This document shows, piece by piece, positions 1-64,000 of a stretch of 64,000 nucleotides of DNA. Made by a program: the position numbers and the translations under genes. The notes under the pieces were generated by a model. The model saw nothing but the letters and a program-made list of their open reading frames with translations. It made no database searches and was not told the DNA's origin. Within the stretch, counting starts at the first letter, position 1; every line of letters starts with the position of its first letter. This DNA is from Candidatus Limnocylindria bacterium. GTDB lineage: Bacteria > Patescibacteriota > Saccharimonadia > Saccharimonadales > JAGQNK01. The DNA is taken from contig DATHJH010000032.1 in NCBI GenBank assembly GCA_035489815.1, positions 32,301 to 96,300 on the forward strand, given 5' to 3'.

Positions 1-93
1 AGACATTTATAGCCTTGATGAGATTACAGAGAGAAGTCTATATAAGTTTGCAACTTACATTAACAAGCTGAACAAGGCGGATAAAAGCAAAAA

Positions 94-447
94 ATGAATG
101 ACTCTGACCACGGCAAGCGCAAAGACGCTGTGGTGGAGTTTTTAAGCGAACGTCCAACAAACCTTACATTGCGGACTATGGGCGCAAGACGTACCAAAGA
201 AGAGATGCAACACAATCTCGCTAGAAATCTGCTCTTAGGTTTCTTGACTCTATTTGTCGTCGCTATTATAGGCGCATATGTATTTGATCGAAGTTTTTGT
301 AGTAACCCCAATGTATGCGGCGATAACTTTGTAAACGTTAAGGTTGTTATTGAGACTATGTTGGATTTCGGCTCCCCATTCATAGGTATTATTATTGGAT
401 TTTTCTTTAGTGAAAAATTCTGGAATAATAGGAAAGAGAATGAGTAA
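94..447 (+). CDS. hypothetical small membrane protein (AT-rich edge region)
   Basis: 117-aa ORF with two hydrophobic segments (LLLGFLTLFVVAIIGAYVF, FGSPFIGIIIGFFF). It overlaps a 154-aa antisense ORF, so the coding strand is uncertain. No recognisable motif. Confidence 0.3.
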   Translation: MNDSDHGKRKDAVVEFLSERPTNLTLRTMGARRTKEEMQHNLARNLLLGFLTLFVVAIIGAYVFDRSFCSNPNVCGDNFVNVKVVIETMLDFGSPFIGIIIGFFFSEKFWNNRKENE

Positions 448-907
448 AAAACTAAACAAATCTGCCTCCCAGTCCGTTCCAAAAGAACCGAGCCCAACCG
501 GCATTGCCCGGTAGTTATACTCATTAACCAAAGAGCCGACGGGCTGTTGGCTACTCACCCCTAATCATTAATGACAATAGCCAACAATGTACTGAGTTTT
601 GTAATTTTCCTGTAGACGTGTTCGTTTACGTCAGAATAGCTCATCGGCGGATACTCAAAGACTGATGTTTCTAGGGCTTTTTGTTCACAGTCATTTTTCG
701 ATTGCTTACTACAAACACCCAGGCACCGGCACCGGTAAGTGCGATTATTAATAGCCACGTCACAAGTTTGTTCATCACTGCCATATGGATAACACTGCCT
801 ACTTGCTCGGAGGGGATACTCGCGTCATCCAGGACCTTTGTTCTTGGTGTGGAACCGGGACTCTGCTGTAGATTTATAGCTCGTAACGTCCGGCGTCATA
901 CTGTAAT

Positions 908-1921
908 ATGAAGCTTATGAAGAAGACTGCTGCTGTGCAGGCTAAAAAACTTGGTTCTCGTAAGCTTTTACTTGTCATTGTCATGGGTGTAATCGTGGTC
1001 ATTTGCGGGGCTGGATTTGGATACTCCAGGGTTCAAAATCGCAGCAGGGATTTACAGGCAAGCGACGTAAACCAGGACGGCACCATTGACATACTGGATG
1101 AAGCAGCAGAAATCGAAACAGCCCAGGAAACCCAGGATCAGCCTGAGGACGCTCCCGTTCAACCTGCACCAGGTGTTGAGGCACAAATTTATGACCTGAA
1201 GCTTATAGGCTTCTATCTCCATGACCATGCTTTAATCGGGGGAACGTATATACCCGATGGCGCTCCAAGCACCAGCACGGATTTTGAAATTTTCTCCAAA
1301 GGCATAGATCTAGGCACCTGTTCTGTTGTGCAGGACATCACCCACGACTACCCGGATAACAAAAAGCAAAAGATCACGCTCCAGTCAGTGGCTGCCCAAA
1401 AGGTCGTGCTGTATGACGGTGAAAACACCGTTACCGTTACCTGTCCCCAGCCAGGCGGGGACATTGTAAAGTCCATGAAGGTGCGGATGATGGATCTCAA
1501 GCCCGAACTGTGCCGGGATTTTTCATTCAGCGAGTCAGCCGTTACAGCCACGACGGTTGACGAACTAAAGAGCGGTGTTGCCGGCACCTGGTCAGGCTGC
1601 GTCACAACGCCTTGGCGACCCAAATACCATGTCGCCATCGTATTCAATAGCGACGGCACTTATTCGACCGCGTCAAATGAAGTGCTGGATGGGTACAGAA
1701 CCCCGGTGCTGTACTATGGCCTTGATGGTACCGATCCGAATAAAAAGTATTCGCTGGCCGCACTGCCCGACGGTACCTTTGGCGGCGACATTACCATCAC
1801 ATTTGGTGGCACAAGTGTTCAGAACCAGCTGAAAAACGTAAAGCTCATGTCAGACAAATTGTCCTTTGAATTTTTACATAGAAATCGGTACGGGCCGGTT
1901 AAGTTTGAACTGAGTCGTTGA
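908..1921 (+). CDS. hypothetical membrane-anchored exported protein with one EF-hand/dockerin-like Ca-binding loop
   Basis: 337-aa ORF. N-terminal basic stretch plus TM (LLLVIVMGVIVVICGAGFG), a DVNQDGTIDILD loop, an acidic linker, then a beta-rich domain. Confidence 0.6.
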   Translation: MKLMKKTAAVQAKKLGSRKLLLVIVMGVIVVICGAGFGYSRVQNRSRDLQASDVNQDGTIDILDEAAEIETAQETQDQPEDAPVQPAPGVEAQIYDLKLIGFYLHDHALIGGTYIPDGAPSTSTDFEIFSKGIDLGTCSVVQDITHDYPDNKKQKITLQSVAAQKVVLYDGENTVTVTCPQPGGDIVKSMKVRMMDLKPELCRDFSFSESAVTATTVDELKSGVAGTWSGCVTTPWRPKYHVAIVFNSDGTYSTASNEVLDGYRTPVLYYGLDGTDPNKKYSLAALPDGTFGGDITITFGGTSVQNQLKNVKLMSDKLSFEFLHRNRYGPVKFELSR

Positions 1922-1927
1922 CCAGGT

Positions 1928-3445
1928 CTAATGGACGACTGTCCACCTAAGGACTGTCTGAACCCTATGGTTCACTGACTGCACTGTGGGGTTTTGCCAG
2001 CGCCAGGTGTCCTCGGCCCGAATCAGCCAGCCGGCGGTGCCGCCTCCCCACACATACGTCAGAGCGAATGCCAGCAACAGGCAGGCTTTTAGGTGCCAGG
2101 CAAGCCTCATGAATCGCCTGTCAGCGATTGTCCAGCTAACCGCTTGAAGCATCACAACAAACACAATGATAAGGATAGGGAGCGTATATCGGGCCTGGAT
2201 AGCCTCGGCTTTCCACAGCCTGAGGTAAGAAAGGTAGTTGAAGAGCCACAGAATAGCCAGATACATCCCGGAAATACTTACCCCAAATCTTAAGTACGGC
2301 TGCCGCCAGAGCCGCTTCCACTGCAGCACCAACGCGGTCAAGCCCGTCACCAGCGCCAGATAGCCCACGGTCAACGGCAACGGCAACAGAGATTTAAGCT
2401 CGATCGGACCGAACGGTTCGAGGTCCGACACCACTCGCGTAGGGGTATGCATAAATATGGCGTAAAAACCGCGCATCATCCGGCTGAACCAATACTGGGA
2501 AAAGCTGAAGGGATTCCCGTAAGGTGCCTCTGGCGGCCGGTTCTGCACGTTTAAAACCTTATCCCGGTACCACGGCCCAAAATCCTCGCACAGTGAACGG
2601 GGCTGCACAACCTCACAAGACGGCCGGATTGACCCATACTGCACAACGTTGCCCCCGTAGCGTTCCGCGAACAGCCCGCCAACCACACCAAGCCCCAGAA
2701 GGATGAGTGCGAACGACAAGTCTTTGGGCGTCCTGCGCCAAGCCTTGCGGCAAACCAAAAGTAGCTTGCCCCGATTCCGCCGCCATATCACAATAGCCGC
2801 ATAGGCCAGTACTATGCCCGCCAGCGGCAAAAAAGTCTGCTTGATCAAAAGCGCTGTCATGCCCGTCAACACCAACAGCAAGCTGCGTTTCAGGAAGTCT
2901 TTGCGGCCTGTAATGAGTTCAGTAGCCTGGAGCAAGAAGACCGGCGTCAGCAGGAGCATCAGGTTGTCGTAACTCACATGCGCAGCCAAAAACGGCACAA
3001 TCGGCGTGGACACAAACGCCAGCAACGCCGCATGCGTCAGCCGCCGGGACACACCCCATCGAAGCAGCAGTTTTCTAAAGAGTATAAGAGCAACCGCCAC
3101 GAACACCACGTTCAGCAGGCGGGTCGCAACAATCAGTACCGCCTGATTGTCGGTAAAGATGTCAAAGAATCTGTACGGGAAGCTCATCAGGTAGTGATAC
3201 AGGAAGGACGGTTCGCGGGTCACGTCCCCCAGGACTCCCGTCCCTGCTGGCTGCTGGGCAATAACCGGCAACCACTGCCGGGCATACAACTGAATAACCC
3301 CCACGTGCACGAACTCGTCAAAAGGCAGCGGGTAGATGGCCGTGCAGGCCAGCCAGACGGATTGCACAACAAACAACAGAACAGTAGCTACAAAAAACTT
3401 GGTGCTGGCAAGCAGGTTGTGTATTCTCAGGGCAAGTTTTTCCAT
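1928..3445 (-). CDS. polytopic membrane protein, GT-C fold (PMT/ArnT-like) glycosyltransferase candidate, paralog 1
   Basis: 505 aa with more than 10 hydrophobic helices. Shares the motifs FLYHYLMSFPY and VSYDNL with the ORF at 19047-20465. Confidence 0.6.
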   Translation of the reverse strand: MEKLALRIHNLLASTKFFVATVLLFVVQSVWLACTAIYPLPFDEFVHVGVIQLYARQWLPVIAQQPAGTGVLGDVTREPSFLYHYLMSFPYRFFDIFTDNQAVLIVATRLLNVVFVAVALILFRKLLLRWGVSRRLTHAALLAFVSTPIVPFLAAHVSYDNLMLLLTPVFLLQATELITGRKDFLKRSLLLVLTGMTALLIKQTFLPLAGIVLAYAAIVIWRRNRGKLLLVCRKAWRRTPKDLSFALILLGLGVVGGLFAERYGGNVVQYGSIRPSCEVVQPRSLCEDFGPWYRDKVLNVQNRPPEAPYGNPFSFSQYWFSRMMRGFYAIFMHTPTRVVSDLEPFGPIELKSLLPLPLTVGYLALVTGLTALVLQWKRLWRQPYLRFGVSISGMYLAILWLFNYLSYLRLWKAEAIQARYTLPILIIVFVVMLQAVSWTIADRRFMRLAWHLKACLLLAFALTYVWGGGTAGWLIRAEDTWRWQNPTVQSVNHRVQTVLRWTVVH

Positions 3446-3477
3446 CTGTTACTCAACTATAACAGATGACTTTTTGG

Positions 3478-3580
3478 GCTGAGTGCTGCCGTGGCCCATC
3501 CTGAGGGGTCAGCAAGCGCCTCGGCGGCCAAAGGCCGTCCGTAAAAGCGCTCCTCAGGATGGGCCACGGCAGCACTCAGC
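3478..3580 (+). repeat. family-1 nested hairpin element, copy A (subtype 1a)
   Basis: Perfect 29-nt arms at 3478-3506 and 3552-3580 enclose the core GGTCAGCAAGCGCCTCGGCGGCCAAAGGCCGTCCGTAAAAGCGCT. Confidence 0.9.
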
Positions 3581-3662
3581 AGTCCGTAACCCTGCACCAT
3601 CCGCAATTTATGACTGCGAGTATTCTGTCATAGGTATAATATCCAAGTACTAAGGAGCATGT

Positions 3663-5018
3663 ATGTCAAAAGATTCACTGGCGGAAATATTTAAAGCATA
3701 TGACATCCGCGGCAAGGTCGGATCGCAGCTAACACCGGAAACAGTGGAGCGCATTGGTGCCGTATTCGGCGACTGGTTGCCTACAGAAGGCGTGGTAGCG
3801 GTGGGACATGACATGCGCCCGGACTCTGCCGAACTGGCACAGGCGCTTATCAAGGGCATTACAGTAACTGGCCGGGATGTTATGGATGTTGGCCAGGTGA
3901 CAAGTGACATGAGCTATTTTGCCGTTGGCAAATACAACCTGGCCGGGGCTGCCATGGTCACCGCCAGCCACAACCCGGGTGCCGACAACGGGATAAAACT
4001 CTACCGGGATCAGGTTATCGCTGTGGGCTTGGATGCCGGGTTAGACCAGATCCGCGACAGGGTACTTACAGATTACGCGCCAAAAACCGCCGCACAGCCC
4101 GGTCAAGTCACGGCAAAGGATATTACAGAGGACTGGCTTGCCCATGTTATGAGCTTTGTGCCGGATCCGGCCAAACTCAAGCCGTACAAAATGGCCGTGG
4201 ACGCCGGCAACGGTATGGCAGGTAAAATATTCCCGGAACTTGAACCCTATGTCCCGTTTGAAGTGACCGAACTGTACTTTGACCTGGACGGCACCTTCCC
4301 TAATCATGAGGCCAATCCGCAAAAGCCGGAAAATATGCAGGACCTCATCAAGACAGTCCAGGAAAACAAGCTGGACTTTGGCATTGCCTTTGATGGTGAC
4401 GGTGACCGCGCCGGGTTTGTGGATGACAAGGGCCGGATTGTGTCCGGAAGTGACCTGATCAGCATTGTTGCCCGGGAGTATTTGAAGAAGTACCCTGGGG
4501 CAGAAATAGTGCACGAGGTCCGCACCAGCCGGGCCACCCAGGAACTCGTCCGCGAATGGGGCGGCACACCCTTTAGAACCAAAGCCGGACGGGTCAGCAT
4601 CGGCACTGTCATGCGCGAACACGACGCCCCATTTGGCGGCGAGACAACCGGACACCTGTTTTTTAAGGAAAACTATTACGCCGACTCTGGCCTGATTGGC
4701 GCGATGATGGTCATCGTCGCCCTGCAGGCAGCTGGTAAAAAATTGTCGCAACTGGTGGACGAATACCACAGATATGCCACTATGCCAGAGGTAAATTTTG
4801 AAGTAGCTGATAAGGACGGAGCGTTAAAACGCCTGGCTCAGGCCTTTTCCAACGACACCCAGGATACCCTTGACGGGCTAACGGTGAATTTTGATGACGG
4901 TTGGTTTAATATCCGCGCCAGCAACACCGAACCAGTCATGCGCCTCAACGCCGAGGCCGGGACCCAGGCCCGCCTCGACGAGCTCGTTGCAAAAGTCACA
5001 CACCTAATCCAGGACTAG
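3663..5018 (+). CDS. manB: phosphomannomutase/phosphoglucomutase (alpha-D-phosphohexomutase family)
   Basis: 451 aa. FKAYDIRG N-terminus, catalytic TASHNPGADNG loop, metal-binding FDGDGDR. AAGGAG RBS upstream. Confidence 0.85.
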   Translation: MSKDSLAEIFKAYDIRGKVGSQLTPETVERIGAVFGDWLPTEGVVAVGHDMRPDSAELAQALIKGITVTGRDVMDVGQVTSDMSYFAVGKYNLAGAAMVTASHNPGADNGIKLYRDQVIAVGLDAGLDQIRDRVLTDYAPKTAAQPGQVTAKDITEDWLAHVMSFVPDPAKLKPYKMAVDAGNGMAGKIFPELEPYVPFEVTELYFDLDGTFPNHEANPQKPENMQDLIKTVQENKLDFGIAFDGDGDRAGFVDDKGRIVSGSDLISIVAREYLKKYPGAEIVHEVRTSRATQELVREWGGTPFRTKAGRVSIGTVMREHDAPFGGETTGHLFFKENYYADSGLIGAMMVIVALQAAGKKLSQLVDEYHRYATMPEVNFEVADKDGALKRLAQAFSNDTQDTLDGLTVNFDDGWFNIRASNTEPVMRLNAEAGTQARLDELVAKVTHLIQD

Positions 5019-5037
5019 CGGGATATACTAAACACAT

Positions 5038-6045
5038 ATGAAGATGCTCATTACCGGCGGCGCGGGGTTCATTGGTGCGAACTTTGTCCACTATATCCGC
5101 CAGCACTACCCTGACTATCAGATAATCGTCGTCGATAAACTTAATCAACAGGGTAACTTAGAAAACCTGGCTGCCGTTCGCGATCAGATAGAGTTTCATG
5201 AGTTTGACCTCATCGAAGAAGCCAAGCTGGTGCTTATCTTTGAGCAAGGCCTGGATTATGTCGTCCACTTTGCAGCCGAAACCAACGTAGACCGATCTAT
5301 CGAAGATCCGGACAATTTTGTGAACAGCAATGTGCTTGCCACCAACATCTTGTTGCGCCTCAGCCGTGACCACAAAGTCAAACGCTTCCACCACGTTTCT
5401 ACAGATGAGGTCTTTGGCAGCCTGGAACTCGGATCAGATGATAAGTTCAACGAGCACACCTCTTACGACCCGCGCAGTCCCTACTCTGCTACCAAAGCCG
5501 CCAGCGATCACCTGGTACGGTCCTACTTCCATACCTACGACCTGGATGTCACTATCAGTAACTGCTCCAACAACTACGGCCCTTACCAGGTACCAGAGAA
5601 CATTGTGCCGGTCTTTACCCTCATGGGCCTGCAGGACAAGCCGCTGACTATTTATGGCGACGGCAAAAGCATCCGGGATTACCTGTTTGTGCTGGACCAC
5701 TGCCGGGCCATTGACCTGATTCTGCGCAAAGGCCGTGCCGGTGAAACATACTGCGTCGGCGGTGGCCAGGAACAAAATGGCGTAGAAATCGCCGATGGTG
5801 TGCTCTCCATCCTGGATAAATCCCAGGAGCTGAAAAAGTTCGTGACCGACCGGCCCGGTCACGACCGCCGCTACGCCATTGACTACACCAAAATCAGCCG
5901 CGAACTGGGCTACCAACCAAGCGTGACATTTGAGGAAGGCCTGCGCCAAACCATCGACTGGTACCAGGCCAATACCGAGTGGTGGCAGCCCTACATGGAA
6001 AAGTTTTATGTACCGAAGTTCATGCAAAAGGACGTGGAACAATGA
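5038..6045 (+). CDS. rfbB: dTDP-glucose 4,6-dehydratase
   Basis: 335 aa. GGAGFIGANF Rossmann motif, YSATKAASDHL (YxxxK), full-length SDR-extended architecture. Confidence 0.9.
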   Translation: MKMLITGGAGFIGANFVHYIRQHYPDYQIIVVDKLNQQGNLENLAAVRDQIEFHEFDLIEEAKLVLIFEQGLDYVVHFAAETNVDRSIEDPDNFVNSNVLATNILLRLSRDHKVKRFHHVSTDEVFGSLELGSDDKFNEHTSYDPRSPYSATKAASDHLVRSYFHTYDLDVTISNCSNNYGPYQVPENIVPVFTLMGLQDKPLTIYGDGKSIRDYLFVLDHCRAIDLILRKGRAGETYCVGGGQEQNGVEIADGVLSILDKSQELKKFVTDRPGHDRRYAIDYTKISRELGYQPSVTFEEGLRQTIDWYQANTEWWQPYMEKFYVPKFMQKDVEQ

Positions 6046-6050
6046 GAGGC

Positions 6051-6159
6051 CCGGAACGGCTCACCCTTACGAATTCGTCAGGCTAAAGCTAACGCCATGG
6101 GCTGACCGAAGGTCACCCATAAAGTGGCCTAGAGAATTCGTAAGGGTGAGCCGTTCCGG
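6051..6159 (+). repeat. family-1 nested hairpin element, copy B (subtype 1b)
   Basis: Perfect 26-nt arms at 6051-6076 and 6134-6159. Core is GTCAGGCTAAAGCTAACGCCATGGGCTGACCGAAGGTCACCCATAAAGTGGCCTAGA. Confidence 0.9.
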
Positions 6160-6169
6160 CGGGAAAAAT

Positions 6170-7282
6170 ATGAATATAACCTTCTTTGGAACATACGACA
6201 CCAGCAACACCCCCCGGGTTCAAGCCCTCATTGACGGTATGCGCGCCCATGACCACAAGGTGACAGAATGCAACGCACCGCTCAAGGTCAACACCGCCTC
6301 CCGGGTAGCCATCATGCAACAGCCTTGGCGCTTGCCACTGCTGGGTGGGCACATCCTCCGCTGCTGGGTTCGTCTGATCGGAAAATCGCGACACCTTCCA
6401 CCAACTGATTTGGTGATAGTGGGACACTTGGGGCAGTTCGATATTCAGCTGGCGCATCTGCTGTTTAGAAAAAAACCTATTGCTCTAGACTACATGATCT
6501 CCGGCACCGAAACGGCCAACGACCGCGGGGCTAAAGGCGGACTCAAGACAAAAGTCCTCGGCTGGCTGGACCAGGCAGCCCTCAAAAAATCCGCCATTAT
6601 CATAGTAGATACTGAAGAACACCGCCTAGACCTACCCGGGCACCACCGATCCAAGGGTGTAGTCGTAAACGTCGGCGCCCCGCCCTCCTGGTTTGAGGCG
6701 GGCGAGGCAGAGGCCAAACGCAAAGTAACCAAACCCATTAGCATCGCCTTTTTCGGCAACTACATCCCCCTGCAGGGCGCCCCAATCATTGCCGAGGCCA
6801 CCCGCTCTATGCAATCTCCCGTCACCATAACCATGGTCGGCCCCCACGGCCAGGACTTTGCCAAAGCCCAGGCCGCCGCTCGGCCTGCCAAAGGCCCAGC
6901 CACCATCAAGTGGGTCGACCATTGGGTGCCCATAGACGAACTGCCCGCACTTATGGCTCAGCACGATGTGTGCCTGGGTGTCTTTGGTACCAGCCCCAAA
7001 ACTTATAAAGTCGTACCTAACAAAGTCTACCAGTGCGCCGCTGCCGGCGGTGCCATTGTGACCTCCGACACGCCGTCACAGCGGCGGGTCTTTGGCGCGT
7101 CCGCCATCTACACACCCCCCGGCGACGCCCACGCCCTGGCCGACGCCCTGGACAAACTGGCCAACAACCCCAAAGAAGTGCAACGCCTCCGCGCAGCCGC
7201 TTTCACCCTCGCCAAAAAATCCTTCCGCCCCGAACAAATCATCCGCCCCTTCCTCAAAAAACTCGAAGAACAAGGTCTATGA
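6170..7282 (+). CDS. glycosyltransferase (GT-B, GT1/GT4-like)
   Basis: The ORF-track frame opens at 5930, but that extension overlaps rfbB and the hairpin element. The ATG at 6170 (MNITFFGTYD) is the first start after the element. The C-terminal half is GT-B-like. Confidence 0.6.
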   Translation: MNITFFGTYDTSNTPRVQALIDGMRAHDHKVTECNAPLKVNTASRVAIMQQPWRLPLLGGHILRCWVRLIGKSRHLPPTDLVIVGHLGQFDIQLAHLLFRKKPIALDYMISGTETANDRGAKGGLKTKVLGWLDQAALKKSAIIIVDTEEHRLDLPGHHRSKGVVVNVGAPPSWFEAGEAEAKRKVTKPISIAFFGNYIPLQGAPIIAEATRSMQSPVTITMVGPHGQDFAKAQAAARPAKGPATIKWVDHWVPIDELPALMAQHDVCLGVFGTSPKTYKVVPNKVYQCAAAGGAIVTSDTPSQRRVFGASAIYTPPGDAHALADALDKLANNPKEVQRLRAAAFTLAKKSFRPEQIIRPFLKKLEEQGL

Positions 7283-7818
7283 GACAACTCGATCAACAAA
7301 AGTTCTGCGGCTGGTGTGGCGGCATGGTAACTTACCCTTCAAAATGGCAATCAGTCTGTAGCACATGCGGATACAAGCAATACCAAAACCCTTTACCATG
7401 CAGCAGCGCTCTTATTATCTGTGGCGATGAAGTACTAATACTCCAGCGGTCTATAGAACCAGGAAAGGGGAAGTTTGACCTCCCGGGCGGTTTTATGGAC
7501 ATGACAGACAAGTCCATAGAGGCAGCCGCTTACCGAGAACTGCACGAAGAATTGGGAATAAAACAGCGTATGATAACCCAGGTTACTTATTTTGGATCGG
7601 GCATACAGCCATACGAGTGGCAAGGAACAGAGCTACTCACAGCGCCCTGTTACTTTACCTGCCACATAACCACCAAGGACCGCGCCCGGCTTGTCGTTGA
7701 CCCCAAAGAGGGCTCTCAGGTACGCTGGGTAAGTCGGGCCGACGTACCGACCGTAGACTTTGCCTTTGATTTGGATAAGGAAATGCTTACCAGTTATTTT
7801 AGTAATAAAACACCTTAG
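7279..7818 (+). CDS. NUDIX hydrolase with N-terminal zinc ribbon
   Basis: Nudix box GGFMDMTDKSIEAAAYRELHEELGI. CGWCGG...CSTCG Cys4 ribbon. The start ATG overlaps the upstream stop (ATGA). Confidence 0.8.
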   Translation: MRQLDQQKFCGWCGGMVTYPSKWQSVCSTCGYKQYQNPLPCSSALIICGDEVLILQRSIEPGKGKFDLPGGFMDMTDKSIEAAAYRELHEELGIKQRMITQVTYFGSGIQPYEWQGTELLTAPCYFTCHITTKDRARLVVDPKEGSQVRWVSRADVPTVDFAFDLDKEMLTSYFSNKTP

Positions 7819-7830
7819 GAGGGTTATAGC

Positions 7831-8406
7831 GTGCAGCTTATAAAGACGGACATCGACGGAGTATTACAGGCTCAGCCAGACATACACGGTGACGAGCGCG
7901 GTTTTTTCATAGAAACCTACCGGCGGCAGTGGTTTCCAAATGGACGGGAAATGATCCAGGGCAACCGCGGCGACCGTAAAGCTGGCTCCATTGTGGGCTT
8001 TCACTATCACCTGCACCAAGCAGATTACTGGTACGTTCCCTTTGGCTCCGCCCGCGTCATCCTGCATGATTTTCGCAAGGACTCACCAACGTTTGGCGTG
8101 ACAGCCACCTTTGACCTTGGCGCAGACCTGAAAAGTCCGGATGATCCAAAAAAGTTCAATCACAATGGCCTCTACATCCCGCCCGGGGTAGCCCATGGCT
8201 TTGCTGCATTGTCCGACATGACTATCACCTACCTCGTGGACGGCTACTATAATCCAGCAGATGAACTAGGCATTGCCTGGAACGATCCCGATGTTGGAGC
8301 CGATTGGGGATTGAAAGATCCCGTCGCATCTGACCGCGACAAAAAGAATCCATTGCGCAAAGATATTCCGATTGAGCTAAGACCGCACTTTAAACTCCGG
8401 GGGTAA
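7831..8406 (+). CDS. rfbC: dTDP-4-dehydrorhamnose 3,5-epimerase
   Basis: 191 aa, GTG start. GDERGFFIETY, FHYH...QADYWYV, cupin-type RmlC pattern. Confidence 0.85.
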   Translation: MQLIKTDIDGVLQAQPDIHGDERGFFIETYRRQWFPNGREMIQGNRGDRKAGSIVGFHYHLHQADYWYVPFGSARVILHDFRKDSPTFGVTATFDLGADLKSPDDPKKFNHNGLYIPPGVAHGFAALSDMTITYLVDGYYNPADELGIAWNDPDVGADWGLKDPVASDRDKKNPLRKDIPIELRPHFKLRG

Positions 8407-8409
8407 ATC

Positions 8410-9270
8410 ATGGATGATTCAAAGTTTTTTATTGTCGGGGCAAACGGACAACTGGGTACTGCGCTGCGGGCTCAGTATCCGCAGGCTCAGTTTGCTGACA
8501 TTGATGAAATGGATATTACTGATCGCGCGTCGGTCATGGGCTACGACTGGTCCGGCGTTACCCATATCCTCAACGCCGCTGCCTACACGAACGTGGACGG
8601 GGCAGAAACCGCCGAAGGCCGGATGGCCGCCTGGAAGGTCAACGCCGCAGCCGTAGGCTACCTGGCAGAAGTTGCGCGGCAGCATGACATCACCCTGGTG
8701 CACATTTCTTCGGATTACGTTTTTGACGGCACCAAACATCCACATACCGAACAGGAGGACTTTGCGCCACTATCCGTCTACGGCGCCAGCAAGGCGGCGG
8801 GCGACCTGCTAGTTGCTTCTTTGCCAAAGCACTACATCCTGCGCACCAGCTGGGTCATTGGCGAGGGCAACAACTTTGTCCGTACCATGTTGGGCCTGGG
8901 TGCAAAAGGAGTGTCGCCAACAGTCGTAGCAGACCAAGTTGGCCGCCTCACCTTCACGAGCGAGCTTGTCCGGGCAATCGACCATCTCCTTTCAACTAGC
9001 GCAGCACATGGCACATATAATGTCAGTAATAGTGGTGAACCAGCCAGTTGGGCAGACATCGCCCGCCACATATTTGAAATTGCTGGACACAAAGACCTCA
9101 CCGTTACCGACACCACCACGGCCGAATACTTTGCCGGCAAAGAAAACATCGCCGCCCGCCCCCTGCACAGCACCTTTGACCTCACTAAACTTACTGCCAC
9201 TGGCTTTGAAAGCCGCGGTTGGTATGATGAATTAAGGGAATACGTCAAAAAGGAGCTTTCCACGCAATGA
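8410..9270 (+). CDS. rfbD: dTDP-4-dehydrorhamnose reductase
   Basis: 286 aa. VGANGQLG, YGASKAAGD (YxxxK). Confidence 0.85.
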   Translation: MDDSKFFIVGANGQLGTALRAQYPQAQFADIDEMDITDRASVMGYDWSGVTHILNAAAYTNVDGAETAEGRMAAWKVNAAAVGYLAEVARQHDITLVHISSDYVFDGTKHPHTEQEDFAPLSVYGASKAAGDLLVASLPKHYILRTSWVIGEGNNFVRTMLGLGAKGVSPTVVADQVGRLTFTSELVRAIDHLLSTSAAHGTYNVSNSGEPASWADIARHIFEIAGHKDLTVTDTTTAEYFAGKENIAARPLHSTFDLTKLTATGFESRGWYDELREYVKKELSTQ

Positions 9271-10133
9271 AGGGAATTATTTTAGCCGGTGGATCGGGCA
9301 CACGCCTGTACCCCATCACCCACGGCATCTGCAAGCAACTGATGCCGATCTACGACAAGCCAATGATCTACTATCCCTTGTCCACGCTGATGCTGGCTGG
9401 GATTCGGGACATCTTGATCATTACCACCCCGCACGACCAGGAACGGTTCAAACAGCTGCTGGGCGATGGTTCACGCGTGGGCTGTCACTTTGAGTACGTC
9501 ATTCAGGATCAGCCGCGCGGATTAGCCGACGCATTTATAGTTGGCGCTGACTTCATTGGGAATGACAAAGTCTGCCTGATCCTTGGCGACAACATATTTT
9601 ATGGCTCCGCCTTTGGTGAACAACTCAAAGAAAACACCGATCCCGACGGCGGCATCATCTACGCCTACCATACGTCCACTCCCGAAAGACTGGGTGTGGT
9701 GGAATTCGACAAAGACATGAATGCAATTTCAATTGAAGAAAAGCCAGAAAAACCCAAATCCAACTATGGCATCCCAGGCCTATACTTCTACGACAATGAC
9801 GCTGTAGAGATCGCCAGACAAGCAAAACCAAGTGCCCGGGGCGAACTGGAAATCACCGAAATCCATAACGGCTACCTCCGCCAGAACAAACTAAAAGTCA
9901 GCATTATGGACCGCGGTACGGCATGGATAGACCCGGGTAATTTTGATGACGTCCTAAAAGCCTCACAGTTTGTCCAGATTATCGAGGAAAGACAGGGTCA
10001 AAAAATCGGTTGCATAGAGGAGATCGCCTGGGAAGAGGGATACATTACCACCGCCCAGCTACAAGCCCTGGCCGAACCCCTCAAAAAGAGCGGCTACGGA
10101 CAGTATCTGCAGTCGCTGGTACAAGAAGCTTAG
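9267..10133 (+). CDS. rfbA: glucose-1-phosphate thymidylyltransferase
   Basis: 288 aa. MKGIILAGGSGTRLYPIT, with RmlA pattern throughout. ATGA overlap with rfbD. Confidence 0.95.
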   Translation: MKGIILAGGSGTRLYPITHGICKQLMPIYDKPMIYYPLSTLMLAGIRDILIITTPHDQERFKQLLGDGSRVGCHFEYVIQDQPRGLADAFIVGADFIGNDKVCLILGDNIFYGSAFGEQLKENTDPDGGIIYAYHTSTPERLGVVEFDKDMNAISIEEKPEKPKSNYGIPGLYFYDNDAVEIARQAKPSARGELEITEIHNGYLRQNKLKVSIMDRGTAWIDPGNFDDVLKASQFVQIIEERQGQKIGCIEEIAWEEGYITTAQLQALAEPLKKSGYGQYLQSLVQEA

Positions 10134-10157
10134 GCCCGCCTCCAAACGATCTCGGAC

Positions 10158-10263
10158 CCCATCACAAATACCCTCTTATTCCGTCAGGGTCAGCAAGCGC
10201 CTCCGAGGGCCCATGGCCCGAGGTAAAAGCGCCCTAGAGGAATAAGAGGGTATTTGTGATGGG
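10158..10263 (+). repeat. family-1 nested hairpin element, copy C (subtype 1a)
   Basis: Perfect 25-nt arms at 10158-10182 and 10239-10263. Core is GTCAGGGTCAGCAAGCGCCTCCGAGGGCCCATGGCCCGAGGTAAAAGCGCCCTAGA. Confidence 0.9.
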
Positions 10264-10289
10264 CCGATGCCTAGTAATAGTCATAACCG

Positions 10290-11258
10290 TTATTTATCGA
10301 AGCGTTGGCGCTTGGCGGCTTCCAGAATCTTTTCCTGATTATTCAGCAGCCGGTCCAGCATGTCCGCTACCAGGCCAAGCGCCCAAACCACCAGCGCCAA
10401 GGTCGTGAGATAGAGGCCAAGGGCCCCGACGGCAATGTAAGGGGTAATGCGATCGGTGCGTATCCAATGCACAAAGGTAAACCCGCCAAGCAGCAGACCC
10501 GGGATAATGAGTATAACCCCCAGATTCCCGAAAAACTTCAAGGGTGCATAGTCGCGGTACGCCCGGAGTATATTCAGCGCACTGCCAAACAGGAATTGCC
10601 AAAAACTTTTCACCACCCGGGACTTTCGGCCCTCGTAGTACTTCACATGGATAGGCACAGCCACGATATTCATCTTTTTGACGGCCAGCACCTGAAAGGA
10701 CTCCTGCGTATAGGTGTAGGTACTGTTGATGTTTATGGCCAGCATGGCCTTTTTGGTGTAGGCCCTAAAGCCGCAGGTGACGTCATAAAACCGCTCGCCT
10801 GACAGATTGCCCACAATCCACGCCCCGAGCCGGTTAGCCCAGTACTTGCCGCCCGGCATGCCTGCCGGTTTGCGGCGCTGCCCGGTATCAGGGTCAGTGA
10901 AGCGATCGGCGGCTACAAAGTCTGCGCCGTCTTGCAGGATTGGTTTAAGCAGCGTCGGGATGTCCTCTGGTGCAAACTGCAAATCACCGTCAATATTTAC
11001 GGCAATATCCGCATCCATGGACAGCGCCGTTTCTATGGCTTGCTCAAACCTATAGGCCAGCCGCTTTTGCTTGACGCCCTCTATGATCTTGGTGGCACCG
11101 GCCCGGCGGGCGGCGTCTGCCGTGCTGTCGGTGCTGCCGTCGCTGACCACCAGCGTTTCAATCTTATCCACGCCAGGTATCTTTTTGGGAATCCTCTTCA
11201 GGAGTTCACCAATAGTCTCTGCCTCGTCCTTACAGATAGAAAATATTATTAGCTTCAT
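10290..11258 (-). CDS. GT2 polyprenyl-phosphate glycosyltransferase (GtrB/CsbB/DPM1-like) with C-terminal TM helices
   Basis: GT-A N-terminal domain (LIIFSICKDE, VVSDGSTD, NIDGDLQF) followed by two C-terminal TM helices. The maximal ORF reaches 11300. The ATG at 11258 (MKLIIF) is preferred. Confidence 0.7.
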   Translation of the reverse strand: MKLIIFSICKDEAETIGELLKRIPKKIPGVDKIETLVVSDGSTDSTADAARRAGATKIIEGVKQKRLAYRFEQAIETALSMDADIAVNIDGDLQFAPEDIPTLLKPILQDGADFVAADRFTDPDTGQRRKPAGMPGGKYWANRLGAWIVGNLSGERFYDVTCGFRAYTKKAMLAININSTYTYTQESFQVLAVKKMNIVAVPIHVKYYEGRKSRVVKSFWQFLFGSALNILRAYRDYAPLKFFGNLGVILIIPGLLLGGFTFVHWIRTDRITPYIAVGALGLYLTTLALVVWALGLVADMLDRLLNNQEKILEAAKRQRFDK

Positions 11259-11320
11259 GAGTGGTGTATTTTTCTCCCTATTGCCACATTTTACTGTCAA
11301 AGTGTTTTATAATCTAGTAA

Positions 11321-12595
11321 ATGAAGATAGCTGTGATTGGATTAGGGTACGTTGGCCTGCCCCTGGCGCTCCTGGCAGAAGAAAAAGGCTTTGACGTCAT
11401 TGGTATTGATCTGGACAAAAACAAACTAACCAGACTGAGTAAACGCCAGCCGATCATTGATGACACGATCGCAAACAAACAGCTGGAAAAAACAAACATA
11501 CGCTTTTCTGACGACTTTTCGCTGCTACAGAACGTAGATATAGCAATTGTCTGCGTACCTACCCCTGTTGATGAAGCCAAAAACCCTGATCTGGGCCCCG
11601 TAAAAGGTGCCTCTGTCAGCGTGGCAAAACAGTTAAAGCCCGGCAGCTTGCTGGTGATCGAATCAACCATTAACCCAGGAGTCTGCGACGAAGTCGTTAT
11701 CCCAATCATAGAAAAAGAAACCGACCACGTCATAGGCAAGTCCCTGTACATAGCTCACTGCCCGGAGCGCATCAATCCCGGAGACCCCAAGTGGCATGTC
11801 GGCAACATCAACAGAGTACTCGGTGCCGATTCCGACAAAGCCCTGGATATGGCTTACAAATTTTATGACCAGCTCGTAGACGCCAAGGTCAAAAAGATGG
11901 GCAGCATCAAGGAAGCCGAGGCCTGCAAAGTGGTTGAAAACTCATTCCGGGACATCAACATAGCCTTTGTAAATGAGCTGGCTATGTCTTTTGACAAGCT
12001 GGGTATCAATGTAGTCAACGTCATAGACGGTGCCGCCACCAAGCCCTTTGCTTTTATGGCTCACTACCCTGGTATTGGCGTCGGCGGACACTGCATACCG
12101 GTAGACCCCTATTACCTGATTGAATATGCACGCAGTAATGGGTTTGAGCACAAGTTCCTGTCGCTGGCCCGCAGCATCAACGAATCCATGCCTGTCTATG
12201 CCATTGATCAGTTGGAACAAGCACTCATCCAAAAAAGCGGCCGGACACTTGATGGTGCATCCGTAACAGTGCTGGGATTGTCCTATAAGCCCAATGTGGC
12301 AGATGATCGTGAAAGTCCAGCCTATGTAGTCATAAGGGCTCTAAAGAAGCGCGGCGCACGGGTAACCGGGTATGACCCGTACCTCCTGGAAAAGTCAGAC
12401 GCCAAATCTCTGCCGGAAGCGCTCCAAGACAAAGACGCTGTCATACTAGTAACCAGCCATCAGGAATTCAAGGACCTTGCACCAGAAGCCTTCGCGGGCG
12501 TATCTGTACTGCTTGACGGCCGGAATGACCTCATCAAACACAAGGCCGCGCTTAATGAGCTAGGCGTAGTCTATCTAGGCCTTGGCCTGAACTAA
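11321..12595 (+). CDS. nucleotide-sugar dehydrogenase (UDP-glucose/GDP-mannose dehydrogenase family; WecC/WbpA-like)
   Basis: 424 aa. MKIAVIGLGYVGLPLA, catalytic GVGGHCIPVDP. Confidence 0.85.
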   Translation: MKIAVIGLGYVGLPLALLAEEKGFDVIGIDLDKNKLTRLSKRQPIIDDTIANKQLEKTNIRFSDDFSLLQNVDIAIVCVPTPVDEAKNPDLGPVKGASVSVAKQLKPGSLLVIESTINPGVCDEVVIPIIEKETDHVIGKSLYIAHCPERINPGDPKWHVGNINRVLGADSDKALDMAYKFYDQLVDAKVKKMGSIKEAEACKVVENSFRDINIAFVNELAMSFDKLGINVVNVIDGAATKPFAFMAHYPGIGVGGHCIPVDPYYLIEYARSNGFEHKFLSLARSINESMPVYAIDQLEQALIQKSGRTLDGASVTVLGLSYKPNVADDRESPAYVVIRALKKRGARVTGYDPYLLEKSDAKSLPEALQDKDAVILVTSHQEFKDLAPEAFAGVSVLLDGRNDLIKHKAALNELGVVYLGLGLN

Positions 12596-12600
12596 AGCCC

Positions 12601-13956
12601 ATGGAAAAAACAATTACCATCATTGGCGCAGGCTATGTAGGGTTGTCCACCGCAGCCCTGCTTTCTAACTGTGGGTACCAGGTCTACCTGATAGATATCA
12701 ACCAGGAGCGTTTGGACACCATTGCCAGCGGCAAATCATTTTTCTTTGAGGAAGGTATAGACCCGTTGATTGCAGCAGGCATCAGCGCCGGTTTGCTCAT
12801 TCCCACGGCAGACTACAAAACGGGGGTGTCAAAAAGTTCCATAGTATTTTCCTGTGTGGGCACGCCCGACAACCCTGACGGCAGCTCTAATCTGACCTAC
12901 GTATTCTCTGCGGCCAAAGAAGCCGCCTCGTACCTGCAGCCCGGTTCTGTCTATGTCCAGAAAAGCACCGTTCCCGTTGGCACTGGCGGCAGGGTAAGCC
13001 AGGAGTTTCAGAAGGCAGGCACAAAGGTAGCTTATGTGTCTAACCCTGAATTCCTGCGCGAAGGAACGGCCATCAGCGACACTCTGTGGTTTGACAGGAT
13101 CATATGCGGGGGCTCCGACGAAGAAGCCGTCCAGGCCGTGTTTACAATCTATAGATCGCTTGAGGAGTGCCGCGAGAAGATTGCGAACCTGACAAAACTA
13201 AAAACACCGGACGTTCAGCTGCCCGGTTCTTACATCGCAACCACGCTTGAGAGCGCAGAGCTCATCAAGGTCACTGCCAATGCCTTTTTGGCGCTAAAGA
13301 TTTCGTTCGCCAACTCCATTGCTAAACTGTCTGACCAGGTTGGCGCGGATATAACTGAAGTTATGGACGCCGTTGGCCAGGACAATAGAATTGGCCGGGC
13401 CTTTTTAAATGCCGGCCGGGGCTACGGCGGCGGCTGTTTTCCCAAGGATATGAGCGGGCTGATTGATGCCATGCACGAACACAGTGCCGACCCGCAGATC
13501 CTCACCGCCGCCCAGGAGGTGAACGCCTCTATGCCCGGCTATATTGTGAACAAAGTCCAGACCGCTATGGGCGACCTGCACGGCAAGAAGATTGCTGTGC
13601 TGGGTCTGGCTTTCAAGGCAGGCACCAGCGACGCCAGAAGGTCGCAGGGTGTGCGTATGGCAAACATCCTATCCAAATCAGAGGCCGTTGTTCGGGTCTA
13701 TGACCCGGAAGCCAGCCATGAAGCAGCTGAGGACCTGCGGCCAAACGTCGTTGTCTGCCAGGACCTCCATGCAGCCGTCAAAGGGGCAGATGCCGTGTTG
13801 GTAGCAACGGAATGGCCAGAGCTCATCCAAATGGATCTGAAGCGGCTGGTCAAGGACGCGGCTAAGCCTTGTATACTTGTTGATTGCATGAACAGATTCT
13901 CATCAGCCCAAGCCGCCGAAGCTGGGTTACAATACATAGGAGTCGGAAAAAGATGA
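12601..13956 (+). CDS. ugd: UDP-glucose 6-dehydrogenase
   Basis: 451 aa. IIGAGYVGLSTA, GYGGGCFPKD catalytic Cys motif. Confidence 0.8.
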   Translation: MEKTITIIGAGYVGLSTAALLSNCGYQVYLIDINQERLDTIASGKSFFFEEGIDPLIAAGISAGLLIPTADYKTGVSKSSIVFSCVGTPDNPDGSSNLTYVFSAAKEAASYLQPGSVYVQKSTVPVGTGGRVSQEFQKAGTKVAYVSNPEFLREGTAISDTLWFDRIICGGSDEEAVQAVFTIYRSLEECREKIANLTKLKTPDVQLPGSYIATTLESAELIKVTANAFLALKISFANSIAKLSDQVGADITEVMDAVGQDNRIGRAFLNAGRGYGGGCFPKDMSGLIDAMHEHSADPQILTAAQEVNASMPGYIVNKVQTAMGDLHGKKIAVLGLAFKAGTSDARRSQGVRMANILSKSEAVVRVYDPEASHEAAEDLRPNVVVCQDLHAAVKGADAVLVATEWPELIQMDLKRLVKDAAKPCILVDCMNRFSSAQAAEAGLQYIGVGKR

Positions 13957-14708
13957 GTCACAACACAACAAGTAACAACAAATTCTTCAAAGCACCCAGG
14001 TATCTCTTCCGAAAATACAATATCCTGAACCTGATCCAAACAATTCCCGTAAAAACCTTTGCAGACGTGGGGTGCGGAGCGGGCGAGTTGGCGTGTTCCC
14101 TGGCCCAAAGAGGATACAAAGGCGTGGGGATCGATTTTTCTGATGACGCACTGGCTGTTGCAAATGGCATCCGAAAAGAAAGAGGCCTGACCACCAAACA
14201 ACTGTCCTTCAACAAAGGCAGCCTCAGCGTCCTCCCTAAAAAATCTGATCTGATTATCTGCTGCGAGGTCATAGAACACCTGGAGGATGACAACAAATTC
14301 TTACAAGACGTCAAAAAGTACGGCGATTATTTTATCTTCTCTGTCCCCGCCCGCATGCAGTGGTTTGATCAATTTGACGAAAAGGTCGGCCATTTTCGCC
14401 GCTATGAAAAAGGTGAACTTATCAAACAGCTGGAAAAGCATGGGTACGTCATTAAGCGCTTTTCTTCCTACGGCTATCCTTTTATCAATGTCACCCGCCT
14501 GATGCGAAAAGCCCTGGCCGGCAAGGTAAAAAAGCAAAAAAACGCAGAGGAAATGACCAAACAAAGCGGCATCAACCCCATAAAGACCAAATACCTGCAG
14601 CTCTTAAATATAGAACCGTTTTTGTTGCCCCTGTACTGGATGAGCCGGCCTTTCAACAGATATAATCTATCTGAGGGGTACGTTGTCCTGTGTCAAAAGA
14701 AACAATAA
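13953..14708 (+). CDS. class I SAM-dependent methyltransferase
   Basis: FADVGCGAGELA motif I, CCEVIEHL. The ATG at 13953 overlaps the ugd stop (ATGA). Confidence 0.75.
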   Translation: MSHNTTSNNKFFKAPRYLFRKYNILNLIQTIPVKTFADVGCGAGELACSLAQRGYKGVGIDFSDDALAVANGIRKERGLTTKQLSFNKGSLSVLPKKSDLIICCEVIEHLEDDNKFLQDVKKYGDYFIFSVPARMQWFDQFDEKVGHFRRYEKGELIKQLEKHGYVIKRFSSYGYPFINVTRLMRKALAGKVKKQKNAEEMTKQSGINPIKTKYLQLLNIEPFLLPLYWMSRPFNRYNLSEGYVVLCQKKQ

Positions 14709-15553
14709 CCGCTTCTCTGTCCAGCGCCCGCAGATACATCGGCTTTTTTGTCATAGTTGCTGCCGCCGGAGCTTTTGTATGGTACCTCAGAGCCCACCCG
14801 GGAGCCCTGGACCCGCTGAGAGCGACGCCTTTGTACCTTATCCCGCTACTCGTTGTGCTGTACGGCCTGTTTTTACTCACTAACTTTTTCATTACCGCCA
14901 TTACCATAACTATAAGCGGCAAGTCCTATCCCTTGAAGGACTCGCTGATGCTAACCGTCTACTCCACGTTAGTGAATTTCTTTGGCCCCCTGCAAAGCGG
15001 CCCTGGATTCCGGGCGGTATACCTAAAAAAGAAGATCGGGCTGGGCATCAAGGACTACACGCTGGCCACCATGCTGTACTATGGGGCGTTCCTGGCCATT
15101 AGCCTGGTTATGATGCTTGGTATTCGCTACCCACTGGCGACGCTGGCTATAGTGGTCGTCATCACCGGGGCTGGCGTATGGTTCTTTCGGACGCAAAAAT
15201 TAGCCACTTTGATTCGTAACTTTGCTATCGTAGGGCTGGTGACATTGGTGCAGCTGGCACTCATAGCCATTATCTATTACCTGGAACTGCGGGCAACTGG
15301 CTATCATCCCTCACTGGCAGCAACCCTCACCTACACTGGTAGCGCCAACCTGGCTTTGTTCGTAGCCTTTACCCCCGGGGCAATTGGCATTCGGGAATCC
15401 TTCATATACTTTTCCCAGTCCATCCACCACATACCAACCGATCATATCCTGAGCGCCGGCCTGCTGGACCGATCAATCTACCTGATCTTCCTTGGGATTT
15501 TATTCATAAGTTCCAGCAGCCTGCACATCAGCAGCAAACTCCGGGCCAGATAG
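14690..15553 (+). CDS. polytopic membrane protein (flippase-like / LPG-synthase-TM-like, UPF0104-type)
   Basis: 287 aa, GTG start, about 8 TM helices. The function is inferred from topology and context only. Confidence 0.45.
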   Translation: MSKETITASLSSARRYIGFFVIVAAAGAFVWYLRAHPGALDPLRATPLYLIPLLVVLYGLFLLTNFFITAITITISGKSYPLKDSLMLTVYSTLVNFFGPLQSGPGFRAVYLKKKIGLGIKDYTLATMLYYGAFLAISLVMMLGIRYPLATLAIVVVITGAGVWFFRTQKLATLIRNFAIVGLVTLVQLALIAIIYYLELRATGYHPSLAATLTYTGSANLALFVAFTPGAIGIRESFIYFSQSIHHIPTDHILSAGLLDRSIYLIFLGILFISSSSLHISSKLRAR

Positions 15554-15577
15554 CTGCCAAAGGGCAGTCCAAGGCTG

Positions 15578-15725
15578 CCGACCCACCCTCACTTTCCCGT
15601 CATACCGGCCTTGATCTGCTATCCAGAAGCGTTATTGATCAGGCCTGGATTCCCAGTCAAGCCTGCCCTCGGCTCCGATCGGGGGCTGGGAATGACAGGG
15701 GTGGGAGAAAAAGTGGGGGGTAGGT
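15578..15725. repeat. family-2 structured element, copy D (MITE-like)
   Basis: About 148 bp bracketed by the imperfect direct repeat CAGTC(C)AAGGCTG (15565-15577 and 15726-15737). It contains hairpins GGCCTTGATC...GATCAGGCC and ATTCCCAG-TCAAGCC...CTGGGAATGAC. It is homologous to the element at 60087-60206. Confidence 0.7.
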
Positions 15726-15772
15726 CAGTCAAGGCTGTTAAAGCTTACGCTTTTATGCTATAATTATATTTG

Positions 15773-16318
15773 ATGGTACAAAATAAAAACTACAAGAAAC
15801 CTATACTTATCATACTTGCCGCCGTTTTGCTGGTAAGCGGCGGGGTTTTCGCATACAGAGCCTACGGCAGGGATTCAGGCCGGGACGATTGGGTGGATGG
15901 CGTAAACTACGGTCCGCCTACCGAGGAAGAAAAAGCCTCTGGTGACAAGCAGAAAGAAACCACGGACGCAGAGGAGGAGCAACAGAACGCTCCAGAACCT
16001 CCGGACCAAAATGACCCCCAGAAAAAAGCCGTGACCGTCATCATCACCGATGCCGATCAATATGATGCTATAATTGAAGTCCGATCCTTTATCTCCGACC
16101 ACTACCAAGACGGCACTTGTACGATCACCATCAAAAAAGGCAGCCAAACAGTTACCAAAAAAACGCCTGCCTACCGCGATGCCTCTACCACCATCTGCAC
16201 CAACCCGCTCATCAAACGTTCCGAGTTCCCGAGCGCCGGGGACTGGCAAGTTACAGTAGCCTACGCTTCCAAAGACGCTGCCGGCACATCGGACGCACAA
16301 ACCATTAAAATCAAGTAG
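15773..16318 (+). CDS. hypothetical membrane-anchored exported protein
   Basis: About 181 aa. N-terminal TM (PILIILAAVLLVSGGVFAY), an acidic linker, then a small beta domain. Confidence 0.6.
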   Translation: MVQNKNYKKPILIILAAVLLVSGGVFAYRAYGRDSGRDDWVDGVNYGPPTEEEKASGDKQKETTDAEEEQQNAPEPPDQNDPQKKAVTVIITDADQYDAIIEVRSFISDHYQDGTCTITIKKGSQTVTKKTPAYRDASTTICTNPLIKRSEFPSAGDWQVTVAYASKDAAGTSDAQTIKIK

Positions 16319-16321
16319 CTC

Positions 16322-18883
16322 ATGAAATACACCCTAGTCCCCCATCTCCCATACCTTGACAGGTCTGCCCTCCCAGAAGCAGTGCCAAACAGCCCGGCTG
16401 CCCTGAAACGTAGCTATGGCTACGTTTCAGGCACATCCAATCTGCCTGGCACTGCTTCTGGAAAGGCATCTAGCCGTCAGAGTATGGGAGATGGGGGACT
16501 AGGCAAACAGCAAGTAAAAAAGCGACTCGTGCCCACCATTGCTGCTGTTTTTGTCCTTGGTATCCTACTCCCGGCTGTTCTGCCCTCCCAGAACACAGAT
16601 GCGCTGAGCGGTTCGCAGTTTAATGCCGGACGAATCATCGATGATGCGGTGTTCTACAACAAAAACTCTATGTCCGCCAGCCAGATCCAAAGCTTCCTAA
16701 ACAGTAAGGTCCCGACTTGTGAAACCCACCATGCCAAATCTTCCAGCAGTAACGATTCCGGGCCGCCGTATAAATGCCTCAAGGACTATCGTCAAAATAC
16801 CGCCAACATTGCTCCGGACAGCGGCCTGTGTGGCGGCTACACCGGCAGAAGCAACGAAACAGCCGCCCAGATCATCTACCACGTCGCCCAAAGCTGCGGC
16901 ATAAGCCCTAAGGTCATACTGGTCATGCTCCAAAAAGAGCAAGGGCTGGTAACCGATACATGGCCATGGGACATTCAATACCGAAAGGCCATGGGCGCTT
17001 TCTGCCCGGACTCCGCCCCGTGCGATCCGGCTTATGCTGGATTCTTTTACCAGGTATACTACGGTGCTCATCGGTTCAAGGTCTATGCCGCCAACCCGGG
17101 TAGTTTCAACTACCGGGCCGGCCGCAATAACTCCATCCTCTGGAATCCCAAGACATCCTGCGGAAGGTCAACTGTGTACATCCAGAACCAGGCAACCGCC
17201 AGCCTCTACATTTATACCCCGTACCGCCCCAACCAGGCCGCCCTCAATAACCTGGGCGGCACCGGAGACAGCTGCAGCTCCTACGGCAATCGCAACTTCT
17301 GGGTATTCTATAACCAGTGGTTTGGCCCCACCACCGGCAGCCCCCTGTTCAAATTCAGTAATGACGCAACGGTGTATGTACTCGGCGCAAACAACAACTA
17401 CTACCGTATGGAAAATCGTGAAAAACTGGATATATACGGGTTCGGCGACACCATACATAGCGTCAAGACCGTCAGTACCAGCTATGTCTCCGGCCGGAGC
17501 TTTTCAGGCAACCTGCCGCTTATCGCCCGGTTCCAGGGAGATGAGGTCTACATGATTAGTGGCGGCCGGGCTCATCACTTTACCTCCCGGGCGCTGTTAC
17601 AGACATTTGGCTACGACATTGGCCAGGAAGCCCTGCTGCCGGCCGGCATTAAAGAATGGTACCCGGACGCCGAAGCCATGCAAACCACCGTTCGCAGCGC
17701 TAACGGCCCCGCTGTCTGGTCTGTCGAAGGCGGCAAGAAGCGGCACATCATCAATGGCGAGGCCTACCTTTCCGGCAGCCCCGCGTATGCGTCAAGGCCT
17801 GAGGTCACCTTATGGGAAGCCGTTATGGCGCCGATCGAAAACGGCCCGCCGATTCTGACGGCCAACAAGCTGTTAAAACGGACCGACCAAAACACTTACA
17901 TTTTCTGGGATGGCACCAAACGGCAGGAAATTTCTGCCAGAGTGGCCGCAGAGCTGCATCTGCCCCTCATCTATGCCACCAGAGCCTCCATACTCAACCA
18001 GTTACCCGCCGGGGGCACAGACATAGACAAGTATGTAAAAAACGGCGGCGGCGAGCTGTATGTCCTGGACTCGGGCCAAAAGTTCCTTGTGTCGCCCTCT
18101 GACCTCACCCAAATGGGACTTACCTCATCTTCATTCTCACTCGCCCCGGACGGATTCTTTGACTTTGTCCCCACTACTAAAGCTTTTAAACGGCTATTCA
18201 GAATTGGGAGCGACAGCGGCGTCTTCTTAATCAAAAGCGGGCAGCGCTATCACCTCATGAGCCCGGCCGCTGTTTCAGAAAGCGGCTTTGCACTGTCAGA
18301 CGCCATATCCCTGAACGACACATCAGCAAACCTGTTCCCTAATTCCGGAAAAAAGATTATGGCCAAGGGTACATTGTTCAGGATCGGCTCCAGGGATGAG
18401 GTGTTTGTAGTAAACACCGGCTCGTCCAGCCTGCACATTGTGTCTGCCCCTACCCTGAAGGACTACGGCCTGAAAATTGCCAGTACCTTCAGCCTCAACC
18501 CCACCCAGGCATCCGACTACCCAATGTCCGGAAAGCTCCGGCACATTGTGAAAGACGGCTCAAACAACGTCTGGCAGGTACAGAACGGCGCAGAGAAACG
18601 GCCCGTACCCACGCCCATGCAAGACCCCGGCGGCTATAACGTCATTGTTCCGGAATTAGCCGTTCTGGATACCAGCCTCTTTGGCGGATATGCCACTCAA
18701 TCAGACCTGACCAACCTCATACGCGCAGCGGGTGATGCCCGTGTATACAAGGTCGAAAACGGCAAAAAGCACTGGGTAACCAGTCGGGCCGTTTTTGACA
18801 CCAACGGGTTTTCACTCAGTAACGTCACGAACGTCTCCACAGGGTTCCTGAACAGCCTTGCCAGCGGTCCGAACATACACTAG
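16322..18883 (+). CDS. large exported cell-wall-associated protein: putative murein-hydrolase-like N-domain plus about 9 degenerate ~55-aa repeats
   Basis: 853-aa maximal ORF. A more likely start is the ATG at 16484 (MGDGGLGKQQVKKRL + TM), because codons 4-61 are the hairpin element. It carries the motif AAQIIYHVAQSCGISPKVILVMLQKEQGLV. The C-terminal repeats follow the pattern hYhh..G.+h.h.s...h...Gh. Confidence 0.7.
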   Translation: MKYTLVPHLPYLDRSALPEAVPNSPAALKRSYGYVSGTSNLPGTASGKASSRQSMGDGGLGKQQVKKRLVPTIAAVFVLGILLPAVLPSQNTDALSGSQFNAGRIIDDAVFYNKNSMSASQIQSFLNSKVPTCETHHAKSSSSNDSGPPYKCLKDYRQNTANIAPDSGLCGGYTGRSNETAAQIIYHVAQSCGISPKVILVMLQKEQGLVTDTWPWDIQYRKAMGAFCPDSAPCDPAYAGFFYQVYYGAHRFKVYAANPGSFNYRAGRNNSILWNPKTSCGRSTVYIQNQATASLYIYTPYRPNQAALNNLGGTGDSCSSYGNRNFWVFYNQWFGPTTGSPLFKFSNDATVYVLGANNNYYRMENREKLDIYGFGDTIHSVKTVSTSYVSGRSFSGNLPLIARFQGDEVYMISGGRAHHFTSRALLQTFGYDIGQEALLPAGIKEWYPDAEAMQTTVRSANGPAVWSVEGGKKRHIINGEAYLSGSPAYASRPEVTLWEAVMAPIENGPPILTANKLLKRTDQNTYIFWDGTKRQEISARVAAELHLPLIYATRASILNQLPAGGTDIDKYVKNGGGELYVLDSGQKFLVSPSDLTQMGLTSSSFSLAPDGFFDFVPTTKAFKRLFRIGSDSGVFLIKSGQRYHLMSPAAVSESGFALSDAISLNDTSANLFPNSGKKIMAKGTLFRIGSRDEVFVVNTGSSSLHIVSAPTLKDYGLKIASTFSLNPTQASDYPMSGKLRHIVKDGSNNVWQVQNGAEKRPVPTPMQDPGGYNVIVPELAVLDTSLFGGYATQSDLTNLIRAAGDARVYKVENGKKHWVTSRAVFDTNGFSLSNVTNVSTGFLNSLASGPNIH
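16333..16503. repeat. 171-nt triple-nested perfect hairpin element (E)
   Basis: Outer arms are 22/22 perfect (16333-16354 and 16482-16503). The middle stem is 14/14 (16373-16386 and 16448-16461). The inner stem is 12-13 bp (16403-16414 and 16419-16430) with loop TATG. Confidence 0.9.
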
Positions 18884-18899
18884 CTGGCTCTTCTTTTTT

Positions 18900-19006
18900 G
18901 GCCGAGTCAGCTACTTTCGTTCCTCTAGGGCGCTTTATGGGCGATCCTTACGGATCGGCCCATGGCGCTTGCTTACCCGGACGGAACGAAAATAACTGGC
19001 TCGGCC
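18900..19006 (-). repeat. family-1 nested hairpin element, copy F (subtype 1b, core on minus strand)
   Basis: 24-nt arms at 18900-18923 and 18983-19006 with 21 WC pairs. The minus-strand core is GTCCGGGTAAGCAAGCGCCATGGGCCGATCCGTAAGGATCGCCCATAAAGCGCCCTAGA. Confidence 0.9.
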
Positions 19007-19046
19007 CCGGACGTCCGATGTATATATATCGTATACTAGCTGTAAG

Positions 19047-20465
19047 ATGCTTGCTAAAACAATAATGAAGGGTCTAAATAAAAAGGGCCGCCAGGTCCAT
19101 GACCTTATAGTTGCCCTCATATCATCTAAGGTGTTTTTGGTTGGTTCTTTTGTCTGGTTTGCAGTCCAGGGCCTGTTCTTTGCCATAACCATCAGGGTGG
19201 GCTTGCCGCCGGACGAAAACTACCACCTCTCACTCATAAAGCTGTTTTCAGAACACAGTCCGTCGCCTTTCCTCGCCGATCAAGATGGCTATTTGGCACT
19301 GGGCGAGGTTGTCCACACGCCGTTTTTCCTCTACCACTACCTGATGAGTTTCCCCTATCTCCTCGTAGGCGATTCTGAGTGGGGATACGTTGTGCTCCGG
19401 CTACTCAATCTAGCGCTAGCGCTTGGTTCTATGTACCTGGTCTACCGAATTGCCGGCGAGCTCAAGGTGTCCAAACTGGTTCGTAACCTAAGCATATTCA
19501 TGCTGGTCAATACTTTGATGTTTGTATTTTTGTCTGCGGCGGTCAGCTACGACAATTTATTTATTTTCTTGTCCCTGGCAACTATTCTGTTTCTTCTGAG
19601 GCTGTTAAAGGGAGTTACCGCTTATCGGTTCCTGCTCTTTGGAGTGGCGATGGCTGCCGGTTCTTTGATAAAGGTCAACTTCTTGCCAGTGGCTTTTATT
19701 TGTCTGGCTGTTTTGATTTTCCGGTACCGCAATCGCTTTAGTACTATATGGCCGGCGCTGTCCCACAGCTTTATGGCCAGAAAACGGCTCAACAGTATAC
19801 TTGGCATCGTACTTGGCGTCCTGACCATATTGGTTATACAAAGGTACGGCTACAACGTCCTCAAATACCACACATACGCACCAAGCTGTCCTCAAGTGCA
19901 AACCTTGCAGGAATGTCGCCGTAGCCCGCTGTTTGTCAGAAACGAACACATTAGTCGTACTCCGCTTCGTGCCACTAAAGATCCTTTTGAATATGTCTAC
20001 GACTGGGTGCCGCTTATTCAGGCTAGAACCTACGGAATTTTTGCGCACAGGGAGCTCCCGGCGCTGAAACTCATACTGGCCTGGTCTCAGATACTTATAG
20101 TGCTTGGCGTCGTAGCAATTGCCCGGGTTTGGCGGCGCGAAGACAAGCTTCTGACGCTTACCCTGGGTATCAGCCTGTTTTATGTGGCCATTGTACTGCT
20201 GGAAAACTACGGCGCCTATACGTCTTCGGGCCGGTTTGGGTTTGCGCTCCATGGACGCTATTTGTTTGCTGTCTTGCCGCTCCTGTACGTCCTTGGCAAC
20301 CACTACACCCTCAAACTTCTGCGTGACAACTATACAAAAACGCTATTTCTAGCCGTCACTATTGCCGTATTTTTTGCGGCCAGCCTGCCTACCTTTATAT
20401 ATAAATCATCAGAGCTCTGGTATGCGGACCGGTTCAAGCAAACCAGGACCTACTTACTGCCGTAA
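19047..20465 (+). CDS. polytopic membrane protein, GT-C fold glycosyltransferase candidate, paralog 2
   Basis: 472 aa with more than 10 TM helices. Shares FLYHYLMSFPY and VSYDNL with the ORF at 1928-3445. Confidence 0.6.
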   Translation: MLAKTIMKGLNKKGRQVHDLIVALISSKVFLVGSFVWFAVQGLFFAITIRVGLPPDENYHLSLIKLFSEHSPSPFLADQDGYLALGEVVHTPFFLYHYLMSFPYLLVGDSEWGYVVLRLLNLALALGSMYLVYRIAGELKVSKLVRNLSIFMLVNTLMFVFLSAAVSYDNLFIFLSLATILFLLRLLKGVTAYRFLLFGVAMAAGSLIKVNFLPVAFICLAVLIFRYRNRFSTIWPALSHSFMARKRLNSILGIVLGVLTILVIQRYGYNVLKYHTYAPSCPQVQTLQECRRSPLFVRNEHISRTPLRATKDPFEYVYDWVPLIQARTYGIFAHRELPALKLILAWSQILIVLGVVAIARVWRREDKLLTLTLGISLFYVAIVLLENYGAYTSSGRFGFALHGRYLFAVLPLLYVLGNHYTLKLLRDNYTKTLFLAVTIAVFFAASLPTFIYKSSELWYADRFKQTRTYLLP

Positions 20466-21925
20466 GAATCAGACAATTTAAAGAGTGACCACGAAAGCAG
20501 TACCGTTCCAGCCGCAAACAACAGCAAGAGCAAGGTAACAATCATGCCTGGCAAGCCATTTGCCGCAGTGTCTCCGTGCAGCTTGCCCAGATGGCCCCGC
20601 ATAAGTCCCATGAGGCTGGAAACCCCCAAAGCACAGGCCGCAAGCGTTACCAGCTGGCCCCGCATGTTTCTAAACTGAAGCAGTCCAAAAGAAAACAAGA
20701 GCCCCATGGGCAGCAAGGCTGACAGAAGGTACCTGAAATTAATCGACCCGTACCCAAAGGCAAGTTTAATCTGGATGACGGACACACCAAGCCAGGCCAG
20801 GGCAAATATCGCCAACACACTCCGGCGCTTAGGCCCGCCTATAAGCCCCTTGAGCTCTTTCCTACTCAAAGATAAGCAGCCCGCTATGCAAAAGCTCAGG
20901 ACAGCCAAAGACACCTCCAAATACCGGGCATAGCCGGCATAGACCAGCCCCCACAGTTTGCTCCCCAGCAAAACGTCAGACAAAGACTGAAAGGAACGAC
21001 CCCCGCTATAGTCCAGGGGAGATGACTGGAGCGGGCTGCCATTTGTCTTATAATTCCATAGGTAGTAGAACCATCCGGAAGTAATTGTGATAGCTGCGAC
21101 AACCAGGACGGATACGCCGGCTGTCTGGAATATGACCTTCTTCAAGTTATGCTTGTAACGGATGAGGTAGTGCAGGCCGACGGCCAAAAGATTAAGCCCT
21201 ACAAAAAGTATATATGGCACCTTGGTAAGCATACCCGCGCAGGACAAAAGTACCAGCCACACCAGCAGCTTTTTGTTGGGGCCCTTATATACCAACTTAT
21301 AGCTTAGTATGAGTGAAAGGGTAGAAAACAACACCAGCAGCGGGTCAAGCGCATAGTCCTGGTTAAGCCGGGTAAACCGGTACATAAGGACGCCTAGCGC
21401 AGGCACAGCCACCGCAAACAGCGCCCGACGCCGCCCGGCCATCAGCCAGCCGCCCCAGGCCAGCGCTGCTATACAGCCTACCCCAATTAACAGGTTGATG
21501 ACACGCCCCACACCAATCGCCGCATGCAAGTTGCCGCGCGCCAAAAGGGGACCCACAAACGGCGCATGTACAACATAGAACAAAGGAGGATTTGCAGAAG
21601 CTGCCTGACGGCCAGAATAACCAGACGTGGTAAAGGCCGGGTACCTAAGACCGTCCTCCCACCTGGGTAGCTCCCCATGGTACACGCGCCAGACATAGTC
21701 AATGTGCTGCTTGGAATCGCTGGAGGAAATCCACGGCGTCGCAACCGACACCGTACCAGCAACACCGGCATACATACACACCACACCCAGCAGCCCTATC
21801 AACAAAGCCCTGGGGAAGGTTTTATTACGAATAGTCACGGTGCCGTTTGCCAGTCCCCGTATACGCGAAAAGAGTGTGGAAGGTTGTTTGAGCGGAGTCT
21901 TTTTGACATTTCTCTTTTTTGCCAT
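20450..21925 (-). CDS. polytopic membrane protein, GT-C/ArnT-PMT-like glycosyltransferase candidate, paralog 3
   Basis: About 491 aa from the ATG at 21925 (MAKKRNVKK). The maximal ORF reaches 21985. Many TM helices. Confidence 0.5.
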   Translation of the reverse strand: MAKKRNVKKTPLKQPSTLFSRIRGLANGTVTIRNKTFPRALLIGLLGVVCMYAGVAGTVSVATPWISSSDSKQHIDYVWRVYHGELPRWEDGLRYPAFTTSGYSGRQAASANPPLFYVVHAPFVGPLLARGNLHAAIGVGRVINLLIGVGCIAALAWGGWLMAGRRRALFAVAVPALGVLMYRFTRLNQDYALDPLLVLFSTLSLILSYKLVYKGPNKKLLVWLVLLSCAGMLTKVPYILFVGLNLLAVGLHYLIRYKHNLKKVIFQTAGVSVLVVAAITITSGWFYYLWNYKTNGSPLQSSPLDYSGGRSFQSLSDVLLGSKLWGLVYAGYARYLEVSLAVLSFCIAGCLSLSRKELKGLIGGPKRRSVLAIFALAWLGVSVIQIKLAFGYGSINFRYLLSALLPMGLLFSFGLLQFRNMRGQLVTLAACALGVSSLMGLMRGHLGKLHGDTAANGLPGMIVTLLLLLFAAGTVLLSWSLFKLSDSYGSK

Positions 21926-22095
21926 GCTGTGGAGTAGGATAGCATAAACCTGTGCCACTGATGGCACGTGGATCAGAGCGCACACAGGTAGGCAGCGCCA
22001 TGAGTCAGCCTAGGACTGCTCATAGCGCCAAACCACTGCTGATGGGTCAGTGATAGCCTTTATAGTCCAGGTATAAATATAGTAGAGTACCTGTA

Positions 22096-23418
22096 GTGTC
22101 AGACAGATCACTAAGCAAAAGCTCATCCATAATAGACCAGACCAGACCAGACCGCACGCCAGTCCAGACTTTTATAAAGCTGCTGGCACACGGACAGTTT
22201 GGTGAGATTGCCCGCGTACTCCTGCAAAAAATGCGCACCTTTTTTAGGCTGGGGTACCGGGCCTATGCCATTCCCAGACACCTTATTCGCAAACATCCAG
22301 CCGTAGACTTACGGTTCAAAAAGGCCCATCTAAAACGCAGGCTGCGCAGGCTCTACGGCCACCCTCACAGATTAGCCCCTGGTGCCCTGCGTGTAGCTGT
22401 TATTGTTGGGCAGGGCACGGTCCAGCCCAAAAGCTCTGCCTTTATCCGGCTTATCTCGCCGCTCACCGACCCTTCAATCACAGATAAAATATCCTTGCAG
22501 ATCTTTCCGGAAAACACTACCGCCCTGCCTGGCAGCTTTGACGTCTGCATTATCCAGCGAACTGTCTTTGACCACGAAGATGATGCAAAGGCTCTTGTCA
22601 GAAACCTGAAACAGAACAACACCGCACTGGTCGTAGACAGCGACGACGGCTTCCACGCCCTGGACAAAACCCATCCAGAACATGATGTGCACCAGGAGCG
22701 ACTGGCGGCCTTGAATTTTCTCCTGAAGTCAGCGGACCAGATTTGGCTTTCCACCAAAGAATTAGCAAAAACCTACAAAGGCCTGGAGCAAAAAATCCAC
22801 GTCGTTCCCAACAGCCTCGACCCCCGGGTCTGGCAGCAGCACAGCCAAAGATCCATCGCAGATCGAACCGGGCCGCTCCACTTGCTGTACATGGGCACTG
22901 CCACTCACGACGCCGACCTGGGAATGATTCTGCCCGCCCTGGATACCGTGGCCCGGCAACACCCCTTCCGCCTCAGTGTCATCGGCGTGTCAGACGACTT
23001 GCCCCAGCGGCCATGGATAGAACGCCTCCCCCAGGCAAAAGGCTCTATGTACCCGGACTTTGTGGAATGGTTTATGGGCATCGCGGGTTTTGACGTAGGC
23101 CTCTCGCCGCTGGTGGATTCACTTTTCAACCGCTGCAAATCAGACATAAAATGCCTGGACTATCTGGCCGCCGGCATGGTGCCAGTCGTTTCCGACATCA
23201 CCCCTTACCAAGTCAAAGACCTGGACCCCTACATCATCCGCAGCCAAAACGACCAGCAATCCTGGCAAAAAGCCCTGGAACAACTCGTCTCCAACCCCCA
23301 AGCCACCCGCAAACAACTCGCCCCCATGATAAAAAACGGCCAAGAATACGTATGGCAAAAAAGATCCTCCCAAACCACCGCCAAACTTTTGTTAGAGCTA
23401 CTCACTTCCTTGAAGTAG
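22096..23418 (+). CDS. glycosyltransferase-like protein (GT-B C-terminal half)
   Basis: 440 aa, GTG start. The C-terminal region LHLLYMGTATHDADL...LSPLVDSLFNRCKSDIKCLDYLAAGMVPVVSD resembles GT1/GT4 C-domains. Confidence 0.5.
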   Translation: MSDRSLSKSSSIIDQTRPDRTPVQTFIKLLAHGQFGEIARVLLQKMRTFFRLGYRAYAIPRHLIRKHPAVDLRFKKAHLKRRLRRLYGHPHRLAPGALRVAVIVGQGTVQPKSSAFIRLISPLTDPSITDKISLQIFPENTTALPGSFDVCIIQRTVFDHEDDAKALVRNLKQNNTALVVDSDDGFHALDKTHPEHDVHQERLAALNFLLKSADQIWLSTKELAKTYKGLEQKIHVVPNSLDPRVWQQHSQRSIADRTGPLHLLYMGTATHDADLGMILPALDTVARQHPFRLSVIGVSDDLPQRPWIERLPQAKGSMYPDFVEWFMGIAGFDVGLSPLVDSLFNRCKSDIKCLDYLAAGMVPVVSDITPYQVKDLDPYIIRSQNDQQSWQKALEQLVSNPQATRKQLAPMIKNGQEYVWQKRSSQTTAKLLLELLTSLK

Positions 23419-23451
23419 CGTAAGCTTCTAGAGTGTCAGGACAACTTACTC

Positions 23452-23601
23452 TTATCGCCTAGGTAACCAAGCCATCACTACAGCTACCAGAGGTACCGTT
23501 GCCGTAACCCAGCGCCATTCAAACCTCCAACTTATAACGAGCAGAATAAATAGTGCTGTAGCTATGAGGATCACATGTTTTTGCCTCATAAATCCCGTCA
23601 T
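23452..23601 (-). CDS. hypothetical 49-aa two-TM mini-protein
   Basis: Translated manually: MTGFMRQKHVILIATALFILLVISWRFEWRWVTATVPLVAVVMAWLPRR. Not in the ORF track because it is under 60 aa. It lies 11 nt downstream of the preceding ORF, in a low-GC islet. Confidence 0.4.
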   Translation of the reverse strand: MTGFMRQKHVILIATALFILLVISWRFEWRWVTATVPLVAVVMAWLPRR

Positions 23602-23612
23602 GATAGATGTAC

Positions 23613-23849
23613 TTATCTACGCTTTTTAAAAGTATGCCGTAGCTCGTCCTCAAAAATACTACCTGTAAATATAAGTATCACTACCAGCGTTAGCCAAACT
23701 TTATTCTCAAACGCAAAACTAGTTGCAATCAGTACAATTGAGGTAAGACCAAACTTTACTGAAAGCTCTTTCTTTGCTTTAGCTCTTGTGGAAGCAGCTA
23801 CTATTAGCAAGATCACAGCTAGCAAAAATAAACTACTTGATAAGTCCAT
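23613..23849 (-). CDS. hypothetical 78-aa three-TM mini-protein
   Basis: MDLSSSLFLLAVILLIVAAS..., hydrophobic throughout. It lies immediately downstream of the ORF at 23863-24852. Confidence 0.5.
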   Translation of the reverse strand: MDLSSSLFLLAVILLIVAASTRAKAKKELSVKFGLTSIVLIATSFAFENKVWLTLVVILIFTGSIFEDELRHTFKKRR

Positions 23850-23862
23850 GTATCACCCTTTC

Positions 23863-24852
23863 TTAGCACTTATATACCCACGCCACTAGAGGTGCCCCTA
23901 GCCAATAACTTCTATATATTGCAAGGCAGTACCCACGACGAGAGGCTTGGTTGGCAAGAAAAGATACCGTACCTGCGATTGCTGCAGCCTGTGGGAATCT
24001 TGCTGCGCCTAGGGCCGCTGCTGCACCGGAGGTTTCACTAATCCACCTCATGTCGCCTCGATTAAACCAGACTGTTATACCGTGCCATGATCGACTTATG
24101 CGCGGGTCTGCAATAATAGGATATACCACTCCGGGTACATTGTGCTTCACATGTTGGGTTAATGTTTTTCCGTCCGCGGTGAAGTAGGTTTGGATGGCAT
24201 TGCCTTTAGCGTCTTTGGCCCATGGCTTATCAATAGTGAACATAACTTTTTTATTTGCTCCAACGACGACCGCTCCTCCGTCCACTGCGAGCATAATACG
24301 CCCGCCATTCGGCACAGTCACTTTGTAGTCATACTCTGTAGGAGCATTCGGGTTATCTATGACTGTCAGCATGCGTAAGCCGCCGTCTTCTGTTGGCTGG
24401 ATGGCATTGGCAGAGCCATTACCGGAGTCGTAAGTGACTACTCCCGGCGCTGCCTGCTTGGCAAGGGCAGCACTATCTGCACCCGGGAGCTCAATGCTGA
24501 GTTTGTTTTGTCCTTCGGTACCAAAAGTGACACCTCGGTCGGCGTCTTTGGGGATGTCTATGGCTGTGTCATTGGTTGTAGCAGTTAGCGCTGAGTCCGA
24601 ATCACTCTTTGTGGCTACCTGGTCAGAGCTACTCAGGACGCCAGAGACAGTTTGGAGGGCGTTCTTTACCTCTGTGGTAGAGACGTTCTTATTATGGTTC
24701 GTAAGGCCGCGACTTCCAGCCAGAATTGTACCGAGTGGCAGACTGAGGTTGGAAAACGTTGCCGCTACTAGAGACAGCGCAACGAGCCTTAGTTTGTTTT
24801 GTTTTAGGAAGTGGATGTTTTGATGTACTAGGAGTTGCCTGAATTGACCCAT
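23863..24852 (-). CDS. hypothetical secreted protein
   Basis: 329 aa with a signal-peptide-like N-terminus (LRLVALSLVAATFSNLSLPLGTILAGS). No recognisable catalytic motif. Low-GC islet. Confidence 0.6.
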   Translation of the reverse strand: MGQFRQLLVHQNIHFLKQNKLRLVALSLVAATFSNLSLPLGTILAGSRGLTNHNKNVSTTEVKNALQTVSGVLSSSDQVATKSDSDSALTATTNDTAIDIPKDADRGVTFGTEGQNKLSIELPGADSAALAKQAAPGVVTYDSGNGSANAIQPTEDGGLRMLTVIDNPNAPTEYDYKVTVPNGGRIMLAVDGGAVVVGANKKVMFTIDKPWAKDAKGNAIQTYFTADGKTLTQHVKHNVPGVVYPIIADPRISRSWHGITVWFNRGDMRWISETSGAAAALGAARFPQAAAIAGTVSFLANQASRRGYCLAIYRSYWLGAPLVAWVYKC

Positions 24853-24974
24853 GCTCTGTATTCCCCTCGTTGTTTTAATTCACAAAGGAAATAGTACTTC
24901 ATGTATATATGCTTAACAATATGTAAGACTGTTTATTTTAGTGTGGTTTTGACAACTGGGGCCAACACTTCAAA

Positions 24975-25022
24975 AAACTGTACTTTTATTTTGTCCGGCC
25001 GGATATAAATGGAGTACAGTTT
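24975..25022. promoter_or_regulatory. imperfect 48-bp palindrome (candidate operator) upstream of the PaaX/Cas2-fold gene
   Basis: AAACTGTACT-N-GTCCGGCCGGAT-N-AGTACAGTTT. It shares its ends and its centre with the perfect palindrome at 25545-25598. Confidence 0.6.
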
Positions 25023-25033
25023 CAGAGGACATC

Positions 25034-25549
25034 ATGAAAAGAAGCAGGAGCACCAAAGATTTACCAAACTCAGCCCTGGCCTATGTACTGGAGGCCTTGA
25101 TCCCTTACTCTGATGCGAACGTAAAGCTAGCTTTCAAGCCGCACCTATTCTTTAACGACCTTGAGAACATTGCCCGGCAAAAGCAAAGCCTCAGCTACCG
25201 TCGTCAAACTTTACGGAATGCTTTTTACCACGCCAAGCGTAGTGGATTTATTGAGTTTAGTAAGTCTGGTGGCCCACGCCTTACGCGCAAAGGGGAAGCG
25301 TACTTAAAGCCCTATGAGCCAAGCAAGCTTGGCGACTCCGCACGACTCATGGTTATATTTGATATCCCGGAAGAACAGCGAGCCAAGCGTCGCTACCTAA
25401 GGCTCATACTTAGACAGTTAAAATTCAAAATGGTTCAGCAAAGTGTTTGGATAAGTAAGTACGATTGCAAAACGATTCTTCATGATGAGATCGAAGCGTA
25501 TGAGCTGCAGGCTTATGTTCAAATATACGAGTGCGTTCGATTATTATAA
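25034..25549 (+). CDS. PaaX-like / Cas2-fold domain DNA-binding protein
   Basis: 171 aa. The C-terminal RLMVIFDIPEEQRAKRRYLRLILRQLKFKMVQQSVWISKYD matches the ferredoxin-like Cas2/PaaX-middle-domain pattern. The N-terminal half is wHTH-like. Confidence 0.6.
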   Translation: MKRSRSTKDLPNSALAYVLEALIPYSDANVKLAFKPHLFFNDLENIARQKQSLSYRRQTLRNAFYHAKRSGFIEFSKSGGPRLTRKGEAYLKPYEPSKLGDSARLMVIFDIPEEQRAKRRYLRLILRQLKFKMVQQSVWISKYDCKTILHDEIEAYELQAYVQIYECVRLL

Positions 25550-25598
25550 CTGTACTCTAAAAATGTCCGGCCGGACATTTTTAGAGTACAGTTATAAG
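25545..25598. terminator. perfect 54-bp palindrome; candidate bidirectional intrinsic terminator and/or operator
   Basis: 27/27 perfect arms centred on GTCCGG|CCGGAC, flanked by A5/T5 runs. It contains the stop codon of the ORF at 25034-25549 and lies between convergent genes. Confidence 0.7.
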
Positions 25599-25630
25599 AG
25601 ATGACAGCCCTGTCTAAGAGGATCTTGGGG

Positions 25631-26548
25631 CTAGAGGCGCTTGCGGACTTGGCGGGCGAGGGCGTGGACTTTTGGGTTGCTTTTGATCAGCTTTTTAATA
25701 ACAGACCTGGCATCTAGTGATGGGCGGATGCCAGCTTCTTGTTCCAGGACTTGCTCGCGGGGGATTGCTGCGGCCATGTAGTCGCGGACGGACTGCCGGT
25801 ACTTGGGGTAGCGTTCCCACAGAATCTTATTATTTGCCTCCAACAGCTTGGACTTGACCTCTGGCGTAAAGCTGCGGGCCTCCAGGTGGAAGACATAGGC
25901 ACGGTTGGCCAGCACGCTTTTGTAGCCGTGTTTGGCGATCCGCATGCAAAAGTCCACTTCCTCGCCATACCCCTTGCCAAAAGCCTTATCAAACAAGCCG
26001 TACTGTTTTATTAATTTGCGGCGGATGAGCATGCAAAAGCCGTGGGCTACCGGCACTACCTGGTAGCGCGGCAAAAGCGGCTTGATCTTTTGGTACAGCT
26101 GGTAGGACTTGGGCGCAGCAACCCCCTTCTGGACCGCCGCAGACAGGGGAATGGTAGCAATCGTGGCATTGTTAGAACGCGGCGAAACTGCTCCGTGCCT
26201 GGGAGTGGCATACAGCACCGCCAACATTTCGTCCAAAAACCCGGCCGTGACCTTTGTGTCGCTATTGAGCAGCAGAATGTCGTTATTCGTTTTTTCAAGC
26301 GTAAGAACCGCATGATTACAATTGCCGACAAAGCCGAGGTTCTTTTTGTTCCGGTGGTAGGTAAAACCCGGCACATCCTTGATTGCCGCCTGAATATTAC
26401 GCTCTATCAGCTCCGCCTCCGGCCCGCAGTCATTGACCAGCATAACCGGGTGCAGCGTCGTGTCCACATGTTCTTTCAACGAACTTATGCATTCGCTCAA
26501 GGACGGCCAATCGCCGTAAACCGGGATAATGATCGTGACGGTATTCAT
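25631..26548 (-). CDS. GT2 family glycosyltransferase
   Basis: 305 aa. VTIIIPVYGDWPSL, LVNDCGPE, LLNSDT (DxD-like). Confidence 0.8.
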   Translation of the reverse strand: MNTVTIIIPVYGDWPSLSECISSLKEHVDTTLHPVMLVNDCGPEAELIERNIQAAIKDVPGFTYHRNKKNLGFVGNCNHAVLTLEKTNNDILLLNSDTKVTAGFLDEMLAVLYATPRHGAVSPRSNNATIATIPLSAAVQKGVAAPKSYQLYQKIKPLLPRYQVVPVAHGFCMLIRRKLIKQYGLFDKAFGKGYGEEVDFCMRIAKHGYKSVLANRAYVFHLEARSFTPEVKSKLLEANNKILWERYPKYRQSVRDYMAAAIPREQVLEQEAGIRPSLDARSVIKKLIKSNPKVHALARQVRKRL

Positions 26549-27909
26549 CCCTTCATCCTCCGGTACTTGGCCTTCAGGTTACTGCCAACGTGACGCACCC
26601 TGGCTTTGGCCTGGCGGGCCAGTAGCTTTTTGGCTGATACAGCCCCTAGGTTTTTGATATACTCATCTGCCACCTGCGGATAACTAAGCCAGGCATGGGA
26701 AAAGTGAAAGGGACGAGGCAATTCGTTGCGATTCATCCCCATGACCTTTTCTACCTTTTTGTAGAGTGAGGCAACTGTGTGTTTGCCGTTCATCATGGAC
26801 TTGGCATGAGTTATAGAATTCTGACCATGCTTTGCTACCAGTGACCGGTCTTTGGCGTAGTGCATGAGGGCGGCTACCAGGCTGGCAGTATCCCGATACT
26901 TGTACAGGTAGCCGTTTGAACCGTCCTTGACCATTTCCGGCGTCCCGCCGGCACCTACTCCCACAACCGGCTTGCCCAGCACCATGTACTCAAACGTCAC
27001 CCGTCCAAAAGCCTCCATGCGCGAGGACATAATGCCTACGTCAGCATGCGCCGCCAATGCCAGGGGATTTTTTTGAAAACCTGCAAAGTGGACCTTGTCC
27101 GCTATCTTGTACTTTTTCATGAGTTCATGCAGCGTGTTAATAAAAGCTGGATCACCCCGGCCAATAACGCAGAACTCTGTGTCGTAGCCTTTTTGGTTCA
27201 GCTCCCCCACCGCCTGGATCACCTCCTGGTGACCCTTGGACTCGGCTATGCCGCCGATGATAACCAGTTTGAGGCTGTCTTTACTTTTGAAGGGGGTAGG
27301 TACCGATTGAGCGGCTGCAGCCTGCATAGCATCTGTGTCAAAAGGATGGTAGAGCGTCGTTACTTTATCTGCCGGCACATACTGACTGACGTGCGTGGCC
27401 AGCGTCTCAGAATTCGTAATAACCAGTTGCGACAGCAGGTCCACGTCCTGGAAAGTCTGTTCCCGGCCCAGTTCAAACACCCGGCCGTGATCCAGGTCCC
27501 CGTATTCGCGGATGAACCAGACGTGCGGCACCCGCTGATAATAGGCAGCAAGGGCAGCCCAGGGACAAACCACAGAATTGGTCAGGACCACATCCGGCTT
27601 GGCAGCCTGAATGATCTTTTCTATTTCCAGTACCGCCTGAGTATTCTGACTGGCAGCTTTGTGCTTTTGCTCGGCAGCCTGTGGTGGCGTCCCCTCTGAC
27701 CAGAAGGTGTACGGCAGGGCATGGTACCTCCATCCGCGCTTCTCCAGCGCCGGGCCCAGAGACCCGACTGGTTTACGGATTATAAACTCCGGCTGGACGC
27801 CGTGGTCCCGGGCCCAAATGTCCATCACTTCCAGCATAGACATCTCTGCCCCGCCAGCCAGTTCCGATATGTGGGATAGAACCAATAGTTTGGGCTTGGT
27901 TTTATTCAT
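26545..27909 (-). CDS. GT4 (GT-B) glycosyltransferase
   Basis: 454 aa. EAFGRVTFEYMVLGKPVVGV E-x7-E-type motif. 4-nt overlap with the downstream GT2. Confidence 0.8.
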   Translation of the reverse strand: MNKTKPKLLVLSHISELAGGAEMSMLEVMDIWARDHGVQPEFIIRKPVGSLGPALEKRGWRYHALPYTFWSEGTPPQAAEQKHKAASQNTQAVLEIEKIIQAAKPDVVLTNSVVCPWAALAAYYQRVPHVWFIREYGDLDHGRVFELGREQTFQDVDLLSQLVITNSETLATHVSQYVPADKVTTLYHPFDTDAMQAAAAQSVPTPFKSKDSLKLVIIGGIAESKGHQEVIQAVGELNQKGYDTEFCVIGRGDPAFINTLHELMKKYKIADKVHFAGFQKNPLALAAHADVGIMSSRMEAFGRVTFEYMVLGKPVVGVGAGGTPEMVKDGSNGYLYKYRDTASLVAALMHYAKDRSLVAKHGQNSITHAKSMMNGKHTVASLYKKVEKVMGMNRNELPRPFHFSHAWLSYPQVADEYIKNLGAVSAKKLLARQAKARVRHVGSNLKAKYRRMKG

Positions 27910-27926
27910 AAGTTTTCTAACAGTAG

Positions 27927-28586
27927 CTATTTTTCCAGAGAAACAACTATCTCAAACCTACTATACACCGGCCGATCAAAAGTCACCTTTTTCTTGGGAC
28001 CCAGGGACTTGTTGTAAAAGATGGTGTTGTGCGGGGCGTCCAGGGGCAAGATGTGCTTATCACTACTGTCGGCTATCGGCAGTTTGGGTTCGATGGTGTA
28101 GTGCCGCAGCCCCAGTTGCTTAAACATTTCCTTGAACTCATCCAGGGTTATGGGCGAGTTGTGGTCGTAGCCGTCTGTCCAGTCAATCTTCAGGCCCAGC
28201 CCCTTCAGATAGTCTATATCCTCAAACGACGGATGGTGAATGAAAAAGAACTCCCGCGACCATTTTTTGCACCGTTCCAGCACCTGCATAACCGTTTCCT
28301 GATCTGGCAGGTGTTCCAGGAAGTCCATCATCGCCACGTAGCGGAAGCTATTTTCCGGGTAGTCCAGGGTCAGTACATCGGCACAAATGGCGTCATACCC
28401 CGCCTTAGTGGCTTCATCAATCCACTCCTGCTTCATGTCCACGCCCAGGCCCCGCCCGCCGTACTTGCGATGGCTCCAGCCAATGGAACTGCCTTTTTTG
28501 CAGCCCAAGTCTAAAAAGTCGTAGTCTGGTTTTTTAGCTTTTTGTTTAAAGAATTTCCTAAGCGGCACAATCCCCGGATTATACAC
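27927..28586 (-). CDS. class I SAM-dependent methyltransferase
   Basis: 219 aa. FLDLGCKKGSS motif I, MMDFLEHL. Confidence 0.6.
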   Translation of the reverse strand: MYNPGIVPLRKFFKQKAKKPDYDFLDLGCKKGSSIGWSHRKYGGRGLGVDMKQEWIDEATKAGYDAICADVLTLDYPENSFRYVAMMDFLEHLPDQETVMQVLERCKKWSREFFFIHHPSFEDIDYLKGLGLKIDWTDGYDHNSPITLDEFKEMFKQLGLRHYTIEPKLPIADSSDKHILPLDAPHNTIFYNKSLGPKKKVTFDRPVYSRFEIVVSLEK

Positions 28587-28707
28587 TGCCGGAAGAGTGA
28601 CTGCAAAAGATAGAGCTTTACCTCGTGTCAGTCATGTATTGTAGAGATCTACGAGTAGTCAACAGACTATTGCTAATCTTCTAAAATCGCTTATACTAGA
28701 AATTAGC

Positions 28708-29538
28708 ATGAAGAAATCAATCACTAAAATAGTCGTTCAGGACACAAACATTGCGCTGCAAGTAGTAGATGGCGAAGATTATATCTGCCTGACTGACATG
28801 GCCAAAAGTATGGGCGGCCCTGCCCTTGTGGAAAAGTGGTTCCGGAATAAAAACACTCTGGAATTCTTAGGCACATGGGAGATTATCCACAACCCTCATT
28901 TTAAAACCCCCGAATTCGGGGGAATTAGAAGTCAAGCCGGTAGTCATAGATTTCTCCTATCAGCGAAACAATGGATTGAAACAACCGCCGCTATAGGCGT
29001 GAGAGCGCAAGCAGGTCGCTACGGAGGCACATACGCCCACAAAGATATCGCTTTTGAATTTGGATCTTGGCTGAGCCCTGAATTCAAGCTTTATCTGATA
29101 AAGGAATTCCAACGGCTCAAGGAAGCAGAGGCGGAACAGGAGCAGTGGAACTACCAACGCTTTCTAACAAAAGTAAACTGGCGGCTACAAACCAGTGCAG
29201 TACAACAAACACTTATACCGATATCATCCTTGCCGATAGGAAAACATGGCATTATTTATGCTAGCGAAGCAGAGTTGTTGAACCTAGCATTATTCGGGCA
29301 AACGTCTAAGGAGTGGAGGAAGCAAAATCCCGCCCTCGTCAAATCCGGCAATATACGGGATCAGGCTAGTATTGATCAGCTCACGGTTTTATCTAATCTT
29401 GAAAGTATCAATTCAATGCTAATTAGCCAAGGTATGGATAAGGCCGAGCGGTTTGAGAAGTTGCGTATGGAGGCAGTAAGGCAGCTCCAAGCAATCGTAG
29501 GCGCCAATCTGAAGCTTATGCCTAGCGATGACAAGTAG
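28708..29538 (+). CDS. KilA-N domain-containing protein
   Basis: 276 aa. The pattern YICLTDMAK...WFRNKNTLEFLGTWE...GGTYAHKDIAFEFGSWLSPEFKLYLIKEF is typical of KilA-N DNA-binding proteins. It is a low-GC single-gene islet on the opposite strand to its neighbours. Confidence 0.8.
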   Translation: MKKSITKIVVQDTNIALQVVDGEDYICLTDMAKSMGGPALVEKWFRNKNTLEFLGTWEIIHNPHFKTPEFGGIRSQAGSHRFLLSAKQWIETTAAIGVRAQAGRYGGTYAHKDIAFEFGSWLSPEFKLYLIKEFQRLKEAEAEQEQWNYQRFLTKVNWRLQTSAVQQTLIPISSLPIGKHGIIYASEAELLNLALFGQTSKEWRKQNPALVKSGNIRDQASIDQLTVLSNLESINSMLISQGMDKAERFEKLRMEAVRQLQAIVGANLKLMPSDDK

Positions 29539-29569
29539 ATCAAAGCCTAGCCTGCCTAAATGTCTAAAA

Positions 29570-30784
29570 CTAAGTAACGGTTACTTGAATCTTGGGGCGG
29601 GTGAGGGTTTGGACGTGGGCGGAGACGCCTTTGATGATGAATTCGTGGATGTTGTCGCGGCGCAGCAACAGATGGGGATTGAGCGGCGAATCATCGGCTA
29701 CACCCAGATTAATGGTATACACACCGTTGGCAAAAATGTTTTGGATTTTGAACCGCGCGGTCATTTCTTTGTCAGCCTCCAACCGGTATTGGCCTGCCCA
29801 TAGTGCGGTGTCAGCCGAAATAAGCATTAGTTTGTCATGATTCTTTACGTTTATGCCAATGTTGACGTGATCTATGGCGATCTTACTTTTGACCGTGACC
29901 TCTATTTCAAAATCCTCGTCTGCTTCAATGGCTCCCTGGGCCTTGCCGCCCTGGATGACGCGCGCTTTGACCAATTCCACGGTCTCGGTGCCGTCGGCTT
30001 CCTCGCCCCGCTGCTGGCTCAGCCGGTCGGCTTCCTCGCGCAGGAACATTTCCTCGTACCGGCCGGCTATTTTGGTGCTGGTACCGATCTCTTTTATCTC
30101 ACCATATTCCAGTAGCAGAGCCCTGTCGCAAAAACGTTCTATCATGGCCATGGCATGGGACACCAGGATGATGGTCCGGTTTTCATTTTTGAGCGAGGCA
30201 AAATAGTCAAAACACTTTTGTTGAAAGGCAGAGTCGCCCACGGCCAGCACTTCGTCCAGCAGCAGTATGTCTGACTTGGCCCGGATGGCGATGGAAAAGG
30301 CCAGGCGCACCTGCATGCCGCTGGAATAGTTCTTCAGCTTTTGGTCCATGAATTTTTCCAGTTCTGCAAACTCTACAATGTCATGGTACATGGCTTCCGT
30401 CTGCTTCCGGCTAAAGCCCAGGAGGGCAGCGTTCAGAAAGACATTGTCCCGGCCGCTTAGTTCCGGGTTAAAGCCCACGCCCAGTTCTATAAAAGGCACC
30501 AGGCTGCCGTATATTTTGATCTTGCCTTTGTCCGGGGTATAGACGCCGGCCATGCACTTCAAAAGGGTGCTTTTGCCGCTGCCGTTGCGGCCGACGATGC
30601 CAAAGAACTCGCCTTTTTTGACTTCAAAGGAAACGTTCTTTAGACTCTGCTGCAGTTCATAGCTTTTGCTGCGGAAACTGCTGAGGAAAACGCCTTTGAG
30701 GGACGACTGTTTTTCATGGGGCAGCTTGAATGCCTTGCTGACGTTTTCTACCCTAATAGCTATGTCTTGGGTGCTGTCCGGCAT
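29570..30784 (-). CDS. polysaccharide/teichoic-acid ABC exporter ATP-binding protein with C-terminal extension (Wzt/TagH-like)
   Basis: 404 aa. Walker A GRNGSGKST, signature YSSGMQVRLAFS, Walker B ILLLDEVLAVGD, plus an extra ~150-aa beta-rich C-domain. Confidence 0.9.
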   Translation of the reverse strand: MPDSTQDIAIRVENVSKAFKLPHEKQSSLKGVFLSSFRSKSYELQQSLKNVSFEVKKGEFFGIVGRNGSGKSTLLKCMAGVYTPDKGKIKIYGSLVPFIELGVGFNPELSGRDNVFLNAALLGFSRKQTEAMYHDIVEFAELEKFMDQKLKNYSSGMQVRLAFSIAIRAKSDILLLDEVLAVGDSAFQQKCFDYFASLKNENRTIILVSHAMAMIERFCDRALLLEYGEIKEIGTSTKIAGRYEEMFLREEADRLSQQRGEEADGTETVELVKARVIQGGKAQGAIEADEDFEIEVTVKSKIAIDHVNIGINVKNHDKLMLISADTALWAGQYRLEADKEMTARFKIQNIFANGVYTINLGVADDSPLNPHLLLRRDNIHEFIIKGVSAHVQTLTRPKIQVTVT

Positions 30785-30786
30785 GC

Positions 30787-31611
30787 TCAGATCTCCTCCG
30801 CAAAATACTTAGAGCGCTTGCGAAAATACGCAGAACTTATGAGCAGAGCGATAACTACCAGGGTAAATGGTATCAGGCGAGCCATTGGGTTATGGAATAC
30901 GTCGCCAGTCTGCAAATTGCTGTCGTGGGTTATGACTGCCCGGGAGTCCTGGATTATTTGCGCCAGGGGGTTAGAGATAATGAGCTTTTGCAGAGGTGAA
31001 GAGTCTATGAGGCTTAGGGGGTAAAGGATGGGTATGGTGTAGAACATAGCTTGCTTGAGGATGTCCCATATATGCTCAATGTCGCGGTAGCGTACATACA
31101 GGGCTGACAGGAAGAAGCCTGTTGATACTGACACTACGACCAGCTCGACCAGCAGGAGCGGGAATATAATGACGGTCAGCCAGGACAACGCAGTATCATG
31201 AGCAAACAACACAAAGATAAAGACTACGACGAGGTTTAAGGACATGTTGATGAATGCCGAGGATATGGCGGCCACGGGGATGAGGTAGCGGGGTATGTTT
31301 ATTTTGCGGATGAGGCTGCCTTTGTCGACAATCGAGGAAAGGGCGTTGGATGTTGCCTCTGTGAAAAAGTTCCATAGTACGATACCCAGCAGTAGTGATA
31401 TGGGGTAGTTGGGTACTCCTCTGCCAATATGCAAGAACCTGGTAAATACCGTGTAGAGGATGGCAAACAACATGAGCGGCTTCAGCAGCGACCACAAATA
31501 GCCCAGGACGGAACCTTGGTACCTAAGTTTGAAGTCTGTTCGGATCATCTCCAGCAGCAGGCTTTTGTAGGTTTTCTGGAAGGCTTTTACTGTTCTTGTG
31601 AGCTTCATCAA
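30787..31611 (-). CDS. ABC-2 type polysaccharide exporter permease (Wzm/TagG-like)
   Basis: 274 aa, 6 TM helices, immediately upstream of the ATPase. Confidence 0.85.
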   Translation of the reverse strand: MMKLTRTVKAFQKTYKSLLLEMIRTDFKLRYQGSVLGYLWSLLKPLMLFAILYTVFTRFLHIGRGVPNYPISLLLGIVLWNFFTEATSNALSSIVDKGSLIRKINIPRYLIPVAAISSAFINMSLNLVVVFIFVLFAHDTALSWLTVIIFPLLLVELVVVSVSTGFFLSALYVRYRDIEHIWDILKQAMFYTIPILYPLSLIDSSPLQKLIISNPLAQIIQDSRAVITHDSNLQTGDVFHNPMARLIPFTLVVIALLISSAYFRKRSKYFAEEI

Positions 31612-31681
31612 GTAGAATAATTATATATGATAGTTCGTCGGGTAGTATACCCGCATTGTCTTATTATCACGAGATGCCTTG

Positions 31682-31782
31682 GCCGGCACCGACCACTCGC
31701 CCCCCTAGGGCGCTTTTACGAATTGCCTAACGGCGATTCGAGGCGCTTGCTGACCCTAGGGGGCCAAGCAGTCGGTGCCGGC
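31682..31782 (-). repeat. family-1 nested hairpin element, copy I (subtype 1a, core on minus strand)
   Basis: 26-nt arms at 31682-31707 and 31757-31782 with 22 WC pairs. The minus-strand core is GGGTCAGCAAGCGCCTCGAATCGCCGTTAGGCAATTCGTAAAAGCGCCC. Confidence 0.9.
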
Positions 31783-31796
31783 TGGCCCGTGGAGTT

Positions 31797-31960
31797 AGAA
31801 CCTGCTCATGATCTCGCTCCTGATGCCAAAACTGATCCATTTCGAGTGGCAATTCGTTCTAGTTTTCCTGCTGTACCCATAGGTACGGCAGGGGGATTAG
31901 GGCGGATTGACGCCGGAATGGGCGGCTTTGGGACAGGATTTGAGATCATGAACAGGTTCT
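31797..31960. repeat. 164-nt nested hairpin element (J)
   Basis: 19-nt arms at 31797-31815 and 31942-31960 with 18/19 paired. An inner 11-bp stem lies at 31867-31877 and 31883-31893. Confidence 0.8.
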
Positions 31961-31976
31961 CAGAAAGGCCCTGCTC

Positions 31977-33587
31977 GTGAAGCCGTTTCACAAAGATCCA
32001 TCCAAAGACATTGAGGCCGCCGAAGAGGCCATGACTGGGAAGGATTGGCCTGCTGCAATTGAACGGTGGGGAAGGATTTTGCAGACTTATAAACGCAAGA
32101 CTCCGGCTGGGGTATATGTCCGGCTGTCTATTGCCTACCGCAGACAGACCAAGTACCCAGAGGCTGAGGAAGTCCTGGCTCATGGCTTGAAGAAACACAC
32201 AGATTATATGCCTTTGTACATTGAGTACGCCGAGGTTGCCACAGAACAGAAGGATTGGGTGGAAGCTGCCCGACGGTGGCAGGTGGTACTGGATACCTTT
32301 CCAGAAACAACCCCTGTAGATGTCTGGATTAAGCTGGTACGGGCCTACCGGTTCCAGAATGACCTGGACCACGCTGAAAAGTTTGTTACCCGGGGCTTAG
32401 ACATCTACACCAATGACGCCGGGCTGTGTACGGAAGCCGCGTATATTGCCGCTGCTCAGGAGGATTGGCCAAAGGCCCTGGCCTCCTGGCAGACCATCAT
32501 AAGCGGGCAAAAGGACCTGGCGCCGGCAGAGGCCTGGGCAGGGCTGGGAAAAGCGCAGCGCAGGACTGGAGATAGCCTGCAGGCCGAAACTACTATCAAA
32601 AAAGGCCTTCAAAAACACCCTGATCACCTGGGCCTCAACCTTGAATATGCAGAACTCGCCAACGATCAACAAGACTGGGCAGAAGCCCTGAAGCGGTGGC
32701 AGGCGGTACTGGACAAGTTTGGCGACTCGCCGTCCATGACTATCTACCTTAGCCAGACTACACGGTTCACTCTAAGTATTCTCAAGAGACTGCAAGATAT
32801 TGCAGCCTATAAAAAGGGCCTTAGCAGATATGCCAGCAAAAAGGGCCGCCGAAAGATTGCTATTGTCACGGCCGTGAGCGCAGGCTACGACAGCCTGAAG
32901 CCGCACGAGGTGATTGACGACAGGTTTGATTACATCGCCTACACAGACGCAAAGCTGGATGACATCGGCCTCTACGATATCCGGCCATTGCCCCAGACCT
33001 GGCCCGACGCCGGGCCGCTCTCCAATAAACCACTGGATAATCCGCGTGCTATTCGGATAATTAAAACCCATCCCCACGTCCTCTTTGACCAGTACGATCT
33101 GGTGGTCTGGCTGGATACCTCCGTTATGATTGTGGGCGATATCTATCCTGCCTTAGAAAAGTTTATGGAGTCCGGCCGGGCCATCGGTGCCGGTGTGCAC
33201 CCAGAGCGCAGCTCTATTTTTGAGGAACTGGAAGCCTGCATAGCTATGAAAAAAGACGATCCGGCGGACCTCAAACGCCAGCTGGCCTACTACAAAAAGA
33301 TCGGGTTCGAGGACACCGGACTGGCGGAGTGCGGGTTCCTGGCCTTTAATCTGCGGGACAAGCGGGACCAGGTAGCCGCTGCTATGGACACCTGGTGGGA
33401 TCAGATTTGCCGCTTTAGCCGGCGGGACCAGCTGAGTTTTCCGTATGCGCTGGCGTCAAACAAAGTGGTGTGGCACCCGCTTACCAAGCCCCCGCAGGAT
33501 ATCCGCCATCACCCGGACTTTGTGATCACCCCGCACCAGTACGAACCGGCCATTCTGGCAGAATTTGAAAGTCTATTACAGAAATAA
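31977..33587 (+). CDS. TPR-repeat protein fused to a glycosyltransferase-like (DUF616-type) C-terminal domain
   Basis: 536 aa, GTG start. The N-terminal half has about 7 TPR-like units (W..A...W). The C-terminal half reads IAIVTAVSAGYDSL...WLDTSVMI...SRRDQLSFPYAL. Confidence 0.6.
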   Translation: MKPFHKDPSKDIEAAEEAMTGKDWPAAIERWGRILQTYKRKTPAGVYVRLSIAYRRQTKYPEAEEVLAHGLKKHTDYMPLYIEYAEVATEQKDWVEAARRWQVVLDTFPETTPVDVWIKLVRAYRFQNDLDHAEKFVTRGLDIYTNDAGLCTEAAYIAAAQEDWPKALASWQTIISGQKDLAPAEAWAGLGKAQRRTGDSLQAETTIKKGLQKHPDHLGLNLEYAELANDQQDWAEALKRWQAVLDKFGDSPSMTIYLSQTTRFTLSILKRLQDIAAYKKGLSRYASKKGRRKIAIVTAVSAGYDSLKPHEVIDDRFDYIAYTDAKLDDIGLYDIRPLPQTWPDAGPLSNKPLDNPRAIRIIKTHPHVLFDQYDLVVWLDTSVMIVGDIYPALEKFMESGRAIGAGVHPERSSIFEELEACIAMKKDDPADLKRQLAYYKKIGFEDTGLAECGFLAFNLRDKRDQVAAAMDTWWDQICRFSRRDQLSFPYALASNKVVWHPLTKPPQDIRHHPDFVITPHQYEPAILAEFESLLQK

Positions 33588-33600
33588 AAGGGATTTACTT

Positions 33601-34488
33601 ATGACAAAGCTGCTGGACCGTTTGCGTACCAAACCAAAAACTATAGAAAACGACGTGACGGTCATCATCCGCGGCGTAGGCGAACGGACCGAGGCCGCCT
33701 GCCTGGCGCTTGTGTCCCGGGAAATACCCCGCACCAACATCCACCTCATTCACGAAACGCCTTTTAGCGCCGCCCTTAAAAAATCCTACAAAATCGGTTT
33801 GGCGAAAGGCCGGAAGTGGACCATGGTGGTTGACGCAGATGTACTCATCCGCCCTGGTGCCATACTGGACCTCTATACCCGGGCAGAGAACGATCCGCAG
33901 TCGGTCTTTGTGCTGATTTCAGACATGTTAGACAACTTTTTTGGCGGCACCCGGGTAGGCGGCGTCAAACTGTACCGGACTAAGCTCCTTAAAAAAGCGC
34001 TCAAGCTAGCGCCCGACGTCAACGTCCGCCCCGAGGGCTTTGTGAATAAAACCATGCACAAAAACGGCTACTATGTAGACATTACCGGCATTTCCTGCGG
34101 TCTGCACGACTTTGAGCAGTTTTATGCCGACATCTTCCGCAAAGGTTTTGCCCACGGTAACAAGCATGCCTCGCTGGCCGATCTGCTGATTCCTTACTGG
34201 AAAAGGATGGCCAAAAAGGACAAGGACTTTGCGGTGCTGCTGGCCGGTTTTGAAACCGCCAAACACAAAGGCGGTGACCTAAAACTTGAAAAGGACGAAG
34301 TACTGGCAGAGTTCACCCAGTTCCTTACAACGTCCAAAACGCGGGAAAAGCCTGCTCTGAAAAAGAAGATCGATTTGAAGGACGTTACCGCTATAATGGA
34401 TACGTTCGTGCCGCCCAAAGAGTACACGGCGGTCATACGCGAAATAAATAAGTGGGGAAAGCCGGAAATACCTAAAGATGCCAAGTAA
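33601..34488 (+). CDS. hypothetical protein, possible GT-A-like glycosyltransferase
   Basis: About 295 aa from the ATG at 33601 (MTKLLDRL). VTVIIRGVGERTE ... MVVDADVLI (DxD-like). Confidence 0.4.
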   Translation: MTKLLDRLRTKPKTIENDVTVIIRGVGERTEAACLALVSREIPRTNIHLIHETPFSAALKKSYKIGLAKGRKWTMVVDADVLIRPGAILDLYTRAENDPQSVFVLISDMLDNFFGGTRVGGVKLYRTKLLKKALKLAPDVNVRPEGFVNKTMHKNGYYVDITGISCGLHDFEQFYADIFRKGFAHGNKHASLADLLIPYWKRMAKKDKDFAVLLAGFETAKHKGGDLKLEKDEVLAEFTQFLTTSKTREKPALKKKIDLKDVTAIMDTFVPPKEYTAVIREINKWGKPEIPKDAK

Positions 34489-35461
34489 AAAAACTACCCT
34501 TGCCCCATTCGCTCAGTTTACCTATAGGGGCAAAGCCCTCCAGGAAAAAGACGGCTCCTTAACAGACGGCAAAACTACCTTCCCCGTCAGGGACGGGATT
34601 CCCCGCTTTACCCCGGACCAGTCGTACTCTACCGGCAATTTCTCTAAACTGCGGGAAAACCACGCCACGCTGCAGCTGGACTCCATCAACGGCACCACAG
34701 ACCGGCTGAACACCATCCTCAACCGTACCCGCTGGCCCAGGGACTTTTTCAAGGGCAAGACGGTGCTGGAGTGCGGCTGCGGCGCCGGCCCGGATACTGA
34801 AATCCTGCTGGACCTCGGCGCCAAGGTGGTGTCCGTGGACATTGCCGGTGTAGACATTGCCAAGCGAAACTTGTCCAAACACCCCCGCGCCGACCACGTG
34901 CAATTTGTACAGGACAGTATTGCCAACCTCCACCTAAAGCCGCAGTCCTTTGACGTTGTGTTTTGCCATCGGGTCCTGCAGCACACGCCCGACCCGGCAG
35001 CGACCCTCAAACACATCCTGCAGTTTGTGAAAAAAGACGGCTACCTTTTTGTCCACTCCTACTCCAGCAGCCGGTTTCAGATGCGGCGCTGGAAGTACGC
35101 ACTCCTGCCATTCACCAACAAACTGCCGCCAGTTTTGCTGTATAAGATCATACAATTTTACGCCTGGCCAACATTTTACCTCACCAATTTTACGAACAAG
35201 ACTAAGCTCGGGGCCAGGTTTAATCACATCTTTGTGCCGTTTCTAAACTACCGGTCCAGCAAAAAATTCAGCCAAAAGTCCAACAAGTTCATTGTCGAAT
35301 ACGGCGTCCACGATACCTTCGACGCCCTCAGTCCACCCTACGACCAGCCGCTCACCCCGGAGCAGATGGAGAAGATAGCCCAGAAAGCACTAGGTGGCAC
35401 AGCCCGAAAGTTCGATGTCTATAAAGATACCGGCATGACACTGCTAAGGACGAAACTGTAA
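34478..35461 (+). CDS. SAM-dependent methyltransferase with N-terminal Trm112-like segment
   Basis: 327 aa. FPVRDGIPRF, VLECGCGAGPD motif I. Confidence 0.75.
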   Translation: MPSKKTTLAPFAQFTYRGKALQEKDGSLTDGKTTFPVRDGIPRFTPDQSYSTGNFSKLRENHATLQLDSINGTTDRLNTILNRTRWPRDFFKGKTVLECGCGAGPDTEILLDLGAKVVSVDIAGVDIAKRNLSKHPRADHVQFVQDSIANLHLKPQSFDVVFCHRVLQHTPDPAATLKHILQFVKKDGYLFVHSYSSSRFQMRRWKYALLPFTNKLPPVLLYKIIQFYAWPTFYLTNFTNKTKLGARFNHIFVPFLNYRSSKKFSQKSNKFIVEYGVHDTFDALSPPYDQPLTPEQMEKIAQKALGGTARKFDVYKDTGMTLLRTKL

Positions 35462-35462
35462 C

Positions 35463-37226
35463 ATGTGCGGTATCTTTGGCCACACACAACCCGGCAAGAA
35501 CCCGACCGCCTCACGGCGTGCTTTGAACACTTTAGCCCACCGCGGGCCAGACCAATGGAACGACTGGCAGGACAAGGAAGTGTATGTGGGCCACCGGCGG
35601 CTCAGCATTATCGATCTGTCTGAACATGGGCGGCAGCCTATGTCTGCCCAGGGCGTTGTTATAACGGTGAATGGGGAAATCTATAATTACAAAACCCTCA
35701 AAAAAGAACTGGGGAACAAGTACGCCTACCAAAGTGATTCTGACTCAGAAGTCCTCATCTACGGCTATCTGGAATGGGGCATGGACAAGCTTCTGGAAAA
35801 ATTAGAAGGTATGTATGCTTTTGTGCTGTACGACACCAGGCAGAGGAAACTCTTTTTGGGCCGGGACCGGGCGGGCATCAAACCCTTGTACTATTCGCAT
35901 AAGGGCGGCCAAATAGCCTGGGCCTCAGAGCTCAAAGCCCTTACCAGTTTCCATACCGAGGCAAAGCTGGAGGTTGACTCCACGGCCGTCTACGACTACC
36001 TGACCTACCGGTACATCCCCACCCCAAAAACGCTCTACAAGGACGTATACAAACTGCCGCCGGCGCAGTACCTGGAACTGGACCTGCACACGCACAAGCT
36101 CCAGAAAAAACAGTATTGGACACTCGGGCTTGTCAAAATCAACCCAACCCTGGACGAGGCCGCCGCCAAAGTCAGGGAACTGGTCGACCAAGCCGTCCAG
36201 GAACAGCTGATGAGCGACGTCCCAGTGGGCTTTTTCCTGAGCGGCGGCATGGACTCCAGCACCGTCGTAGGCATAGCCGCCCAGCACAGCAAACAGCTAA
36301 ACACCTACGCCATCGGTTTTGATATAAAAGAGCACGACGAAACCCACTTTGCCGAACTGGTAGCCAAAAAGTTTAAGACCAATCACCGGCGCAAGGTCGT
36401 GTCTGTGGGTGAGGTCAAAAAACTCTTCCCCAAAATCAAAGACTGGTACGACGAGCCTTTTGCTGACACCTCCACCTTCCCGGTTTACATAGTGTCCAAG
36501 CTCACCAAGCCCAGTTCAACAGTGGTGTTGACCGGCGACGGCGGAGACGAAGTCTTTGGCGGCTACAACTGGTACGCCGACTTCAAAAAAAATGCCCCTG
36601 GTTTTATCAAAGAGAACTACCCCGGCTCCCGACTAAAAAGAAAACTCACCCGGTCCCACCAGGCAACCATCACCAACCTGGAGTTCGCCTACTACACCAA
36701 ACTCATGGGCGGCCTGACCCGGGAAGAAAAGGCCGGCTACCGCAAACAATTCGGTATAGCTGACTCCTACGATGACTATTGGTATTTTAGAAAATTCTAC
36801 CGGCCAGAACTGCCCCTCTATACCCGCCTGCAATACCTGGACTTTCACACCTATCTGCATGACGACATCTTAACCAAAGTCGACCGGGCCAGCATGGCCG
36901 TAGCCCTGGAGTGCCGGGTACCACTGCTGTCCACCCCCCTCATCGAGTACCTGTTTTCTCTGCCGGAAAATATTCGCTATCACAACGGTGAGCTTAAGGG
37001 ACTTATGAAATACGCCTTCCACGACCTGCTGCCGGATGAAATCCTAAACCGCAAAAAAAAAGGCTTCAGCATCCCCACCGGCCGCTGGCAGCCAAACCTG
37101 ATGGAGCGGGACACCACCGTACCAGAGTTCATCCTCAAAAAGTTTTTCAATAATACCACGGGTCGGTCCAAAACGGCTGCCCCTTCACAGCACAAAAGGC
37201 TTCAGCATAGCCGGCGTAATTTTTGA
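35463..37226 (+). CDS. asnB: asparagine synthase (glutamine-hydrolysing) family amidotransferase (WbpS-like context)
   Basis: 587 aa. MCGIFG N-terminal nucleophile, PP-loop FLSGGMDSS. The last ~20 codons overlap hairpin element K. Confidence 0.85.
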   Translation: MCGIFGHTQPGKNPTASRRALNTLAHRGPDQWNDWQDKEVYVGHRRLSIIDLSEHGRQPMSAQGVVITVNGEIYNYKTLKKELGNKYAYQSDSDSEVLIYGYLEWGMDKLLEKLEGMYAFVLYDTRQRKLFLGRDRAGIKPLYYSHKGGQIAWASELKALTSFHTEAKLEVDSTAVYDYLTYRYIPTPKTLYKDVYKLPPAQYLELDLHTHKLQKKQYWTLGLVKINPTLDEAAAKVRELVDQAVQEQLMSDVPVGFFLSGGMDSSTVVGIAAQHSKQLNTYAIGFDIKEHDETHFAELVAKKFKTNHRRKVVSVGEVKKLFPKIKDWYDEPFADTSTFPVYIVSKLTKPSSTVVLTGDGGDEVFGGYNWYADFKKNAPGFIKENYPGSRLKRKLTRSHQATITNLEFAYYTKLMGGLTREEKAGYRKQFGIADSYDDYWYFRKFYRPELPLYTRLQYLDFHTYLHDDILTKVDRASMAVALECRVPLLSTPLIEYLFSLPENIRYHNGELKGLMKYAFHDLLPDEILNRKKKGFSIPTGRWQPNLMERDTTVPEFILKKFFNNTTGRSKTAAPSQHKRLQHSRRNF

Positions 37227-37291
37227 CCTCGTGGCCAAAATTACCCGCGCGAAGCGGTCTTCTGGGTGGGAAGGGGCAGCTGTTTTGGACC
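37165..37291. repeat. 127-nt hairpin element (K) straddling the asnB stop codon
   Basis: 22-nt arms at 37165-37186 and 37270-37291. 21/22 are WC pairs and one is G:T. Confidence 0.8.
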
Positions 37292-37333
37292 AGATACATA
37301 AACTTACCAATTACTATTAAGGAGCATGTGCAT

Positions 37334-38293
37334 ATGGAATCATCAACTATCTTAGTGACCGGCTGTGCCGGATTCATTGGCAGCAATTTTATAAAACAAT
37401 TCAAGGAAAAGTACCCAGACACCACAGTCATCGGCATGGACGATTTTTCTACCGGCCGTCGAAGCGTCCTGGACCCGGCTATCACCTTTTACGAAGGATC
37501 GATACTCGATGAAAAGCTGCTGGAAAAGATCTTCAGTACCCATAAACCAGCGTATATCTTTCATTTTGCCGCCCTGCCTCGCGTGTCCTACTCCGTCGAA
37601 CACCCCCGGTTAACCACCGAGGTAAACATCGTCGGGACCGTCGCCCTGTTAGAAGCCGCTCACAAACACGGCGCCAAACGCTTCATCTACTCATCGTCAT
37701 CAGCCCTCTACGGCGGCGCCAAAAAGCTCCCAACCAAGGAATCAGAAAACCCGCCCAGCCCCAAATCCCCGTATGCCGTGCAAAAGTACGTTGGCGAACC
37801 GTTTTGCAAAGTCTTTAGTGAACTTTTTAGCCTGGACACTGTTTGTCTGCGCTATTTTAATGTCTTTGGCCCGGGGCAATACGGCGACTCCCCTTACTCC
37901 ACGGTCATTTCCGCCTGGCTGGAGTCAGTTTACTTCCCGGACAAAAAGCAGGCCTTCATAGAAGGGGATGGTACACAGTCCCGCGACTTCTGCTACATAG
38001 ACAATGTCGTAGCCGCCAACATGCTGGCCATGGAATCAGACAAAGACTTCGGGGGTGAAGCTGTCAATGTCGCCCACGGCGAACAAACCACCGTCAACGA
38101 GGTAAAGACATTAATTGAAAAGTACACGGGCAAACAACTATCCTTGGAGCACCGCCCGCCACGCGTCGGTGATGTTGCCCATACCAATGCCGACGTCTCT
38201 ATGGCCAAAGAACTGTTGGGGTACGAACCAACCGTCCGGTTCGAAGAAGGTCTGCAGCGCACCATAGCCTGGTTTGAAACCCGCACCGAATAG
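37334..38293 (+). CDS. NAD-dependent nucleotide-sugar epimerase/dehydratase (SDR-extended)
   Basis: About 319 aa from the ATG at 37334, preceded by an AAGGAG RBS. VTGCAGFIGSNF, YAVQKYVGE (YxxxK). Confidence 0.85.
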   Translation: MESSTILVTGCAGFIGSNFIKQFKEKYPDTTVIGMDDFSTGRRSVLDPAITFYEGSILDEKLLEKIFSTHKPAYIFHFAALPRVSYSVEHPRLTTEVNIVGTVALLEAAHKHGAKRFIYSSSSALYGGAKKLPTKESENPPSPKSPYAVQKYVGEPFCKVFSELFSLDTVCLRYFNVFGPGQYGDSPYSTVISAWLESVYFPDKKQAFIEGDGTQSRDFCYIDNVVAANMLAMESDKDFGGEAVNVAHGEQTTVNEVKTLIEKYTGKQLSLEHRPPRVGDVAHTNADVSMAKELLGYEPTVRFEEGLQRTIAWFETRTE

Positions 38294-38300
38294 TGCTGTA

Positions 38301-39320
38301 ATGAATTCAATGAATTCACTAAAAACCTGTGTCGTTATACCCAACTGGAACGGTAGGGCTGAAATTGGGGCCTGTTTGGATTCTCTACTGAAGCAATCCT
38401 TAAACGCTACAATCATTGTCGTAGAAAACGGCTCGACGGATGGTTCGCTGGAGTTCATACGTCAAAACTACCATCAGGTGGACCTGGTAGTGAACCAGAA
38501 AAACCTGGGCTTTGCTGGCGGCGTTAACAGCGGTATTCGGCGGGCAAAGCAACTTGGAGCCGACTATGTGGCCCTCCTCAACAACGACGCCCTCGTGCAC
38601 AAGGACTGGCTCAAACACCTGGCTACCGCCCTGTACGAAGATGCCGAACTTAGTGCCGCCGCCAGTAAACTGCTGAGCGGCGATAAAAAGCACATCGACA
38701 GTACCGGTGATTTCTACACCACCTGGGGATTACCGTTCAACCGTCAACGCGGTGAACCAGCCTCTCGGGCCATCAGCCATGAGGGCTTGGTGTTTGGACC
38801 CTGCGCCGGGGCGGCACTGTACCGGATGGCAGCGTTGGACGACGTGGGATTATTTGATGAGGACTTTTTTGCCTATCACGAGGACGCCGACCTGCACTTC
38901 CGGCTGCAACTGGCCGGCTGGCAGACGCTGTACGTCCCCCAGGCCGAAGCCTACCACCAGACCGGCACCACCTCTGGCAAAATCAAAGGCTTTACCACCT
39001 ACCAGACATTCAAAAACTACCCCTTACTTTTCTGGAAAAACGTTCCCGCCCGCCTGCTGCCCGTCATGCTGCCGCGCTTTACATTGGTCTATCTGTTTAT
39101 CTACTGTAATTCACTGGTCAGCGGCCGGGGCTGGCCAGCTACCAAAGGCTTGTTGCGTATGCTCACCTTACTGCCAAAGAAATTACTGGAACGGAGGCAC
39201 ATCCAAAAGTCCCGGAAAGTTTCTATAGACTACATAAACTCCGTTCTGGTGCATGACTTACCGCCCAATGCCGCCAGGCTGCGCCGGTTTCGAGCGCTTT
39301 TTACCCGATCCCACCGCTAG
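38301..39320 (+). CDS. GT2 family glycosyltransferase (rhamnosyltransferase-like)
   Basis: CVVIPNWNG, VVENGSTD, LLNNDA. The start is taken as ATG 38301, after the epimerase stop. Confidence 0.8.
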   Translation: MNSMNSLKTCVVIPNWNGRAEIGACLDSLLKQSLNATIIVVENGSTDGSLEFIRQNYHQVDLVVNQKNLGFAGGVNSGIRRAKQLGADYVALLNNDALVHKDWLKHLATALYEDAELSAAASKLLSGDKKHIDSTGDFYTTWGLPFNRQRGEPASRAISHEGLVFGPCAGAALYRMAALDDVGLFDEDFFAYHEDADLHFRLQLAGWQTLYVPQAEAYHQTGTTSGKIKGFTTYQTFKNYPLLFWKNVPARLLPVMLPRFTLVYLFIYCNSLVSGRGWPATKGLLRMLTLLPKKLLERRHIQKSRKVSIDYINSVLVHDLPPNAARLRRFRALFTRSHR

Positions 39321-40574
39321 ACCGGCCAACCCCCACCAGCCAAAAGCCACGGCTTCGTTTGTCCATAAGTGCATGACCAGGCACATGACCGCATAAGCCG
39401 CTGCCGCACCCAGGAGGGTGATAGTCAAAGGCGACAGAACCTGCGTGACCAGACGCCTGATCACAAACAGCCATATGGCCACAAATACGGCCAGGCCCAC
39501 AACCCCCACTTCGTACGCAATCTGCACATAGTAGTTCTCCGTCAGCTGCTGATTACCCCTGTTTCGTATAGATACAATACCGGCGGTGCCCGGACCGTGC
39601 CCCAGCGGCTTGTCTACCACCCCCTGGACTCCTTCTTTTATAAAGCGCAGGTGGTATTCGTCCGAGTCCAGGGCAGCAGCCGCGTTTTTATCGTCTGCCT
39701 TGAGCACAATGCTGCGGAAACTCTGGGTGCCGCGAACACTATAGGCCGCAAAATAAAGCACCAAAAGACCCACGGCCAGTACCGGCCAGTACCACTTAAG
39801 TATATGTACTGTCTTTTGGCGATGGGACATGACCAGTACCATACCCAGGCCAACCGCCAACCCCAGCCATGCTCCCCGCGAAAAGCTCAAGTACAGCACA
39901 ATCAGGTGCAGGACTAACAGCCCGCATAGCAGCACCTTGTTCTTTTGTTTTTGGATCAGCTGGACCAGTAAAAGGATAGGGATTATGAGGTAGGCGCCAA
40001 ACGAATTCGGATCACGAAAGGTGGCAAAGATGCGGGGAAGGGCCGGATCTTCATTTATAAAAAAGTTGGGTTTTACTCCCAAAGCCTGACTATAGCCAAA
40101 GTGCTTTAGAATGTCTTTGGGCAAAAACCACTGTAGCAGGCCCAGTACACAAACAATGGTGCTTATGACCAGTACAAATTTTACGAGCTGTCTGTGGTCA
40201 GCGCGATACTTCAGCAGTAGTCCGCCGCCCACAGCAATCAAAAATATCCATATAAAGCGGTTGTTATAGGTGCTGGCCAGGGCCGCAGTGTCCAGCGGCG
40301 TATCTTTATTTACCAGATACAGCACAACGTGCAGGGCCGCATAGAGCGCCGCCAAAACCAGCAACACAATGTAGTTCTGCCATTCCCGGCGTTGGACCTT
40401 CAGCAGCACCAGAACACCGGTCATGGCCAGCAGCCCGATAGTTACCAGGTCTTTGCCGATCTTCCAGCCTTCCAGCCCGCCCAGCGACGTTCCCAGCCAT
40501 TGGGACACAAAAATATGAAACGGCATATAGGCCAGCAAAGCATAAACCCCGTATGCAGGTAGTCGTCTGATCAT
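39258..40574 (-). CDS. O-antigen ligase/polymerase family membrane protein (Wzy_C-like)
   Basis: About 438 aa with at least 10 TM helices and the motif LSFSRGAWLGLAVGL. The maximal ORF reaches 40652. ATG 40574 (MIRRLPAYG) is preferred. Confidence 0.7.
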   Translation of the reverse strand: MIRRLPAYGVYALLAYMPFHIFVSQWLGTSLGGLEGWKIGKDLVTIGLLAMTGVLVLLKVQRREWQNYIVLLVLAALYAALHVVLYLVNKDTPLDTAALASTYNNRFIWIFLIAVGGGLLLKYRADHRQLVKFVLVISTIVCVLGLLQWFLPKDILKHFGYSQALGVKPNFFINEDPALPRIFATFRDPNSFGAYLIIPILLLVQLIQKQKNKVLLCGLLVLHLIVLYLSFSRGAWLGLAVGLGMVLVMSHRQKTVHILKWYWPVLAVGLLVLYFAAYSVRGTQSFRSIVLKADDKNAAAALDSDEYHLRFIKEGVQGVVDKPLGHGPGTAGIVSIRNRGNQQLTENYYVQIAYEVGVVGLAVFVAIWLFVIRRLVTQVLSPLTITLLGAAAAYAVMCLVMHLWTNEAVAFGWWGLAGLAVGSGKKRSKPAQPGGIGR

Positions 40575-40596
40575 TTCCACCGTATAATTGTAACCT

Positions 40597-41703
40597 ATGG
40601 AGCACCCCCAAAAACACATCGTCATCGACGCCCGCATCCGTCGCTCCAGCACCGGCCGCTACGTCGACCGTTTAGTAGAGCATTTGCAGAAAAACGACAG
40701 CCATACTCGCTACACCGTGCTGGTTGAGCCGGACGACCCCTGGCAACCCAGTGCCGGGAACTTCACCCGCGCAACGTCACCCTATCCGCAGTTTTCCTTC
40801 AACCCGCTGCACCAGTTGGGCTTTGCCTGGCAGCTCTACAAGCTTGGTGCCGATATCGTGCACTTTCCCATGAACCAGCAGCCGCTTTTGTACTTCAAGC
40901 CGGTCGTTACGTCCTGCATGGACCTGACGATGCTGCGTTTCACACGGCCGGGCAGGGCAACCCTGCCTGTCTTTTGGCTGAGGATGGCGGGTTATCGGTT
41001 TTTGTTTTGGTACTCCTTGCGCAAGTCCAAAGCCATCATCACCATAAGCCAGTTTGTAAAACAGGATGTCGAGAACCACTACCCCTTCGCCACAGGCCGT
41101 ATTACTGTCACCTATTGCGCCAGCGAGCCTCCGCTGGGGGGCAAAGCACTTGCTCCTCCCGGTGTCAATCAACCCTTCATCATGCATGTCGGCAGTCCCT
41201 TTCCACACAAAAACATCGAGCGGCTTATAGAGGCTTTTGCCATCCTGAAAAAGTCTCACCCCAAACTTCAGCTCGTCCTGGTAGGCAAGAAAGAGTATCA
41301 TTTTACCCAGTTAGAAGAACAGGCTCAGGCCAATCCCTTTGTCCGTGACATCATCTTTACCGGCTTCGTGTCAGAGGAAGAGCTCAAGTGGCTCTACCAA
41401 AACGCCGAGGCCTATGTGCTGCCCTCTCTCAGCGAAGGCTTTGGCCTGCCAGGGCTAGAAGCCATGGTGCACGGATGCCCCGTCGTCAGCAGCAATGCCA
41501 CCTGCCTGCCCGAAGTCTACGGTAATGCCGCCCACTATTTTGACCCCAAAAGTACAGAAGACATCGCCCAAAAAACGGACGAGGTCCTTGCTAATATCTC
41601 CTTGCGCAAAACTCTTATCAAAGAAGGGTATGTCCGGCTCAAGAAATATTCCTGGCAGCGCATGGCCGAACAAACCTTAGAAATCTACAGGGGTACGCTG
41701 TAG
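40597..41703 (+). CDS. GT4 (GT-B) glycosyltransferase
   Basis: 368 aa. SLSEGFGLPGLEAMVHGCPVVSS. Confidence 0.85.
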   Translation: MEHPQKHIVIDARIRRSSTGRYVDRLVEHLQKNDSHTRYTVLVEPDDPWQPSAGNFTRATSPYPQFSFNPLHQLGFAWQLYKLGADIVHFPMNQQPLLYFKPVVTSCMDLTMLRFTRPGRATLPVFWLRMAGYRFLFWYSLRKSKAIITISQFVKQDVENHYPFATGRITVTYCASEPPLGGKALAPPGVNQPFIMHVGSPFPHKNIERLIEAFAILKKSHPKLQLVLVGKKEYHFTQLEEQAQANPFVRDIIFTGFVSEEELKWLYQNAEAYVLPSLSEGFGLPGLEAMVHGCPVVSSNATCLPEVYGNAAHYFDPKSTEDIAQKTDEVLANISLRKTLIKEGYVRLKKYSWQRMAEQTLEIYRGTL

Positions 41704-41720
41704 TCACCCTTCATAATCTA

Positions 41721-42716
41721 TCAGGCCGCCTTCGGTTCCGGTTGCTGCCCTTGTCCCCAGTAATTTCGAATACCATTGCCAATATCTTGATAAGCAATCT
41801 GCAGGCCACGCTCTGATGTATCGCCAATGGCCCGGGCAACACTCGAAAGAGGTGTCTCAACAACAACCCGCTTAACTTTCCCAGCCTCTTTCACTACCCC
41901 CAGCATATATCCAATATCGCCCGCATAGTTTCCGTTCAGGGCGCCGCGTAGCTCTGTCATACTCGCTTCACTACGGCCCTGGTCCAACCTGCCAACCGAA
42001 AGATGCACTTCAGGACTATATGGTGCCAGGTAGGGCACAGACGCTTCGATATTACTTATGACTTGCGGTCCAATAGTAGACGGATGATGTACCCATCCGG
42101 TGTCCAAGGCGTAGCCATTATACCCTCGAACGATACGCATTTTGTGATCAAATTCCCCCAGAGTAGACGCACCGACTCTGCGGGCTTCTTTGTCGTGCGG
42201 CTGAATCAGCGCTTTGTCCGGTTGGGCAGCCGCAATCTGCTTATTATCAAGTTGGGGGTTGGCGTGGGGGTAAAAAACCGCATCGCGCGTCCCGCTGCAT
42301 GCCAGTTCTTCTTGGGCCTTGCCAATGGCCCTGGCAGAACCCATAACCGTCGGCCCAAACACCACCCTGCCAACACCCGGGGTATTGATAGCCACTCGCG
42401 CAGCCCACGAACCCCTGTTAGACACTTCGCCGGGAACCCGATCCTGTCTTCTTGACCGGGGCGTATGCCGCCAGCCCTGATGCCACGAATTCACCACAAG
42501 CTCTCTGGCGTCGACCGCCCGCTTTATGGCACCTATGCCATGTCCAGGCACCATGTCGAAAATAGGCATCCACTGCACACCGTCAAACCCGGCTGCGGCT
42601 GCGAACTCACCAAGTCGCCCTGGGGTGTAGCGGAAAAGGTTGCCCAAGTTGGTGCGCGGGTCAGTGTCCAGAATGTTCTGGTTCGAAAAGACTACTTCTA
42701 GATTTTGATTCGGCAT
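41721..42716 (-). CDS. hypothetical protein
   Basis: 331-aa soluble ORF with no motif I can name. Confidence 0.5.
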   Translation of the reverse strand: MPNQNLEVVFSNQNILDTDPRTNLGNLFRYTPGRLGEFAAAAGFDGVQWMPIFDMVPGHGIGAIKRAVDARELVVNSWHQGWRHTPRSRRQDRVPGEVSNRGSWAARVAINTPGVGRVVFGPTVMGSARAIGKAQEELACSGTRDAVFYPHANPQLDNKQIAAAQPDKALIQPHDKEARRVGASTLGEFDHKMRIVRGYNGYALDTGWVHHPSTIGPQVISNIEASVPYLAPYSPEVHLSVGRLDQGRSEASMTELRGALNGNYAGDIGYMLGVVKEAGKVKRVVVETPLSSVARAIGDTSERGLQIAYQDIGNGIRNYWGQGQQPEPKAA

Positions 42717-42772
42717 TATTTAACGGTACTAACAAAAAAGTTCGTCGTCCGTAATAATTTTCACATCCAACC

Positions 42773-42853
42773 TATAGACATCACACTCTGTCCTGCCACC
42801 AGAGTTGCCTGAGGGCAGGCAAGTCGGGACAGGGTCAGGGTGTGATGTCTATA
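42773..42853. repeat. 81-nt nested hairpin element (L)
   Basis: Perfect 14-nt arms at 42773-42786 and 42840-42853. Inner pairings are CTGTCC/GGACAG and CTGCC/GGCAG. Confidence 0.75.
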
Positions 42854-42869
42854 AAGCCACCCTAAAAAG

Positions 42870-43349
42870 TTACGGTGCCGGTTTGAAAACAACGTGGCGG
42901 TCCGGACCTTCGCCCTCCGATTCGGTTTGCAGGCCGGCGTCAGTGGCCACCTTGTGTACCGTACGGCGATCGGTAGCGTTCATCGGCTTAAGGTGCAGAG
43001 GCTCGCCGGAGTCCTTGACAATAGCCACCCATTCCCCGGCCTGCTGAGCCAGGCGGTCGGCCCGGGATTTTTTATAATCAGCCACGTCAACATTTACCCG
43101 GCTGGCAGCATAGCCTTGATTCTTCAGGGCATTACTTGTCACAAACTGCAGGGCGCGCATGGTGTCGCCGCGCTGGCCGATCAGAAAGCCGTTCAGGTGC
43201 GTGCTGGGCACATGGAGTTCTATAACCTCGTTATCCTCAGTTGTAGCATAAATGTCGGTGTTCAGGCCAAAGAAAGACAGGATGTCTTCCAGATACTTCT
43301 TGGCATACTGAATAGCTGCTTCTATATCCATAGGCTTTGCGTCTGGCAT
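42870..43349 (-). CDS. jag: Jag/KhpB RNA-binding protein (KH + R3H domains)
   Basis: 159 aa. R3H region LKPMNATDRRTVHKVA. Conserved position downstream of yidC, with the start overlapping the yidC stop. Confidence 0.8.
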   Translation of the reverse strand: MPDAKPMDIEAAIQYAKKYLEDILSFFGLNTDIYATTEDNEVIELHVPSTHLNGFLIGQRGDTMRALQFVTSNALKNQGYAASRVNVDVADYKKSRADRLAQQAGEWVAIVKDSGEPLHLKPMNATDRRTVHKVATDAGLQTESEGEGPDRHVVFKPAP

Positions 43350-44320
43350 TATCTCCTCCTCTTTTTAGCTGACTTTGAGGAAGATTTCTTATTTTTGGTT
43401 TTCGGTTTACCCTGAGTTTGTTGAACTGGGCGGACGGGTTTTTTAGAGACAACTTCGCCCTCTATGATTTTTTTCTTATTGGATTTGTCAGGCTGGTCAG
43501 CAATAGCTTCCAGCTCCTCTTCATCTTGCCTCAGTATGATGTACTGCTGCAGGTAGGCCACCAGACCGCTTACAAACCAATACAGTCCCAAGGCCGAGGG
43601 CAGGTTAATGGTAAAAACAAATATCATGACCGGTATAAAAAATCGGGTGCTGCGGCCGACAGCAGCATTAACCTCTCCCTGATCGGACTTTTTGCCCGAA
43701 CCGGCATCCTTCAGGATTTGGCGTAGCGTTCGGGCGTCTTTTTCAGTCGGCATCAACTGAACGGCCTGGAAATACTGGGTAACCGCGCTGCCGGCAACCA
43801 GGAACATAGCCGGCCAGTAAATACCGCCGCCTGATGGAATAGCGGCTTTAGTAAGGTCAATAAACCCAAGGAATGTCGCGTCAAACTGGCCGATGTTTTC
43901 GGCCAGGGACTTCAGCCAACCCAGGTTCTGCAGGTACGGGTAGGAAAACTCAATCACTGCATGCGGATTCTTAACTACCTTTTGCAGGCCAGAGTAAAGG
44001 CCCAGCAGAATGACGAGCTGAATGGCCAGCACGCCCAGGGAACCAAAGGGGCTGACCTCGCGCTCCTTATAGAGCTCCATAACCATCATGGATTCTTTCT
44101 GGCGGTCGCCTTTGGCTTCTTTTTTAATGCGCTTCAACTCTGGCTGAAGCCTCCGCATAGCTTTGGCATGATGCAGCTGCTTCTTAATAAGCGGCCACAT
44201 CAGCAGACGGATGACGATAGTAAATATTACAAGCGCCAGGCCAAAATTGTGACCGGGCAGCAGGGCATAAATCAGAACAAGCAGATTAAAGATTGGCTGG
44301 ACTATGAATGACTGGAACAT
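43349..44320 (-). CDS. yidC: membrane protein insertase YidC (short monoderm type, Lys-rich C-tail)
   Basis: 323 aa. GLALVIFTIVIRLLMWPL, QPELKRIKKE, MELYKEREVSPFGS. Confidence 0.9.
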   Translation of the reverse strand: MFQSFIVQPIFNLLVLIYALLPGHNFGLALVIFTIVIRLLMWPLIKKQLHHAKAMRRLQPELKRIKKEAKGDRQKESMMVMELYKEREVSPFGSLGVLAIQLVILLGLYSGLQKVVKNPHAVIEFSYPYLQNLGWLKSLAENIGQFDATFLGFIDLTKAAIPSGGGIYWPAMFLVAGSAVTQYFQAVQLMPTEKDARTLRQILKDAGSGKKSDQGEVNAAVGRSTRFFIPVMIFVFTINLPSALGLYWFVSGLVAYLQQYIILRQDEEELEAIADQPDKSNKKKIIEGEVVSKKPVRPVQQTQGKPKTKNKKSSSKSAKKRRR

Positions 44321-44422
44321 GTTTTCTCCCTCAGGTTATACCCATAATACCAAACTAACGCCTGTACGGCAGGGTGTTAAACAAAAAGCGAACACTTATA
44401 TATCCCGAAAGTATCCCCAAAA

Positions 44423-44767
44423 CTATAAAATGCGGGCCTGGCGAAGCTGGTCCAGCACGGTCTTTTCAAGCTCTGCAGCCGGAATAGCAGCCATCTGTTC
44501 GCTATAAACTGTCAATACCATGTCATAAGGCCTCGACATGTCTGCCTCGTGCCGGCGAACCGCCTCATATAAACGGCGGCGGATACGGTTACGCACAACG
44601 GCCGATTTGTTGACCTTTTTACTGACTACCACTGCCAGCCGGTAGGAGGTGCGACGGTCGTTAGGAGCAACCTTCAAACTGGACAGAGGACCGCGAACGG
44701 TCCGGCCGTGCTGATAAACGTAACGCAGGCTGCCGTATCCGTGGAAGCGATGTTTTCGCGCAATCAT
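44423..44767 (-). CDS. rnpA: ribonuclease P protein component
   Basis: 114 aa. RLAVVVSKKVNKSAVVRNRIRRRL. Synteny with rpmH. Confidence 0.9.
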   Translation of the reverse strand: MIARKHRFHGYGSLRYVYQHGRTVRGPLSSLKVAPNDRRTSYRLAVVVSKKVNKSAVVRNRIRRRLYEAVRRHEADMSRPYDMVLTVYSEQMAAIPAAELEKTVLDQLRQARIL

Positions 44768-44876
44768 GCTATGGAAACCGTCTACTGCCCTTCCCGGTTT
44801 TTTTAATATTTGACATGAGCCAAAAAAAGTTTTACAAATGTTTAAAAGTGCTTTGTATTCTGAAGTATAAAACTGT

Positions 44877-45014
44877 TCAGGCAGATATCTTCTTGCGGCC
44901 CTTGATGCGGCGGCGCTGTAAAACCGCCCGCCCTGCCTTGCTGGCCATGCGCTTCATAAAGCCATGCTGTCGGGCACGCTTGCGGGTCTTCGGCTGATAA
45001 GTTCTTTTTGGCAT
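44877..45014 (-). CDS. rpmH: 50S ribosomal protein L34
   Basis: Translated manually (under 60 aa, so absent from the ORF track): [49 protein letters not shown] lies upstream. Confidence 0.9.
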
Positions 45015-45254
45015 TTTCTTCTCCTTAATGCTCTATTGTAATCAAGCTTTCAACTGTTGCCTAGGTCTCACACCTGGACGCCGGGGTGTATTCTTGCCGG
45101 GAAACGGACCGGACCGTATTTAATGAGGTACGGTAAGGAGTATCCCGGATAAAAATCGCGCCGGGCGGCGGTGAGGACAGCGTGCGGGGGCCCAGGGTGT
45201 TTTTAACAATGGTTATTCGCTTATATTAGCAACTTTTCCCCATTTTTTCAACTA

Positions 45255-45360
45255 TTTTCCACAGATATTACAGAGGTGGTCTTTAGATGTGTACAAGTCT
45301 GCCCCTGTTCCTGAAAAATTATAGGGGTTCCTTCTTATTCCAAACACAGGTTGTGGAAAA
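45255..45360. promoter_or_regulatory. pair of inverted DnaA-box-like 9-mers upstream of dnaA
   Basis: TTTTCCACA at 45255-45263 and its reverse complement TGTGGAAAA at 45352-45360. Each has one mismatch to TTATCCACA. Confidence 0.6.
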
Positions 45361-45415
45361 GTGATATATTTGTTGGTAGACTCTTAGAACAGATTCTGGA
45401 AGGAGTACGGAGGGT

Positions 45416-46798
45416 ATGCAAGACAGCCTGTGGCAAGCAGTACTGGGGGAGATAGAGCTGACGGTTTCCCGGGGTCATTACGTCACGTGGTTTAAAAATA
45501 CCCGGCTGCTCCGCCATCAGAACGACACGCTCGTCATAGGCGTTCAGAATGTCTTTGTAAAACAACAACTGGAACGCAAGTTCAATCAGCTCATAACCGA
45601 TACTTTAGAAAAAAACGGTGTAAAGCCGGAACACATCGAATACAAGATAGACTCTGGTATGGCTCAATCCCGAAAGGCAGATGATGAACTTTCCGGGACC
45701 ACCGTGCTCAGGAATCCTGAAAAAAGGTCTGTCGTCCAGGCAGCCGGCAAGTCCAGCCGTACCACGCTCACCCACACTTACCGCCAGGGACTGAATACGA
45801 AATATACCTTCGACAGTTTCATAGTTGGCTCCGGCAACGAACTGGCTTATGCTGCCTGCCAGGCTATCGCTCAAAATCCGGGCAGCAAGTATAATCCCCT
45901 CTTTGTCTACGGCGGCGTTGGTATTGGCAAAACACACCTCATTCAGGCCGCGGGCAACGCCGTTATCGCCAGGAATCCTGCTGCTCATGTCGTCTATGTT
46001 TCCACGGAACAGTTTGTGCAGGAGTTTCTGGATGCTATCCGGTACAAGAAAAATACCGATTTTGCCGGCTTTTACCGGAGCGCCGATGTGCTGATTATCG
46101 ACGATATGCAGTTTATCGCCGGTAAGGAAAAGACGCAGGAAGAATTCTTTCACACCTTTAATGCCCTTCACCAGGCCAACAAACAGATCATTATCAGCAG
46201 TGACAAGCCGCCGAAAGACATCCCCACCCTGGAGGAACGGCTGCGCAGCCGGTTTGCCTGGGGCATGAGTATAGATATGCAGATCCCGGACTTTGAGACG
46301 CGCTGTGCTATTGTCCAGACCAAGGCCCACGAGCACGCCACTACCCTGCCCCCGCCAGTGGTAGAGTTCCTGGCTAACCTCATCCAGACCAATATCCGTG
46401 AACTGGAAGGCGCCCTGAACCAACTGCTGGCTTTTTGTGAAATGAGGGGGCTGGAACCCGAACTTACCTTAGCCACCAGCCTGTTGGGCACCAGCAAAAC
46501 CCGGCCCAAGCATTTAAGTGCCAAGCAGATTATTGAACGAACCGCCAAGCACTTCCAGATCCCCCTGGAGGAAATGCTGGGCCCAAAAAGAGACAAAGAC
46601 ATCGTCGTACCCCGCCAGGTGGCTATGTATATGCTGCGGAGCGAACTACACCTGAGCTTCCCAAAAATCGCCCGGGAACTGGGCCGCAAGGACCACACTA
46701 CCGCCATTCATTCCGTCGAAAAAATCACCAGGGAATCCGGCCTGGACCCGGTTATAAAAGCCGCCATCACCGAAATCAAGGAGCGTCTCTATGCTTAG
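45416..46798 (+). CDS. dnaA: chromosomal replication initiator protein DnaA
   Basis: 460 aa. Walker A GGVGIGKTHL, DDMQFIAGKE, C-terminal DNA-binding KDHTTAIHS. Confidence 0.95.
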   Translation: MQDSLWQAVLGEIELTVSRGHYVTWFKNTRLLRHQNDTLVIGVQNVFVKQQLERKFNQLITDTLEKNGVKPEHIEYKIDSGMAQSRKADDELSGTTVLRNPEKRSVVQAAGKSSRTTLTHTYRQGLNTKYTFDSFIVGSGNELAYAACQAIAQNPGSKYNPLFVYGGVGIGKTHLIQAAGNAVIARNPAAHVVYVSTEQFVQEFLDAIRYKKNTDFAGFYRSADVLIIDDMQFIAGKEKTQEEFFHTFNALHQANKQIIISSDKPPKDIPTLEERLRSRFAWGMSIDMQIPDFETRCAIVQTKAHEHATTLPPPVVEFLANLIQTNIRELEGALNQLLAFCEMRGLEPELTLATSLLGTSKTRPKHLSAKQIIERTAKHFQIPLEEMLGPKRDKDIVVPRQVAMYMLRSELHLSFPKIARELGRKDHTTAIHSVEKITRESGLDPVIKAAITEIKERLYA

Positions 46799-47135
46799 AA
46801 TTAGCACTGACCCACAAACCCTGCCCGGAGGAATTTCCGGCTGTCAGTCAGGTACCATGAGTGCTAAAAATCTGTGGGAAATTTGTGCACAAGCTGTGCA
46901 GAGGCTGTGGGTTGGACTGGGACAAAACCGGCACCTTACACACAGGCGGCTGGCGGCTGGCGGGACACTGTGGGAAAAACCGGGATTTTTGCACGGGTTG
47001 TACCACTTTTGTACTCAGGATTTGCCCACATATTTTTATACCTTTACGCCTCTGTTGTTAGGACAATTGTCCACCCCGTCCACAGGCCCTACTAAAACTA
47101 CTACTATATATAATAAGTAATTAAGGAGTATAGGA
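46799..47135. other. candidate oriC (dnaA-dnaN spacer with DnaA-box cluster and AT-rich unwinding segment)
   Basis: TGTGGGAAA occurs at 46873-46881 and 46969-46977. Weaker boxes lie at about 46906, 47022-47030 (TTGCCCACA), 47067-47075 and 47078-47084. An AT-rich run sits at about 47096-47125. Confidence 0.65.
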
Positions 47136-48227
47136 ATGAAACTGCAAGTCACCCAGGAAAACCTCACCCGAGCCCTAAACAATGTCAGCCGGGTAGCTAA
47201 TACACGCGGCACCCTGCCCATTCTGGCGAACGTCCTGCTCAAGACCGTGGGTAATCGCCTCAGTATCGCTGCCACCAACCTGGATATTGCCATCACTCAT
47301 TACATTGGCTCCAAAGTCGGTGAAGAAGGCTCTATAACCGTCCCTGCCCGGTTGATGCAGGATTTTGTAAGCAGCCTGCCGAGCGGTGTCATAGACCTCA
47401 AGCTGGATGATTACAAGCTCAACATCAGTACTGACAAATACCAGTCGGTTATTAACGGCATTTCGGCCGAGGACTATCCGGTTATGCCAGCTATAGCTGA
47501 CGGCAAAAGCTGGAAAATAGCCGGCAAAACTCTCAAGGCCGGTCTACAGCAGGTGGTTATGGCGGCGTCAAACGATGAAGCCCGACCAGTTCTGACCGGG
47601 GTGTACCTTCACAGTCACGAAGGAGACCTGTATATGGTGGCCACAGACAGTTACCGCCTGGCCGAGAAGAAGCTTATGAAGTCCACTGACGAGGTGCAGC
47701 TTCTCATACCGGCTACCGCCCTCCAGGATTTGCTGCGTATTCTGGGCGAGTATGAGGGTGATGTGAATGTGACGCATGATGACCAGCAGGTGCTGTTCAA
47801 GGTGGGCGACATCGAGTTAGTTACCCGACTTATCGAGGGCAGTTACCCTGATTACCGCAAACTCATTCCGTCCAATTTTGCCTCCAGCGCCAAGCTGAAG
47901 CGGGCTGACCTCACAAACATTACCAAGGTGTCCAGCCTGTTCGCCCGTGAAAGTGCCGGCAGTGTGACTATCCACCTGGACGGTGAAAAATCCCAGGTGA
48001 GCATCCGCTCAGTCGCCTCGCAGTTAGGAGAGAACACATCTGCGGCGACAGCCGAGGTCACAGGCGACGGCATAATAACCCTTAATTCACGGTATATTCT
48101 GGATGCCCTGCATGCTCTCAGCGGCGAGGATGTCACCTTCTCTTTTAACGACAAACTGGAACCAACCGTCCTGGCCGACCCAAAGGCTGGCGACTATCTG
48201 CATGTCATTATGCCGCTCAAGTCGTAA
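47136..48227 (+). CDS. dnaN: DNA polymerase III beta sliding clamp
   Basis: 363 aa with a typical N-terminus (MKLQVTQENLTRAL...LPILANVLL) and three-domain length. Confidence 0.95.
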   Translation: MKLQVTQENLTRALNNVSRVANTRGTLPILANVLLKTVGNRLSIAATNLDIAITHYIGSKVGEEGSITVPARLMQDFVSSLPSGVIDLKLDDYKLNISTDKYQSVINGISAEDYPVMPAIADGKSWKIAGKTLKAGLQQVVMAASNDEARPVLTGVYLHSHEGDLYMVATDSYRLAEKKLMKSTDEVQLLIPATALQDLLRILGEYEGDVNVTHDDQQVLFKVGDIELVTRLIEGSYPDYRKLIPSNFASSAKLKRADLTNITKVSSLFARESAGSVTIHLDGEKSQVSIRSVASQLGENTSAATAEVTGDGIITLNSRYILDALHALSGEDVTFSFNDKLEPTVLADPKAGDYLHVIMPLKS

Positions 48228-48645
48228 ACGGATTTTTGACAGTTAGACCACCATACTTACGTCCATCTTGTAAATCCTCGCTATAGAGAATGGCGCAGTT
48301 GAGATCTATAGCAGCTTGTACAATAAGTGCATCGTAAAAACTGAGAGAGTGCCCAGCGTGAAGGGCGACAGCACTGTTATAAAAGTAAATATCCGGAGTG
48401 TGTTTTAAGAGCCTCCTCATAAAAGTATTGAGTATACTTTCAAGATCAAGATCCAGGGTGGTTTTTTTAAATTTCCCGGTAGCAATATTGCAAAACTCTT
48501 GAACCACCTGTGAACTGATGCAGCCCCGGCCGGACCGCAGTGCATCCCGGATAAGCGTGTTGGCCGTGCTTTGCTTAACCTTATCCCGAGGGTCTAGCGC
48601 ATAAATGAGAATGTTTGTATCTAGAAAATAGCTCTGTTTTGGCAA
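48217..48645 (-). CDS. PIN-domain toxin (VapC-like)
   Basis: 142 aa. YFLDTNILIYAL (Asp1), SFYDALIVQAA, ILYSEDLQ acidic residues. Confidence 0.8.
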   Translation of the reverse strand: MPKQSYFLDTNILIYALDPRDKVKQSTANTLIRDALRSGRGCISSQVVQEFCNIATGKFKKTTLDLDLESILNTFMRRLLKHTPDIYFYNSAVALHAGHSLSFYDALIVQAAIDLNCAILYSEDLQDGRKYGGLTVKNPFTT

Positions 48646-48647
48646 GT

Positions 48648-48866
48648 CTATCTCTCGTTCATTTCTTCTCTGGTAAATTTACGTCCTGGCTGGACGTAGC
48701 TTAGTCGCTTCATAAGTTCATTGTATTCCCTGACGGCTCGTTCTCGATCTGTGTATTGTTTGAGCCACTCACGAAAAAGGTTGTTAAGCGTAGTATTCTG
48801 GGAACGCGCTCGTTCTCTGGCAGCTTCAATAAGCTTTTCATCGGCAGAAAGAGTAATGTTTTTCAT
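48648..48866 (-). CDS. ribbon-helix-helix antitoxin (VapB/CopG-like)
   Basis: 72 aa. MKNITLSADEKLIEAARERA beta-strand-helix pattern. It lies 2 nt upstream of the PIN gene. Confidence 0.7.
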   Translation of the reverse strand: MKNITLSADEKLIEAARERARSQNTTLNNLFREWLKQYTDRERAVREYNELMKRLSYVQPGRKFTREEMNER

Positions 48867-48935
48867 ACGACAATAGTGTACACAGCTATAGTGCTACCGT
48901 CAATAAAGCTTCTCTCTATCGTATACTGGTAACAC

Positions 48936-49997
48936 ATGTTGGACTCAGTGAGATTACAGAGGTTTCGGTCGTACCGGGACGAGTCTTTTGAATTTGACCC
49001 CGGGGTGAATATTATCGTCGGGCCGAATGCCAGCGGCAAGACAAATCTGCTGGAGGCGCTCCTTGTCAGCTACACGGGCGGTTCCTTTCGGGCTAAGGAT
49101 GGAGAGCTGGTGGCTTTTGGAGCGCCCTGGGCGCGGCTGGATGTCCTGGGGCCTGGTGGCGGTCGTACAGTAAAACTGCTCGTGCAGGAAAACGGGTTGG
49201 TAAAGAAAGAGTTTGTCATTGGGGATCAAAAGCTTGTGCGCTTGAGTTTGCAGAAGTCGCTGCCGGTAGTGTTGTTTGAGCCGAATCACCTGCTTCTGCT
49301 GCACGGCTCACCCGATCTCAGGCGTGAGTATATGGACGCTCTGCTGGAGCAGACCGTGGCGGGGTATGGGAAGATCCGGCGGGATTATCGCCGGGCTTTG
49401 GCTCAGCGTAATGCGCTCTTAAAACGTGGTGCATCCGCCCGGGGTCAGCTATTTGCCTGGGACATCCGGCTGAGCGAGATTGGTGCGCGTATTGCAAGCG
49501 AGCGTAATGCTCTTGTGCGGCGAATGAACGGACAGTTAGGGTTGCTCTACCACTCCATGGCCCGTTCTCGTGCCAATACAGTGACTGTTACATATGCAGC
49601 CAGCTGTGACATCACCCAGTACAGCTCAAGCCTGCTACACGCCCTGGAAAAGCGCCAGGACGTGGATATTGAACGTGGATACACTACAATCGGACCGCAT
49701 CGTGAGGATTTGGTCGTGGCTTTTGACGGGCGGGAGGCGTCGCAGGTTGCTTCCCGCGGAGAGACGCGTACCATATTGTTGGCCCTCAAGGTCATGGAGC
49801 TACAGTTCATAGAGGAGGCCCGCGGCACTCAACCGATCCTCCTCCTGGATGACGTCTTCAGCGAACTGGACGGTGCCCGCCGCCGGGCCCTGACAGAAGT
49901 CATCAGCGGCTACCAAACCTTTATAACCACCACCGACGCGGACGTCGTGGTCCAGCATTTTATGAATAAGTGCCGGATCATTCCTCTCGGCGGCTAG
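48936..49997 (+). CDS. recF: DNA replication and repair protein RecF
   Basis: 353 aa. Walker A GPNASGKTNLLEAL, signature/Walker B LLLDDVFSELD. Confidence 0.95.
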   Translation: MLDSVRLQRFRSYRDESFEFDPGVNIIVGPNASGKTNLLEALLVSYTGGSFRAKDGELVAFGAPWARLDVLGPGGGRTVKLLVQENGLVKKEFVIGDQKLVRLSLQKSLPVVLFEPNHLLLLHGSPDLRREYMDALLEQTVAGYGKIRRDYRRALAQRNALLKRGASARGQLFAWDIRLSEIGARIASERNALVRRMNGQLGLLYHSMARSRANTVTVTYAASCDITQYSSSLLHALEKRQDVDIERGYTTIGPHREDLVVAFDGREASQVASRGETRTILLALKVMELQFIEEARGTQPILLLDDVFSELDGARRRALTEVISGYQTFITTTDADVVVQHFMNKCRIIPLGG

Positions 49998-50011
49998 CCG
50001 TGCAGGAGTTT

Positions 50012-50117
50012 GCCACACATGCTACCTGCTGAATCTCTAGGCCGCTTTATAGGTGGCCTTACGGCCAGCCTATGGCGCTAGCTTTAGCCTGACGATTCAG
50101 CAGGTAGCATGTGTGGC
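50012..50117 (-). repeat. family-1 nested hairpin element, copy M (subtype 1b, core on minus strand)
   Basis: Perfect 24-nt arms at 50012-50035 and 50094-50117. The minus-strand core is GTCAGGCTAAAGCTAGCGCCATAGGCTGGCCGTAAGGCCACCTATAAAGCGGCCTAGA. Confidence 0.9.
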
Positions 50118-50193
50118 CCGGGTATGAGGACATTCCTGGTGCAGTTTGTAATTGGTGGCGGACAGAGTTTTGAAAGGAGGGTTTCCCGCGTAG

Positions 50194-51774
50194 TTATTCG
50201 AGGGTATTTTTTATCTGGTATTTCTTACGGTCAATACCGATCTCGTTCAGCTTTTTGTTAATCTGGGCATTTGCTTGCCGTAATCTGTCGGGTTCGTAGC
50301 CAAAAGCATCCAGTTTTGGCTGATACTCCAGCCTGCCGGCGTTGGGTGATATGGATATGAGAGTGCCGTAGGTAGAGACAGCAGAAACCTCCGGTACTTT
50401 CATAAGCTGGGCAACCTTTTGGTCGATCTTGTCGCTGATCTGCTGCTGTTCTATGTACAAGACCGAACGGGCTCCTGCATCGCTGGTAACACACAGCAAG
50501 TACGTGTCGTCTACCGGCTGTACGCCGCAGTAGTTGTAATCTCCAAAACCGTACTGGATTACGCCGGACTGTGTATCAACGTCAAAGTTTAAGACCTCAG
50601 TGTCCCTTACTATCACTAACCCGCCGCGGAAAATTGCCAGGTCGCGTACATTACTGACGGTGTAGAGCTGTTGAACTGTTTCACCGCTGACGTCATAGAC
50701 CTCCAGGGCGTTTTCGTGCAAACCGCACAGTTTTTTGTCGCCGCAGAGGCGAATGGAGTCAAACCTTTTCTTTTGAAAGCTGTATCTTCTGGTTTGGTCG
50801 CCGTCCTGCAGGACTATTTCACTGTCTATATCAGAACCTTCGCCTTCTGCAGTATAGGCAATCGCAAAAGCGGAGCCGCGGGCGGTAAGCGCATAGGGTT
50901 TTAGCTTGGTGTTGCCCGGCCCGGCTATGGCTACCTCGACGGGCTTGGCCCCCAGTGCGGCGTAATAATGGGCGCTGGTAAGAGTGGAGGGATAAGCCAG
51001 GAAGCCATCCCGGTAAGCCTGCAAGCTGTAGCGCTCTTCGCCCAGGTCCGGCAGGTTGGTTCTGTTGGCCAGATTCGGCTTCAGTGCGCTTTGGAAATTG
51101 AAGGCCACGTGCGGTGTGTGCCCCGGTTCGGTGTCCCGGGCAAATTCATCGTGGCCGGCTACCACTACCTCATAGGTGAGTGCTATGGTCCCCTCTTTGG
51201 TCTGGATAATACCTTCCAGCAGGTCCTGTGTTGGAAAAGACCCGGTTCGCGGGTAGGTGGGCAAACTGGCGGTTGCCGGCACATGGACCTGAAGGGTGTC
51301 AAAGCCGCTGCCGCAGTCGTAGGAAACAAGGTGGGTTTTTAGAAAGTAGATGCACTCTTTGGGTTGGTTGCCTACAAACCGCCGGCCTTTTTCCGCCCCG
51401 GGCCTGGCCTGAACGGTCGTTGTTTCACCTTTGGCCTCCACTACGGAAAAGTACTGTGTTTCATCCTGGCGTACGGTTAGTTCATAGGTGCCGTTAGGCA
51501 GACTGGCCTCAATATGCCTGGAGGGGTCTTTGATTTCGGTAATGTCGTCCGGTTTGGCCTGATTGACGAACCGGTAGGTTACCTCGTTATTACTGGCGCT
51601 TTCGACATTGACTATCACCTTTGTTTTGCCGGCCACCAGTGTGAATATCAGGGCCATGCCTATGAAGACACCGGCAATTACAGCCAACAGGATCAGCTTG
51701 CGGCGTTGGTTACTGCCCGGCTGCTGCCCTGGCTGCACATACGATTCGTAAGGATTTATTTGTTCTGGTGGCAT
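50194..51774 (-). CDS. hypothetical single-pass membrane protein with large beta-rich ectodomain (last gene of the T4SS-like cluster)
   Basis: 526 aa. N-terminal P/Q-rich segment, TM (LILLAVIAGVFIGMALIFTLV). No named motif. Confidence 0.6.
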   Translation of the reverse strand: MPPEQINPYESYVQPGQQPGSNQRRKLILLAVIAGVFIGMALIFTLVAGKTKVIVNVESASNNEVTYRFVNQAKPDDITEIKDPSRHIEASLPNGTYELTVRQDETQYFSVVEAKGETTTVQARPGAEKGRRFVGNQPKECIYFLKTHLVSYDCGSGFDTLQVHVPATASLPTYPRTGSFPTQDLLEGIIQTKEGTIALTYEVVVAGHDEFARDTEPGHTPHVAFNFQSALKPNLANRTNLPDLGEERYSLQAYRDGFLAYPSTLTSAHYYAALGAKPVEVAIAGPGNTKLKPYALTARGSAFAIAYTAEGEGSDIDSEIVLQDGDQTRRYSFQKKRFDSIRLCGDKKLCGLHENALEVYDVSGETVQQLYTVSNVRDLAIFRGGLVIVRDTEVLNFDVDTQSGVIQYGFGDYNYCGVQPVDDTYLLCVTSDAGARSVLYIEQQQISDKIDQKVAQLMKVPEVSAVSTYGTLISISPNAGRLEYQPKLDAFGYEPDRLRQANAQINKKLNEIGIDRKKYQIKNTLE

Positions 51775-51807
51775 AGCCTATTCCTCACCTTTTTTAAGCA
51801 TCACTTC

Positions 51808-52611
51808 TCATCCCTCTGCCGGGCAGCCCTGGCCGCTGGTAAACTGCGTGAAATAGTTGGCGGCCTGGGTTTGGCGGCGTGGAACGGCCTGGCTCATCCG
51901 GCCGGGTATTTCGTAGTGCCGGGTAATGATTTCGCTGGCTGCCCGGGGGTCGGCGTCTGCTCCTAGTGCTGTAAGCGGGTCAAGCGTACTGTTTCTGTAA
52001 GGGCCGTTTAGTTCACGCCAGATTGCCTCCAGCTGGACGCTCCTGGTGCCTGGTGCCTGGCCGAGTTCGTCGGCGACTATCTGCAGCTGATCCTTCCTGC
52101 CCGGCGAGGTGAACTGTATAAGTCCATAGCCGCCCCCCAACTGGTCGCCGCCGCTTCGCCGCTCGCGGCTAATGTAGATACGACCGGCAGAGTCTTTATA
52201 CTGCACGGGCGGTATCTGGTCGTCCAGGCTGGTGGGCTGCCCGGCCCGGGATATTTCACCCCTTGAGTTTTGCCAGCTGTACTCAACCAGCCGGGGTTCA
52301 AAATGCGCTTCTTCTACCATGTTACCCAGGAAGCCAGCTGCCACCCCCGGCGCTAAGCTTCTGGTCTGGGTAAAGTAGTTCCATATCTCCTCGGCGGCGT
52401 TGCAGCCTTGCAGGGGTGCTCCGGCAGCCGGGTCGGTCTGTCTTTGGGCGTCTATGACCTCGTGATCAAAATGGCCGATTTCTTTGTCGAATATGGCTTT
52501 TTGTTCTCTGGACAGGGCTGCTACGGAAACAGCCGGAATAAACAGCTGGGCAACCAGGCCGGCCAACCCCAACCCTATCAAAAGTTTTGCTGCTACCTTG
52601 TGTCGTCTCAT
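51808..52611 (-). CDS. secreted peptidoglycan hydrolase candidate (phage-tail-lysozyme-like domain)
   Basis: The start at 52611 (MRRHKVAAKL) is preceded by an AGGAGG RBS. Signal anchor present. FLGNMVEEAHFEP and GGGYGLIQFTSPGRKDQL resemble the GN..ES...P / GiGl.QWT..R pattern. Confidence 0.6.
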   Translation of the reverse strand: MRRHKVAAKLLIGLGLAGLVAQLFIPAVSVAALSREQKAIFDKEIGHFDHEVIDAQRQTDPAAGAPLQGCNAAEEIWNYFTQTRSLAPGVAAGFLGNMVEEAHFEPRLVEYSWQNSRGEISRAGQPTSLDDQIPPVQYKDSAGRIYISRERRSGGDQLGGGYGLIQFTSPGRKDQLQIVADELGQAPGTRSVQLEAIWRELNGPYRNSTLDPLTALGADADPRAASEIITRHYEIPGRMSQAVPRRQTQAANYFTQFTSGQGCPAEG

Positions 52612-52612
52612 A

Positions 52613-55366
52613 TTATCCTCCTGACGTGGACCAGTGCCACGATTCACTCGGCAGATTACTCAGCCCGAACCGGGCGGCGTTAGCCACCAGCCAGTTCCAG
52701 CCCGCGTCGCCGCGCCGGACTGTACCGCCGTTTAGCGTAAAGTCTATGGCCAGCCCGCGTTCGTGCATTGATTTTCCCGGTATGGCCGTTGGTATACGGC
52801 AAGTGCTTGGGCTGGCAGTCCAGACGTCCCGGCAGCCATTCTGGGTGCGCAGCCGTATCTGGTCGGCCGTATCGCGCCAGCCCCCGCCGGCCAGATTTAC
52901 GCCCGCCGCATGGGCCTCGGTGAGCAGCTGATCAATGCGGCCGCCAATGCACCGGTGCACCCGAACGCCTTGTACCACGACAGTTTCGGACTCGGGAACG
53001 GGTGCTTGCGGGCAGCCGCCGGCGTCGAGTGCAGGGCTGCCGGCAGGGGTCACCACTTCGCTGTCGGCCTGGCCGTACAGCTGGTCGCAGGCCCCTTCAT
53101 CCAACCCTTCATAACAGTCCAGGGCAAGCACGTTAAGGGTGTAGGCGAGGTAATAACGGTAGCGTAGTACTTCTTCCCTGCCTCTGTCTGCGTGGCACTT
53201 TGCCGGAAGTTGGACAAGGTCGTCTTCTTCCCCGGCCTTGCTATAGCGCAGATTCCCTTCGCGGGTGATGGTCATGGCGTGGCAGTCATCGCCGTATTCG
53301 TTGTTTAAACGCTCCAATTCATCAGGGTGATCTTCAAAGTAATTGCCGACTTCAAAGGGGTTTTCAAACCGGGGGTCGTCTTGCTCTGCTTCGGTAAAGC
53401 CGACAGTAGCAAAACCGTAGTCATAGCCGTTGGCGTCCTGCGCGATTGCTCTGCTGCCGGCAAAGGGCGCGGCAATCGCGCTGCTTATAACATTCGGCAG
53501 CCGGGCAATTGTGGCGATGGCCTCTGTCCTGGTCCGCGGTACCTTCATGAGCGTCGTTGCGGCCAGCGAATCAGCGTTAAAAATGTTCAGGTAGCGTTCG
53601 TAAAGGCTGGCGTTGGCCAGGTCCTGCATTCTTTCTTCGGTCGCCAGTTGCCTGACAGCGCGCGCTTCTGTTGTGCTAAGTTCGCTGCCGCCGGTCATCC
53701 GCATTTGTTCACGGGCCGCCAGCGCATTGCCGACGTTTACGATGCCACCCCACATGGCGCCTTTGGCGGCGGTGCTGGCAATCTGGCTGGCGTAGCGGTC
53801 CCGCAGCCACTGGATCCACTCGTCCTTGGTTCGGCCAGTCGGGCTCAGTGCCAGGTTAATGGCGCCGTCCACCAGGCTCTGAACCCTCCCTACGCCGGGC
53901 AGGTTGTTAATAAAATCACCAGTTTCATTAATCAGATCGCAGGCATCTGGTCCAACGCCGACCCCCCCTATTTCGACCCTGGTCGTTATTCGGTCAACAG
54001 CATCTAGGAGCGCGGGTCTCTCCCTGGAGCCGGGCTTGAGCCCGTTTGCTGACAACAGGTCTACGCCGGCTGCCGCGCCATTGCCGCTGGCGGCCTGAAT
54101 GCCGGAGTCTGCCGCCCAGGAGGTGTCGGTTTCCTGGTCGTAGAAATGCTCGGCGTACACCCCCATTTCTTCAATACTCAGATCCTCAAAGCTCTTGATC
54201 TGGTCGCCCATAGCAACGGCGCCCAGGCCCATACGTATCATGGTCAGCTGGCTTTCCAGGTTCTGGGCGTCTATAGACTCGCTAAAGCCCTTGGCGGCAC
54301 ATACCAGGGCGACGGCCGCAGCCGGACCCCGGGCGGTCCGAAGAGCTGTGCTGAACTTTTGCCGCAGCCGGCCCAGGCGGGTCGTGTTAACGTCTATGTC
54401 TGCACCGCCGGTCCGGTGCCGGTTGGCTTCTTCGTCTCTGAGCTTTTCCTTCTCTTGCCGCCGCTGGTCGCGGCTTAGGGCAAATCTGTCCGCGGTTTGC
54501 CGGAAACGATTCCTGAACGGGTGGAATAAGCCATCGGTTCCACCACGTTTTATATGTAATCTTGCCCCCATCCAGGCACTGATCCGGTTGACTTTCAGCG
54601 CTTTGGTGGCTGCTCTGGTAATGCGATTCCGATCCCGAAACGGCATGTCCTGGGTTACGACACCTCTGGCACCATTTACCGGGTTACCGTCTATATCTAC
54701 AGCGCTCTGAAAAGAGCCGTTTACGTCTATATCCTGCGCTCGCATTCGATCAAGGGTAGGCTTAGCTTTTACCGGGTCAGTCACCTGAAAACCTATGCCG
54801 CGCTGTGTTCCCGCCTGATACAACGGCCTCATACCGTTGTCGCTGAAACGACTTGCCCAGCGGTCGGCCCGCTGGTTGCCCCAGAGCCCCATGCGCCCCC
54901 GGGCAGCTTTGCCGGCCAGGGCGTAGACCACGAACCGGCCTGAGAATTTGTCGCCAAGGCTTTCGGAGGGGCTGTGGTGAAAAATCTTCATAAACTGGGA
55001 GACCTGAAGGAACTGCAACGGCCCGGACGTAATGCCGCCAATGCCCAGAATGCCGCCTACCACAAGGCCCGCTATGCCGCCCGTCACGGCGGTGCGGCGG
55101 GTAAGCAGCCCCTTAATGCCCCTTGAGCGCGAACTGCCTCCTTTGCCGCCGGCCTGCTGCTGGTCGTTTGACTGCGGAGTGACTTCTCCTTCGCTGTTTA
55201 CAGCAAATACCCTATCTCTTTCGGTGTTGTCCGGGCTATCCGCTGCCTGCTGGTCGTTTGGCTGGGAGGTCGCTTCTCCGTCATTGTTTACACTAAACAC
55301 TCTGCCTCTTTCAGACTCGCCAGTGTCTGAGGTGTATCCGTTTTGCTGTGGTGGAGGTTGTGCCAT
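52613..55366 (-). CDS. 917-aa T4SS-associated membrane protein with C-terminal M15B (VanY-type) peptidase domain
   Basis: Disordered N-terminus with a 30-aa tandem repeat, a Gly-rich TM, a large central domain, and a C-terminal SMHERGLAIDF (SxHxxGxAxD) plus ESWHW zinc-peptidase signature. Confidence 0.7.
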   Translation of the reverse strand: MAQPPPQQNGYTSDTGESERGRVFSVNNDGEATSQPNDQQAADSPDNTERDRVFAVNSEGEVTPQSNDQQQAGGKGGSSRSRGIKGLLTRRTAVTGGIAGLVVGGILGIGGITSGPLQFLQVSQFMKIFHHSPSESLGDKFSGRFVVYALAGKAARGRMGLWGNQRADRWASRFSDNGMRPLYQAGTQRGIGFQVTDPVKAKPTLDRMRAQDIDVNGSFQSAVDIDGNPVNGARGVVTQDMPFRDRNRITRAATKALKVNRISAWMGARLHIKRGGTDGLFHPFRNRFRQTADRFALSRDQRRQEKEKLRDEEANRHRTGGADIDVNTTRLGRLRQKFSTALRTARGPAAAVALVCAAKGFSESIDAQNLESQLTMIRMGLGAVAMGDQIKSFEDLSIEEMGVYAEHFYDQETDTSWAADSGIQAASGNGAAAGVDLLSANGLKPGSRERPALLDAVDRITTRVEIGGVGVGPDACDLINETGDFINNLPGVGRVQSLVDGAINLALSPTGRTKDEWIQWLRDRYASQIASTAAKGAMWGGIVNVGNALAAREQMRMTGGSELSTTEARAVRQLATEERMQDLANASLYERYLNIFNADSLAATTLMKVPRTRTEAIATIARLPNVISSAIAAPFAGSRAIAQDANGYDYGFATVGFTEAEQDDPRFENPFEVGNYFEDHPDELERLNNEYGDDCHAMTITREGNLRYSKAGEEDDLVQLPAKCHADRGREEVLRYRYYLAYTLNVLALDCYEGLDEGACDQLYGQADSEVVTPAGSPALDAGGCPQAPVPESETVVVQGVRVHRCIGGRIDQLLTEAHAAGVNLAGGGWRDTADQIRLRTQNGCRDVWTASPSTCRIPTAIPGKSMHERGLAIDFTLNGGTVRRGDAGWNWLVANAARFGLSNLPSESWHWSTSGG

Positions 55367-55387
55367 AGTTGTTTATGCTTTTCTGTA

Positions 55388-57289
55388 TTATAACCCTGGA
55401 TACAGCCTATTGTTCAAGTCGATTGTGCCCTGCTGCCCGGCCAGTTCGCCCTGCGCCTCTATTTGGGCGACTTGCTCGGGGTTGGTGGTAATCAGGCCGG
55501 TCTCTGTCGGACTGGCGGCAATCTGAATGTGCACATGGTTCTGCCCGGCAAAGAACAGGCCTTGCCCTACCGGGAACTGGCTCAGACGTTTCTTTTCCTC
55601 GCTTGTAAGCTTAAAAACGCCTGCAAGGACATCTACAGCGGAAGTGGACTGCTTGAGCAGTATTTGCATAGAGGCGTTGGCGACAATCGCCCGGCCCATG
55701 CGGCTGCCCATAAAGTCTTCCACGTCCTGAGTTATGGTGGTGATTCCCAGGTTGTATTTGCGGGCGCGCTTGGCCAGCGAGAAGAGGAAGGTTGCCGAAT
55801 CTTCGTATTTCATAAGCTGCCAGGCCTCGTCCACTACCAGAATGCGCCGCTTTTTATCTGTCTTGGTCCGGTTCCAGATAAAGTTCAGGACAATGTACAT
55901 AGCTACCGGGCGGAGCTCGTCCTCCAGATCCCGGATGTTAAAGACCACCAGCTGGTTGTTAATGTCTATGTTGCTTTGCTGGCTGAATATGCCGGCAAAG
56001 GTTCCGGTGGTGTATTTGCGCAGCCGCTGGGCCAGCTGCGGCCCGGTGCCCCCCATGTGCAACAGCGTGTCGTACAGGTCGGAAATGGTCGGCGGCTGGG
56101 CGGTATGAGTCAGCGGGTCATTGGTAATGCCGGCCTTGGCATAGGTCTCGATCAGGGCAGAGTCCAGGTCGGCCTCTTCTACCGGGCTGAGCGCCGGGAT
56201 GGCTGTTGCCTGGCCGCCCATCATCTGGGTCTGGGCGCCGCCCATCATGAGCCGCAGCAGGCCATGCAGGGTAATGAGGTTGCTGCGCAGTGCGCTGTCG
56301 GCTTCATCAGTATCCACCACCTTTGGCAGGTCAAAGGGATTTATGCGTGTCGGTGAAGTCAGGCTCAACCGCACATAGGCGCCGCCGACGGCCTCGGCCA
56401 TGCGCTGGTATTCGTTTTCCGGGTCTATGATGAACACCTCGGTGCCGAACATCATGCTGCGAAGCGCCTCTAACTTGACGGTGAACGATTTACCGGCACC
56501 GGACTTGGCAAAAACCACGGAGTTGCCGTTTTCCAGAGAGAACCGGTCAAAAATGACCAGGCCGGAGTTGTGCATATTGATACCGTACAAAATGCCGTTA
56601 TCTTGCGTGAGGTCGGCACTGGTGAACGGAAAGCTGGTGCTGAGCGCGCCGGTGTTAAAGTTGCGGCGGATTTGCAGCTGGTCGCTAAACTGCGGCACGG
56701 TGCTGTTAAAGCCCTGTTCCTGTTGGGAGGTAGCCGGCTTGGAGTAAAGCAGCTGCTGCCCCAACAGGGATTCGACCTTGTGGGTGACAAACTCCAACTC
56801 GTCCTGTGATGAAGCGTACAGCGTAAAGTAAAAGCCAAAGCGGAAGAACCTTTCCTCGCCCACCTGCAGTTTGTCGCGCATTTCCTCGGCGTCCAGGATG
56901 GCCGCTTGCTTGCCCGGGTCGCGGACCCGGCCCTTTTCGGCGTCTATCTGGATACCGGCTTCCAGCTGCGAAACCTTTTTGCGCAGATTTTCCAGTACCA
57001 CCTGGCTTTCCACCGGGTAAATGAACAGTGACATATCTATGACCTCATCAAGATTGATCATAGGCGACAGCCAGCCGGTAAAGACCTGCCGGGGATAGCC
57101 ATACACATAGTAGGTACGAGCCAGCCGGGTACCCAGCTGAAAGTGCGTTGCCATATATTCCAAAGAAGCCGGTGCAATGAAATCGCGCAGCGCAGTGACG
57201 CCCTTCTGAAAGGCCGCCTGCACCTCCTGCTGTTCTGCCATACGTTGCTGTTGAGCTATGGCGACCGGGTCAAGCTGCTGTTTAGCCAC
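55388..57289 (-). CDS. virB4: VirB4-family T4SS ATPase (C-terminal two-thirds of a Gram-positive VirB4/PrgJ/TcpF-type protein)
   Basis: 633 aa. GTG start with a GGAAGGAG RBS. YYVYGYPRQVFTGWL, Walker A FAKSGAGKSFT, Walker B RRILVVDEAWQL. Confidence 0.9.
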   Translation of the reverse strand: MAKQQLDPVAIAQQQRMAEQQEVQAAFQKGVTALRDFIAPASLEYMATHFQLGTRLARTYYVYGYPRQVFTGWLSPMINLDEVIDMSLFIYPVESQVVLENLRKKVSQLEAGIQIDAEKGRVRDPGKQAAILDAEEMRDKLQVGEERFFRFGFYFTLYASSQDELEFVTHKVESLLGQQLLYSKPATSQQEQGFNSTVPQFSDQLQIRRNFNTGALSTSFPFTSADLTQDNGILYGINMHNSGLVIFDRFSLENGNSVVFAKSGAGKSFTVKLEALRSMMFGTEVFIIDPENEYQRMAEAVGGAYVRLSLTSPTRINPFDLPKVVDTDEADSALRSNLITLHGLLRLMMGGAQTQMMGGQATAIPALSPVEEADLDSALIETYAKAGITNDPLTHTAQPPTISDLYDTLLHMGGTGPQLAQRLRKYTTGTFAGIFSQQSNIDINNQLVVFNIRDLEDELRPVAMYIVLNFIWNRTKTDKKRRILVVDEAWQLMKYEDSATFLFSLAKRARKYNLGITTITQDVEDFMGSRMGRAIVANASMQILLKQSTSAVDVLAGVFKLTSEEKKRLSQFPVGQGLFFAGQNHVHIQIAASPTETGLITTNPEQVAQIEAQGELAGQQGTIDLNNRLYPGL

Positions 57290-57403
57290 GGAATGCTCCT
57301 TCCAGTCGCGAAGTCAGGAGTGCGGAGTCAGAAGAAAGGAGATCTAACCCCTTCGCACTTCGCACTTCTATCTTCTCACTCCTAAAAGGCGACAGCATTT
57401 TAC

Positions 57404-58381
57404 TCATTGGAGGGTCCTATCCAGGTTGGGCTGGGGCGCCAGGCCCTGGCCCTTGGTGACAACCGGCGCACTCAGATCATTAAAGTTCTTGAGCTGCTGG
57501 CGGGTGGCGGTATCGGGGTTGTAGGTGTCATAATACAGTTCAATTAATTCCTGTGTATCAAGCGGCAGGCCCTGTATGTTGCACTGCAGCAGGCCGGAGA
57601 GCACGGCTTGAACCCGGTTGCGCAGCTCATCTTTGGCGGTGTTGAGGTCCTGTTCGTTGATAACCACGTGCTGCTCTTGTTTACTAAAAAGGCCTTTAAG
57701 CCCGGAGAAAAAGTTTTTACTTTGTGTCAAAGCCTTTTGCACGTCAAGCGTTGGAAAATACGGGATGACCACATAGAACTTCTTGTCCATAATGTTCGTC
57801 TGGAGCGCCAGATTGTCCACAAAGCCCAAATAATCTTCCATCAGTAGCGCCAGCAGCATGTTGTCGTGTTCCTGGCGGATTTTGTCCAACTTTTCCAGAT
57901 ACGGCCGGATGTCTACCTTTTGCGAGCGGATAAATATTTGCACCGGGAAATACAGCGAGTTCAAAAATCCCTGGTAGGCATACTCAACCGCCTCGCGCTC
58001 TTCACCGCTCATCAGGTCAAAGTTTATGGACTTGACCATAACGACCGAACGGAAGGAACCGTCGTTCATGATGACAATGCCGTCGCGGATTTCTGCTATC
58101 TGGAGGGCGTTTTGCGTGCTGTTAGGGTTGCCTTTGGCTGCCGGCGGTTTTGTTTGTTGAGGGGGTTGGACTGCTGCCGGGGCCGTCTGTTGGTACGGAT
58201 TTGGAGGTTGTACGGGCGGCGCTGCATAAGGCGCCGGGTTGTAAGGAGCTGCCGCCGGAGCTTGCCCGGAGGGGGCAGCGTAAGGAGTACCGGGGCCGCC
58301 ACTGGCGGCTCCCATAGGTTGCTGAGGATTCATATCTGGATTCATAGGGTTTGTACTAAGGTCTCCCACCGGATGATTCAA
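57404..58381 (-). CDS. P/Q-rich protein carrying the extreme N-terminal VirB4-type domain (split VirB4, part 1)
   Basis: 325 aa. After ~95 aa of low complexity comes IAEIRDGIVIMNDGSFRSVVMVKSINFDLMSGEEREAVEYAYQGFLNSLYFPVQIFIRSQKVDI, the pattern that opens Tn916 Orf16/PrgJ-type VirB4 proteins. Confidence 0.65.
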   Translation of the reverse strand: MNHPVGDLSTNPMNPDMNPQQPMGAASGGPGTPYAAPSGQAPAAAPYNPAPYAAPPVQPPNPYQQTAPAAVQPPQQTKPPAAKGNPNSTQNALQIAEIRDGIVIMNDGSFRSVVMVKSINFDLMSGEEREAVEYAYQGFLNSLYFPVQIFIRSQKVDIRPYLEKLDKIRQEHDNMLLALLMEDYLGFVDNLALQTNIMDKKFYVVIPYFPTLDVQKALTQSKNFFSGLKGLFSKQEQHVVINEQDLNTAKDELRNRVQAVLSGLLQCNIQGLPLDTQELIELYYDTYNPDTATRQQLKNFNDLSAPVVTKGQGLAPQPNLDRTLQ

Positions 58382-58386
58382 GGGTT

Positions 58387-59589
58387 TTAGTGAAGGTTAA
58401 TCACCACTTCGCCATCTGACAGACCTTGCTCTTTAGGCTTTTTATTTGCCTGGCGGGCAATGGTTGCCACATCTAGATCATCATTGGTTGCAAGTCCAAT
58501 TATATCAGGGTCCGGGGCTTGTGTCACAGGCTGATCATAGGCTGGCGGGAGGGCCGGCTGAACAGGCATGGCCGCGGCTGCGCTGGCAGCCGCTTTGGCC
58601 TCTGCCTGTTGCTCTTCCAGGGTTTTGATGACCCGCATGTTGCCGTAGTTTTTCGGTGTCTTTTGTTCGGCGTGAATTTTTTCTAATAATTCCTCTTCTG
58701 TCAGGGGGCCGCCGGCCGGGGCAAGCGGCTTAAGCGGCATTCCCTGTGATTGCTGGATTGCTGCCGGGTCGGGCGTGACAATAGTGCTCCCCGGTGCGGC
58801 GGGGAGACTGCCTGGCCCCGGGGGTTGCATTGCCGGGCCGTTGCTGTTCAAAAACCAGTAGTCAGGCTGCGCTGGCGGCTGGCTTGCTTGGGGTTGACCA
58901 GGTACCGGGGTTGGTAACTGCACAGACAGCGGCTGCGGGTTTTTCATATTGCTGACAATTTGATCGCGGTGCGCTTTGGAAGAAGCGCTGATCATCCGGT
59001 CAAGGCTTTGTGCCGTCGGGTTGTTTTGTTCGTCCAGTATGTCGTCGGTGGCGGTCGTATCATCCGGGGCTGCTGCCGACATAGAGCTAATATCAATCAG
59101 CCGGTCAGAACCGGCGCCTGCAGCGGCAAGGGTCGGCGTGCTGAACAGAGCGGCATTGACATTTTTTATAGCCCAGCCCCGGCTGTCGATAGTGTTGGCC
59201 AGGGCCTCCAAACGCGAACGAACTTCCCCCTCGGACATATTTTTAGTCAGAATCTTTTCAATCTTTTTCGGTGCGGTAATGGTCACCAGATCTCTGGTGC
59301 CGCTCTGATTCCAGATTCGCTTTCGGGGCTTCAGGGCAAAACGGATCTTAGCCAACAGCCACGTTTCCGTCGGCTGTTCCCCGCCGAACGGTAGGGCCAA
59401 CAGACTAAAAAAGATCGTGTGCGGCAGCAACGGCAACACCAAAAACCAGGCTACAATAAACAGCCGAAAACCTACAAACAGCGAAACAGCAACAATTATA
59501 AGATAGACAAACTGCCGTATACCAAAAGGCCCGATCAGCTTATCCTCTGCCTCAATATCCTGAATAACCTTGTACGTCGCCATTAACAT
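58387..59589 (-). CDS. PrgI-family (VirB3-like) T4SS membrane protein with long Pro/Ala/Gln-rich C-terminal tail
   Basis: 400 aa. The N-terminus YKVIQDIEAEDKLIGPFGIRQFVYLIIVAVSL is followed by 2 TM helices, and the gene lies directly upstream of the VirB4 genes. Confidence 0.65.
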   Translation of the reverse strand: MLMATYKVIQDIEAEDKLIGPFGIRQFVYLIIVAVSLFVGFRLFIVAWFLVLPLLPHTIFFSLLALPFGGEQPTETWLLAKIRFALKPRKRIWNQSGTRDLVTITAPKKIEKILTKNMSEGEVRSRLEALANTIDSRGWAIKNVNAALFSTPTLAAAGAGSDRLIDISSMSAAAPDDTTATDDILDEQNNPTAQSLDRMISASSKAHRDQIVSNMKNPQPLSVQLPTPVPGQPQASQPPAQPDYWFLNSNGPAMQPPGPGSLPAAPGSTIVTPDPAAIQQSQGMPLKPLAPAGGPLTEEELLEKIHAEQKTPKNYGNMRVIKTLEEQQAEAKAAASAAAAMPVQPALPPAYDQPVTQAPDPDIIGLATNDDLDVATIARQANKKPKEQGLSDGEVVINLH

Positions 59590-59653
59590 GTAGTATCAAG
59601 AGTCAAAGGCCACGAGTCAAGAGTATCGGCATCCGCTAAAGCTATTTTTAACT

Positions 59654-60031
59654 CTATGACAAAAGAGTAACGTCAATGAGGCTACCGTAGTTTTTTGCCA
59701 GCTTGCCATCAAAAGTTACAAACTGCTTACAGTCACCCAATACCGCACAAGCCACCTGCAATGCGTCTTCAAAATCGTCATCCTGGCGGTTGGTGATAGC
59801 CCAGCGCAAGACCGGCGAGCCCATATCCGTTATCTTATAGCTCTGAATATCTTCCAGCAGATCGGCCAGCGTATGTTTTTCTTTTTGACCAAAATATACA
59901 TACAGATGCGCCGAAAGCGGAGATATACATGCTTGCTCAGCACGAACCAGAGCTGCTGCTGCAACCTCGGCCTTCCTGCGCCCCCGCAAAAGCACTTCCA
60001 GCAAAATGTTTGCGTCAAAACAGGTCTTCAT
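59654..60031 (-). CDS. PIN-domain toxin (VapC-like)
   Basis: 125 aa. CFDANILLEVL (Asp), DFEDALQVA, VTFDGKL. Confidence 0.75.
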   Translation of the reverse strand: MKTCFDANILLEVLLRGRRKAEVAAAALVRAEQACISPLSAHLYVYFGQKEKHTLADLLEDIQSYKITDMGSPVLRWAITNRQDDDFEDALQVACAVLGDCKQFVTFDGKLAKNYGSLIDVTLLS

Positions 60032-60036
60032 GCATG

Positions 60037-60450
60037 CTATCCGCGATATGGAGGCTTATGCTTTGGGTCCGTGTCAAGCATCTGATACCTGACTCTCAAA
60101 ACCCTGGTCCTGTCATCCTCCAGCTTGACTGGAGGATCCAGTAGAATAACAAGAATACTGGATTGTCTGGTCAAGCCAGACAATGACGAGGTTTTGAGAG
60201 TCAGGTTCTGATGATACAGCTCTTTGACGGATTTATTCGGATCAAATGCAGGCTTACTGCTTGTGCCCTTGCGGTTGGCAGTGCGGACAAGAAAGCGCTG
60301 GACTGCCTCGCGGCTACCGGGCGCAGTCTTCTTGGCGGACGGAACTTCCGGGGTAATAGTAAAAGCAGGCTTAGACCGATACGTCACCCGGATACGTTCC
60401 CCGGCCCTTGCCCGTGCAACAACCTTGTCCAGATTTGTCACACTATGCAA
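60037..60450 (-). CDS. Phd/YefM-like antitoxin ORF with an in-frame repeat-element insertion in its 3' third
   Basis: 137 aa. The N-terminus (VTNLDKVVARARAGERIRVTYRSKPAFTITP) is antitoxin-like. The codons covering 60087-60206 are the MITE-like element. The ORF ends 5 nt before the PIN gene. Confidence 0.55.
   Translation of the reverse strand: MHSVTNLDKVVARARAGERIRVTYRSKPAFTITPEVPSAKKTAPGSREAVQRFLVRTANRKGTSSKPAFDPNKSVKELYHQNLTLKTSSLSGLTRQSSILVILLDPPVKLEDDRTRVLRVRYQMLDTDPKHKPPYRG
60087..60206. mobile_element. family-2 MITE-like element, copy N
   Basis: 120 bp with perfect 17-bp terminal inverted repeats ACCTGACTCTCAAAACC / GGTTTTGAGAGTCAGGT. It is flanked directly by the 6-bp direct repeat TCTGAT (60081-60086 and 60207-60212). 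It has three internal hairpins. Confidence 0.8.
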
Positions 60451-60470
60451 TTAATGTTATATAGTAACTT

Positions 60471-61172
60471 ATGCATGAGTTTATAGAGCAGGCTACTGAA
60501 AGAAGGAGAATCTACGACCACAACCGGAATCAGGCCAAACTGTTAGAAACTCAGGACGTGCTTGAAAAGCAAAGAGCTTCAGAAGCACGCGAGAGGGAGT
60601 TGCAGGTTGCTGCCAGGTTCCAACCGCTTATTGCTGCTACCGTCAAGGAAGCTGCAAAAGATATTGCTCCCATATTGCCAGAAGCGACTGCCAATGTAGC
60701 TCTTTGGCGTCAACCTAAGCGTGTTGTGACCAAGAAGCTTGGAGTTGCCACATTACTTTTCGGTGTAAGTTATAGGGTGACCTATGAGGAGCAGGAGCCC
60801 AAACCGGCTTGGCTCATTAGGCGTCATATTGCCTCACCAAGAGGTATTGGCTTTGGCCCTTACTTCGGAAGTATTCCTGATTTCCCTCAACACGAGATTG
60901 AAGAAACGGGACTCGTGGTGGACGGGACCGGCCAATTATTAACTTATGAAATTTGCCATGGCACCGGTAACGTTTCTGATTATGAAGTACGCAGAACATA
61001 CCAGAAGCTCAGTAGTTCACCGTCCAGTCCTTTTACGGCTGCAAGCTATCGGCCAGCTACTGATGCGGAAATTGCTCCTCTGGGCAGTATTACACCCCAT
61101 ACGGATGTCAACGGTGTACCGATTGACATATCGATGTGGCGTAATCGACTACTGTCCCTAATTCCTGCGTAG
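60471..61172 (+). CDS. hypothetical protein
   Basis: 233-aa ORF on the opposite strand to the T4SS cluster, with lower GC. No motif recognised. Confidence 0.5.
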   Translation: MHEFIEQATERRRIYDHNRNQAKLLETQDVLEKQRASEARERELQVAARFQPLIAATVKEAAKDIAPILPEATANVALWRQPKRVVTKKLGVATLLFGVSYRVTYEEQEPKPAWLIRRHIASPRGIGFGPYFGSIPDFPQHEIEETGLVVDGTGQLLTYEICHGTGNVSDYEVRRTYQKLSSSPSSPFTAASYRPATDAEIAPLGSITPHTDVNGVPIDISMWRNRLLSLIPA

Positions 61173-61351
61173 AATTCTCATCGGTCAGCTCCTCGCCGAC
61201 CAGGTAGCCTACTCATTAAGCCCCTGGCTTGTCCAGGGTCTGACTCCTTACGGTTTTCTGCCCGGCGTTCGTTTTATTCGTTATTTTTTGCTCTAACCTT
61301 GGCTTTGTCTGGCCGACTCTTCGCCATGGCCTTTTGTTTTTTATCTTTCGC

Positions 61352-62497
61352 TTACTTCACGCGCGGTGATGCTTGATCGACTTCGTCGCCAGGGATTATG
61401 GTAATAATCGGCCCCCTATGTGGCTTACCAGAAACTGCTGCGCCCTGCTGAGCCAGCCTATTCAGTTCGTCGTCTTCCGTATGGTACAGTTTATCAAATT
61501 GACTTACCAATCTTGCTCTGGAAGAATCTGTTATGCCCGAGTCAAACTCTTCCATGGGTATACTCAACTGGGATGAGAGGAATCCCCGAACTGCATTTTG
61601 TTCCATCATAGTGCGAAAGGCTCCCGCGTCAAATGCCTGAGCTGTCTCCGCGGCCTTATCGGCTGCTGCCTTGGTTAGTGGGTTGACCTGGTCTCTAATG
61701 CCTTGCTTGATGCGTAGGATTTGTGCAGGGTCAAAGCCGTTTTGAGGAGTTTCCGCTCCTTGTTCGTGTCCGTTGGGGTAGAGTTCGTTATGCGGAGTGG
61801 GGGCGTCCTCAACACGGATAACAGTTGCCCGCCCCGTACTGCCAGTTTCTTTAGGATACCCCAATTGCTCTTCGCCGTTCGTAAGCATATGCTGGCGTTC
61901 TTGGTATTCTCTCTCAACTTTTCTTATTGATTTTTGTGTTGTATGAGGATGGTCTCTAAGCGATCCATTTTCATCTCGCCACAATGATTTTCCTGTTTCA
62001 GGGTCAATGTCGTAGACACCGTGCTGATCTACTGCCTGAGTAGCGCGGAGTGTGCCCAAAGTATCGCTTCGACGGAAGGCCTTTCGAGACCTTCGCCACT
62101 CCTTCCCTGAAGACGGCCAGCGGCCCTCCTCAAGGCTGTAGTTTTTGCGCTCTCGTGCAGCAGTATTCCAGTCAGGGCCCTCATAATCCTGGGTAGTTTT
62201 CTCCGGCTGCGTCCCGGGCCTGTCTCTGAGCTGCCGGCGCCGGAGTATGGCCCGAAGCCCGGTAACGGCTGTTGCTTCACCGGCCACTACTGCCGTAGGT
62301 TCCGTAGCCACTGCTATTTTATCTTGGTCGGTCTGAGGGCCGGCGTCAGCCCCGCTCTGCTGGCGGAGTTGATCTCTCAATGCGTCTGCTTCTGGTGAAG
62401 GTGCCTTGTTACCAACGTCCCAATACTCTCCATAAGCACCCAGGTCTGGTTCTGCGGAAGTTGGACGAAGATTTTTTTCGCTTCTTCTTTCTGACAT
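61352..62497 (-). CDS. hypothetical, largely disordered charged protein
   Basis: 381-aa ORF, rich in R/E/D/Q/G. No motif recognised. Confidence 0.5.
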   Translation of the reverse strand: MSERRSEKNLRPTSAEPDLGAYGEYWDVGNKAPSPEADALRDQLRQQSGADAGPQTDQDKIAVATEPTAVVAGEATAVTGLRAILRRRQLRDRPGTQPEKTTQDYEGPDWNTAARERKNYSLEEGRWPSSGKEWRRSRKAFRRSDTLGTLRATQAVDQHGVYDIDPETGKSLWRDENGSLRDHPHTTQKSIRKVEREYQERQHMLTNGEEQLGYPKETGSTGRATVIRVEDAPTPHNELYPNGHEQGAETPQNGFDPAQILRIKQGIRDQVNPLTKAAADKAAETAQAFDAGAFRTMMEQNAVRGFLSSQLSIPMEEFDSGITDSSRARLVSQFDKLYHTEDDELNRLAQQGAAVSGKPHRGPIITIIPGDEVDQASPRVK

Positions 62498-62559
62498 CTG
62501 TTACATTATAACATCATGTTTTATTATTGTCAAAAAATCAAGCAATCAAGAGTGCAACA

Positions 62560-64000
62560 CTACGGCCTTCCTGGCCCGCCAGCTCCTGGTGCGGGAGGTT
62601 GAAACCCTGCTCCCGGGTCGGTCGGACGGCTCCCTGCGCGACGGGCTTCCTCCTCGGACAGGCCATACTCCTTTTTCATTTCGCGGAATTCTGCATCGCC
62701 TCTTGATGCGTCGACTTCCTGAAGTTGCGTTTGGCCGCTTCTGGCCACCCTGGTTATAACAGTATTATTAGGTCCGGGAACGTTGATCGTAACTTGTCCT
62801 TCTCTGCCGAATACTTGATTTGCCAGTAACGTGCCCACGGTTTGTTTAGCCTGACCAGCTTGGTCATGGATGCTAGAGACAGCGGCCAGTTGTTGTTTGA
62901 CCACTCGTTGTGCCTGTGCCTTGTCTGCATCACTGGCAGCGGGATCCAGATAAACTTGTGCGGCATTGCCCTTGGCTTTGTCGAGTCCTCTGTTAATTGC
63001 CTGGGCAAACATGCCTGCAGTTTTGGCGTTTCTTGATCCTATAACTGCTGCCGGTCCACCATTTGCATACGCCTTGTCCACGATCATGTCTGTAATTGCC
63101 TGGGTGCTTTCGCCACGCTCGGCCATGCTTATGGCCGCCAAATGGTCACCAAATCCCGCTTCTGACACTTCATACCGTTGCGCAGACTTGAAACCGGACT
63201 TACCCGCTGCCACCAGGGAACCTTGTATCGACCTGTTGCCTTTAGTATATTTTGCAATGTCTTCATGCCACTTACCGATATCTCCTTCCTCGTAGGAGGT
63301 GCCTGCCGCAGGCAGTTTGGCCAGCGTAGCCAAGGTAAATCCTTCGTTGCCCATTTCCTTGCGTAGACGCATGATCTGGCCCAGTGCTATTTCCTGGCTT
63401 TTGCCTGTGAATCCATTTTTTGCCAGCGCGCTCTTCGTTTTTGTAATGTCGCCTTCGCCCTCGAGCGCAGCTTTCATGATCGAATCGTTGGCAAAGAAAG
63501 CTCTTGCTCCAGAAAGTTTTTCTGATTCTTCCATGGCTTTTTCAAAGTGTTGATCAGCAACGGCTCCCTGCAGGTTTCCCCTCATCATGCTCGGACGCAG
63601 ACCAGCTTTTTTAGCATTGGAAGCATAGCCTATTCGAGTATTCCATTTCTCGCGGCGAGAGCCCTCTGGGGCGCCCCTGAAGAAGTTGCTGGCCTTGGCT
63701 CGCTCGCCAGCTTCCTTCTTGATTCGTGTACGCCTTTCGCGTTGGCGGTCGAACAGGCCTTTGCTGCGGTCGTTGGCTATACCGGCTACGTTGGCAAACA
63801 GGCCGCCGGCAAACTTGAAGGTAAATGGAATAAAGGCATAGGGTATCATGTAGGCAATCAGGGTGCTGATGGGTTGCAGTATAGCGCCGTCCAGTCCGGC
63901 ACTATTGCCCTCGTGAATGGTAAAGGCAAAGACACGGCCCATAGCGATCACGGCCATAATCAACGGGTACATGATAAGCAGCTTGCTGAAGGCGCTCCAC
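62560..64000 (-). CDS. T4SS-associated polytopic membrane protein (VirB6/TrbL-like candidate), 5'-truncated by the window edge
   Basis: The frame stays open to position 64000 (WSAFSKLLIMYPLIMAV...). Hydrophobic helices are followed by a ~400-aa soluble tail ending in a Pro/Gly-rich tip. Confidence 0.45.
   Translation of the reverse strand, partial: WSAFSKLLIMYPLIMAVIAMGRVFAFTIHEGNSAGLDGAILQPISTLIAYMIPYAFIPFTFKFAGGLFANVAGIANDRSKGLFDRQRERRTRIKKEAGERAKASNFFRGAPEGSRREKWNTRIGYASNAKKAGLRPSMMRGNLQGAVADQHFEKAMEESEKLSGARAFFANDSIMKAALEGEGDITKTKSALAKNGFTGKSQEIALGQIMRLRKEMGNEGFTLATLAKLPAAGTSYEEGDIGKWHEDIAKYTKGNRSIQGSLVAAGKSGFKSAQRYEVSEAGFGDHLAAISMAERGESTQAITDMIVDKAYANGGPAAVIGSRNAKTAGMFAQAINRGLDKAKGNAAQVYLDPAASDADKAQAQRVVKQQLAAVSSIHDQAGQAKQTVGTLLANQVFGREGQVTINVPGPNNTVITRVARSGQTQLQEVDASRGDAEFREMKKEYGLSEEEARRAGSRPTDPGAGFQPPAPGAGGPGRP

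Follow-up and report, generated by a model that had tools for sequence, protein, structure and literature searches.

A mini-PaaX gene bracketed by two copies of a long palindrome in Patescibacteria: a candidate autorepressor with its own operators

PaaX is the phenylacetyl-CoA-responsive repressor of E. coli and Pseudomonas (PDB 8a39, 3L09; Rv0674, 3kfw), in which a winged helix is followed by a Cas2-like middle domain. The operator of E. coli PaaX, TGATTC-N27-GAATCA, is made up of two inverted hexamers with 27 bp between them; by keeping RNA polymerase off its own promoter, PaaX acts as an autorepressor (PMC9493321). Here we analyze a gene for a related protein, mini-PaaX, which lies in a 64-kb stretch of DNA (the window) from an uncultivated Saccharibacteria-type bacterium, between two related palindromes, designated copy U (upstream) and copy D (downstream). 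Mini-PaaX shares with PaaX the order of winged helix and Cas2-like domain, and we propose that it likewise regulates itself by promoter occlusion, through half-sites about three helical turns apart. Unlike PaaX, it is roughly half the size, has no C-terminal ligand-binding domain and has no paa genes nearby; the proposed operator, which has a conserved CG-rich centre in addition, is present on both sides of the gene.

The comparisons reported below establish the anatomy of the locus, its conservation in the family, the co-variation of the two copies, the overlap with a promoter, the existence of stand-alone sites, inversions, an empty site and a module swap. The explanation that we prefer, and hold to be probable though well short of certain, is that mini-PaaX is a minimal PaaX-type autorepressor bracketed by two palindromic operator copies. 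Protein binding, repression and the role of copy D are inferred.

The mini-PaaX protein and its family

The mini-PaaX gene (25034-25549, + strand) encodes a protein of 171 amino acids, identified by PaaX_M and Cas2 matches and by a structure model. A Shine-Dalgarno-like AGAGGA (25024-25029, + strand), read from the sequence, stands 4 nt ahead of the ATG. Conserved N-terminal helices of the protein are followed by a winged helix at residues ~36-91 and a Cas2-like domain at residues ~103-168. The Pfam model PaaX_M (PF20803) matched residues 105-167 with an E-value of 5.7e-16 (58.8 bits, cut-off 24), and two Cas2 models scored barely above their cut-offs (PF09827, 24.0 bits against 23.8; TIGR01573, 25.4 bits against 24.5). 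The Pfam model of the PaaX N-terminus did not match the 171-residue protein at E ≤ 0.01. The PaaX C-terminal effector domain (PaaX_C) is absent, as the protein stops at residue 171, straight after the Cas2-like domain.

An AlphaFold model built with 33 homologs (pLDDT 83.8) contains the N-terminal helices, a helix-wing unit of helix-helix-wing topology and a beta-alpha-beta-beta-alpha-beta domain. Rv0674 (3kfw) and E. coli PaaX (8a39) were its best matches among solved structures, with TM values of 0.46-0.48 over 170-189 alignment columns, followed by many Cas2 chains with an rmsd of about 3 Å. Alignment with E. coli PaaX by hhalign was weak (residues 57-167, E 0.027). Asp110, which is invariant in the family, aligns with the Cas2 catalytic Asp (the Asp of YD[IV] in Cas2 chains). 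The mini-PaaX family keeps the Cas2 signature FDIPE..R..R..F.QVQ.SVW in this domain, whereas E. coli PaaX has largely lost it and keeps the Asp alone. Since the signature is retained, including the Asp at the catalytic position, an enzymatic role of mini-PaaX is not excluded.

The exact protein is labelled Limnocylindria at NCBI, and all of its relatives belong to Saccharibacteria or other Patescibacteria. A profile search returned 1,628 clusters (50% identity) at E ≤ 1e-10. The best family members found in this search were nearly all 155-225 aa long, indicating that the short proteins make up a separate family. Often 2-3 paralogs are present per genome, as single stand-alone genes. The genes around mini-PaaX in the window encode glycosyltransferases, a methyltransferase, a KilA-N protein and hypothetical proteins, with no paa genes among the near neighbours, and the neighbours differ between homolog loci. 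Neither a CRISPR-like array nor tandem repeats were detected in the 64-kb window, and Cas1 was absent among the seven ORFs around the gene, to which that scan was limited. No recombinase or invertase was present among the scanned neighbours, and no HUH Y1 transposase domain was found in the protein, in which PaaX_M and Cas2 were the only domains detected. An origin from a phage or a defence system was considered and dropped: mini-PaaX had no relatives on viral contigs and no PHROG match, and PADLOC reported weak Cas2 matches only.

The paired palindromes and their conservation

Copy D (25544-25597, no strand assigned) is a perfect 54-mer, with arms at 25544-25570 and 25571-25597 that are complementary at 27 of 27 positions without a loop. 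The initial annotation of this DNA had recognized the perfect arms and had placed them one base too high, at 25545-25598; it had also noted correctly that the stop codon of the gene (TAA, 25547-25549) lies within the palindrome. Copy U, likewise without strand, is real at the position first assigned to it, 24975-25022. Its arms (24975-24998 and 24999-25022) pair at 18 of 24 positions, and we propose it as an operator over the gene's own promoter. The two copies are 78% identical across 46 nt (24976-25021 against 25548-25593; start-to-start spacing 572), in agreement with the earlier observation that they share half-sites and centre: AACTGTACT, GTCCGGCCGGA and AGTACAGTT are common to both.

The half-site AACTGTACT occurs five times on the two strands of the 64-kb window, against 0.35 expected, and four of these occurrences lie inside copies U and D. 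The centre of the window's palindromes is CCGGCCGG, and the 12-mer centre GTCCGGCCGGAC was found only once in the window. A single palindrome of comparable score exists elsewhere in the 64 kb (16402-16431). No third copy was detected in the window, where the next-best matches share 20-21 of 36 positions, compared to 30-36 for U and D. The paired palindromes are far beyond chance. Scans of the window for Rfam families and tRNAs were both empty. The outer half-sites AACTGTACT and AGTACAGTT are separated by 28 nt, in a site that includes a -10-like box and for which there are no binding data. By analogy, this spacing parallels the PaaX operator and supports the operator reading, without being a test of binding.

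To place the window in its family, 80 loci were taken from species-representative genomes and the flanks of every homolog were scanned. Of 50 Saccharibacteria homolog loci, about 40 have a promoter-overlapping palindrome and a second copy at the stop codon; the bracket layout is also found in several further CPR phyla. On each flank, the palindromic centre that scored highest over 20 arm pairs was taken, and 820 windows served as controls. On the stop side, 31 of 51 loci reached 15 or more pairs out of 20, the 99th percentile of the controls being 14. Within the loci (4-8 kb), long zero-loop palindromes were almost exclusively located beside the gene. In the 40 loci with a clear pair, the upstream centre is mostly found 20-32 nt ahead of the predicted start; the downstream centre is 16-25 nt past the stop in 25 of them, and the two centres are separated by a median of 541.5 nt.

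The family consensus is TTTTGTCCGA followed by TCGGACAAAA, with a conserved CG(AT/GC)CG centre and variable, locus-specific outer arms (about positions 12-19 from the centre). Homologs from Harrisonbacteria, Minisyncoccia, Uhrbacteria and unclassified Patescibacteria show the bracket with the centres CGATCG, CGGCCG, GCGATCGC or GCGGCCGC. A clear downstream copy is missing in some members (protein P0004, loci L002 and L092), and a second mini-PaaX copy was not found within any one locus. The window is a local instance of an undescribed, widespread architecture; the literature searched contained no description of the mini-PaaX family or of the palindrome-bracketed layout.

We next consider the overlap of copy U with a promoter. 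A -10-like box, TATAAA (25004-25009, + strand, read from the sequence), lies in the right arm of copy U at the site where this copy deviates from a perfect palindrome; copy D has CATTTT instead. Across the family, 29 of 40 upstream copies contain a hexamer in the right arm that matches TATAAT at five or more of the six positions (perfectly in 16 of the 29). These boxes cluster at two offsets, centre+15 to +18 and centre+6 to +8, with the window's copy U in the latter class. In the downstream copies such a hexamer was found in only 13 of 40, at scattered offsets. The downstream copy is the more perfect palindrome in 22 loci and the upstream copy in 9, a difference, seen also in the window, that is explained by the embedded -10 box. 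Note that a consensus promoter and terminator scan called neither palindrome, and that its two promoter-like hits, at ~25518-25569, are at chance level. The scan would have missed a promoter in copy U owing to its weak -35 match. As the tool made no call, the promoter assignment is an inference from the family statistics.

Copies U and D are more alike within a locus than between loci. Over 48 nt, the identity of U and D is 74% within a locus versus 47% between loci, and the locus's own downstream copy is the best match of the upstream copy in 30 of 38 cases. In 17 orthologous locus pairs, with an average gene DNA identity of 0.61, the within-locus identity (0.85/0.77) exceeds that between upstream copies (0.72) and between downstream copies (0.65). 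Thus, the two copies evolve in concert. Paralogs of one assembly (L003, L007, L013) carry different arms. When two loci, L045 and L051, were compared, divergence in the protein peaked in the winged-helix segment (40% identity versus 69% for the Cas2-like domain), and the core and arms of the palindromes differed along with it.

Stand-alone sites, inversions and an empty site

Copy U is located 123 nt upstream of a divergent gene of 329 codons (23863-24852, - strand), whose product has no known domain and an N-terminal hydrophobic segment. We regard this gene as a candidate co-regulated target. A conserved block, GTTTTGACAACTG (24946-24958, no strand assigned), lies between the two and is also found beside stand-alone sites of the 329-aa gene family. 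It is probably part of the promoter of the 329-aa gene, for which no convincing placement of a sigma-70 promoter was found in the conserved block.

A metagenome scan with the window's half-site and core as query returned 15 stretches, of which 12 contain a full palindrome and the other three look like chance matches. One of the 12 (L111) has a mini-PaaX gene 73% identical to that of the window, with a perfect downstream palindrome, in a context unlike the window's, beside a bactofilin gene. The remaining eleven (L103-L110, L112, L114 and L115) carry a full palindrome without an adjacent mini-PaaX gene. Two pairs among them represent the same locus in sister samples, leaving nine distinct stand-alone sites. 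The search for further sites that the initial annotation had proposed was negative within the 64-kb window and successful in related contigs. The stand-alone sites mostly lie 50-135 nt upstream of start codons, some between divergent genes. Four are positioned 105-135 nt upstream of 329-aa homologs, at the same distance and with the same conserved blocks adjoining as in the window. The neighbours of the other sites are functionally heterogeneous (a Mur ligase, a NUDIX protein, an HhH-GPD glycosylase, the 3' end of FtsH), which counts against the operator model, as do the lack of a third site in the window, the missing downstream copy in some members and the absence of a called promoter in copy U.

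One of these sites is an empty version of the locus. Synteny of L104, and of its sister-sample copy L110, with the window extends beyond 10 kb (70-83% identity). Here a lone palindrome without the gene stands between the counterparts of the window's left and right flanks, in that order. This palindrome is chimeric: the left spacer is T-rich, as in copy U, and the right spacer matches copy D at 8 of 9 positions. Having a U-like left and a D-like right spacer, it is the expected product of a crossover in the centre. Gene-order maps revealed, in addition, four independent cases of clean single-gene inversion between conserved neighbours (L011 versus L006/L022; L044 versus L008/L010; L030 versus L013; L038/L046/L047 versus L025/L032/L035). 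The intergenic gaps of L011, 64 and 60 nt long, are mostly taken up by the palindromes. L045 and L051 are 90-97% identical in their flanks and only 44-76% identical in the module (protein 56%); this island of divergence starts ~20 nt to the left of the upstream palindrome, ends ~75 nt to the right of the downstream one, and reflects a module that was either swapped or fast-diverged. The palindromes had originally been suggested as possible boundaries of a single-gene cassette. This suggestion is supported by the four palindrome-bounded inversions, by the syntenic site with one palindrome and by the divergence island bounded near the palindromes; the comparison of related genomes for cassette gain or loss, proposed at the same time, yielded the empty site L104/L110.

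Locus L001 is 100% identical to the window over the cassette and the upstream spacer, and its 329-like neighbour is 85% identical to another paralog versus 72.5% to the window's own. The sharp boundary of identity falls inside this neighbouring gene and not at the palindrome, so that it does not provide clean evidence of palindrome-bounded transfer. The end of the L001 contig at the 54-mer was rejected as an inversion junction; it is a same-strand fold-back that we attribute to the assembly. Flanks are mostly shared between homologs of 55% identity or more. The exceptions include two paralogs of one genome, L007 and L013, which have no shared flanks. No orientation polymorphism was found within species: P0010 and P0004, with 10 contigs each, have a constant context, in contigs without read-level data. 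As far as assembled sequences can tell, the cassette is mostly inherited vertically, with occasional recombination at the palindromes.

The same evidence bears on an explanation in which the cassette mobilises itself. Here the Cas2-fold protein would act as a sequence-specific nuclease or as a recombination factor: it would cut or pair palindromes at the CG(AT/GC)CG core and so excise, invert and re-insert its own gene, the other palindromes being landing pads and not operators. This explanation would account for the four palindrome-bounded inversions and for the crossover placed in the core by the U-like and D-like spacers of the empty site. It would also fit the occurrence of closely related cassettes in different contexts (the window and L111; L007 and L013 in one genome), the identical L001 cassette beside a different 329-like gene, the conservation of the core over CPR phyla, the retained Cas2 signature residues with the Asp at the catalytic position, and the functional heterogeneity of the genes at stand-alone sites. 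However, the shared flanks of most homologs with at least 55% identity indicate mainly vertical inheritance, orientation and context are constant in the 10 contigs available for each of two proteins, and paralogs within a genome are old and differ in their arms. Moreover, the copy number of the palindrome is low, no known recombinase fold is present, and RecA recombination or replication slippage on palindromic repeats of 40-54 bp suffices for rare events. The -10 box embedded in copy U also points to a regulatory site. We consider self-mobilisation unlikely, without setting it aside. The related proposal that mini-PaaX goes beyond a repressor, as a palindrome-specific Cas2-fold nuclease or recombination factor moving its own gene between palindromes, we regard as a long shot, though not one to be ruled out. 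If true, it would define a new minimal mobile or invertible gene cassette in CPR bacteria, and insertion would duplicate the palindromic repeat, much like the CRISPR repeat at spacer integration.

A different explanation dispenses with protein recognition altogether. The palindromes would act only as RNA hairpins, stabilising the transcript at its 5' end and terminating or stabilising it at its 3' end (bidirectionally, for the convergent neighbour), and the similarity between U and D could come from gene conversion instead of recognition by a protein. Copy D lies between convergent genes and its RNA folds into a 25-bp stem of -42.4 kcal/mol (z = -8.4), and in the window the inner GC stem is followed by T5; copy U, in contrast, folds weakly (z = -2.6) and, as it holds the -10 box, is mostly untranscribed. 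Mismatches in the downstream copies are preferentially of the G.T type (50 versus 24 A.C), a bias that is lacking in the upstream copies (34 versus 31). This suggests an RNA-level constraint on the sense strand of the downstream copies, and part of the conservation of copy D may be at the RNA level on account of it; note that the p-value of 0.003 for the bias is optimistic, since orthologs are not independent. The family consensus, however, has A's and not U's past the stem, with no T-run, and in L045, L051, L024 and L019 a distinct canonical terminator lies beyond the downstream copy. An RNA stem requires neither the promoter-side arm sequence nor a conserved centre, and the stand-alone copies sit upstream of genes. 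We find an RNA-only role quite unlikely. The more limited idea that copy D terminates transcription in both directions, put forward in the initial annotation, remains partly tenable: the strong hairpin (-42 kcal/mol) and the G.T bias speak for it, while the absence of a T-run from the consensus and the separate terminators in several loci do not. We read copy D as a second operator that doubles as a 3' hairpin, with binding, looping, roadblock and insulation inferred at most as possible modes.

That the palindromes are selfish REP- or MITE-like repeats, beside the gene by chance and unrelated to its product, is very improbable, because the intergenic stand-alone copies in related genomes and the contigs that break or fold back at the palindrome are outweighed by the presence of only two copies in 64 kb and a handful in the metagenome scan, by the link of gene and palindrome at fixed start and stop positions over CPR phyla, and by arms that change with the protein.

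Proposed mechanism and comparison with known systems

The initial annotation had offered a shared protein-binding site and the boundaries of a cassette as alternatives. The comparative evidence, which consists of sequence data alone, supports both simultaneously. The shared site finds support in the paired locus-specific arms, the -10 box in copy U and the stand-alone copies, binding by the protein being inferred. In the autorepressor model that we prefer, the protein would combine a winged-helix DNA-binding domain with a Cas2-fold domain, for which dimerisation is the role expected from the precedent of PaaX and Cas2. The CG(AT/GC)CG centre, conserved in the family, would fit the two-fold symmetry of the protein; the outer arms, which vary from locus to locus and stand about three helical turns apart, as in E. 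coli PaaX, would be recognized by the variable winged helix. Protein bound at the -10 box of copy U is predicted to exclude RNA polymerase, resulting in negative autoregulation, and copy U probably also controls the divergent 329-aa gene. Copy D, the more perfect site owing to the absence of promoter constraints there, may serve as an auxiliary, high-affinity operator that loops to copy U or blocks transcription, and would form a strong 3' hairpin when transcribed. Its possible modes are looping, a transcription roadblock at the stop codon, and insulation.

Since a palindrome is its own reverse complement, the two copies are direct and inverted repeats at once. Recombination between them either inverts the gene or excises it, leaving one palindrome, and has done so repeatedly in evolution. 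The proposed repressor and its operators behave in this way as a self-contained, exchangeable specificity module. Given the symmetric site, inversions, empty site and module exchange need no dedicated enzyme.

Saccharibacteria and other CPR bacteria have tiny genomes with few recognisable regulators, and no described regulator-operator pair of this kind was found. Each mini-PaaX paralog comes with a long, distinctive and computationally readable site, so regulons may be predictable straight from genome sequence for organisms that do not grow on their own. A large set of natural repressor/operator pairs, each distinct from the others, is available in this family. Symmetric operators around the gene make it an invertible, excisable and exchangeable unit, a simple route to mobility for a regulatory module. 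In sequence, the protein stands between Cas2 and PaaX, which bears on the recruitment of a nuclease fold of CRISPR adaptation into transcription factors, or the reverse.

Beyond PaaX, the locus resembles several known systems in part. The C-terminal 65 residues of mini-PaaX match Cas2 models and align to Cas2 structures, inviting comparison with Cas2 and VapD, and a gene between duplicated, partly palindromic repeats has a formal likeness to the CRISPR repeat-spacer-repeat unit. In contrast to Cas2, mini-PaaX has a fused DNA-binding domain, no CRISPR array in the window, and is encoded by single stand-alone genes; unlike CRISPR repeats, its "repeat" measures 40-54 bp, is fully palindromic and is locus-specific. 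As in REP/RAYT and IS200/IS605 systems, a palindromic repeat stands on either side of the gene and recurs elsewhere in intergenic positions. Mini-PaaX differs from REP/RAYT in having no HUH/Y1 domain, few copies per genome instead of hundreds (judged from the window and contigs only) and different arms in paralogs. Invertons of the Hin/Gin/Fim type share with it a segment bounded by inverted repeats and found in both orientations. Unlike in invertons, no invertase is nearby, orientations are not mixed within species (as seen in contigs), and the repeats are themselves palindromes; flipping mini-PaaX should not switch the gene, because its own promoter flips along.

The lambdoid immunity region, with cI between OL and OR and looping between the two, differs in that mini-PaaX has no viral relatives, two single palindromes instead of tripartite operators, and an unrelated fold, and in that looping is only inferred. 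In both, a repressor gene is flanked by its own operators under negative autoregulation, which for mini-PaaX remains a proposal, and repressor and operators are exchanged as one specificity module, as the comparison of L045 and L051 may illustrate.

Palindromes and hairpins at and beyond the cassette

The locus L070, which carries a mini-PaaX cassette, contains a third palindrome of 40 nt (7576-7615), 3.3 kb away from that cassette. It has the cassette-type design with a CGATCG centre and arms that differ from those of the L070 cassette, and no mini-PaaX gene lies near it. Possibly this palindrome is the stand-alone site that belongs to a different mini-PaaX paralog. At the two loci of the mini-PaaX homolog P0004 (L002 and L092) the upstream palindrome is weak and the downstream copy is absent, with a GGDEF gene ending 1 nt past the P0004 stop codon. 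The palindrome bracket can thus be lost in family members.

Canonical GC-stem hairpins occur shortly 3' of the downstream palindrome in four homologous loci (L045, 4531-4557; L051, 4538-4559; L024, 4374-4400; L019, 4562-4587), followed by a T-run in L045 and L024. In the pair L045/L051 the hairpin falls within the divergent island and differs between both genomes.

Within the window, the second-best palindrome (16402-16431, CCTGAAACGTAGCTATGGCTACGTTTCAGG) is of a design unrelated to the cassette palindromes. A 20-nt inverted repeat with 90% complementarity (25655-25674/25947-25966) was also observed, lying within the convergent family-2 glycosyltransferase gene.

Provenance of the contigs

The source MAG is named 'Candidatus Limnocylindria bacterium' (Chloroflexota) at NCBI. 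Because all relatives of the mini-PaaX protein and all syntenic contigs are from Saccharibacteria or Patescibacteria, the source bin is probably mislabelled or contaminated. The MEGAHIT contig L001, identical to the window across the cassette, ends in a fold-back (1170-1236): past the perfect 54-mer, its sequence is the reverse complement of the 3' end of the mini-PaaX gene. The fold-back probably arose through the palindrome as an artefact of assembly or of the library, and it calls for caution in the binning of palindrome-bearing loci.

Genes neighbouring the cassette

The 329-aa neighbour of the cassette (23863-24852, minus strand) has a hydrophobic N-terminal segment and no match in Pfam or PHROG. 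Related contigs hold at least five diverged copies of this gene family (seen in the window and in the stand-alone-site contigs L103-L106). Every copy is preceded, 105-135 nt upstream, by the same palindrome and accompanied by the conserved blocks CAGTTGTCAAAAC and CTTACATATTGTGAA. Between two strains the gene body is only 58-74% identical, their adjoining cassette being 100% identical. Further along, a KilA-N domain protein gene (28708-29538, plus strand) adjoins a methyltransferase and glycosyltransferases. Since the syntenic contig L104 also keeps it, this gene is not a recent insertion.

Follow-up and report, generated by a model that had tools for sequence, protein, structure and literature searches.

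Two dispersed hairpin-repeat families as likely insertions in a divergent gene gap of Candidatus Saccharibacteria

Introduction

REP sequences and REPINs of Proteobacteria possess conserved REP arms, which are common to the copies in one genome, and are associated with a RAYT, i.e. a Y1 transposase. ERIC sequences (IRU) and the Correia/NEMIS MITEs fold in mRNA and alter its processing by RNase E or RNase III. For the attC sites of integrons, the choice of the strand is set by unpaired bases. In CPR bacteria, TIGR stem-loop units have been described whose palindromic stems are hypervariable between units, only the nucleotides beside the box motifs being conserved, and the CPR TasR clade carries an extra hairpin between the spacers (PMC12045711; bioRxiv 10.64898/2026.09.09.750476).

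Each of these systems shares traits with two long hairpins, A and B, that occupy most of a divergent intergenic region analysed here, and with the families F1 and F2 to which they belong. REP/REPIN elements are likewise short, intergenic and multi-copy, and REPINs are single-strand hairpins of about 100 nt that occur in both orientations and are gained or lost between relatives. ERIC and Correia/NEMIS elements are imperfect palindromes of 100–170 nt in transcribed intergenic regions. The attC sites are recognised as a folded single strand with conserved structure and mostly free sequence, and their lengths (57–141 nt) are similar. TIGR units come from the same organism group and resemble F1 in having a unit-specific closing stem and two short segments around a secondary hairpin. 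A search of the full-text literature on hairpins, MITEs and structured RNAs in Saccharibacteria and CPR bacteria returned no report of F1 or F2, and both families are apparently undescribed.

Results

Origin of the window and layout of the divergent gap

The window, i.e. the whole 64-kb stretch of DNA under analysis, is to judge by its sequence part of a Candidatus Saccharibacteria (CPR) chromosome, and we treat the Limnocylindria label as an error. Among its genes are dnaA, dnaN, recF and one for a CD1110-family ATPase of the VirB4 type. The DnaA sequence matches, at 100% identity, a protein from an NCBI metagenome-assembled genome labelled Candidatus Limnocylindria and shares 77–91% identity with a long list of relatives, all other named matches being Candidatus Saccharibacteria. 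Four syntenic Saccharibacteria contigs align with the window at 65–86% nucleotide identity. A cyanobacterial origin was rejected, since HIP1 sites are absent from the window and its DnaA points to Saccharibacteria. Surface-polysaccharide genes form a cluster that takes up much of the part left of dnaA.

The gap in question (31612–31976) separates two gene sets that had been correctly named in the preliminary description of the locus. On the minus strand lie wzm, the first gene of wzm–wzt, which encodes an ABC-2 permease (30787–31608; Pfam ABC2_membrane, 1.6e-17), and wzt (29570–30784, identified by Pfam). The wzm start is probably the ATG at 31608, which corresponds to the public gene call of 273 aa, the open reading frame itself spanning 30787–31611 on the minus strand. 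On the plus strand, the gene at 31977–33587 encodes, according to Pfam, TPR repeats and a TOD1/MUCI70 glycosyltransferase-like domain (TPR-GT). From left to right, the gap is made up of an AT-rich stretch (31612–31681), hairpin A (31682–31782), a flank motif CCACGGGC(C) on the minus strand that connects A to B (31783–31794), hairpin B (31795–31963, plus strand) and a short leader ahead of the GTG start (31964–31976, plus strand), in which AAAGG, as read from the sequence, is a possible ribosome-binding site.

Both hairpins are real, as they fold far better than shuffled sequence (z −9.4 for A and −14.3 for B), and the same applies to the whole gap (31612–31976; z −12.5). Together they cover 265 of the 365 nt, in agreement with the 73% given before. 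The 14-nt spacer reported between them is present as well, but it consists largely of the flank motif CCACGGGC that accompanies a subset of F1 copies, so that the elements in fact abut. Two open reading frames that overlap the hairpins (31627–31980 on the plus and 31806–32372 on the minus strand) do exist; neither has a Pfam match, and the gap is free of genes in the public calls for the identical contig. They are most likely spurious, as had been proposed. The assignment of A and B to unrelated repeat elements also stood, the two being members of different families. For these families we built covariance models, R1 for F1 and R2 for F2.

Neither hairpin belongs to a known RNA family, for there were no Rfam 15 matches in the whole window at gathering thresholds. 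When 31600–32000 was searched at E values up to 10, only generic models of microRNA-precursor hairpins responded, with 16–33 bits against cut-offs of 76–100. A known phage or plasmid element was rejected as well, since blastn gave no match to phage or plasmid records.

Family F1 combines free stems with a conserved asymmetric core

Hairpin A has two arms of 29 nt (31682–31710 and 31754–31782) that are 86% complementary and separated by 43 nt. Its RNA fold is more stable on the minus strand (−75.7 kcal/mol, z −9.4) than on the plus strand (−67.3 kcal/mol, z −7.1), and the three G-U pairs of its stem exist on the minus strand only. An inverted-repeat scan of the window revealed several hairpins with the same geometry, whose arms are entirely different. 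R1 assigns hairpin A to this family (62 bits, E 2e-14), with the core in sense on the minus strand.

All F1 copies share an asymmetric core, U[C/A]AGCAAGCGCC, an inner hairpin, and UAAAAGCGCC. The outer stem P1 is near-perfect and has its own sequence in each copy. In about half of the copies it is followed by a 5'-GUC/AGA-3' mismatch block and then by AGGG/CCCU. The core includes a bulge of 6–7 nt on the 5' side, [C/A]AGCAA, next to which a U-G pair is invariant in all 25 copies, a GC helix of 2–4 bp, and an asymmetric loop GCC(U/A) opposite (U)AAA(A). The inner hairpin P3, of 8–11 bp, covaries. The segments that flank it, 12 and 11 nt long, are direct repeats about 30 nt apart with AAGCGCC at the end. 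In two window copies the core takes the form of a coordinated variant, UAAAGCUARCGCC .. AAAGYGG, where the short helix is supported by the replacement of an A-U by a G-C pair.

The pairing of the stems is well beyond that of controls. In the F1 alignment 90.5% of the cells are paired, compared with 63% in shuffles and 34–45% in slid controls, and both sides change in 27 of 31 pairs. The alignment was fitted to the model, which favours structure; since the arms are gap-free mirror images, however, the pairing result is independent of alignment choices. With the outer stem traced, 19 of the 25 copies are 96–116 nt long, mostly 101–111 nt; for three of the remaining six the trace ended prematurely at a mismatch, whereas the other three look genuinely shorter. 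On the sense strand of the core, the outer stem contains 14 G-U pairs versus two A-C pairs, hence one strand is the folding strand, which for hairpin A is the minus strand.

Distribution of F1

Across 217 kb of DNA from Saccharibacteria, the 64-kb window included, R1 detected 25 intact copies of F1. Six of them plus a decayed one fall in the window, which is fewer than the nine that the designation "copy I" for hairpin A had implied. Besides hairpin A, the intact window copies are located at 3478–3580 (plus strand, 70 bits, 29-nt perfect arms, in a divergent gap), 6051–6159 (plus strand, 76.5 bits, core variant b with UAAAGCUAACGCC..AAAGUGG), 10158–10263 (plus strand, 75 bits, in a convergent gap), 18900–19006 (minus strand, 80.6 bits, antisense to both neighbouring genes) and 50012–50117 (minus strand, 77 bits, core variant b, downstream of recF). 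The decayed core, at 21987–22029 on the plus strand, has a degraded outer stem and matches model positions 17–62 with 21 bits (E 0.01). The copies are spaced 2.5–19 kb from one another, with anything from one to many genes in between, and their density is about one per 10 kb.

No two of the copies, six in the window and 19 elsewhere, have whole arms in common. In contig L007, two same-orientation copies flank a single gene; their end and inner arm parts are common, and a block of 8–9 bp differs with compensation on both arms. The idea that the arms are spacer-like copies of foreign or own DNA was rejected, because arm matches were absent from the 440 kb of DNA compared and two arm 20-mers gave no match in viral contigs. 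The flank motif CCACGGGC is also found immediately 5' of the F1 copies in L019 and L022, and as CCACTGGC in L024, a sharing for which our own estimate of the chance expectation is about 0.01.

A strict-core scan of 185,579 species genomes returned real F1 copies in Saccharibacteria MAGs only, the other matches being devoid of a hairpin. A metagenome scan for the core added 13 loci that represent 11 different copies. Among viral contigs none was real, nine contigs matching a loose core pattern only. F1 and F2 have thus far been seen in Candidatus Saccharibacteria only.

In gaps between same-direction genes, the folding strand of the elements is antisense in 14 cases and sense in five (two-sided binomial P about 0.06), in a count for which the window copy at 6051 was reclassified by public gene calls. 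If this bias holds, the sense form would be harmful within operons, or the elements would be used from the other strand. Simple roles were examined and rejected. Intrinsic terminators are not in question, as no terminator-scan site falls at A or B, a U tract is missing (the 3' flanks of F1 are A-rich, not U-rich), and seven elements reside in divergent gaps. An own promoter for F1 was discarded, −10-like motifs upstream being no commoner in sense than in antisense (7 versus 4). A replication-strand bias was dismissed as well, since the window copies occur on both templates relative to dnaA (3 versus 5).

F1 compared with DNA sites and with TIGR units

The make-up of F1 has points in favour of a double-stranded or cruciform DNA site, either for binding of nucleoid or recombination proteins or for attC-like recombination. 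The stems are near-perfect palindromes with few wobble pairs, 243 of the 271 outer-stem cells being Watson-Crick, the core contains two direct repeats about 30 nt apart, and one gene of L007 is flanked by two copies that share their orientation. Yet wobble pairs outnumber A-C pairs 14 to 2, one G-U pair is invariant, and hairpin B of family F2 has 13 G-U pairs on one strand that are conserved among relatives. This asymmetry of F1 and F2 points to a folded single strand, either RNA or single-stranded DNA. Moreover, in attC sites it is the stem base (R and L boxes) that is conserved and the apex that varies, the opposite of F1, and they form cassette arrays beside an integrase. R''/L'' and L'/R' boxes of the type RYYYAAC .. 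were not found: the stem bases of F1 are not conserved, and the F2 ends GGTTCT/GGTTCA misfit GTTRRRY. Nor do the copies, at distances of 2.5–19 kb, make up a cassette array, and no integrase was seen among the window ORFs scanned. We regard DNA sites of this kind as very unlikely.

Alternatively, each F1 copy could be a gene or unit of a structured RNA that is bound by protein, similar to what CPR bacteria have in a single stem-loop TIGR guide unit or in a box C/D-like RNA. The variable stem would then merely close the unit, and a dimeric protein would hold the two direct-repeat segments that flank the inner hairpin. The F1 layout of a variable palindromic stem, a 12-nt segment, a covarying inner hairpin and an 11-nt segment fits this idea, as do the conservation within the stem of only those nucleotides that are beside the core, the tight length distribution, the invariant G-U pair and the mostly antisense position between same-direction genes (14 versus 5). 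Such units have been described in CPR bacteria (PMC12045711; bioRxiv 10.64898/2026.09.09.750476). On the other hand, the would-be spacer positions are conserved, so that there is no variable guide; in 25 copies the segments are nearly invariant, with two coordinated variants only. We applied the published box C/D rule (box C CNA, 8–10 nt, box D YG, twice; loop of 3–45 nt; stem of at least 10 pairs), and it gave no unit on either strand of the window. In contrast to TIGR units, F1 has constant segments and no box C/D pattern, and its copies are dispersed, about one per 10 kb, instead of being arrayed beside an effector gene. Among the window proteins scanned, none was Tas-like and none matched a Nop domain. 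A 331-aa ORF (41721–42716) was considered as a Tas candidate and set aside, as neither Pfam nor a PDB sequence search gave a match and the protein does not resemble a coiled-coil RNA binder in sequence. The lack of an excess of upstream −10-like motifs (seven copies sense, four antisense) also speaks against an RNA unit. Membership of F1 in TIGR is not claimed, as box rule, spacers and dispersal all fail and no Nop or Tas-like gene was seen among the window proteins scanned; their relation is one of resemblance in design. On balance we consider the structured-RNA reading unlikely, and it is likewise unlikely that F1 would be a new class of protein-bound structured RNA in Saccharibacteria, of TIGR or box C/D-type design, whose copies act in trans or mark local transcripts instead of being simply selfish. 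In such an RNA, the closing duplex, constant in length but free in sequence, would offer a dimeric protein its two invariable segments together with the inner hairpin.

Hairpin B and family F2

The outer arms of hairpin B (31797–31815 and 31942–31960) are 19 nt long and 95% complementary. Whereas the preliminary description took it for a nested hairpin, it is a single, nearly continuous hairpin of 73 pairs that extends from 31795 to 31963. The plus strand is the folding strand, with −106.4 kcal/mol (z −14.3) compared with −77.3 kcal/mol (z −9.3) on the minus strand, 13 versus two G-U pairs, and R2 scores of 187 versus 75 bits.

A BLAST search against the loci analysed uncovered two relatives of hairpin B, L015:10694-10875 and L023:3121-3316. 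The F2 hairpins are 163–196 nt long and have a conserved apex and conserved G-U pairs. An alignment of hairpin B with its two relatives comprises 67 pairs; compensated changes affect 10 of them, chiefly halfway along the outer stem, and several G-U pairs occur unchanged in each of the three sequences. R2 also recovers six further hairpins of 163–175 nt, although it is essentially a long-hairpin model whose scores alone prove little. One of them lies in the window (16333–16503, minus strand; 53 bits, E 2e-10); it has the family apex, with nine G-U pairs on the minus strand and two on the plus strand. In the resulting set of nine F2-like sequences, the apex UA-N-C, YRUA loop, G-N'-UA is invariant, and one apical pair takes the form of four covarying pair types. 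The ends (T/A)GAAC .. GTTC(A/T) are present in most F2 and F2-like copies, and the F2-like hairpins have 5–13 G-U pairs on one strand and 0–5 on the other. By their common apex, the ends shared by most copies and the one-strand G-U excess, we take the nine sequences as one loose superfamily.

Among the described repeats, ERIC and Correia elements are closest to F2, whose sequence is largely conserved over its length and whose ends, (T/A)GAAC..GTTC, are recognisable. Copies of ERIC and Correia, however, are alike in sequence from end to end, and the inverted ends of Correia are defined and accompanied by a TA duplication. In the F2-like set, by contrast, only ends and apex are kept, the middles differ with compensating changes, and no parent IS element was found. 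The shared ends of most F2 and F2-like copies come without a consistent duplication, and the ends of F1 are not conserved. No autonomous partner with F2-matching ends 400–3500 nt apart was detected in about 275 kb of Saccharibacteria DNA, a limited sample.

REP/REPIN elements differ from F1 in their arms. REP arms are conserved and recognised (with a GTAG-type 5' end), whereas the arms of F1 are unique to each copy, those of the six window and 19 other copies being unrelated, and the apex is conserved. No Y1_Tnp/RAYT or other transposase domain and no other candidate enzyme emerged from the about 50 of roughly 57 window ORFs that were scanned, in 64 kb of a genome that is probably near 1 Mb.

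Gain and loss of hairpins between relatives

The contig L031 has the same wzt–wzm/TPR-GT gene order, with a gap of 86 nt. This gap aligns with window positions 31612–31681 alone (about 70 nt), including the AT-rich TATATAT and TAGTATAC stretches, and holds no counterpart of A, the spacer or B; the short leader (31964–31976) has no alignment to L031 either. The N-termini of the two TPR-GT proteins align from the second residue. As the L031 gap keeps the left 70 nt only, A and B are, on this alignment, lineage-specific insertions rather than an ancestral regulatory switch; the choice between insertion here and deletion in the relative rests on this one syntenic contig. The alignment also marks the left 70 nt as the ancestral control region, with A and B between that region and the start codon. 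It contains −10-like strings, TATAAT/TAGTATAC, and 31612–31681 is the probable site of both promoters, for wzm as well as for TPR-GT, although a consensus promoter scan of the gap gave no full sigma-70 site.

Other hairpins show the same turnover. Seven of the eight window hairpins that have a syntenic counterpart position are absent from the relatives. L028, L029 and L030 lack the F1 copy that follows recF in the window (50012), their recF gap measuring 0–12 nt; hairpins at 37165 and 42773 are missing from L031 and L029; and L024 has no F1 copy at the position of 10158. Conversely, L031 carries an F1 copy at the 3' end of its own TPR-GT ORF, where the window has none. One F1 copy in L031 extends an ORF. 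The arms did not arise as an inverted duplication of the target site, a possibility rejected because the empty sites in relatives are devoid of arm-like sequence. Clear target-site duplications were not seen at F1 flanks, except for one possible 7-bp direct repeat in L015.

There is one gap only, upstream of a glycosyltransferase gene at about 6185, in which both the window (copy 6051) and L024 have an F1 element. Their arms match at 4 of 25 positions, while the adjoining coding DNA is 80–90% identical; the non-coding flanks of this gap cannot be aligned between the two either. This pattern is compatible both with an old common copy, whose arms turned over with pairing kept, and with two separate insertions.

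The hairpin pair as a candidate regulatory device

The preliminary description had suggested that the clustering of the elements reflects preferred landing zones or combined regulatory use. Landing as such is in line with the L031 comparison; a preference would take more than a single abutting case to show, A–B being the only such pair among 34 elements in all DNA examined. When the 12 window hairpins are placed at random into 32–44 intergenic gaps, at least one gap with two hairpins arises in 81–98% of the placements, thus the proposed clustering is not borne out. The touching of A and B could reflect insertion of one element at the edge of the other. Likewise, a link to surface-polysaccharide genes is not supported: because the polysaccharide cluster fills much of the window left of dnaA, proximity to such genes is uninformative, and copies also adjoin recF, jag and unknown genes.

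A cis-regulatory device that combines both hairpins and was selected for control of the two divergent operons, wzm and TPR-GT, would draw on several features of the locus. The pair sits between the two genes and, if the promoter is in 31612–31681, in the TPR-GT leader; hairpin B ends 3 nt ahead of the possible AAAGG ribosome-binding site; and the frame 31627–31980 stays open through both hairpins, its stop overlapping the GTG start of TPR-GT as GTGA. An open frame is weak evidence, however, since one would stay open through the insert with a chance expectation of 3–9%. L031 has the same gene pair with neither hairpin, and the conserved region that is the likely promoter site is outside the elements, which argues against an evolved combined function. 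Both families occur in divergent, convergent and tandem gaps, in both orientations and beside unrelated neighbour genes, and two hairpins in one gap are expected by chance. We deem such a device highly improbable. As part of what would refute its idea, the preliminary description had named the case that both promoters lie outside the elements and the elements are untranscribed. The first half agrees with the conserved control region, but since the elements stand between that region and the TPR-GT start codon, they are probably transcribed.

Discussion

Taken together, we favour the reading that A and B are single copies of two dispersed hairpin-repeat families of the REP/ERIC/MITE-like kind that were inserted in the leader of the glycosyltransferase gene, to which we assign a probability of roughly 55%. 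According to this proposal, F1 and F2 would each be defined by shape, length and a small conserved part, i.e. the asymmetric core in F1 and the apex plus, in most copies, the ends in F2, and the remaining stem need only pair. Both families would fold on one particular strand. The elements would be non-autonomous and subject to quick gain and loss, and may be propagated or maintained via a folded single strand that is recognised by its structure and the small conserved part. Stem pairing might be kept by selection, by intrastrand template-switch correction, or by both.

At the wzm/TPR-GT locus, A and B would have been inserted side by side, back to back, between the presumably promoter-bearing 70 nt and the TPR-GT start codon. 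The most likely outcome would be a TPR-GT leader of about 310 nt that contains A in antisense orientation and B in sense orientation, both of them very stable when folded on the plus strand (−67 and −106 kcal/mol). Provided that the TPR-GT promoter lies within the conserved stretch, the leader would have grown to this length from about 10–20 nt. Its hairpins could alter mRNA processing or stability, e.g. through RNase III, an effect that would be a by-product of insertion and not a regulator built for these operons.

Two properties of F1 sit uneasily with an insertion-repeat reading. The narrow length range and the conservation of the core resemble the outcome of functional constraint more than that of pure selfishness, and, unlike in active copying of the MITE or REPIN type, no two F1 copies have the same whole arms. 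The A–B pairing is statistically unremarkable, and family F1 is the more interesting object. It is the more unusual of the two families, as the stem sequence is free, the length narrow, and a small asymmetric core conserved across genomes, a pattern that points to recognition by shape or by a bound protein. There is, in addition, a likeness between F1 and the stem-loop guide RNAs that were recently discovered in this group of bacteria.

The covariance models R1 and R2 can be used for masking spurious ORFs and for annotating the elements in CPR genomes. The genomes of Saccharibacteria are very small, and little is known of their non-coding DNA. Two hairpin families that occur at about one element per 5–10 kb and turn over between related genomes would mean that reduced genomes carry a dynamic layer of structured repeats that reshapes leaders and gene ends.

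Orientation of the elements and the reading frame through hairpins A and B

The orientation count was drawn from 34 elements in the window and in loci L002-L031. Where F1 elements (hairpin repeats with copy-specific arms and a conserved asymmetric core) and F2-like elements (related to the 163-196-nt hairpins with a conserved apex) lie between genes of the same direction, the folding strand, i.e. the strand on which the stem with its G-U pairs forms, is antisense to the genes 14 times and sense 5 times (two-sided P ~0.06).

An ORF at 31627-31980 runs uninterrupted by stops across both hairpin A, an F1 copy, and hairpin B, an F2 copy, and it ends in a TGA that shares bases with the GTG start codon of the TPR-glycosyltransferase gene (GTGA). 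By shuffling, the chance of an open frame across the 282-nt insert is 3% in one given frame and 9% when any frame counts. The open frame is probably a coincidence; translational coupling of this ORF to the glycosyltransferase gene is possible.

Hairpins at gene boundaries in related loci

In L031, a syntenic relative, an F1 copy (L031:9636-9713) falls inside the called TPR-glycosyltransferase ORF, at its 3′ end; the ORF comprises 571 aa in this locus versus 536 aa in the window. The hairpin seems either to have become part of the coding sequence or to have lengthened the gene call. An F2-like hairpin of 166 nt (L028:2222-2387) occupies the divergent gap between Wzy_C and GT4 glycosyltransferase genes in another relative, and its two arms contain the start codons as called for the two genes (CAT..ATG inside TGAACTCAT..ATGAGTTCA). 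Locus L007 harbors two F1 copies of the same orientation (L007:167-244 and 1212-1288), one on each side of a single gene whose 293-aa product is a secreted or membrane protein. Both copies have the outer CTGACC and the inner segment of the arms in common, but a block of 8-9 bp differs, with compensation on both arms.

The window has two other long hairpins for which the DNA examined contained no relatives: one of 127 nt (37165-37291), which overlaps the asparagine synthase gene at its 3′ end and is missing from L031, and one of 120 nt (60087-60206).

Possible insertions and the taxonomic label

The window's DnaA (45416-46798) matches, at 100% identity, a protein from an NCBI third-party-annotated MAG that carries the label Candidatus Limnocylindria. 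Since all remaining named close DnaA relatives are Candidatus Saccharibacteria, this label probably reflects an error in binning or naming. The dnaN-recF gap (48228-48935) measures 700 nt, versus just ~10-118 nt in three relatives, and is occupied by a PIN-domain toxin gene (48217-48645, minus strand) with a small upstream ORF, probably an inserted toxin-antitoxin pair beside the replication genes.

An ORF of 331 aa (41721-42716), for which no Pfam or PDB sequence match was found, adjoins an 81-nt hairpin (42773-42853). Together they span ~1.2 kb (41721-42853); the counterpart in the relative L029 has just 38 nt.

Two related palindromes (24975-25022 and 25544-25597; AACTGTAC..CCGGCCGG..GTACAGTT) flank a gene (25034-25549) whose 171-aa product has a PaaX central (Cas2-like) domain. 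The syntenic L031 has only one palindrome (L031:1779-1807) and lacks the PaaX-domain gene. Judging from this arrangement, the gene looks as if it had been inserted at a palindromic site or lost via recombination between the palindromes, which may be operators of the PaaX-domain regulator.

Follow-up and report, generated by a model that had tools for sequence, protein, structure and literature searches.

A two-gene VirB4 in Saccharibacteria and the spacer at its junction

Introduction

Is a virB4 gene that reads as two separate open reading frames a broken gene, or is this its regular form in the lineage that carries it? The question is raised by a locus in the window (the whole 64-kb stretch of DNA analysed here). 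The original prediction had claimed a VirB4 homolog divided over two separately initiated ORFs, and had preferred a stable two-gene state to a frameshift while allowing for pseudogenisation or sequencing error. We consider it very likely that these genes, ORF A and ORF B, represent the standard two-gene VirB4 of Saccharibacteria and of pGO1-type Gram-positive conjugation systems, whose products would form one non-covalent protomer and whose translation would be coupled via a relay.

Layout of the locus

The genes of the locus are as follows:

58387 to 59589, minus strand: PrgI-family (VirB3-like) membrane protein gene with a long P/Q-rich C-terminal region (Pfam PF12666 PrgI, E 1.6e-8, residues 7-92)
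57404 to 58381, minus strand: ORF A, TrsD-like/TraC-like protein of 325 aa (from TTG) that corresponds to the initial part of the VirB4 N-terminal domain (profile matches, homologues)
55388 to 57289, minus strand: ORF B, VirB4 ATPase of 633 aa with a GTG start, lacking the initial part of the N-terminal domain (NF045971, PF19044, PF12846, PF01935)
52613 to 55366, minus strand: 917-aa protein with a VanY (peptidase M15) domain near its C-terminus, downstream operon partner (PF02557, E 3.5e-6, residues 808-903)
51808 to 52647, minus strand: 279-aa protein with a Phage_lysozyme2 domain (PF18013, E 2.1e-22)

The ORF listing returned ORF A and ORF B at exactly the predicted coordinates. The genomic context is that of a VirB4, with the PrgI-family gene directly upstream of ORF A and VanY and lysozyme-type hydrolases downstream of ORF B. 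The VanY-domain protein is probably a cell-wall hydrolase of the secretion system, and the 279-aa protein is a candidate VirB1-like muramidase. The order in the window is thus prgI (virB3-like), ORF A, ORF B and cell-wall hydrolases, with dnaA-dnaN-recF a few kb away. The order prgI, TraC-like gene, ATPase gene is repeated in the relatives L001, L002 and L003. L001 carries a VanY protein at the same place as the 917-aa protein and a protein with Phage_lysozyme2 and Peptidase_M23 domains where the window has the 279-aa protein; a TrbL_3 (VirB6-like) gene is also present in relatives.

ORF A and ORF B share a reading frame (58381 - 57289 = 1092 = 3 x 364). Taken alone, this could suggest a nonsense mutation, and hence a pseudogene in which virB4 was broken in this genome only, by a recent nonsense or frameshift mutation or by an assembly error. 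The 114-nt spacer with stops that had been predicted between the ORFs was found at 57290 to 57403, and four stops in the common frame separate them, namely the TGA of ORF A itself followed by TAG, TAG and TGA. The split is therefore not attributable to one mutation.

Conservation of the split

We compared the locus with 80 Saccharibacteria species-representative genomes, 79 of which were assessable. In all 79, ORF A was terminated and ORF B separately initiated, and the same held for 71 of 71 assessable metagenome loci. The split was thus present in 150 of 150 related loci and an uninterrupted ORF in none. The stand-alone A proteins measured 125-478 aa in 149 of the best 150 representatives of clusters at 50% identity. 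The comparison with relatives had been set beforehand as the test by which the two-gene reading could fail; it revealed no relative with a fused ORF relative to which this locus is uniquely disrupted.

The form of the junction is far less constant than its existence. In 44 of 79 genomes A and B meet in a 1-nt stop/start overlap (TGATG or TAATG) without a spacer, while junctions of -8, -4, -1 and 0 to +5 as well as long spacers occur among the relatives, and the two genes are in the same frame in only 12 of 80 genomes. This variation in junction type and frame relation also speaks against a locally broken gene. The nearest relatives of the locus are Saccharibacteria/Saccharimonadales MAGs, and the same gene pair occurs on plasmids of Bacillota, with 274 aa and 621 aa in Pontibacillus (the latter annotated as CD1110 VirB4) and 334 aa and 660 aa in C. 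botulinum; both of these pairs overlap.

Both ORFs are full length and highly conserved. The conserved domain of ORF A shows 58-88% identity to the A proteins of the 80 species genomes, and the 120 listed homologues of ORF B are 628-644 aa long with 87-100% identity at 99-100% coverage. Sequences identical or near-identical to the ORFs of the window are found in independent public assemblies (P0001, P0121, P0122), and both ORFs were shown to be under strong purifying selection. The reading as a pseudogene or sequencing error is effectively refuted by the 150 split loci and the conserved full-length ORFs. The split is the normal, conserved arrangement of Saccharibacteria, and the preference for a stable two-gene state is borne out.

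ORF B carries the ATPase

Three features within or next to ORF B are relevant here:

56486 to 56506, minus strand: Walker A, KSGAGKS, residues 262-268 (from the translation, aligned to the P-loop of 4AG5 and TrwK)
55826 to 55843, minus strand: Walker B, ILVVDE, residues 483-488 (from the translation, aligned to VLVVDEAW of 4AG5)
57296 to 57303, minus strand: Shine-Dalgarno-like GGAAGGAG, 6 nt upstream of the GTG (from the sequence; paired in the minimum free energy structure)

ORF B passes the curated cut-off of the CD1110-family VirB4 model NF045971 (350.9 bits against 325, E 1.5e-104), and its residues 226-601 align to the structure of the VirB4 C-terminal domain, 4AG5 (E 2e-47). The second VirB4 motif block and the ATPase domain, both assigned to this ORF in advance, are indeed present: YYVYGYPRQVFTGWL is found here, together with both Walker motifs, in a match to CD1110 positions 178-733. 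The GTG start with a ribosome-binding site of its own was likewise found as predicted.

ORF A resembles the VirB4 N-terminus

ORF A consists of two parts:

58130 to 58381, minus strand: P/Q-rich low-complexity N-terminal tail, about residues 1-84 (unalignable before residue ~85, species-variable in length and sequence)
57407 to 58129, minus strand: conserved domain, residues 85-325 (from identity, invariant columns and the alignment to fused proteins)

AlphaFold2 assigned a pLDDT below 50 to most of residues 1-92. The VirB4 opening motif block was recovered where it had been expected, with IAEIRDGIVIMNDGSFRSVVMVKSINFDLMSGEEREAVEYAYQGFLNSL following ~84 P/Q-rich residues. The true start of ORF A is probably the ATG at 58345 (M13) rather than the TTG, since M13 is conserved without exception in 42 homologues, which begin with MDPN or MNPN; the public gene call P0001 (303 aa) begins at M23.

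The family is large, with at least 6764 homologues. All of the 120 listed are 257-367 aa long and carry PF26593 (TraC-like), and 109 columns of the domain are invariant in the alignment of 42 sequences. PF26593 is also recorded for P0001, which is identical to ORF A over 93% of the length of ORF A. Our Pfam search of ORF A itself gave no match to PF26593, a model apparently absent from the copy of Pfam that was searched.

As a single sequence, ORF A scored weakly against the VirB4 and TrsD models, at ~21-24 bits where the curated cut-offs are 200-643 bits. It reached 23.5 bits with NCBIfam NF041427 TrsD (E 4e-5, cut-off 200) and 21.6 bits with the CD1110 VirB4 model (cut-off 325). The E-values against the NCBIfam VirB4-type models (2e-5 to 7e-5) are significant, which settles in the affirmative whether ORF A resembles VirB4 N-termini. 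Among 40 diverse family members, TrsD was matched by 38 (best E 1.4e-11), Mbov_0397 VirB4 by 36, CD1110 by 26 and TIGR00929 by 11 (best E 2.5e-9). The context is also that of TrsD/TraD, i.e., a small stand-alone ORF directly upstream of a virB4 that lacks the N-terminal segment. Structural comparison was less informative: the AlphaFold2 model of ORF A alone was poor (pLDDT 52), its Foldseek matches to TrwK were not significant (E 0.56), and a sequence search of solved structures with ORF A returned no match.

Collinearity of the two proteins with VirB4

On the 752 positions of the CD1110 VirB4 model, ORF A covers 4-112 (E 5.5e-5), so that the two ORFs jointly span positions 4 to 733 with non-overlapping matches; on TIGR00929, ORF A covers 19-137 and ORF B 229-734. 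The break thus lies inside the VirB4 N-terminal domain (about profile positions 112-178) instead of where the N- and C-terminal domains meet. A single polypeptide of ~750-900 aa is not encoded here, as stops separate the ORFs, and the member of the VirB4 family is ORF A and ORF B together, neither alone.

Collinearity is shown directly by the fused proteins of a Berkelbacteria-like clade of Patescibacteria (P0365, L007, L170, L172), which contain both modules in unchanged order with prgI upstream. In the 898-aa P0365, which has no internal stop, residues 2-228 align to ORF A (35% identity, E 1e-45) and residues 310-889 to ORF B (51% identity). About 65 fused clusters of 850-910 aa were found, and complete Berkelbacteria genomes encode fused ORFs of 906 and 868 aa. 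The fused form differs from the window in being a single ORF, in having a proline-rich disordered linker of ~90 residues and in lacking the N-terminal P/Q tail. In its AlphaFold2 model the A-like domain folds independently (pLDDT ~80-90) and is followed by the disordered linker (219-313), and the chain as a whole can be aligned to TrwK/VirB4 8rtd_O (E 3e-20, 931 columns). With this linker and a pTM of only 0.46, the model does not demonstrate packing of the A-like module on the ATPase module.

ORF A combines a disordered P/Q-rich tail with a ~240-residue domain that is the homologue of the initial part of the VirB4 N-terminal domain, and ORF B supplies the second part (about residues 1-225) along with the RecA-like ATPase bearing Walker A and B. 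We posit that both may assemble non-covalently into a functional VirB4 protomer. ORF A would then form the membrane-proximal surface that binds VirB3/PrgI, and ORF B the hexameric motor. In R388, VirB3 wraps the N-terminal domain of VirB4 (PMC9259494).

ORF A might instead be an independent accessory such as an adaptor, regulator or substrate receptor, derived from a duplicate of the VirB4 N-terminus or merely resembling it, with ORF B working as a naturally shortened VirB4 that does not need ORF A in its fold. The long disordered tail and the ~100 C-terminal residues of ORF A that VirB4 profiles leave uncovered would fit this idea, as would the flexible linker and low pTM of the fused form; moreover, the available text of PMC12102498 assigns TrsD no function and describes it as not adjacent to virB4 in Gracilibacteria. 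We nevertheless consider such an accessory role improbable in view of the collinear, non-overlapping profile matches, the absence from ORF B of a segment common to every single-chain VirB4, the fixed adjacency with predominant stop/start overlap, the preservation of coupling across insertions, and an entire clade that encodes both parts in one chain.

Spacer, predicted hairpin and putative relay mini-ORF

Between the two genes lie the following elements:

57290 to 57403, minus strand: intercistronic spacer of 114 nt between the ORF A stop and the ORF B GTG, a lineage-variable insertion
57351 to 57368, minus strand: GAAGTGC tandem, 2.6 copies, 5' arm of the hairpin (TRF period 7, 100% match)
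57282 to 57407, minus strand: relay mini-ORF of 41 codons, MSKMLSPFRSEKIEVRSAKGLDLLSSDSALLTSRLEGAFRG (ORF listing)

The GAAGTGC tandem had been correctly spotted but placed at 57330-57350, and the Tandem Repeats Finder (TRF) result moves it to the position given above. A block imperfectly complementary to it lies at about 57306-57335, and the dominant period is 7 nt in each half of the spacer. The spacer is predicted to fold into one long imperfect hairpin (57292-57399), the base of which pairs with the Shine-Dalgarno sequence of ORF B; the minimum free energy is -41.6 kcal/mol (z -2.9), a value matched by 3 of 200 shuffles. Across genomes the support for hairpins is uneven, with 5 of 10 spacers clearly better than their shuffles and 3 of 10 worse.

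Only one frame is open across the spacer, the other two having 3 and 4 stops, and it is the frame of the relay mini-ORF. The ATG of this short ORF overlaps the stop of ORF A (ATGA) and its TAA overlaps codons 2-3 of ORF B. Among relatives, all 19 gene-free spacers have the same design; for the first 13, the product of the shuffle probabilities is ~1e-13. The spacers of different genomes are mutually unalignable and have no sequence in common, and their presence or absence differs between close relatives. Recurrence of the design across unalignable spacers implies selection for translational coupling of ORF A and ORF B. A similar relay case exists at the prgI-virB4 junction of L172; otherwise relays are seen mainly at one operon junction, and the window contains no further relay junction.

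The junction anatomy is consistent with a fixed ratio of ORF A to ORF B maintained by translational coupling. In this genome, a hairpin-forming element of 114 nt would have been inserted at a stop/start overlap junction, where it would sequester the ribosome-binding site of ORF B unless a ribosome reads through it. The relay mini-ORF, starting on the stop of ORF A, crossing the hairpin and ending on the start of ORF B, may thereby keep the coupling intact. ORF B, having its own Shine-Dalgarno sequence, could also initiate without the relay, an observation that counts against coupling. The putative relay bridging the 114-nt gap may be the only new detail of the locus.

It is also conceivable, if rather unlikely, that the spacer separates the cistrons as a selfish element or as a site of processing, be it a hairpin cut by RNase III as in intervening sequences, a terminator, an attenuator or a mobile insertion of the MIRU/MITE type, and that the open relay frame is only a condition of its being tolerated. 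Spacers do come and go among close relatives, and a 23S_rRNA_IVP gene (PF05635) occupies the A-B junction of L017 and L071 (E 7e-13 and 5e-35), in the loop of a long hairpin whose arms are inverted tandem repeats (fold z -3.2), which is the architecture of rRNA intervening sequences. The L017/L071 element differs from 23S rRNA intervening sequences, which encode a four-helix-bundle protein (PF05635), in lying in mRNA between protein genes, and the spacer of the window has no PF05635 gene.

According to the available text of PMC12548453, mycobacterial MIRUs (Supply et al. 1997) are intercistronic insertions with a short ORF overlapping the stop and start codons of the neighbours, by which translation is handed on and the insertion is non-polar; the coupled ORF is considered to be what makes their insertion neutral, a view that would fit the reading of the spacer as a tolerated insertion. 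The relay of the window likewise starts on the upstream stop and ends on the downstream start. Unlike MIRUs, which are dispersed multi-copy repeats, the window element is a hairpin with 7-nt-periodic complementary arms, its repeat has no second copy elsewhere in the 64 kb, and relay spacers have a different sequence in every genome and occur mainly at one operon junction. The single copy within the 64 kb and the lack of any common sequence argue against a selfish element, which would in any case be compatible with selection on ORF A/ORF B coupling.

Programmed recoding, yielding a full-length VirB4 beside the separate products by one -1 frameshift at overlaps and two shifts via the relay frame here, would agree with several features of the frames: B is in the -1 frame of A at TGATG junctions, the relay is -1 to ORF A and ORF B -1 to the relay in the window, and the linker of the fused clade sits at the equivalent position. 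We regard it as very improbable, as neither a slippery heptamer nor a conserved stimulatory structure was identified, the junctions take many forms, and ORF B has its own Shine-Dalgarno sequence and a start at a conserved position.

Returning to coupling, we tentatively posit an undescribed class of intercistronic elements in Patescibacteria, i.e., hairpins with complementary arms of ~7-nt repeats, of genome-specific sequence and sometimes with an IVS-type gene in the loop. They would be inserted exactly at the trsD-virB4 overlap and always be traversed by a relay that passes ribosomes on from A to B and in doing so melts the hairpin hiding the ribosome-binding site of B. If so, equal or ordered co-translation of the split VirB4 halves would be under strong selection. 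More speculatively, gain or loss of repeat units could switch ATPase production, since the unit is not a multiple of three and a change by one unit would break the relay frame.

Relation to known systems

The two-gene arrangement is already published as TrsD and VirB4 of Patescibacteria. As far as the available text of PMC12102498 (Quinonero-Coronel et al. 2025) shows, TrsD shows homology to the N-terminus of VirB4, 2221 Patescibacteria assemblies contain 2272 homologues, of which 1664 adjoin virB4, and the TrsD-like protein is the most abundant type IV secretion component of this group, whose system is often located near dnaA. That text treats TrsD as a separate component of unknown function and cites Wang et al. 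2023 for a Tn-seq study listing a TrsD homologue as essential in Southlakia epibionticum ML1. The locus of the window is a member of this system without essential difference, sharing lineage, gene pair, prgI/virB3-like neighbour and chromosomal position near dnaA, and we noticed no relaxase in its vicinity. The overlaps, hairpin spacers and relay ORFs of the junction, as well as the fused Berkelbacteria-type form, were not found in the available text of that paper.

TrsD/TrsE (TraD/TraE) of the staphylococcal plasmids pGO1/pSK41, in the pGO1 subclass of MPF_FATA, likewise comprise a small protein remotely similar to the VirB4 N-terminus directly upstream of a shortened VirB4 ATPase. Compared with pGO1/pSK41 TrsD, the Saccharibacteria protein has a P/Q-rich tail and scores only 23 bits against the NF041427 cut-off of 200, and its system is chromosomal and, according to the literature, serves epibiotic growth and not plasmid transfer. 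Among single-chain VirB4 proteins (the CD1110 family of Firmicutes, TrwK of R388, PDB 7O41/8RTD, and 4AG5 of T. pseudethanolicus), ORF B reaches the CD1110 equivalog cut-off, whereas the window encodes two polypeptides broken within the N-terminal domain.

Implications

For annotation, a split virB4 in Saccharibacteria or related Patescibacteria should not earn a pseudogene flag, and the "hypothetical protein" upstream is best read as a TrsD-like protein, the detached initial part of the N-terminal domain of VirB4. Errors in the opposite direction exist as well: two Berkelbacteria gene calls of "582/578-aa VirB4" are truncations of the fused ORFs of 906 and 868 aa. The secretion system is reportedly essential for the epibiotic life of these bacteria. 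A two-piece, putatively translationally coupled motor here and a fused form elsewhere offer a naturally occurring test of the part of VirB4 that docks to VirB3/PrgI. The relay junction, if real, would be a clean natural case of translational coupling maintained across an insertion, and would give the MIRU principle a second example, from a very distant phylum.

A VirB4 protein encoded in two parts

The VirB4 homologue is distributed over two adjacent ORFs, A and B, which the ORF listing returned with exactly the coordinates of the original prediction. The features of the locus are as follows:

57404-58381, minus strand: ORF A, 325 aa, TTG start
55388-57289, minus strand: ORF B, 633 aa, GTG start
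57290-57403, minus strand: A-B spacer, 114 nt
57282-57407, minus strand: putative relay ORF bridging the spacer, 41 codons
57351-57368, minus strand: GAAGTGC tandem, inside the spacer
6 nt upstream of B's GTG, minus strand: GGAAGGAG, ribosome-binding site of B

A and B share one frame, in which A's TGA is followed by TAG, TAG and TGA before the start of B. The GAAGTGC tandem had also been predicted and is present, but slightly off the position assigned to it. The real start of A is probably the ATG at 58345, as the M13 column is invariant and the N-termini of homologues read MDPN or MNPN.

Against the CD1110-family VirB4 model, ORF B scored 350.9 bits, above the curated threshold of 325, with a match to only positions 178-733 of the 752 in this profile. 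It contains the Pfam domains TraG P-loop, AAA_10 and DUF87 as well as Walker A (KSGAGKS) and Walker B (ILVVDE) motifs, and its residues 226-601 align to 4AG5, the solved structure of the VirB4 C-terminal domain (E 2e-47). Judged by these matches, B is a VirB4 ATPase. About 225 residues precede the ATPase domain, and according to the profiles the break point lies inside the N-terminal domain and not between domains. This mapping uses NCBIfam coordinates only, because PDB-sequence profile searches with either the A family or the fused family did not reach the N-terminal domain of TrwK, the VirB4 of R388.

In the profile search, ORF A covers CD1110 positions 4-112 (E 5.5e-5), positions 100-252 of Mbov_0397 VirB4 and positions 19-137 of TIGR00929; against the TrsD/TraD family model the single sequence scored E 4e-5. 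Among 40 diverse stand-alone relatives of A, the TrsD model was matched by 38 (best E 1.4e-11), Mbov_0397 VirB4 by 36, CD1110 by 26 and TIGR00929 by 11 (best 2.5e-9). The similarity of A to VirB4 N-termini, as originally proposed, was found at the level of the family. A matches the front that B lacks in these VirB4 models, with weak single-sequence scores and a solid family-level signal. PF26593 (TraC-like) is the public precomputed annotation of every homologue listed; such annotations are also the source of its assignment to A, for which a local Pfam scan gave nothing credible (best, a chance alpha-amylase match, E 0.012). An AF2 model of A alone, built with 42 close homologues, was poor (pLDDT 52) and was set aside as evidence; Foldseek with this model returned no significant match (best TrwK, E 0.56).

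Conservation of the split

At least 6764 homologues of A were found, and all 120 among the matches listed are 257-367 aa long. When cluster representatives at 50% identity were searched exhaustively, 2276 clusters matched A's domain, and 149 of the best 150 representatives measure 125-478 aa. The start of B is conserved, since the 120 B homologues among the matches listed have lengths of 628-644 aa at 99-100% coverage (87-100% identity).

The positions of A's stop and B's start were sought in 80 Saccharibacteria species-representative genomes. All 79 that could be assessed have split A and B, with a 1-nt overlap (TGATG/TAATG) at 44 of the 79 junctions, and the two ORFs share a frame in only 12 of the 80 genomes. 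In an independent metagenome set the split, called in the same way, was found in 71 of 71 assessable loci; upstream of B's start, its frame often continues without a stop into the 3' end of A. The gene order prgI (encoding a VirB3-like membrane protein), A, B, hydrolase is conserved in relatives. The original prediction had favored a stable gene fission and named the occurrence of the same split in related genomes as a check; these loci bear out a stable two-gene arrangement, whether it arose by fission or by fusion. Pseudogenisation and sequencing error, which it had left as alternatives, are excluded on comparative grounds by the split in all assessable relatives, the conserved lengths of both ORFs and the conserved gene order.

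Some public labels deviate (proteins P0121 and P0223, loci L057 and L043). In NCBI, the protein identical to B is assigned to 'Candidatus Limnocylindria bacterium', and a small number of close relatives appear under Limnocylindrales, Verrucomicrobiae or Parcubacteria. Nearly all others are labelled Saccharibacteria/Saccharimonadales, and errors of binning or labelling in the MAG records probably account for the deviant labels.

Split and fused relatives in other lineages

The same A-B pair, with overlapping stop and start, occurs on Bacillota plasmids. In Pontibacillus, a protein of 274 aa precedes one of 621 aa that carries the annotation CD1110-family VirB4; in C. botulinum the lengths, in the same order, are 334 aa and 660 aa. 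One of the best 150 representatives, P0365, is a single chain of 898 aa. Its first part (residues 2-228) matches A at 35% identity (E 1e-45), its second (residues 310-889) matches B at 51% identity, and a proline-rich segment separates the two. Its ORF has no internal stop and was seen on five contigs, and its clade comprises about 65 clusters of 850-910 aa labelled mostly Berkelbacteria or Patescibacteria.

An alternation of fission and fusion within Berkelbacteria was considered from the shorter proteins P0456 (582 aa) and P0460 (578 aa) and rejected, as both are truncated calls of fused ORFs. The true ORFs, from complete or long assemblies, encode fused TraC-like and ATPase parts of 906 aa (L170, 3029-5749) and 868 aa (L172, 3131-5737); the called starts lie about 970 nt and 870 nt, respectively, too far downstream, so that the sequence just after prgI appears without a gene.

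In an AF2 model of P0365, with a 97-sequence alignment as input, the A-like domain (residues ~20-215) folds independently (pLDDT ~80-90), residues 219-313 are disordered and the remainder is VirB4. Foldseek matched the C-terminal domain to 4AG5 and the whole chain to TrwK/VirB4 of R388 (8rtd_O, E 3e-20, over 931 columns). The pTM of only 0.46 leaves the placement of the two parts relative to each other uncertain.

Haloarchaeal plasmids also carry A-like domains, placed at the N-terminus of a 556-aa protein that is followed by one of 761 aa (L005, Haloarcula pelagica plasmid, 4980-8932), and a Streptomyces match (H9) was also seen. Residues 57-199 of B match SCO6880_fam weakly (E 0.0014), a hint that in actinobacteria the N-terminal segment encoded here by B may belong to SCO6880-type proteins. 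Together with the haloarchaeal arrangement, this weak match indicates that VirB4 may be split at different points in different lineages.

Architecture of the A-B junction

Few relatives share a spacer like the 114-nt one of the window. Only a minority of genomes have one, of 42-190 nt, and in all of these A is at least ~70% identical to that of the window. Their common architecture joins a 5' block of tandem repeats of about 7 nt to a 3' block roughly complementary to it, with a dominant period of 7 or 14 in most spacer halves. Spacers from different genomes could not be aligned with each other. About half of them fold clearly better than shuffles (z -2.9 for the window, -3.4 for L015, -2.5 for L067 and -2.3 for L059), the others not. 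In the predicted folds, the ribosome-binding site of B is in many spacers also covered by a small CCUCC-loop-GGAGG hairpin; in the window, GGAAGGAG pairs with the base of the long hairpin. Neither at gathering thresholds nor at E <= 1 did Rfam give a match for the spacer or any other relevant region, and the repeat has no further copy within the 64 kb. Readings of the 7-nt repeats as attC sites or CRISPR-like were dismissed, the repeats being tandem arrays and not single core sites.

Every gene-free spacer contains a relay mini-ORF that begins on A's stop (ATGA or TAATG), is open throughout, and ends on B's start (TAATG, TGATG, TAGTG) or with a TAA in B's codons 2-3. The remaining two frames hold 0-7 stops. 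In dinucleotide shuffles, the chance of such an open frame was 0.03-0.55 per locus, with a product of ~1e-13 over the first 13 loci; the pattern recurred in six of six new metagenome loci (19/19 in total). The predicted relay peptides are not conserved, so that what counts would be their translation and not the peptide itself.

No other relay-ORF junction was found in the 64-kb window. In the Berkelbacteria locus L172, a 48-codon mini-ORF (2995-3141) reaches from within the end of prgI into the start of the fused virB4, through GTTACCA-type 7-nt repeats, which extends the relay design beyond the TrsD-VirB4 junction and beyond Saccharibacteria.

Two Saccharimonadales genomes carry a gene exactly at the A-B junction:

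L071, 4723-5136: 23S_rRNA_IVP gene (PF05635)
L017, 4732-5133: 23S_rRNA_IVP gene (PF05635)

In both, the start of the IVP gene overlaps A's stop, and the gene lies in the loop of a long stem formed by pairing inverted tandem-repeat arms (fold z -3.2 in L017). This is the architecture of rRNA intervening sequences, but within an mRNA operon. Its presence at the same junction in two genomes suggests an IVS-like origin for the junction element. For the relay design, the nearest published parallel is the mycobacterial MIRU, an inserted element whose ORF is coupled to the gene next to it (PMC12548453).

Other palindromic elements in the window

Six intergenic palindromic elements of 101-109 nt were observed:

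3478-3580, 6051-6159 and 10158-10263, plus strand
18900-19006, 31682-31782 and 50012-50117, minus strand

Their outer arms are copy-specific (24-33 nt, 86-100% complementary) and flank a shared core of ~45 nt, ...GTCAGG-TCAGCAAGCGCC-[short GC hairpin]-TAAAAGCGCCCTAGAG..., with compensatory changes between copies at 13 of 20 consensus pairs. They had no Rfam match even at E <= 1, and none was found in the 172 loci examined; they may represent a structured RNA or a MITE/REP-like family. A perfect 54-nt palindrome (25544-25597) and a related imperfect one of 48 nt (24975-25022), AACTGTAC...GTCCGG|CCGGAC..., flank a 171-aa ORF at 25034-25549; the former gave only a spurious microRNA-model match.

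Relation to published systems and proposed mechanism

Quinonero-Coronel et al. 2025 (PMC12102498) described TrsD in Patescibacteria: 2221 assemblies contained 2272 homologues, and virB4 accompanied 1664 of these. According to that account, TrsD occurs elsewhere only in the pGO1 subclass of MPF_FATA and has no function assigned; the TrsD homologue of S. epibionticum ML1 is essential, and the VirB4 clade of Patescibacteria nests within MPF_FATA (PMC12102498). The same account places the secretion system often near dnaA (PMC12102498); in the window, dnaA, dnaN and recF (45416-49997) lie directly beside the secretion cluster. Given this description and the dnaA-adjacent cluster, the A/B split itself is already known, and the published architecture was correctly rediscovered. 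Only the junction of relay ORF and hairpin may be new.

Upstream of the prgI-A-B block, a PIN-domain gene (125 aa, PF01850) and its 137-aa upstream partner (59654-60450, minus strand) resemble a VapBC-type toxin-antitoxin pair; they are located between this block and two further upstream genes of 381 aa and 470 aa without Pfam match.

The dimer interface of R388 VirB4 is formed through its N-terminal domain, around which VirB3 is wrapped (PMC9259494). The order prgI, A, B mirrors virB3, virB4. We infer that A may provide in trans the portion of the N-terminal domain that lies next to VirB3/PrgI, and that B would be the motor. The predominance of 1-nt overlaps points to translational coupling of A and B, which would keep the two parts of VirB4 at a fixed stoichiometry.

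Follow-up and report, generated by a model that had tools for sequence, protein, structure and literature searches.

MITEs derived from insertion sequences (IS) of the IS982 family have been described in Cardinium, where MITECca01 and MITECca02 originate from the IS982-family element ISCca4 (PMC9769881). In-frame gene fusions caused by intragenic MITEs are not unusual either, with the RPEs representing the extreme case (reviewed in PMC10969869). Given these two reports, an earlier note on the locus described here, written from the sequence alone, overstated matters when it called the in-frame insertion of a MITE-like element into an antitoxin gene a rare snapshot of element mobility. In our full-text literature search, no paper combined Saccharibacteria with MITEs, and IS982 and Saccharibacteria were mentioned together only in an unrelated Francisella study. 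Saccharibacteria are a lineage of the CPR/Patescibacteria, with genomes of about 1 Mb.

The window analyzed here, that is, the whole 64-kb stretch of DNA under study, contains a 120-bp element that splits in frame the gene for a Phd/YefM-type (VapB-like) antitoxin, just upstream of the gene for its PIN-domain partner. We are highly confident that the element is a MITE with IS982-family ends that was inserted, presumably after mobilization in trans, into a VapB-like antitoxin gene. As such, it is a textbook example rather than a new type of element, and it does not reveal a new mechanism.

Anatomy of the element and its insertion site

The element (60087-60206) is non-autonomous, without an ORF of its own, and is bounded by two 17-bp terminal inverted repeats, ACCTGACTCTCAAAACC on the left (60087-60103, plus strand) and its exact reverse complement on the right (60190-60206, minus strand; 17 of 17 bp). 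Each repeat is directly abutted by one copy of the 6-bp target-site duplication TCTGAT (60081-60086 and 60207-60212). A search of the 64-kb window for ACCTGACTCTCAAAACC, with up to three mismatches allowed, returned these two matches only, compared with a chance expectation of 0.19 estimated from shuffles. Three hairpins occupy the interior: hairpin 1 (60115-60137), with the 9-bp stem ATCCTCCAG/CTGGAGGAT (60115-60123/60129-60137) and the loop CTTGA; the central hairpin (60138-60161), with the 6-bp stem CCAGTA/TACTGG (60138-60143/60156-60161) and a 12-nt loop; and hairpin 3 (60162-60184), with the 9-bp stem ATTGTCTGG/CCAGACAAT (60162-60170/60176-60184) and the loop TCAAG. This is the layout given in the earlier note, and all its coordinates, for the 120-bp element, the perfect 17-bp repeats, the three hairpins and the TCTGAT copies on both sides, were confirmed.

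The predicted fold of the 120 nucleotides consists of an 18-bp closing stem and the three hairpins, at -66.4 kcal/mol for RNA (z = -8.7 against shuffles) and -38.3 kcal/mol for DNA (z = -9.9), values that were matched by no shuffle in either case. Hairpins 1 and 3 are mirror copies that have the loop (CTTGA/TCAAG) in common and differ at four stem positions, with the pairing kept, and a related MITE (L069, 979-1100) retains the loop on a third stem, ATGCCGGG/CCCGGCAT. Judging by these sequences, the retained loop and the compensated stem changes may reflect selection for the hairpin structure. The very stable fold (z about -9), the two 9-bp hairpins with a common loop and four base pairs changed on both sides, and the relative that keeps this loop on another stem could also indicate a functional structured RNA (a small RNA, a ribozyme or a regulatory hairpin) or a MITE co-opted as one, which might, for example, provide an RNase III or other processing site that uncouples the expression of toxin and antitoxin. 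We consider such a function very unlikely to explain the element, because the structure follows from the palindromic build that is common to MITEs, whereas the presence of the element is accounted for by the signatures of mobility. Furthermore, no Rfam family was recognized in the region at E-values up to 10 (the best match, WsnRNA46, scored 22.4 bits against a gathering score of 65.3), a search of the whole window at the gathering scores yielded nothing credible, and a promoter and terminator scan of the element detected no promoter-like or terminator-like site.

The MITE makes up codons 82-121 of the 137-aa antitoxin ORF (60037-60450, minus strand). Together with one copy of the target-site duplication, it comprises 126 nt, that is, 42 stop-free codons that are translated as NLTLKTSSLSGLTRQSSILVILLDPPVKLEDDRTRVLRVRYQ; with this length and no stop in this orientation and frame, the ORF gains 42 residues. 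The earlier note was thus right that the frame remains open through the element inside a Phd/YefM-like ORF beside a PIN partner. A protein search with the 137-aa query retrieved the window's own NCBI protein (134 aa, annotated with a GTG start) and 31 homologs, nearly all of which are ~101 aa long (range 96-118). In about 20 intact orthologous antitoxins (~101 aa), exactly the 42 residues are missing, with the alignment gap located between KELYH(E/Q) and MLD(N/T). The 42-aa segment is present in no antitoxin homolog, according to both the alignment and the protein search among 5.8 billion clusters; its occurrence in unrelated antitoxins, which the earlier note had named as the observation that would speak against an insertion, was accordingly not seen.

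Excision of 60087-60212 in silico yields ...KELYHQMLDTDPKHKPPYRG, to be compared with the ortholog consensus ...KELYHEMLDNDPKYKPPYH, and restores the KELYH(Q/E)MLD motif exactly. The excised ORF aligns with intact homologs across the site and on to the C-terminus, but not end to end, the outcome for which the earlier note had proposed to test, because the ATG and the first ~11 residues are missing (see below). In DNA alignments, two syntenic loci (L125 and L126) have the target site only once and leave a clean gap of 126 nt opposite the insertion. The element therefore combines the features by which MITEs are recognized: a length below ~300 bp, no transposase ORF, terminal inverted repeats, and a target-site duplication, the corresponding site being empty in relatives.

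In the AlphaFold model of an intact ortholog (pLDDT 82), strands span residues 2-5, 26-30 and 33-38, and helices span residues 6-11, 13-21, 53-69 and 81-91. The insertion point, between residues 87 and 88 in the ortholog numbering, lies in the middle of the last helix, which bears the most conserved C-terminal motif (K82, E83, L84, Y85, H86, L89, D90, K94 and Y95). By analogy with the general architecture of VapB and Phd antitoxins, the split helix is presumed to be the toxin-binding segment, and the insertion may affect toxin neutralization. In the model of the window antitoxin, the insert is predicted with low confidence (pLDDT < 50 for residues 95-111). Conceivably, the extra residues could represent a native, lineage-specific insertion or domain of the antitoxin, with the inverted repeats being incidental, as the open frame and the conserved flanking codons might suggest. 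We give this reading practically no credence. The segment is absent from the homologs among the 5.8 billion protein clusters, the identical 120 bp occur elsewhere in non-coding DNA (see below), and the segment comes with a target duplication, ends identical to those of an IS and low model confidence; the empty sites in the orthologs, along with the second copy, refute a native origin.

The open frame as such is unremarkable, because two of the six combinations of frame and orientation are stop-free. Stops are present in the other four frames of the element, no ORF starts inside it, and the stop-free frame is frame 2 only, in both orientations, which gives a chance of ~1/3. Survivorship may plausibly contribute, in that selection would be expected to remove insertions that truncate an antitoxin encoded upstream of an active toxin.

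Between them, independent contigs of two sequencing runs cover both junctions, so that the insertion is not an assembly chimera. One Logan contig (L001, from SRR7026476) covers the PIN-side junction with 31 nt of the element, another (L129, from SRR7026477) covers the opposite junction with 29 nt, and a further contig from SRR7026476 (L130) matches L129 with an identical layout in the other run. Arguably, misassembly, with a repeat erroneously placed in the antitoxin gene, could account for the facts that only one long assembly covers the full span and that the short-read Logan contigs end inside the element. Short-read graph assemblies stop at repeated sequence, however, and the contig ends, which lie 29-31 nt into the element on either side, are as expected of a repeat. 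Given the independent contigs of two runs, and given that an assembler would not make a 6-bp duplication whose excision restores the ortholog sequence, the probability of an artefact appears to be negligible.

The MITE family and its parental insertion sequence

A second copy of the MITE, identical to that in the window at 120 of 120 positions, is located at 3764-3883 of L092 (contig Ga0193742_1000106), where it is intergenic, between obg and the next gene, and is flanked by the target-site duplication GGATAG. The contig has nothing in common with the window besides the element. The GC content (53.5% in the L092 contig and 52.6% in the window) and the tetranucleotide profiles (r = 0.939 between the two, compared with r = 0.934 between the two halves of the window) suggest that this contig probably comes from the same genome as the window or from a very close one. 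Thus, a search for further copies, which the earlier note had suggested, uncovered several, of which this one is 100% identical and occupies a different site. The same 57-kb contig carries three MITE-like elements within ~4 kb (the L092 copy at 3764-3883, 6511-6593 and 7818-7884); these three MITEs along with an IS end at the contig terminus constitute a high density for a small genome. The 64-kb window itself contains no transposase gene and no second element.

When the genome collection was scanned with both ends of the element, a single other element was found, in a Candidatus Saccharibacteria MAG from groundwater (L002, 4559-4681). This 123-bp element has the same ends as the window MITE but an unrelated interior that forms one long hairpin; it is flanked by ATAGTA/ATAGAA, an imperfect duplication with the copies one base apart, and lies ~380 bp downstream of a gene for a XerC/D-like recombinase. 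Among viral contigs, the 16-mer end produced six single-end matches, in which the partner repeat is absent and which were taken as chance occurrences.

In the metagenome collection, the 17-mer end was found at no fewer than 116 loci (a lower bound: at least 116), and the ends were then paired. Among the matches listed, this yielded ~20 other MITE-sized elements, 56-196 bp long, with common ends and heterogeneous interiors. An exact duplication of 6 or 7 bp is present in 8 of the 10 MITEs with a detectable target-site duplication among the matches listed: 6 bp in L052 (TAACTC), L084 (AGAACA), L092 (GGATAG), L111 (AAATAA), L118 (GATTAA) and L119 (CTAAAT), and 7 bp in L017 (TAAATGA) and L080 (ACTAATC). 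The remaining two duplications span 3 bp (L039) and 8 bp (L108). The duplications are mostly 6-7 bp long in the MITEs and 4-7 bp long in the related IS, and the 6 bp in the window accordingly fit the family.

To our knowledge, the RPEs show a strong in-frame insertion bias and have no known transposase. That the window element belongs to an RPE-like palindromic family, as in Rickettsia, selected for in-frame insertion and for the donation of peptides to host proteins, would be compatible with its in-frame location in a coding gene, with the openness of frame 2 in both orientations and with the reduced host genome. Nevertheless, this appears highly improbable, because, by chance alone, the frame would stay open in about one third of insertions into genes (two of six combinations), the identical copy is intergenic, and the element has classical terminal inverted repeats, a target-site duplication and a cognate transposase. 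Moreover, of the 21 related elements among the matches listed, no more than one (L023) is located within a long open frame; the others are mostly intergenic. The L023 element (1072-1212) is a 141-bp MITE with one open frame, preceded by 51 and followed by 52 open codons, and may represent a second in-frame gene insertion.

Also among the matches listed are 12 elements of 908-938 bp that have the terminal inverted repeats of the MITE and each contain one intact 273-aa ORF. The 17-19-bp ends of the window MITE are identical to the ends of these IS (ACCTGAC...GTCAGGT), so that the matching autonomous transposon, for which a search had likewise been suggested, was found and belongs to the IS982 family. 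The IS ORF scores 150.2 and 133.8 bits against the NCBIfam model NF033520 'IS982 family transposase' (cutoff 130), remains far under the cutoffs of other IS5/IS4 models, and matches Pfam DDE_Tnp_1_3 (1e-30). The candidate motifs for the DDE triad in the 273-aa ORF are FMDSTML, GDGGY and IECxFDYLKE, with FMDSTML being the sole invariant one in the transposase alignment, which took in a truncated copy. The nearest annotated plasmid relatives of the transposase all belong to the IS982 family, at no more than 30% identity. Among the 1497 homolog clusters, those that are named are 'IS982 family transposase [Candidatus Saccharimonadales bacterium]'; IS of this kind are already annotated as IS982-family in Saccharimonadales MAGs. 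The exact transposase of one of the IS, that in L096, is absent from the protein collection, where the best match is 86% identical.

Elements of the IS982 family, as classified in ISfinder, typically have target-site duplications of 3-9 bp and ends starting with ACC. Among the 13 IS copies considered (the 12 full-length ones and the truncated L027), 4 have an exact duplication, of 7 bp in L015 and L078, 6 bp in L074 and 4 bp in L024. No exact duplication was detected in the other 9, which may reflect chimeric assembly across repeats. The contig with the identical MITE copy, Ga0193742_1000106, starts with 126 nt of the right end of the IS (L034, 1-126), and three more contigs from the same metagenome (L029, L035 and L065) end in the left or right IS end, all four ends being 100% identical to the 925-bp IS in L096. 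Hence, a multi-copy autonomous IS coexists with the MITE in the metagenome of L092, and it is likely that copies of this IS are present in the same genome as the window.

The empty sites in the orthologs, the second copy and the ends in common with IS982-family IS bear out the interpretation of the element as a MITE. From the identity of the ends, we infer that an IS982-family transposase mobilized it in trans. Under this scenario, the transposase would be supplied by a full-length IS (~915-925 bp, with a 273-aa DDE transposase) located elsewhere in the genome; it would recognize the 17-19-bp ends and insert the MITE through a staggered cut, and repair of the cut would duplicate 6 bp of the target, TCTGAT, at codon 87/88 of the conserved gene for a VapB-like antitoxin with the Phd/YefM fold. 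As a result, the most conserved, C-terminal helix of the antitoxin would be split in its middle by 42 additional residues. The insertion is recent: neither the repeats nor the duplication contain a mismatch, and the second copy does not differ from the first at any position. A simple origin of the MITE by internal deletion of the IS was considered and rejected, given that the interior of the element shows no similarity to the IS beyond ~19 nt.

A more far-reaching interpretation, which we deem improbable albeit worth spelling out, is that soil Saccharibacteria harbor an active, undescribed burst of IS982-derived MITEs, that the subfamily with the CTTGA loop, which includes the window element, is under structural selection, and that the in-frame copy is tolerated or even functional. 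A burst is suggested by the many subfamilies that have one and the same 17-bp end and by the co-occurrence of three MITEs and an IS end on the 57-kb contig. If this were the case, the CTTGA-loop hairpins would be a selected DNA or RNA structure, for instance, a site for a host factor or the transposase, or else an RNase III substrate able to shift the toxin:antitoxin balance.

The toxin-antitoxin pair and its genomic context

Independently of the MITE, the antitoxin gene is already damaged, as indicated by the lack of the ancestral start and ~11 residues. All orthologs start with the ancestral ATG and ~11 residues (MKTITAKELRD) that the window antitoxin has lost: at the 5' end of the gene (60438-60470, minus strand), the corresponding DNA (ATA TAA C..) contains small indels along with in-frame stops. 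A TTGAC motif upstream of the antitoxin gene, conserved in L125 and L126, is also gone from the window. Because the N-terminus is missing, the window antitoxin reaches only 13-14 bits for PF02604, below the gathering score of 29.8, whether the insert is included or removed; PF02604 is present in the orthologs, which are 64-65% identical to the window antitoxin. Thus, by orthology, the window antitoxin is classified as a damaged member of the Phd/YefM type. The ortholog profile matches Mycobacterium tuberculosis VapB46 (6jqy, E = 2.5e-4), 3dbo and Phd over residues 1-40, which implies a VapBC-like module with an antitoxin of the Phd/YefM fold.

The gene for the PIN-domain (VapC-like) toxin (59654-60031, minus strand) is recognized by Pfam PF01850 (35.5 bits, cutoff 23.6) and apparently intact: identity with the two ortholog toxins amounts to 62% and 59%, and the acidic residues D6, E12, D86, E88, D89 and D108 are invariant between the window protein and the orthologs, so that, judging by conservation, the toxin looks intact. 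In the orthologs, the antitoxin and toxin genes overlap as ATGA; in the window, the toxin ATG is located ~9 extra bp (TAGCATGCA, 60032-60040) past the antitoxin stop, and translational coupling is therefore probably lost here. The locus may be decaying, or else the shortened antitoxin may still neutralize the toxin.

The pair (59654-60450), along with 55388-59589, lies inside a type IV secretion cluster (TrbL...antitoxin, PIN, PrgI, TraC-like, VirB4-like). In L125 and L126, the gene order is the same as in the window: TrbL comes first, followed by variable genes, the antitoxin (101 aa), the PIN protein (125/127 aa), PrgI and a TraC-like protein. The retention of this position in divergent Saccharibacteria suggests that the pair is a stable part of the cluster rather than a stray addiction cassette. 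In the window, Pfam searches assign to the type IV secretion cluster a VirB4-like gene, PrgI and a gene with a lysozyme domain, and a precomputed Pfam match on the Logan contig adds the TraC-like gene. The gene with the lysozyme domain encodes a phage-tail-lysozyme-domain protein (51808-52647, minus strand) and is accompanied in the cluster by a gene whose 917-aa product has a VanY peptidase domain at its C-terminus (52613-55366, minus strand); these two proteins presumably serve the type IV apparatus as cell-wall hydrolases. Two ORFs, at 60471-61172 (plus strand, 233 aa) and 61352-62497 (minus strand, 381 aa), neither of which produced a Pfam match, fill the stretch that separates TrbL from the toxin-antitoxin pair; the 233-aa ORF starts 21 bp from the start of the truncated antitoxin. 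The corresponding stretch contains a 403-aa ORF and a methyltransferase gene in L125 and a PemK-like fragment in L126. The 381-aa ORF and its 403-aa positional counterpart in L125 are unrelated, which indicates that the region between TrbL and the pair is variable.

A segment at 45.4-50 kb of the window contains dnaA, dnaN and recF. All named relatives of the encoded DnaA (45416-46798), which are 77-79% identical to it, come from Candidatus Saccharibacteria. The public record is labeled Candidatus Limnocylindria (Chloroflexota), in contrast to these DnaA relatives and to the PrgI, TraC-like and VirB4 gene content, which fits Saccharibacteria; the label is probably a binning error, that is, the contig was mis-binned.

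Comparison with known systems

The locus amounts to a fully documented MITE insertion, with a target-site duplication, empty sites, an identical copy and a parental IS, in a bacterium of the candidate phyla radiation. It shows that IS982-type elements are active in the small genomes of Saccharibacteria, where they fragment assemblies and reshape genes, and the natural in-frame insertion in the presumed toxin-binding helix could serve to test how much change this segment tolerates.

With M. tuberculosis VapBC46 and VapBC5, the pair has in common the Phd/YefM-fold antitoxin, as judged by the ortholog profile, and the PIN partner. It differs from these systems in that the window antitoxin lacks the N-terminal strand and helix, has the MITE in helix 4 and is followed by 9 extra bp before the toxin start. 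As a palindromic repeat of ~100-150 bp that can insert in frame and thereby add a peptide, the element resembles RPEs, ERIC, BOX and Correia elements (PMC10969869); unlike the RPEs, the MITE family of the window shows no in-frame bias among the matches listed and has clear terminal inverted repeats, target-site duplications and a cognate IS.

The parental IS conforms to the IS982 family in its length of ~0.9 kb, its single ORF for a DDE transposase that scores above the NF033520 cutoff, and its target-site duplications, which are within the range of the family. Its ACC ends are also found in ISAba4, an IS982-family element that, in a plasmid record, starts with ACCCGAATT..., ends with ...GGGGT and is flanked by an 8-bp duplication. 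At 908-938 bp, the parental IS is slightly shorter than the ~1 kb typical of the family, and the window element is a non-autonomous derivative only. A close parallel is provided by MITECca01 and MITECca02 of Cardinium, which are likewise short and non-autonomous, have terminal inverted repeats in common with a coexisting intact IS982-family IS, and occur in a reduced-genome, host-dependent bacterium. The Cardinium MITEs are ~240 bp long and keep short subterminal sequences derived from the IS, whereas the window MITE, at 120 bp, has an interior unrelated to the IS beyond ~19 nt, belongs to a host from a different phylum, the Saccharibacteria, and is inserted in frame in a gene.
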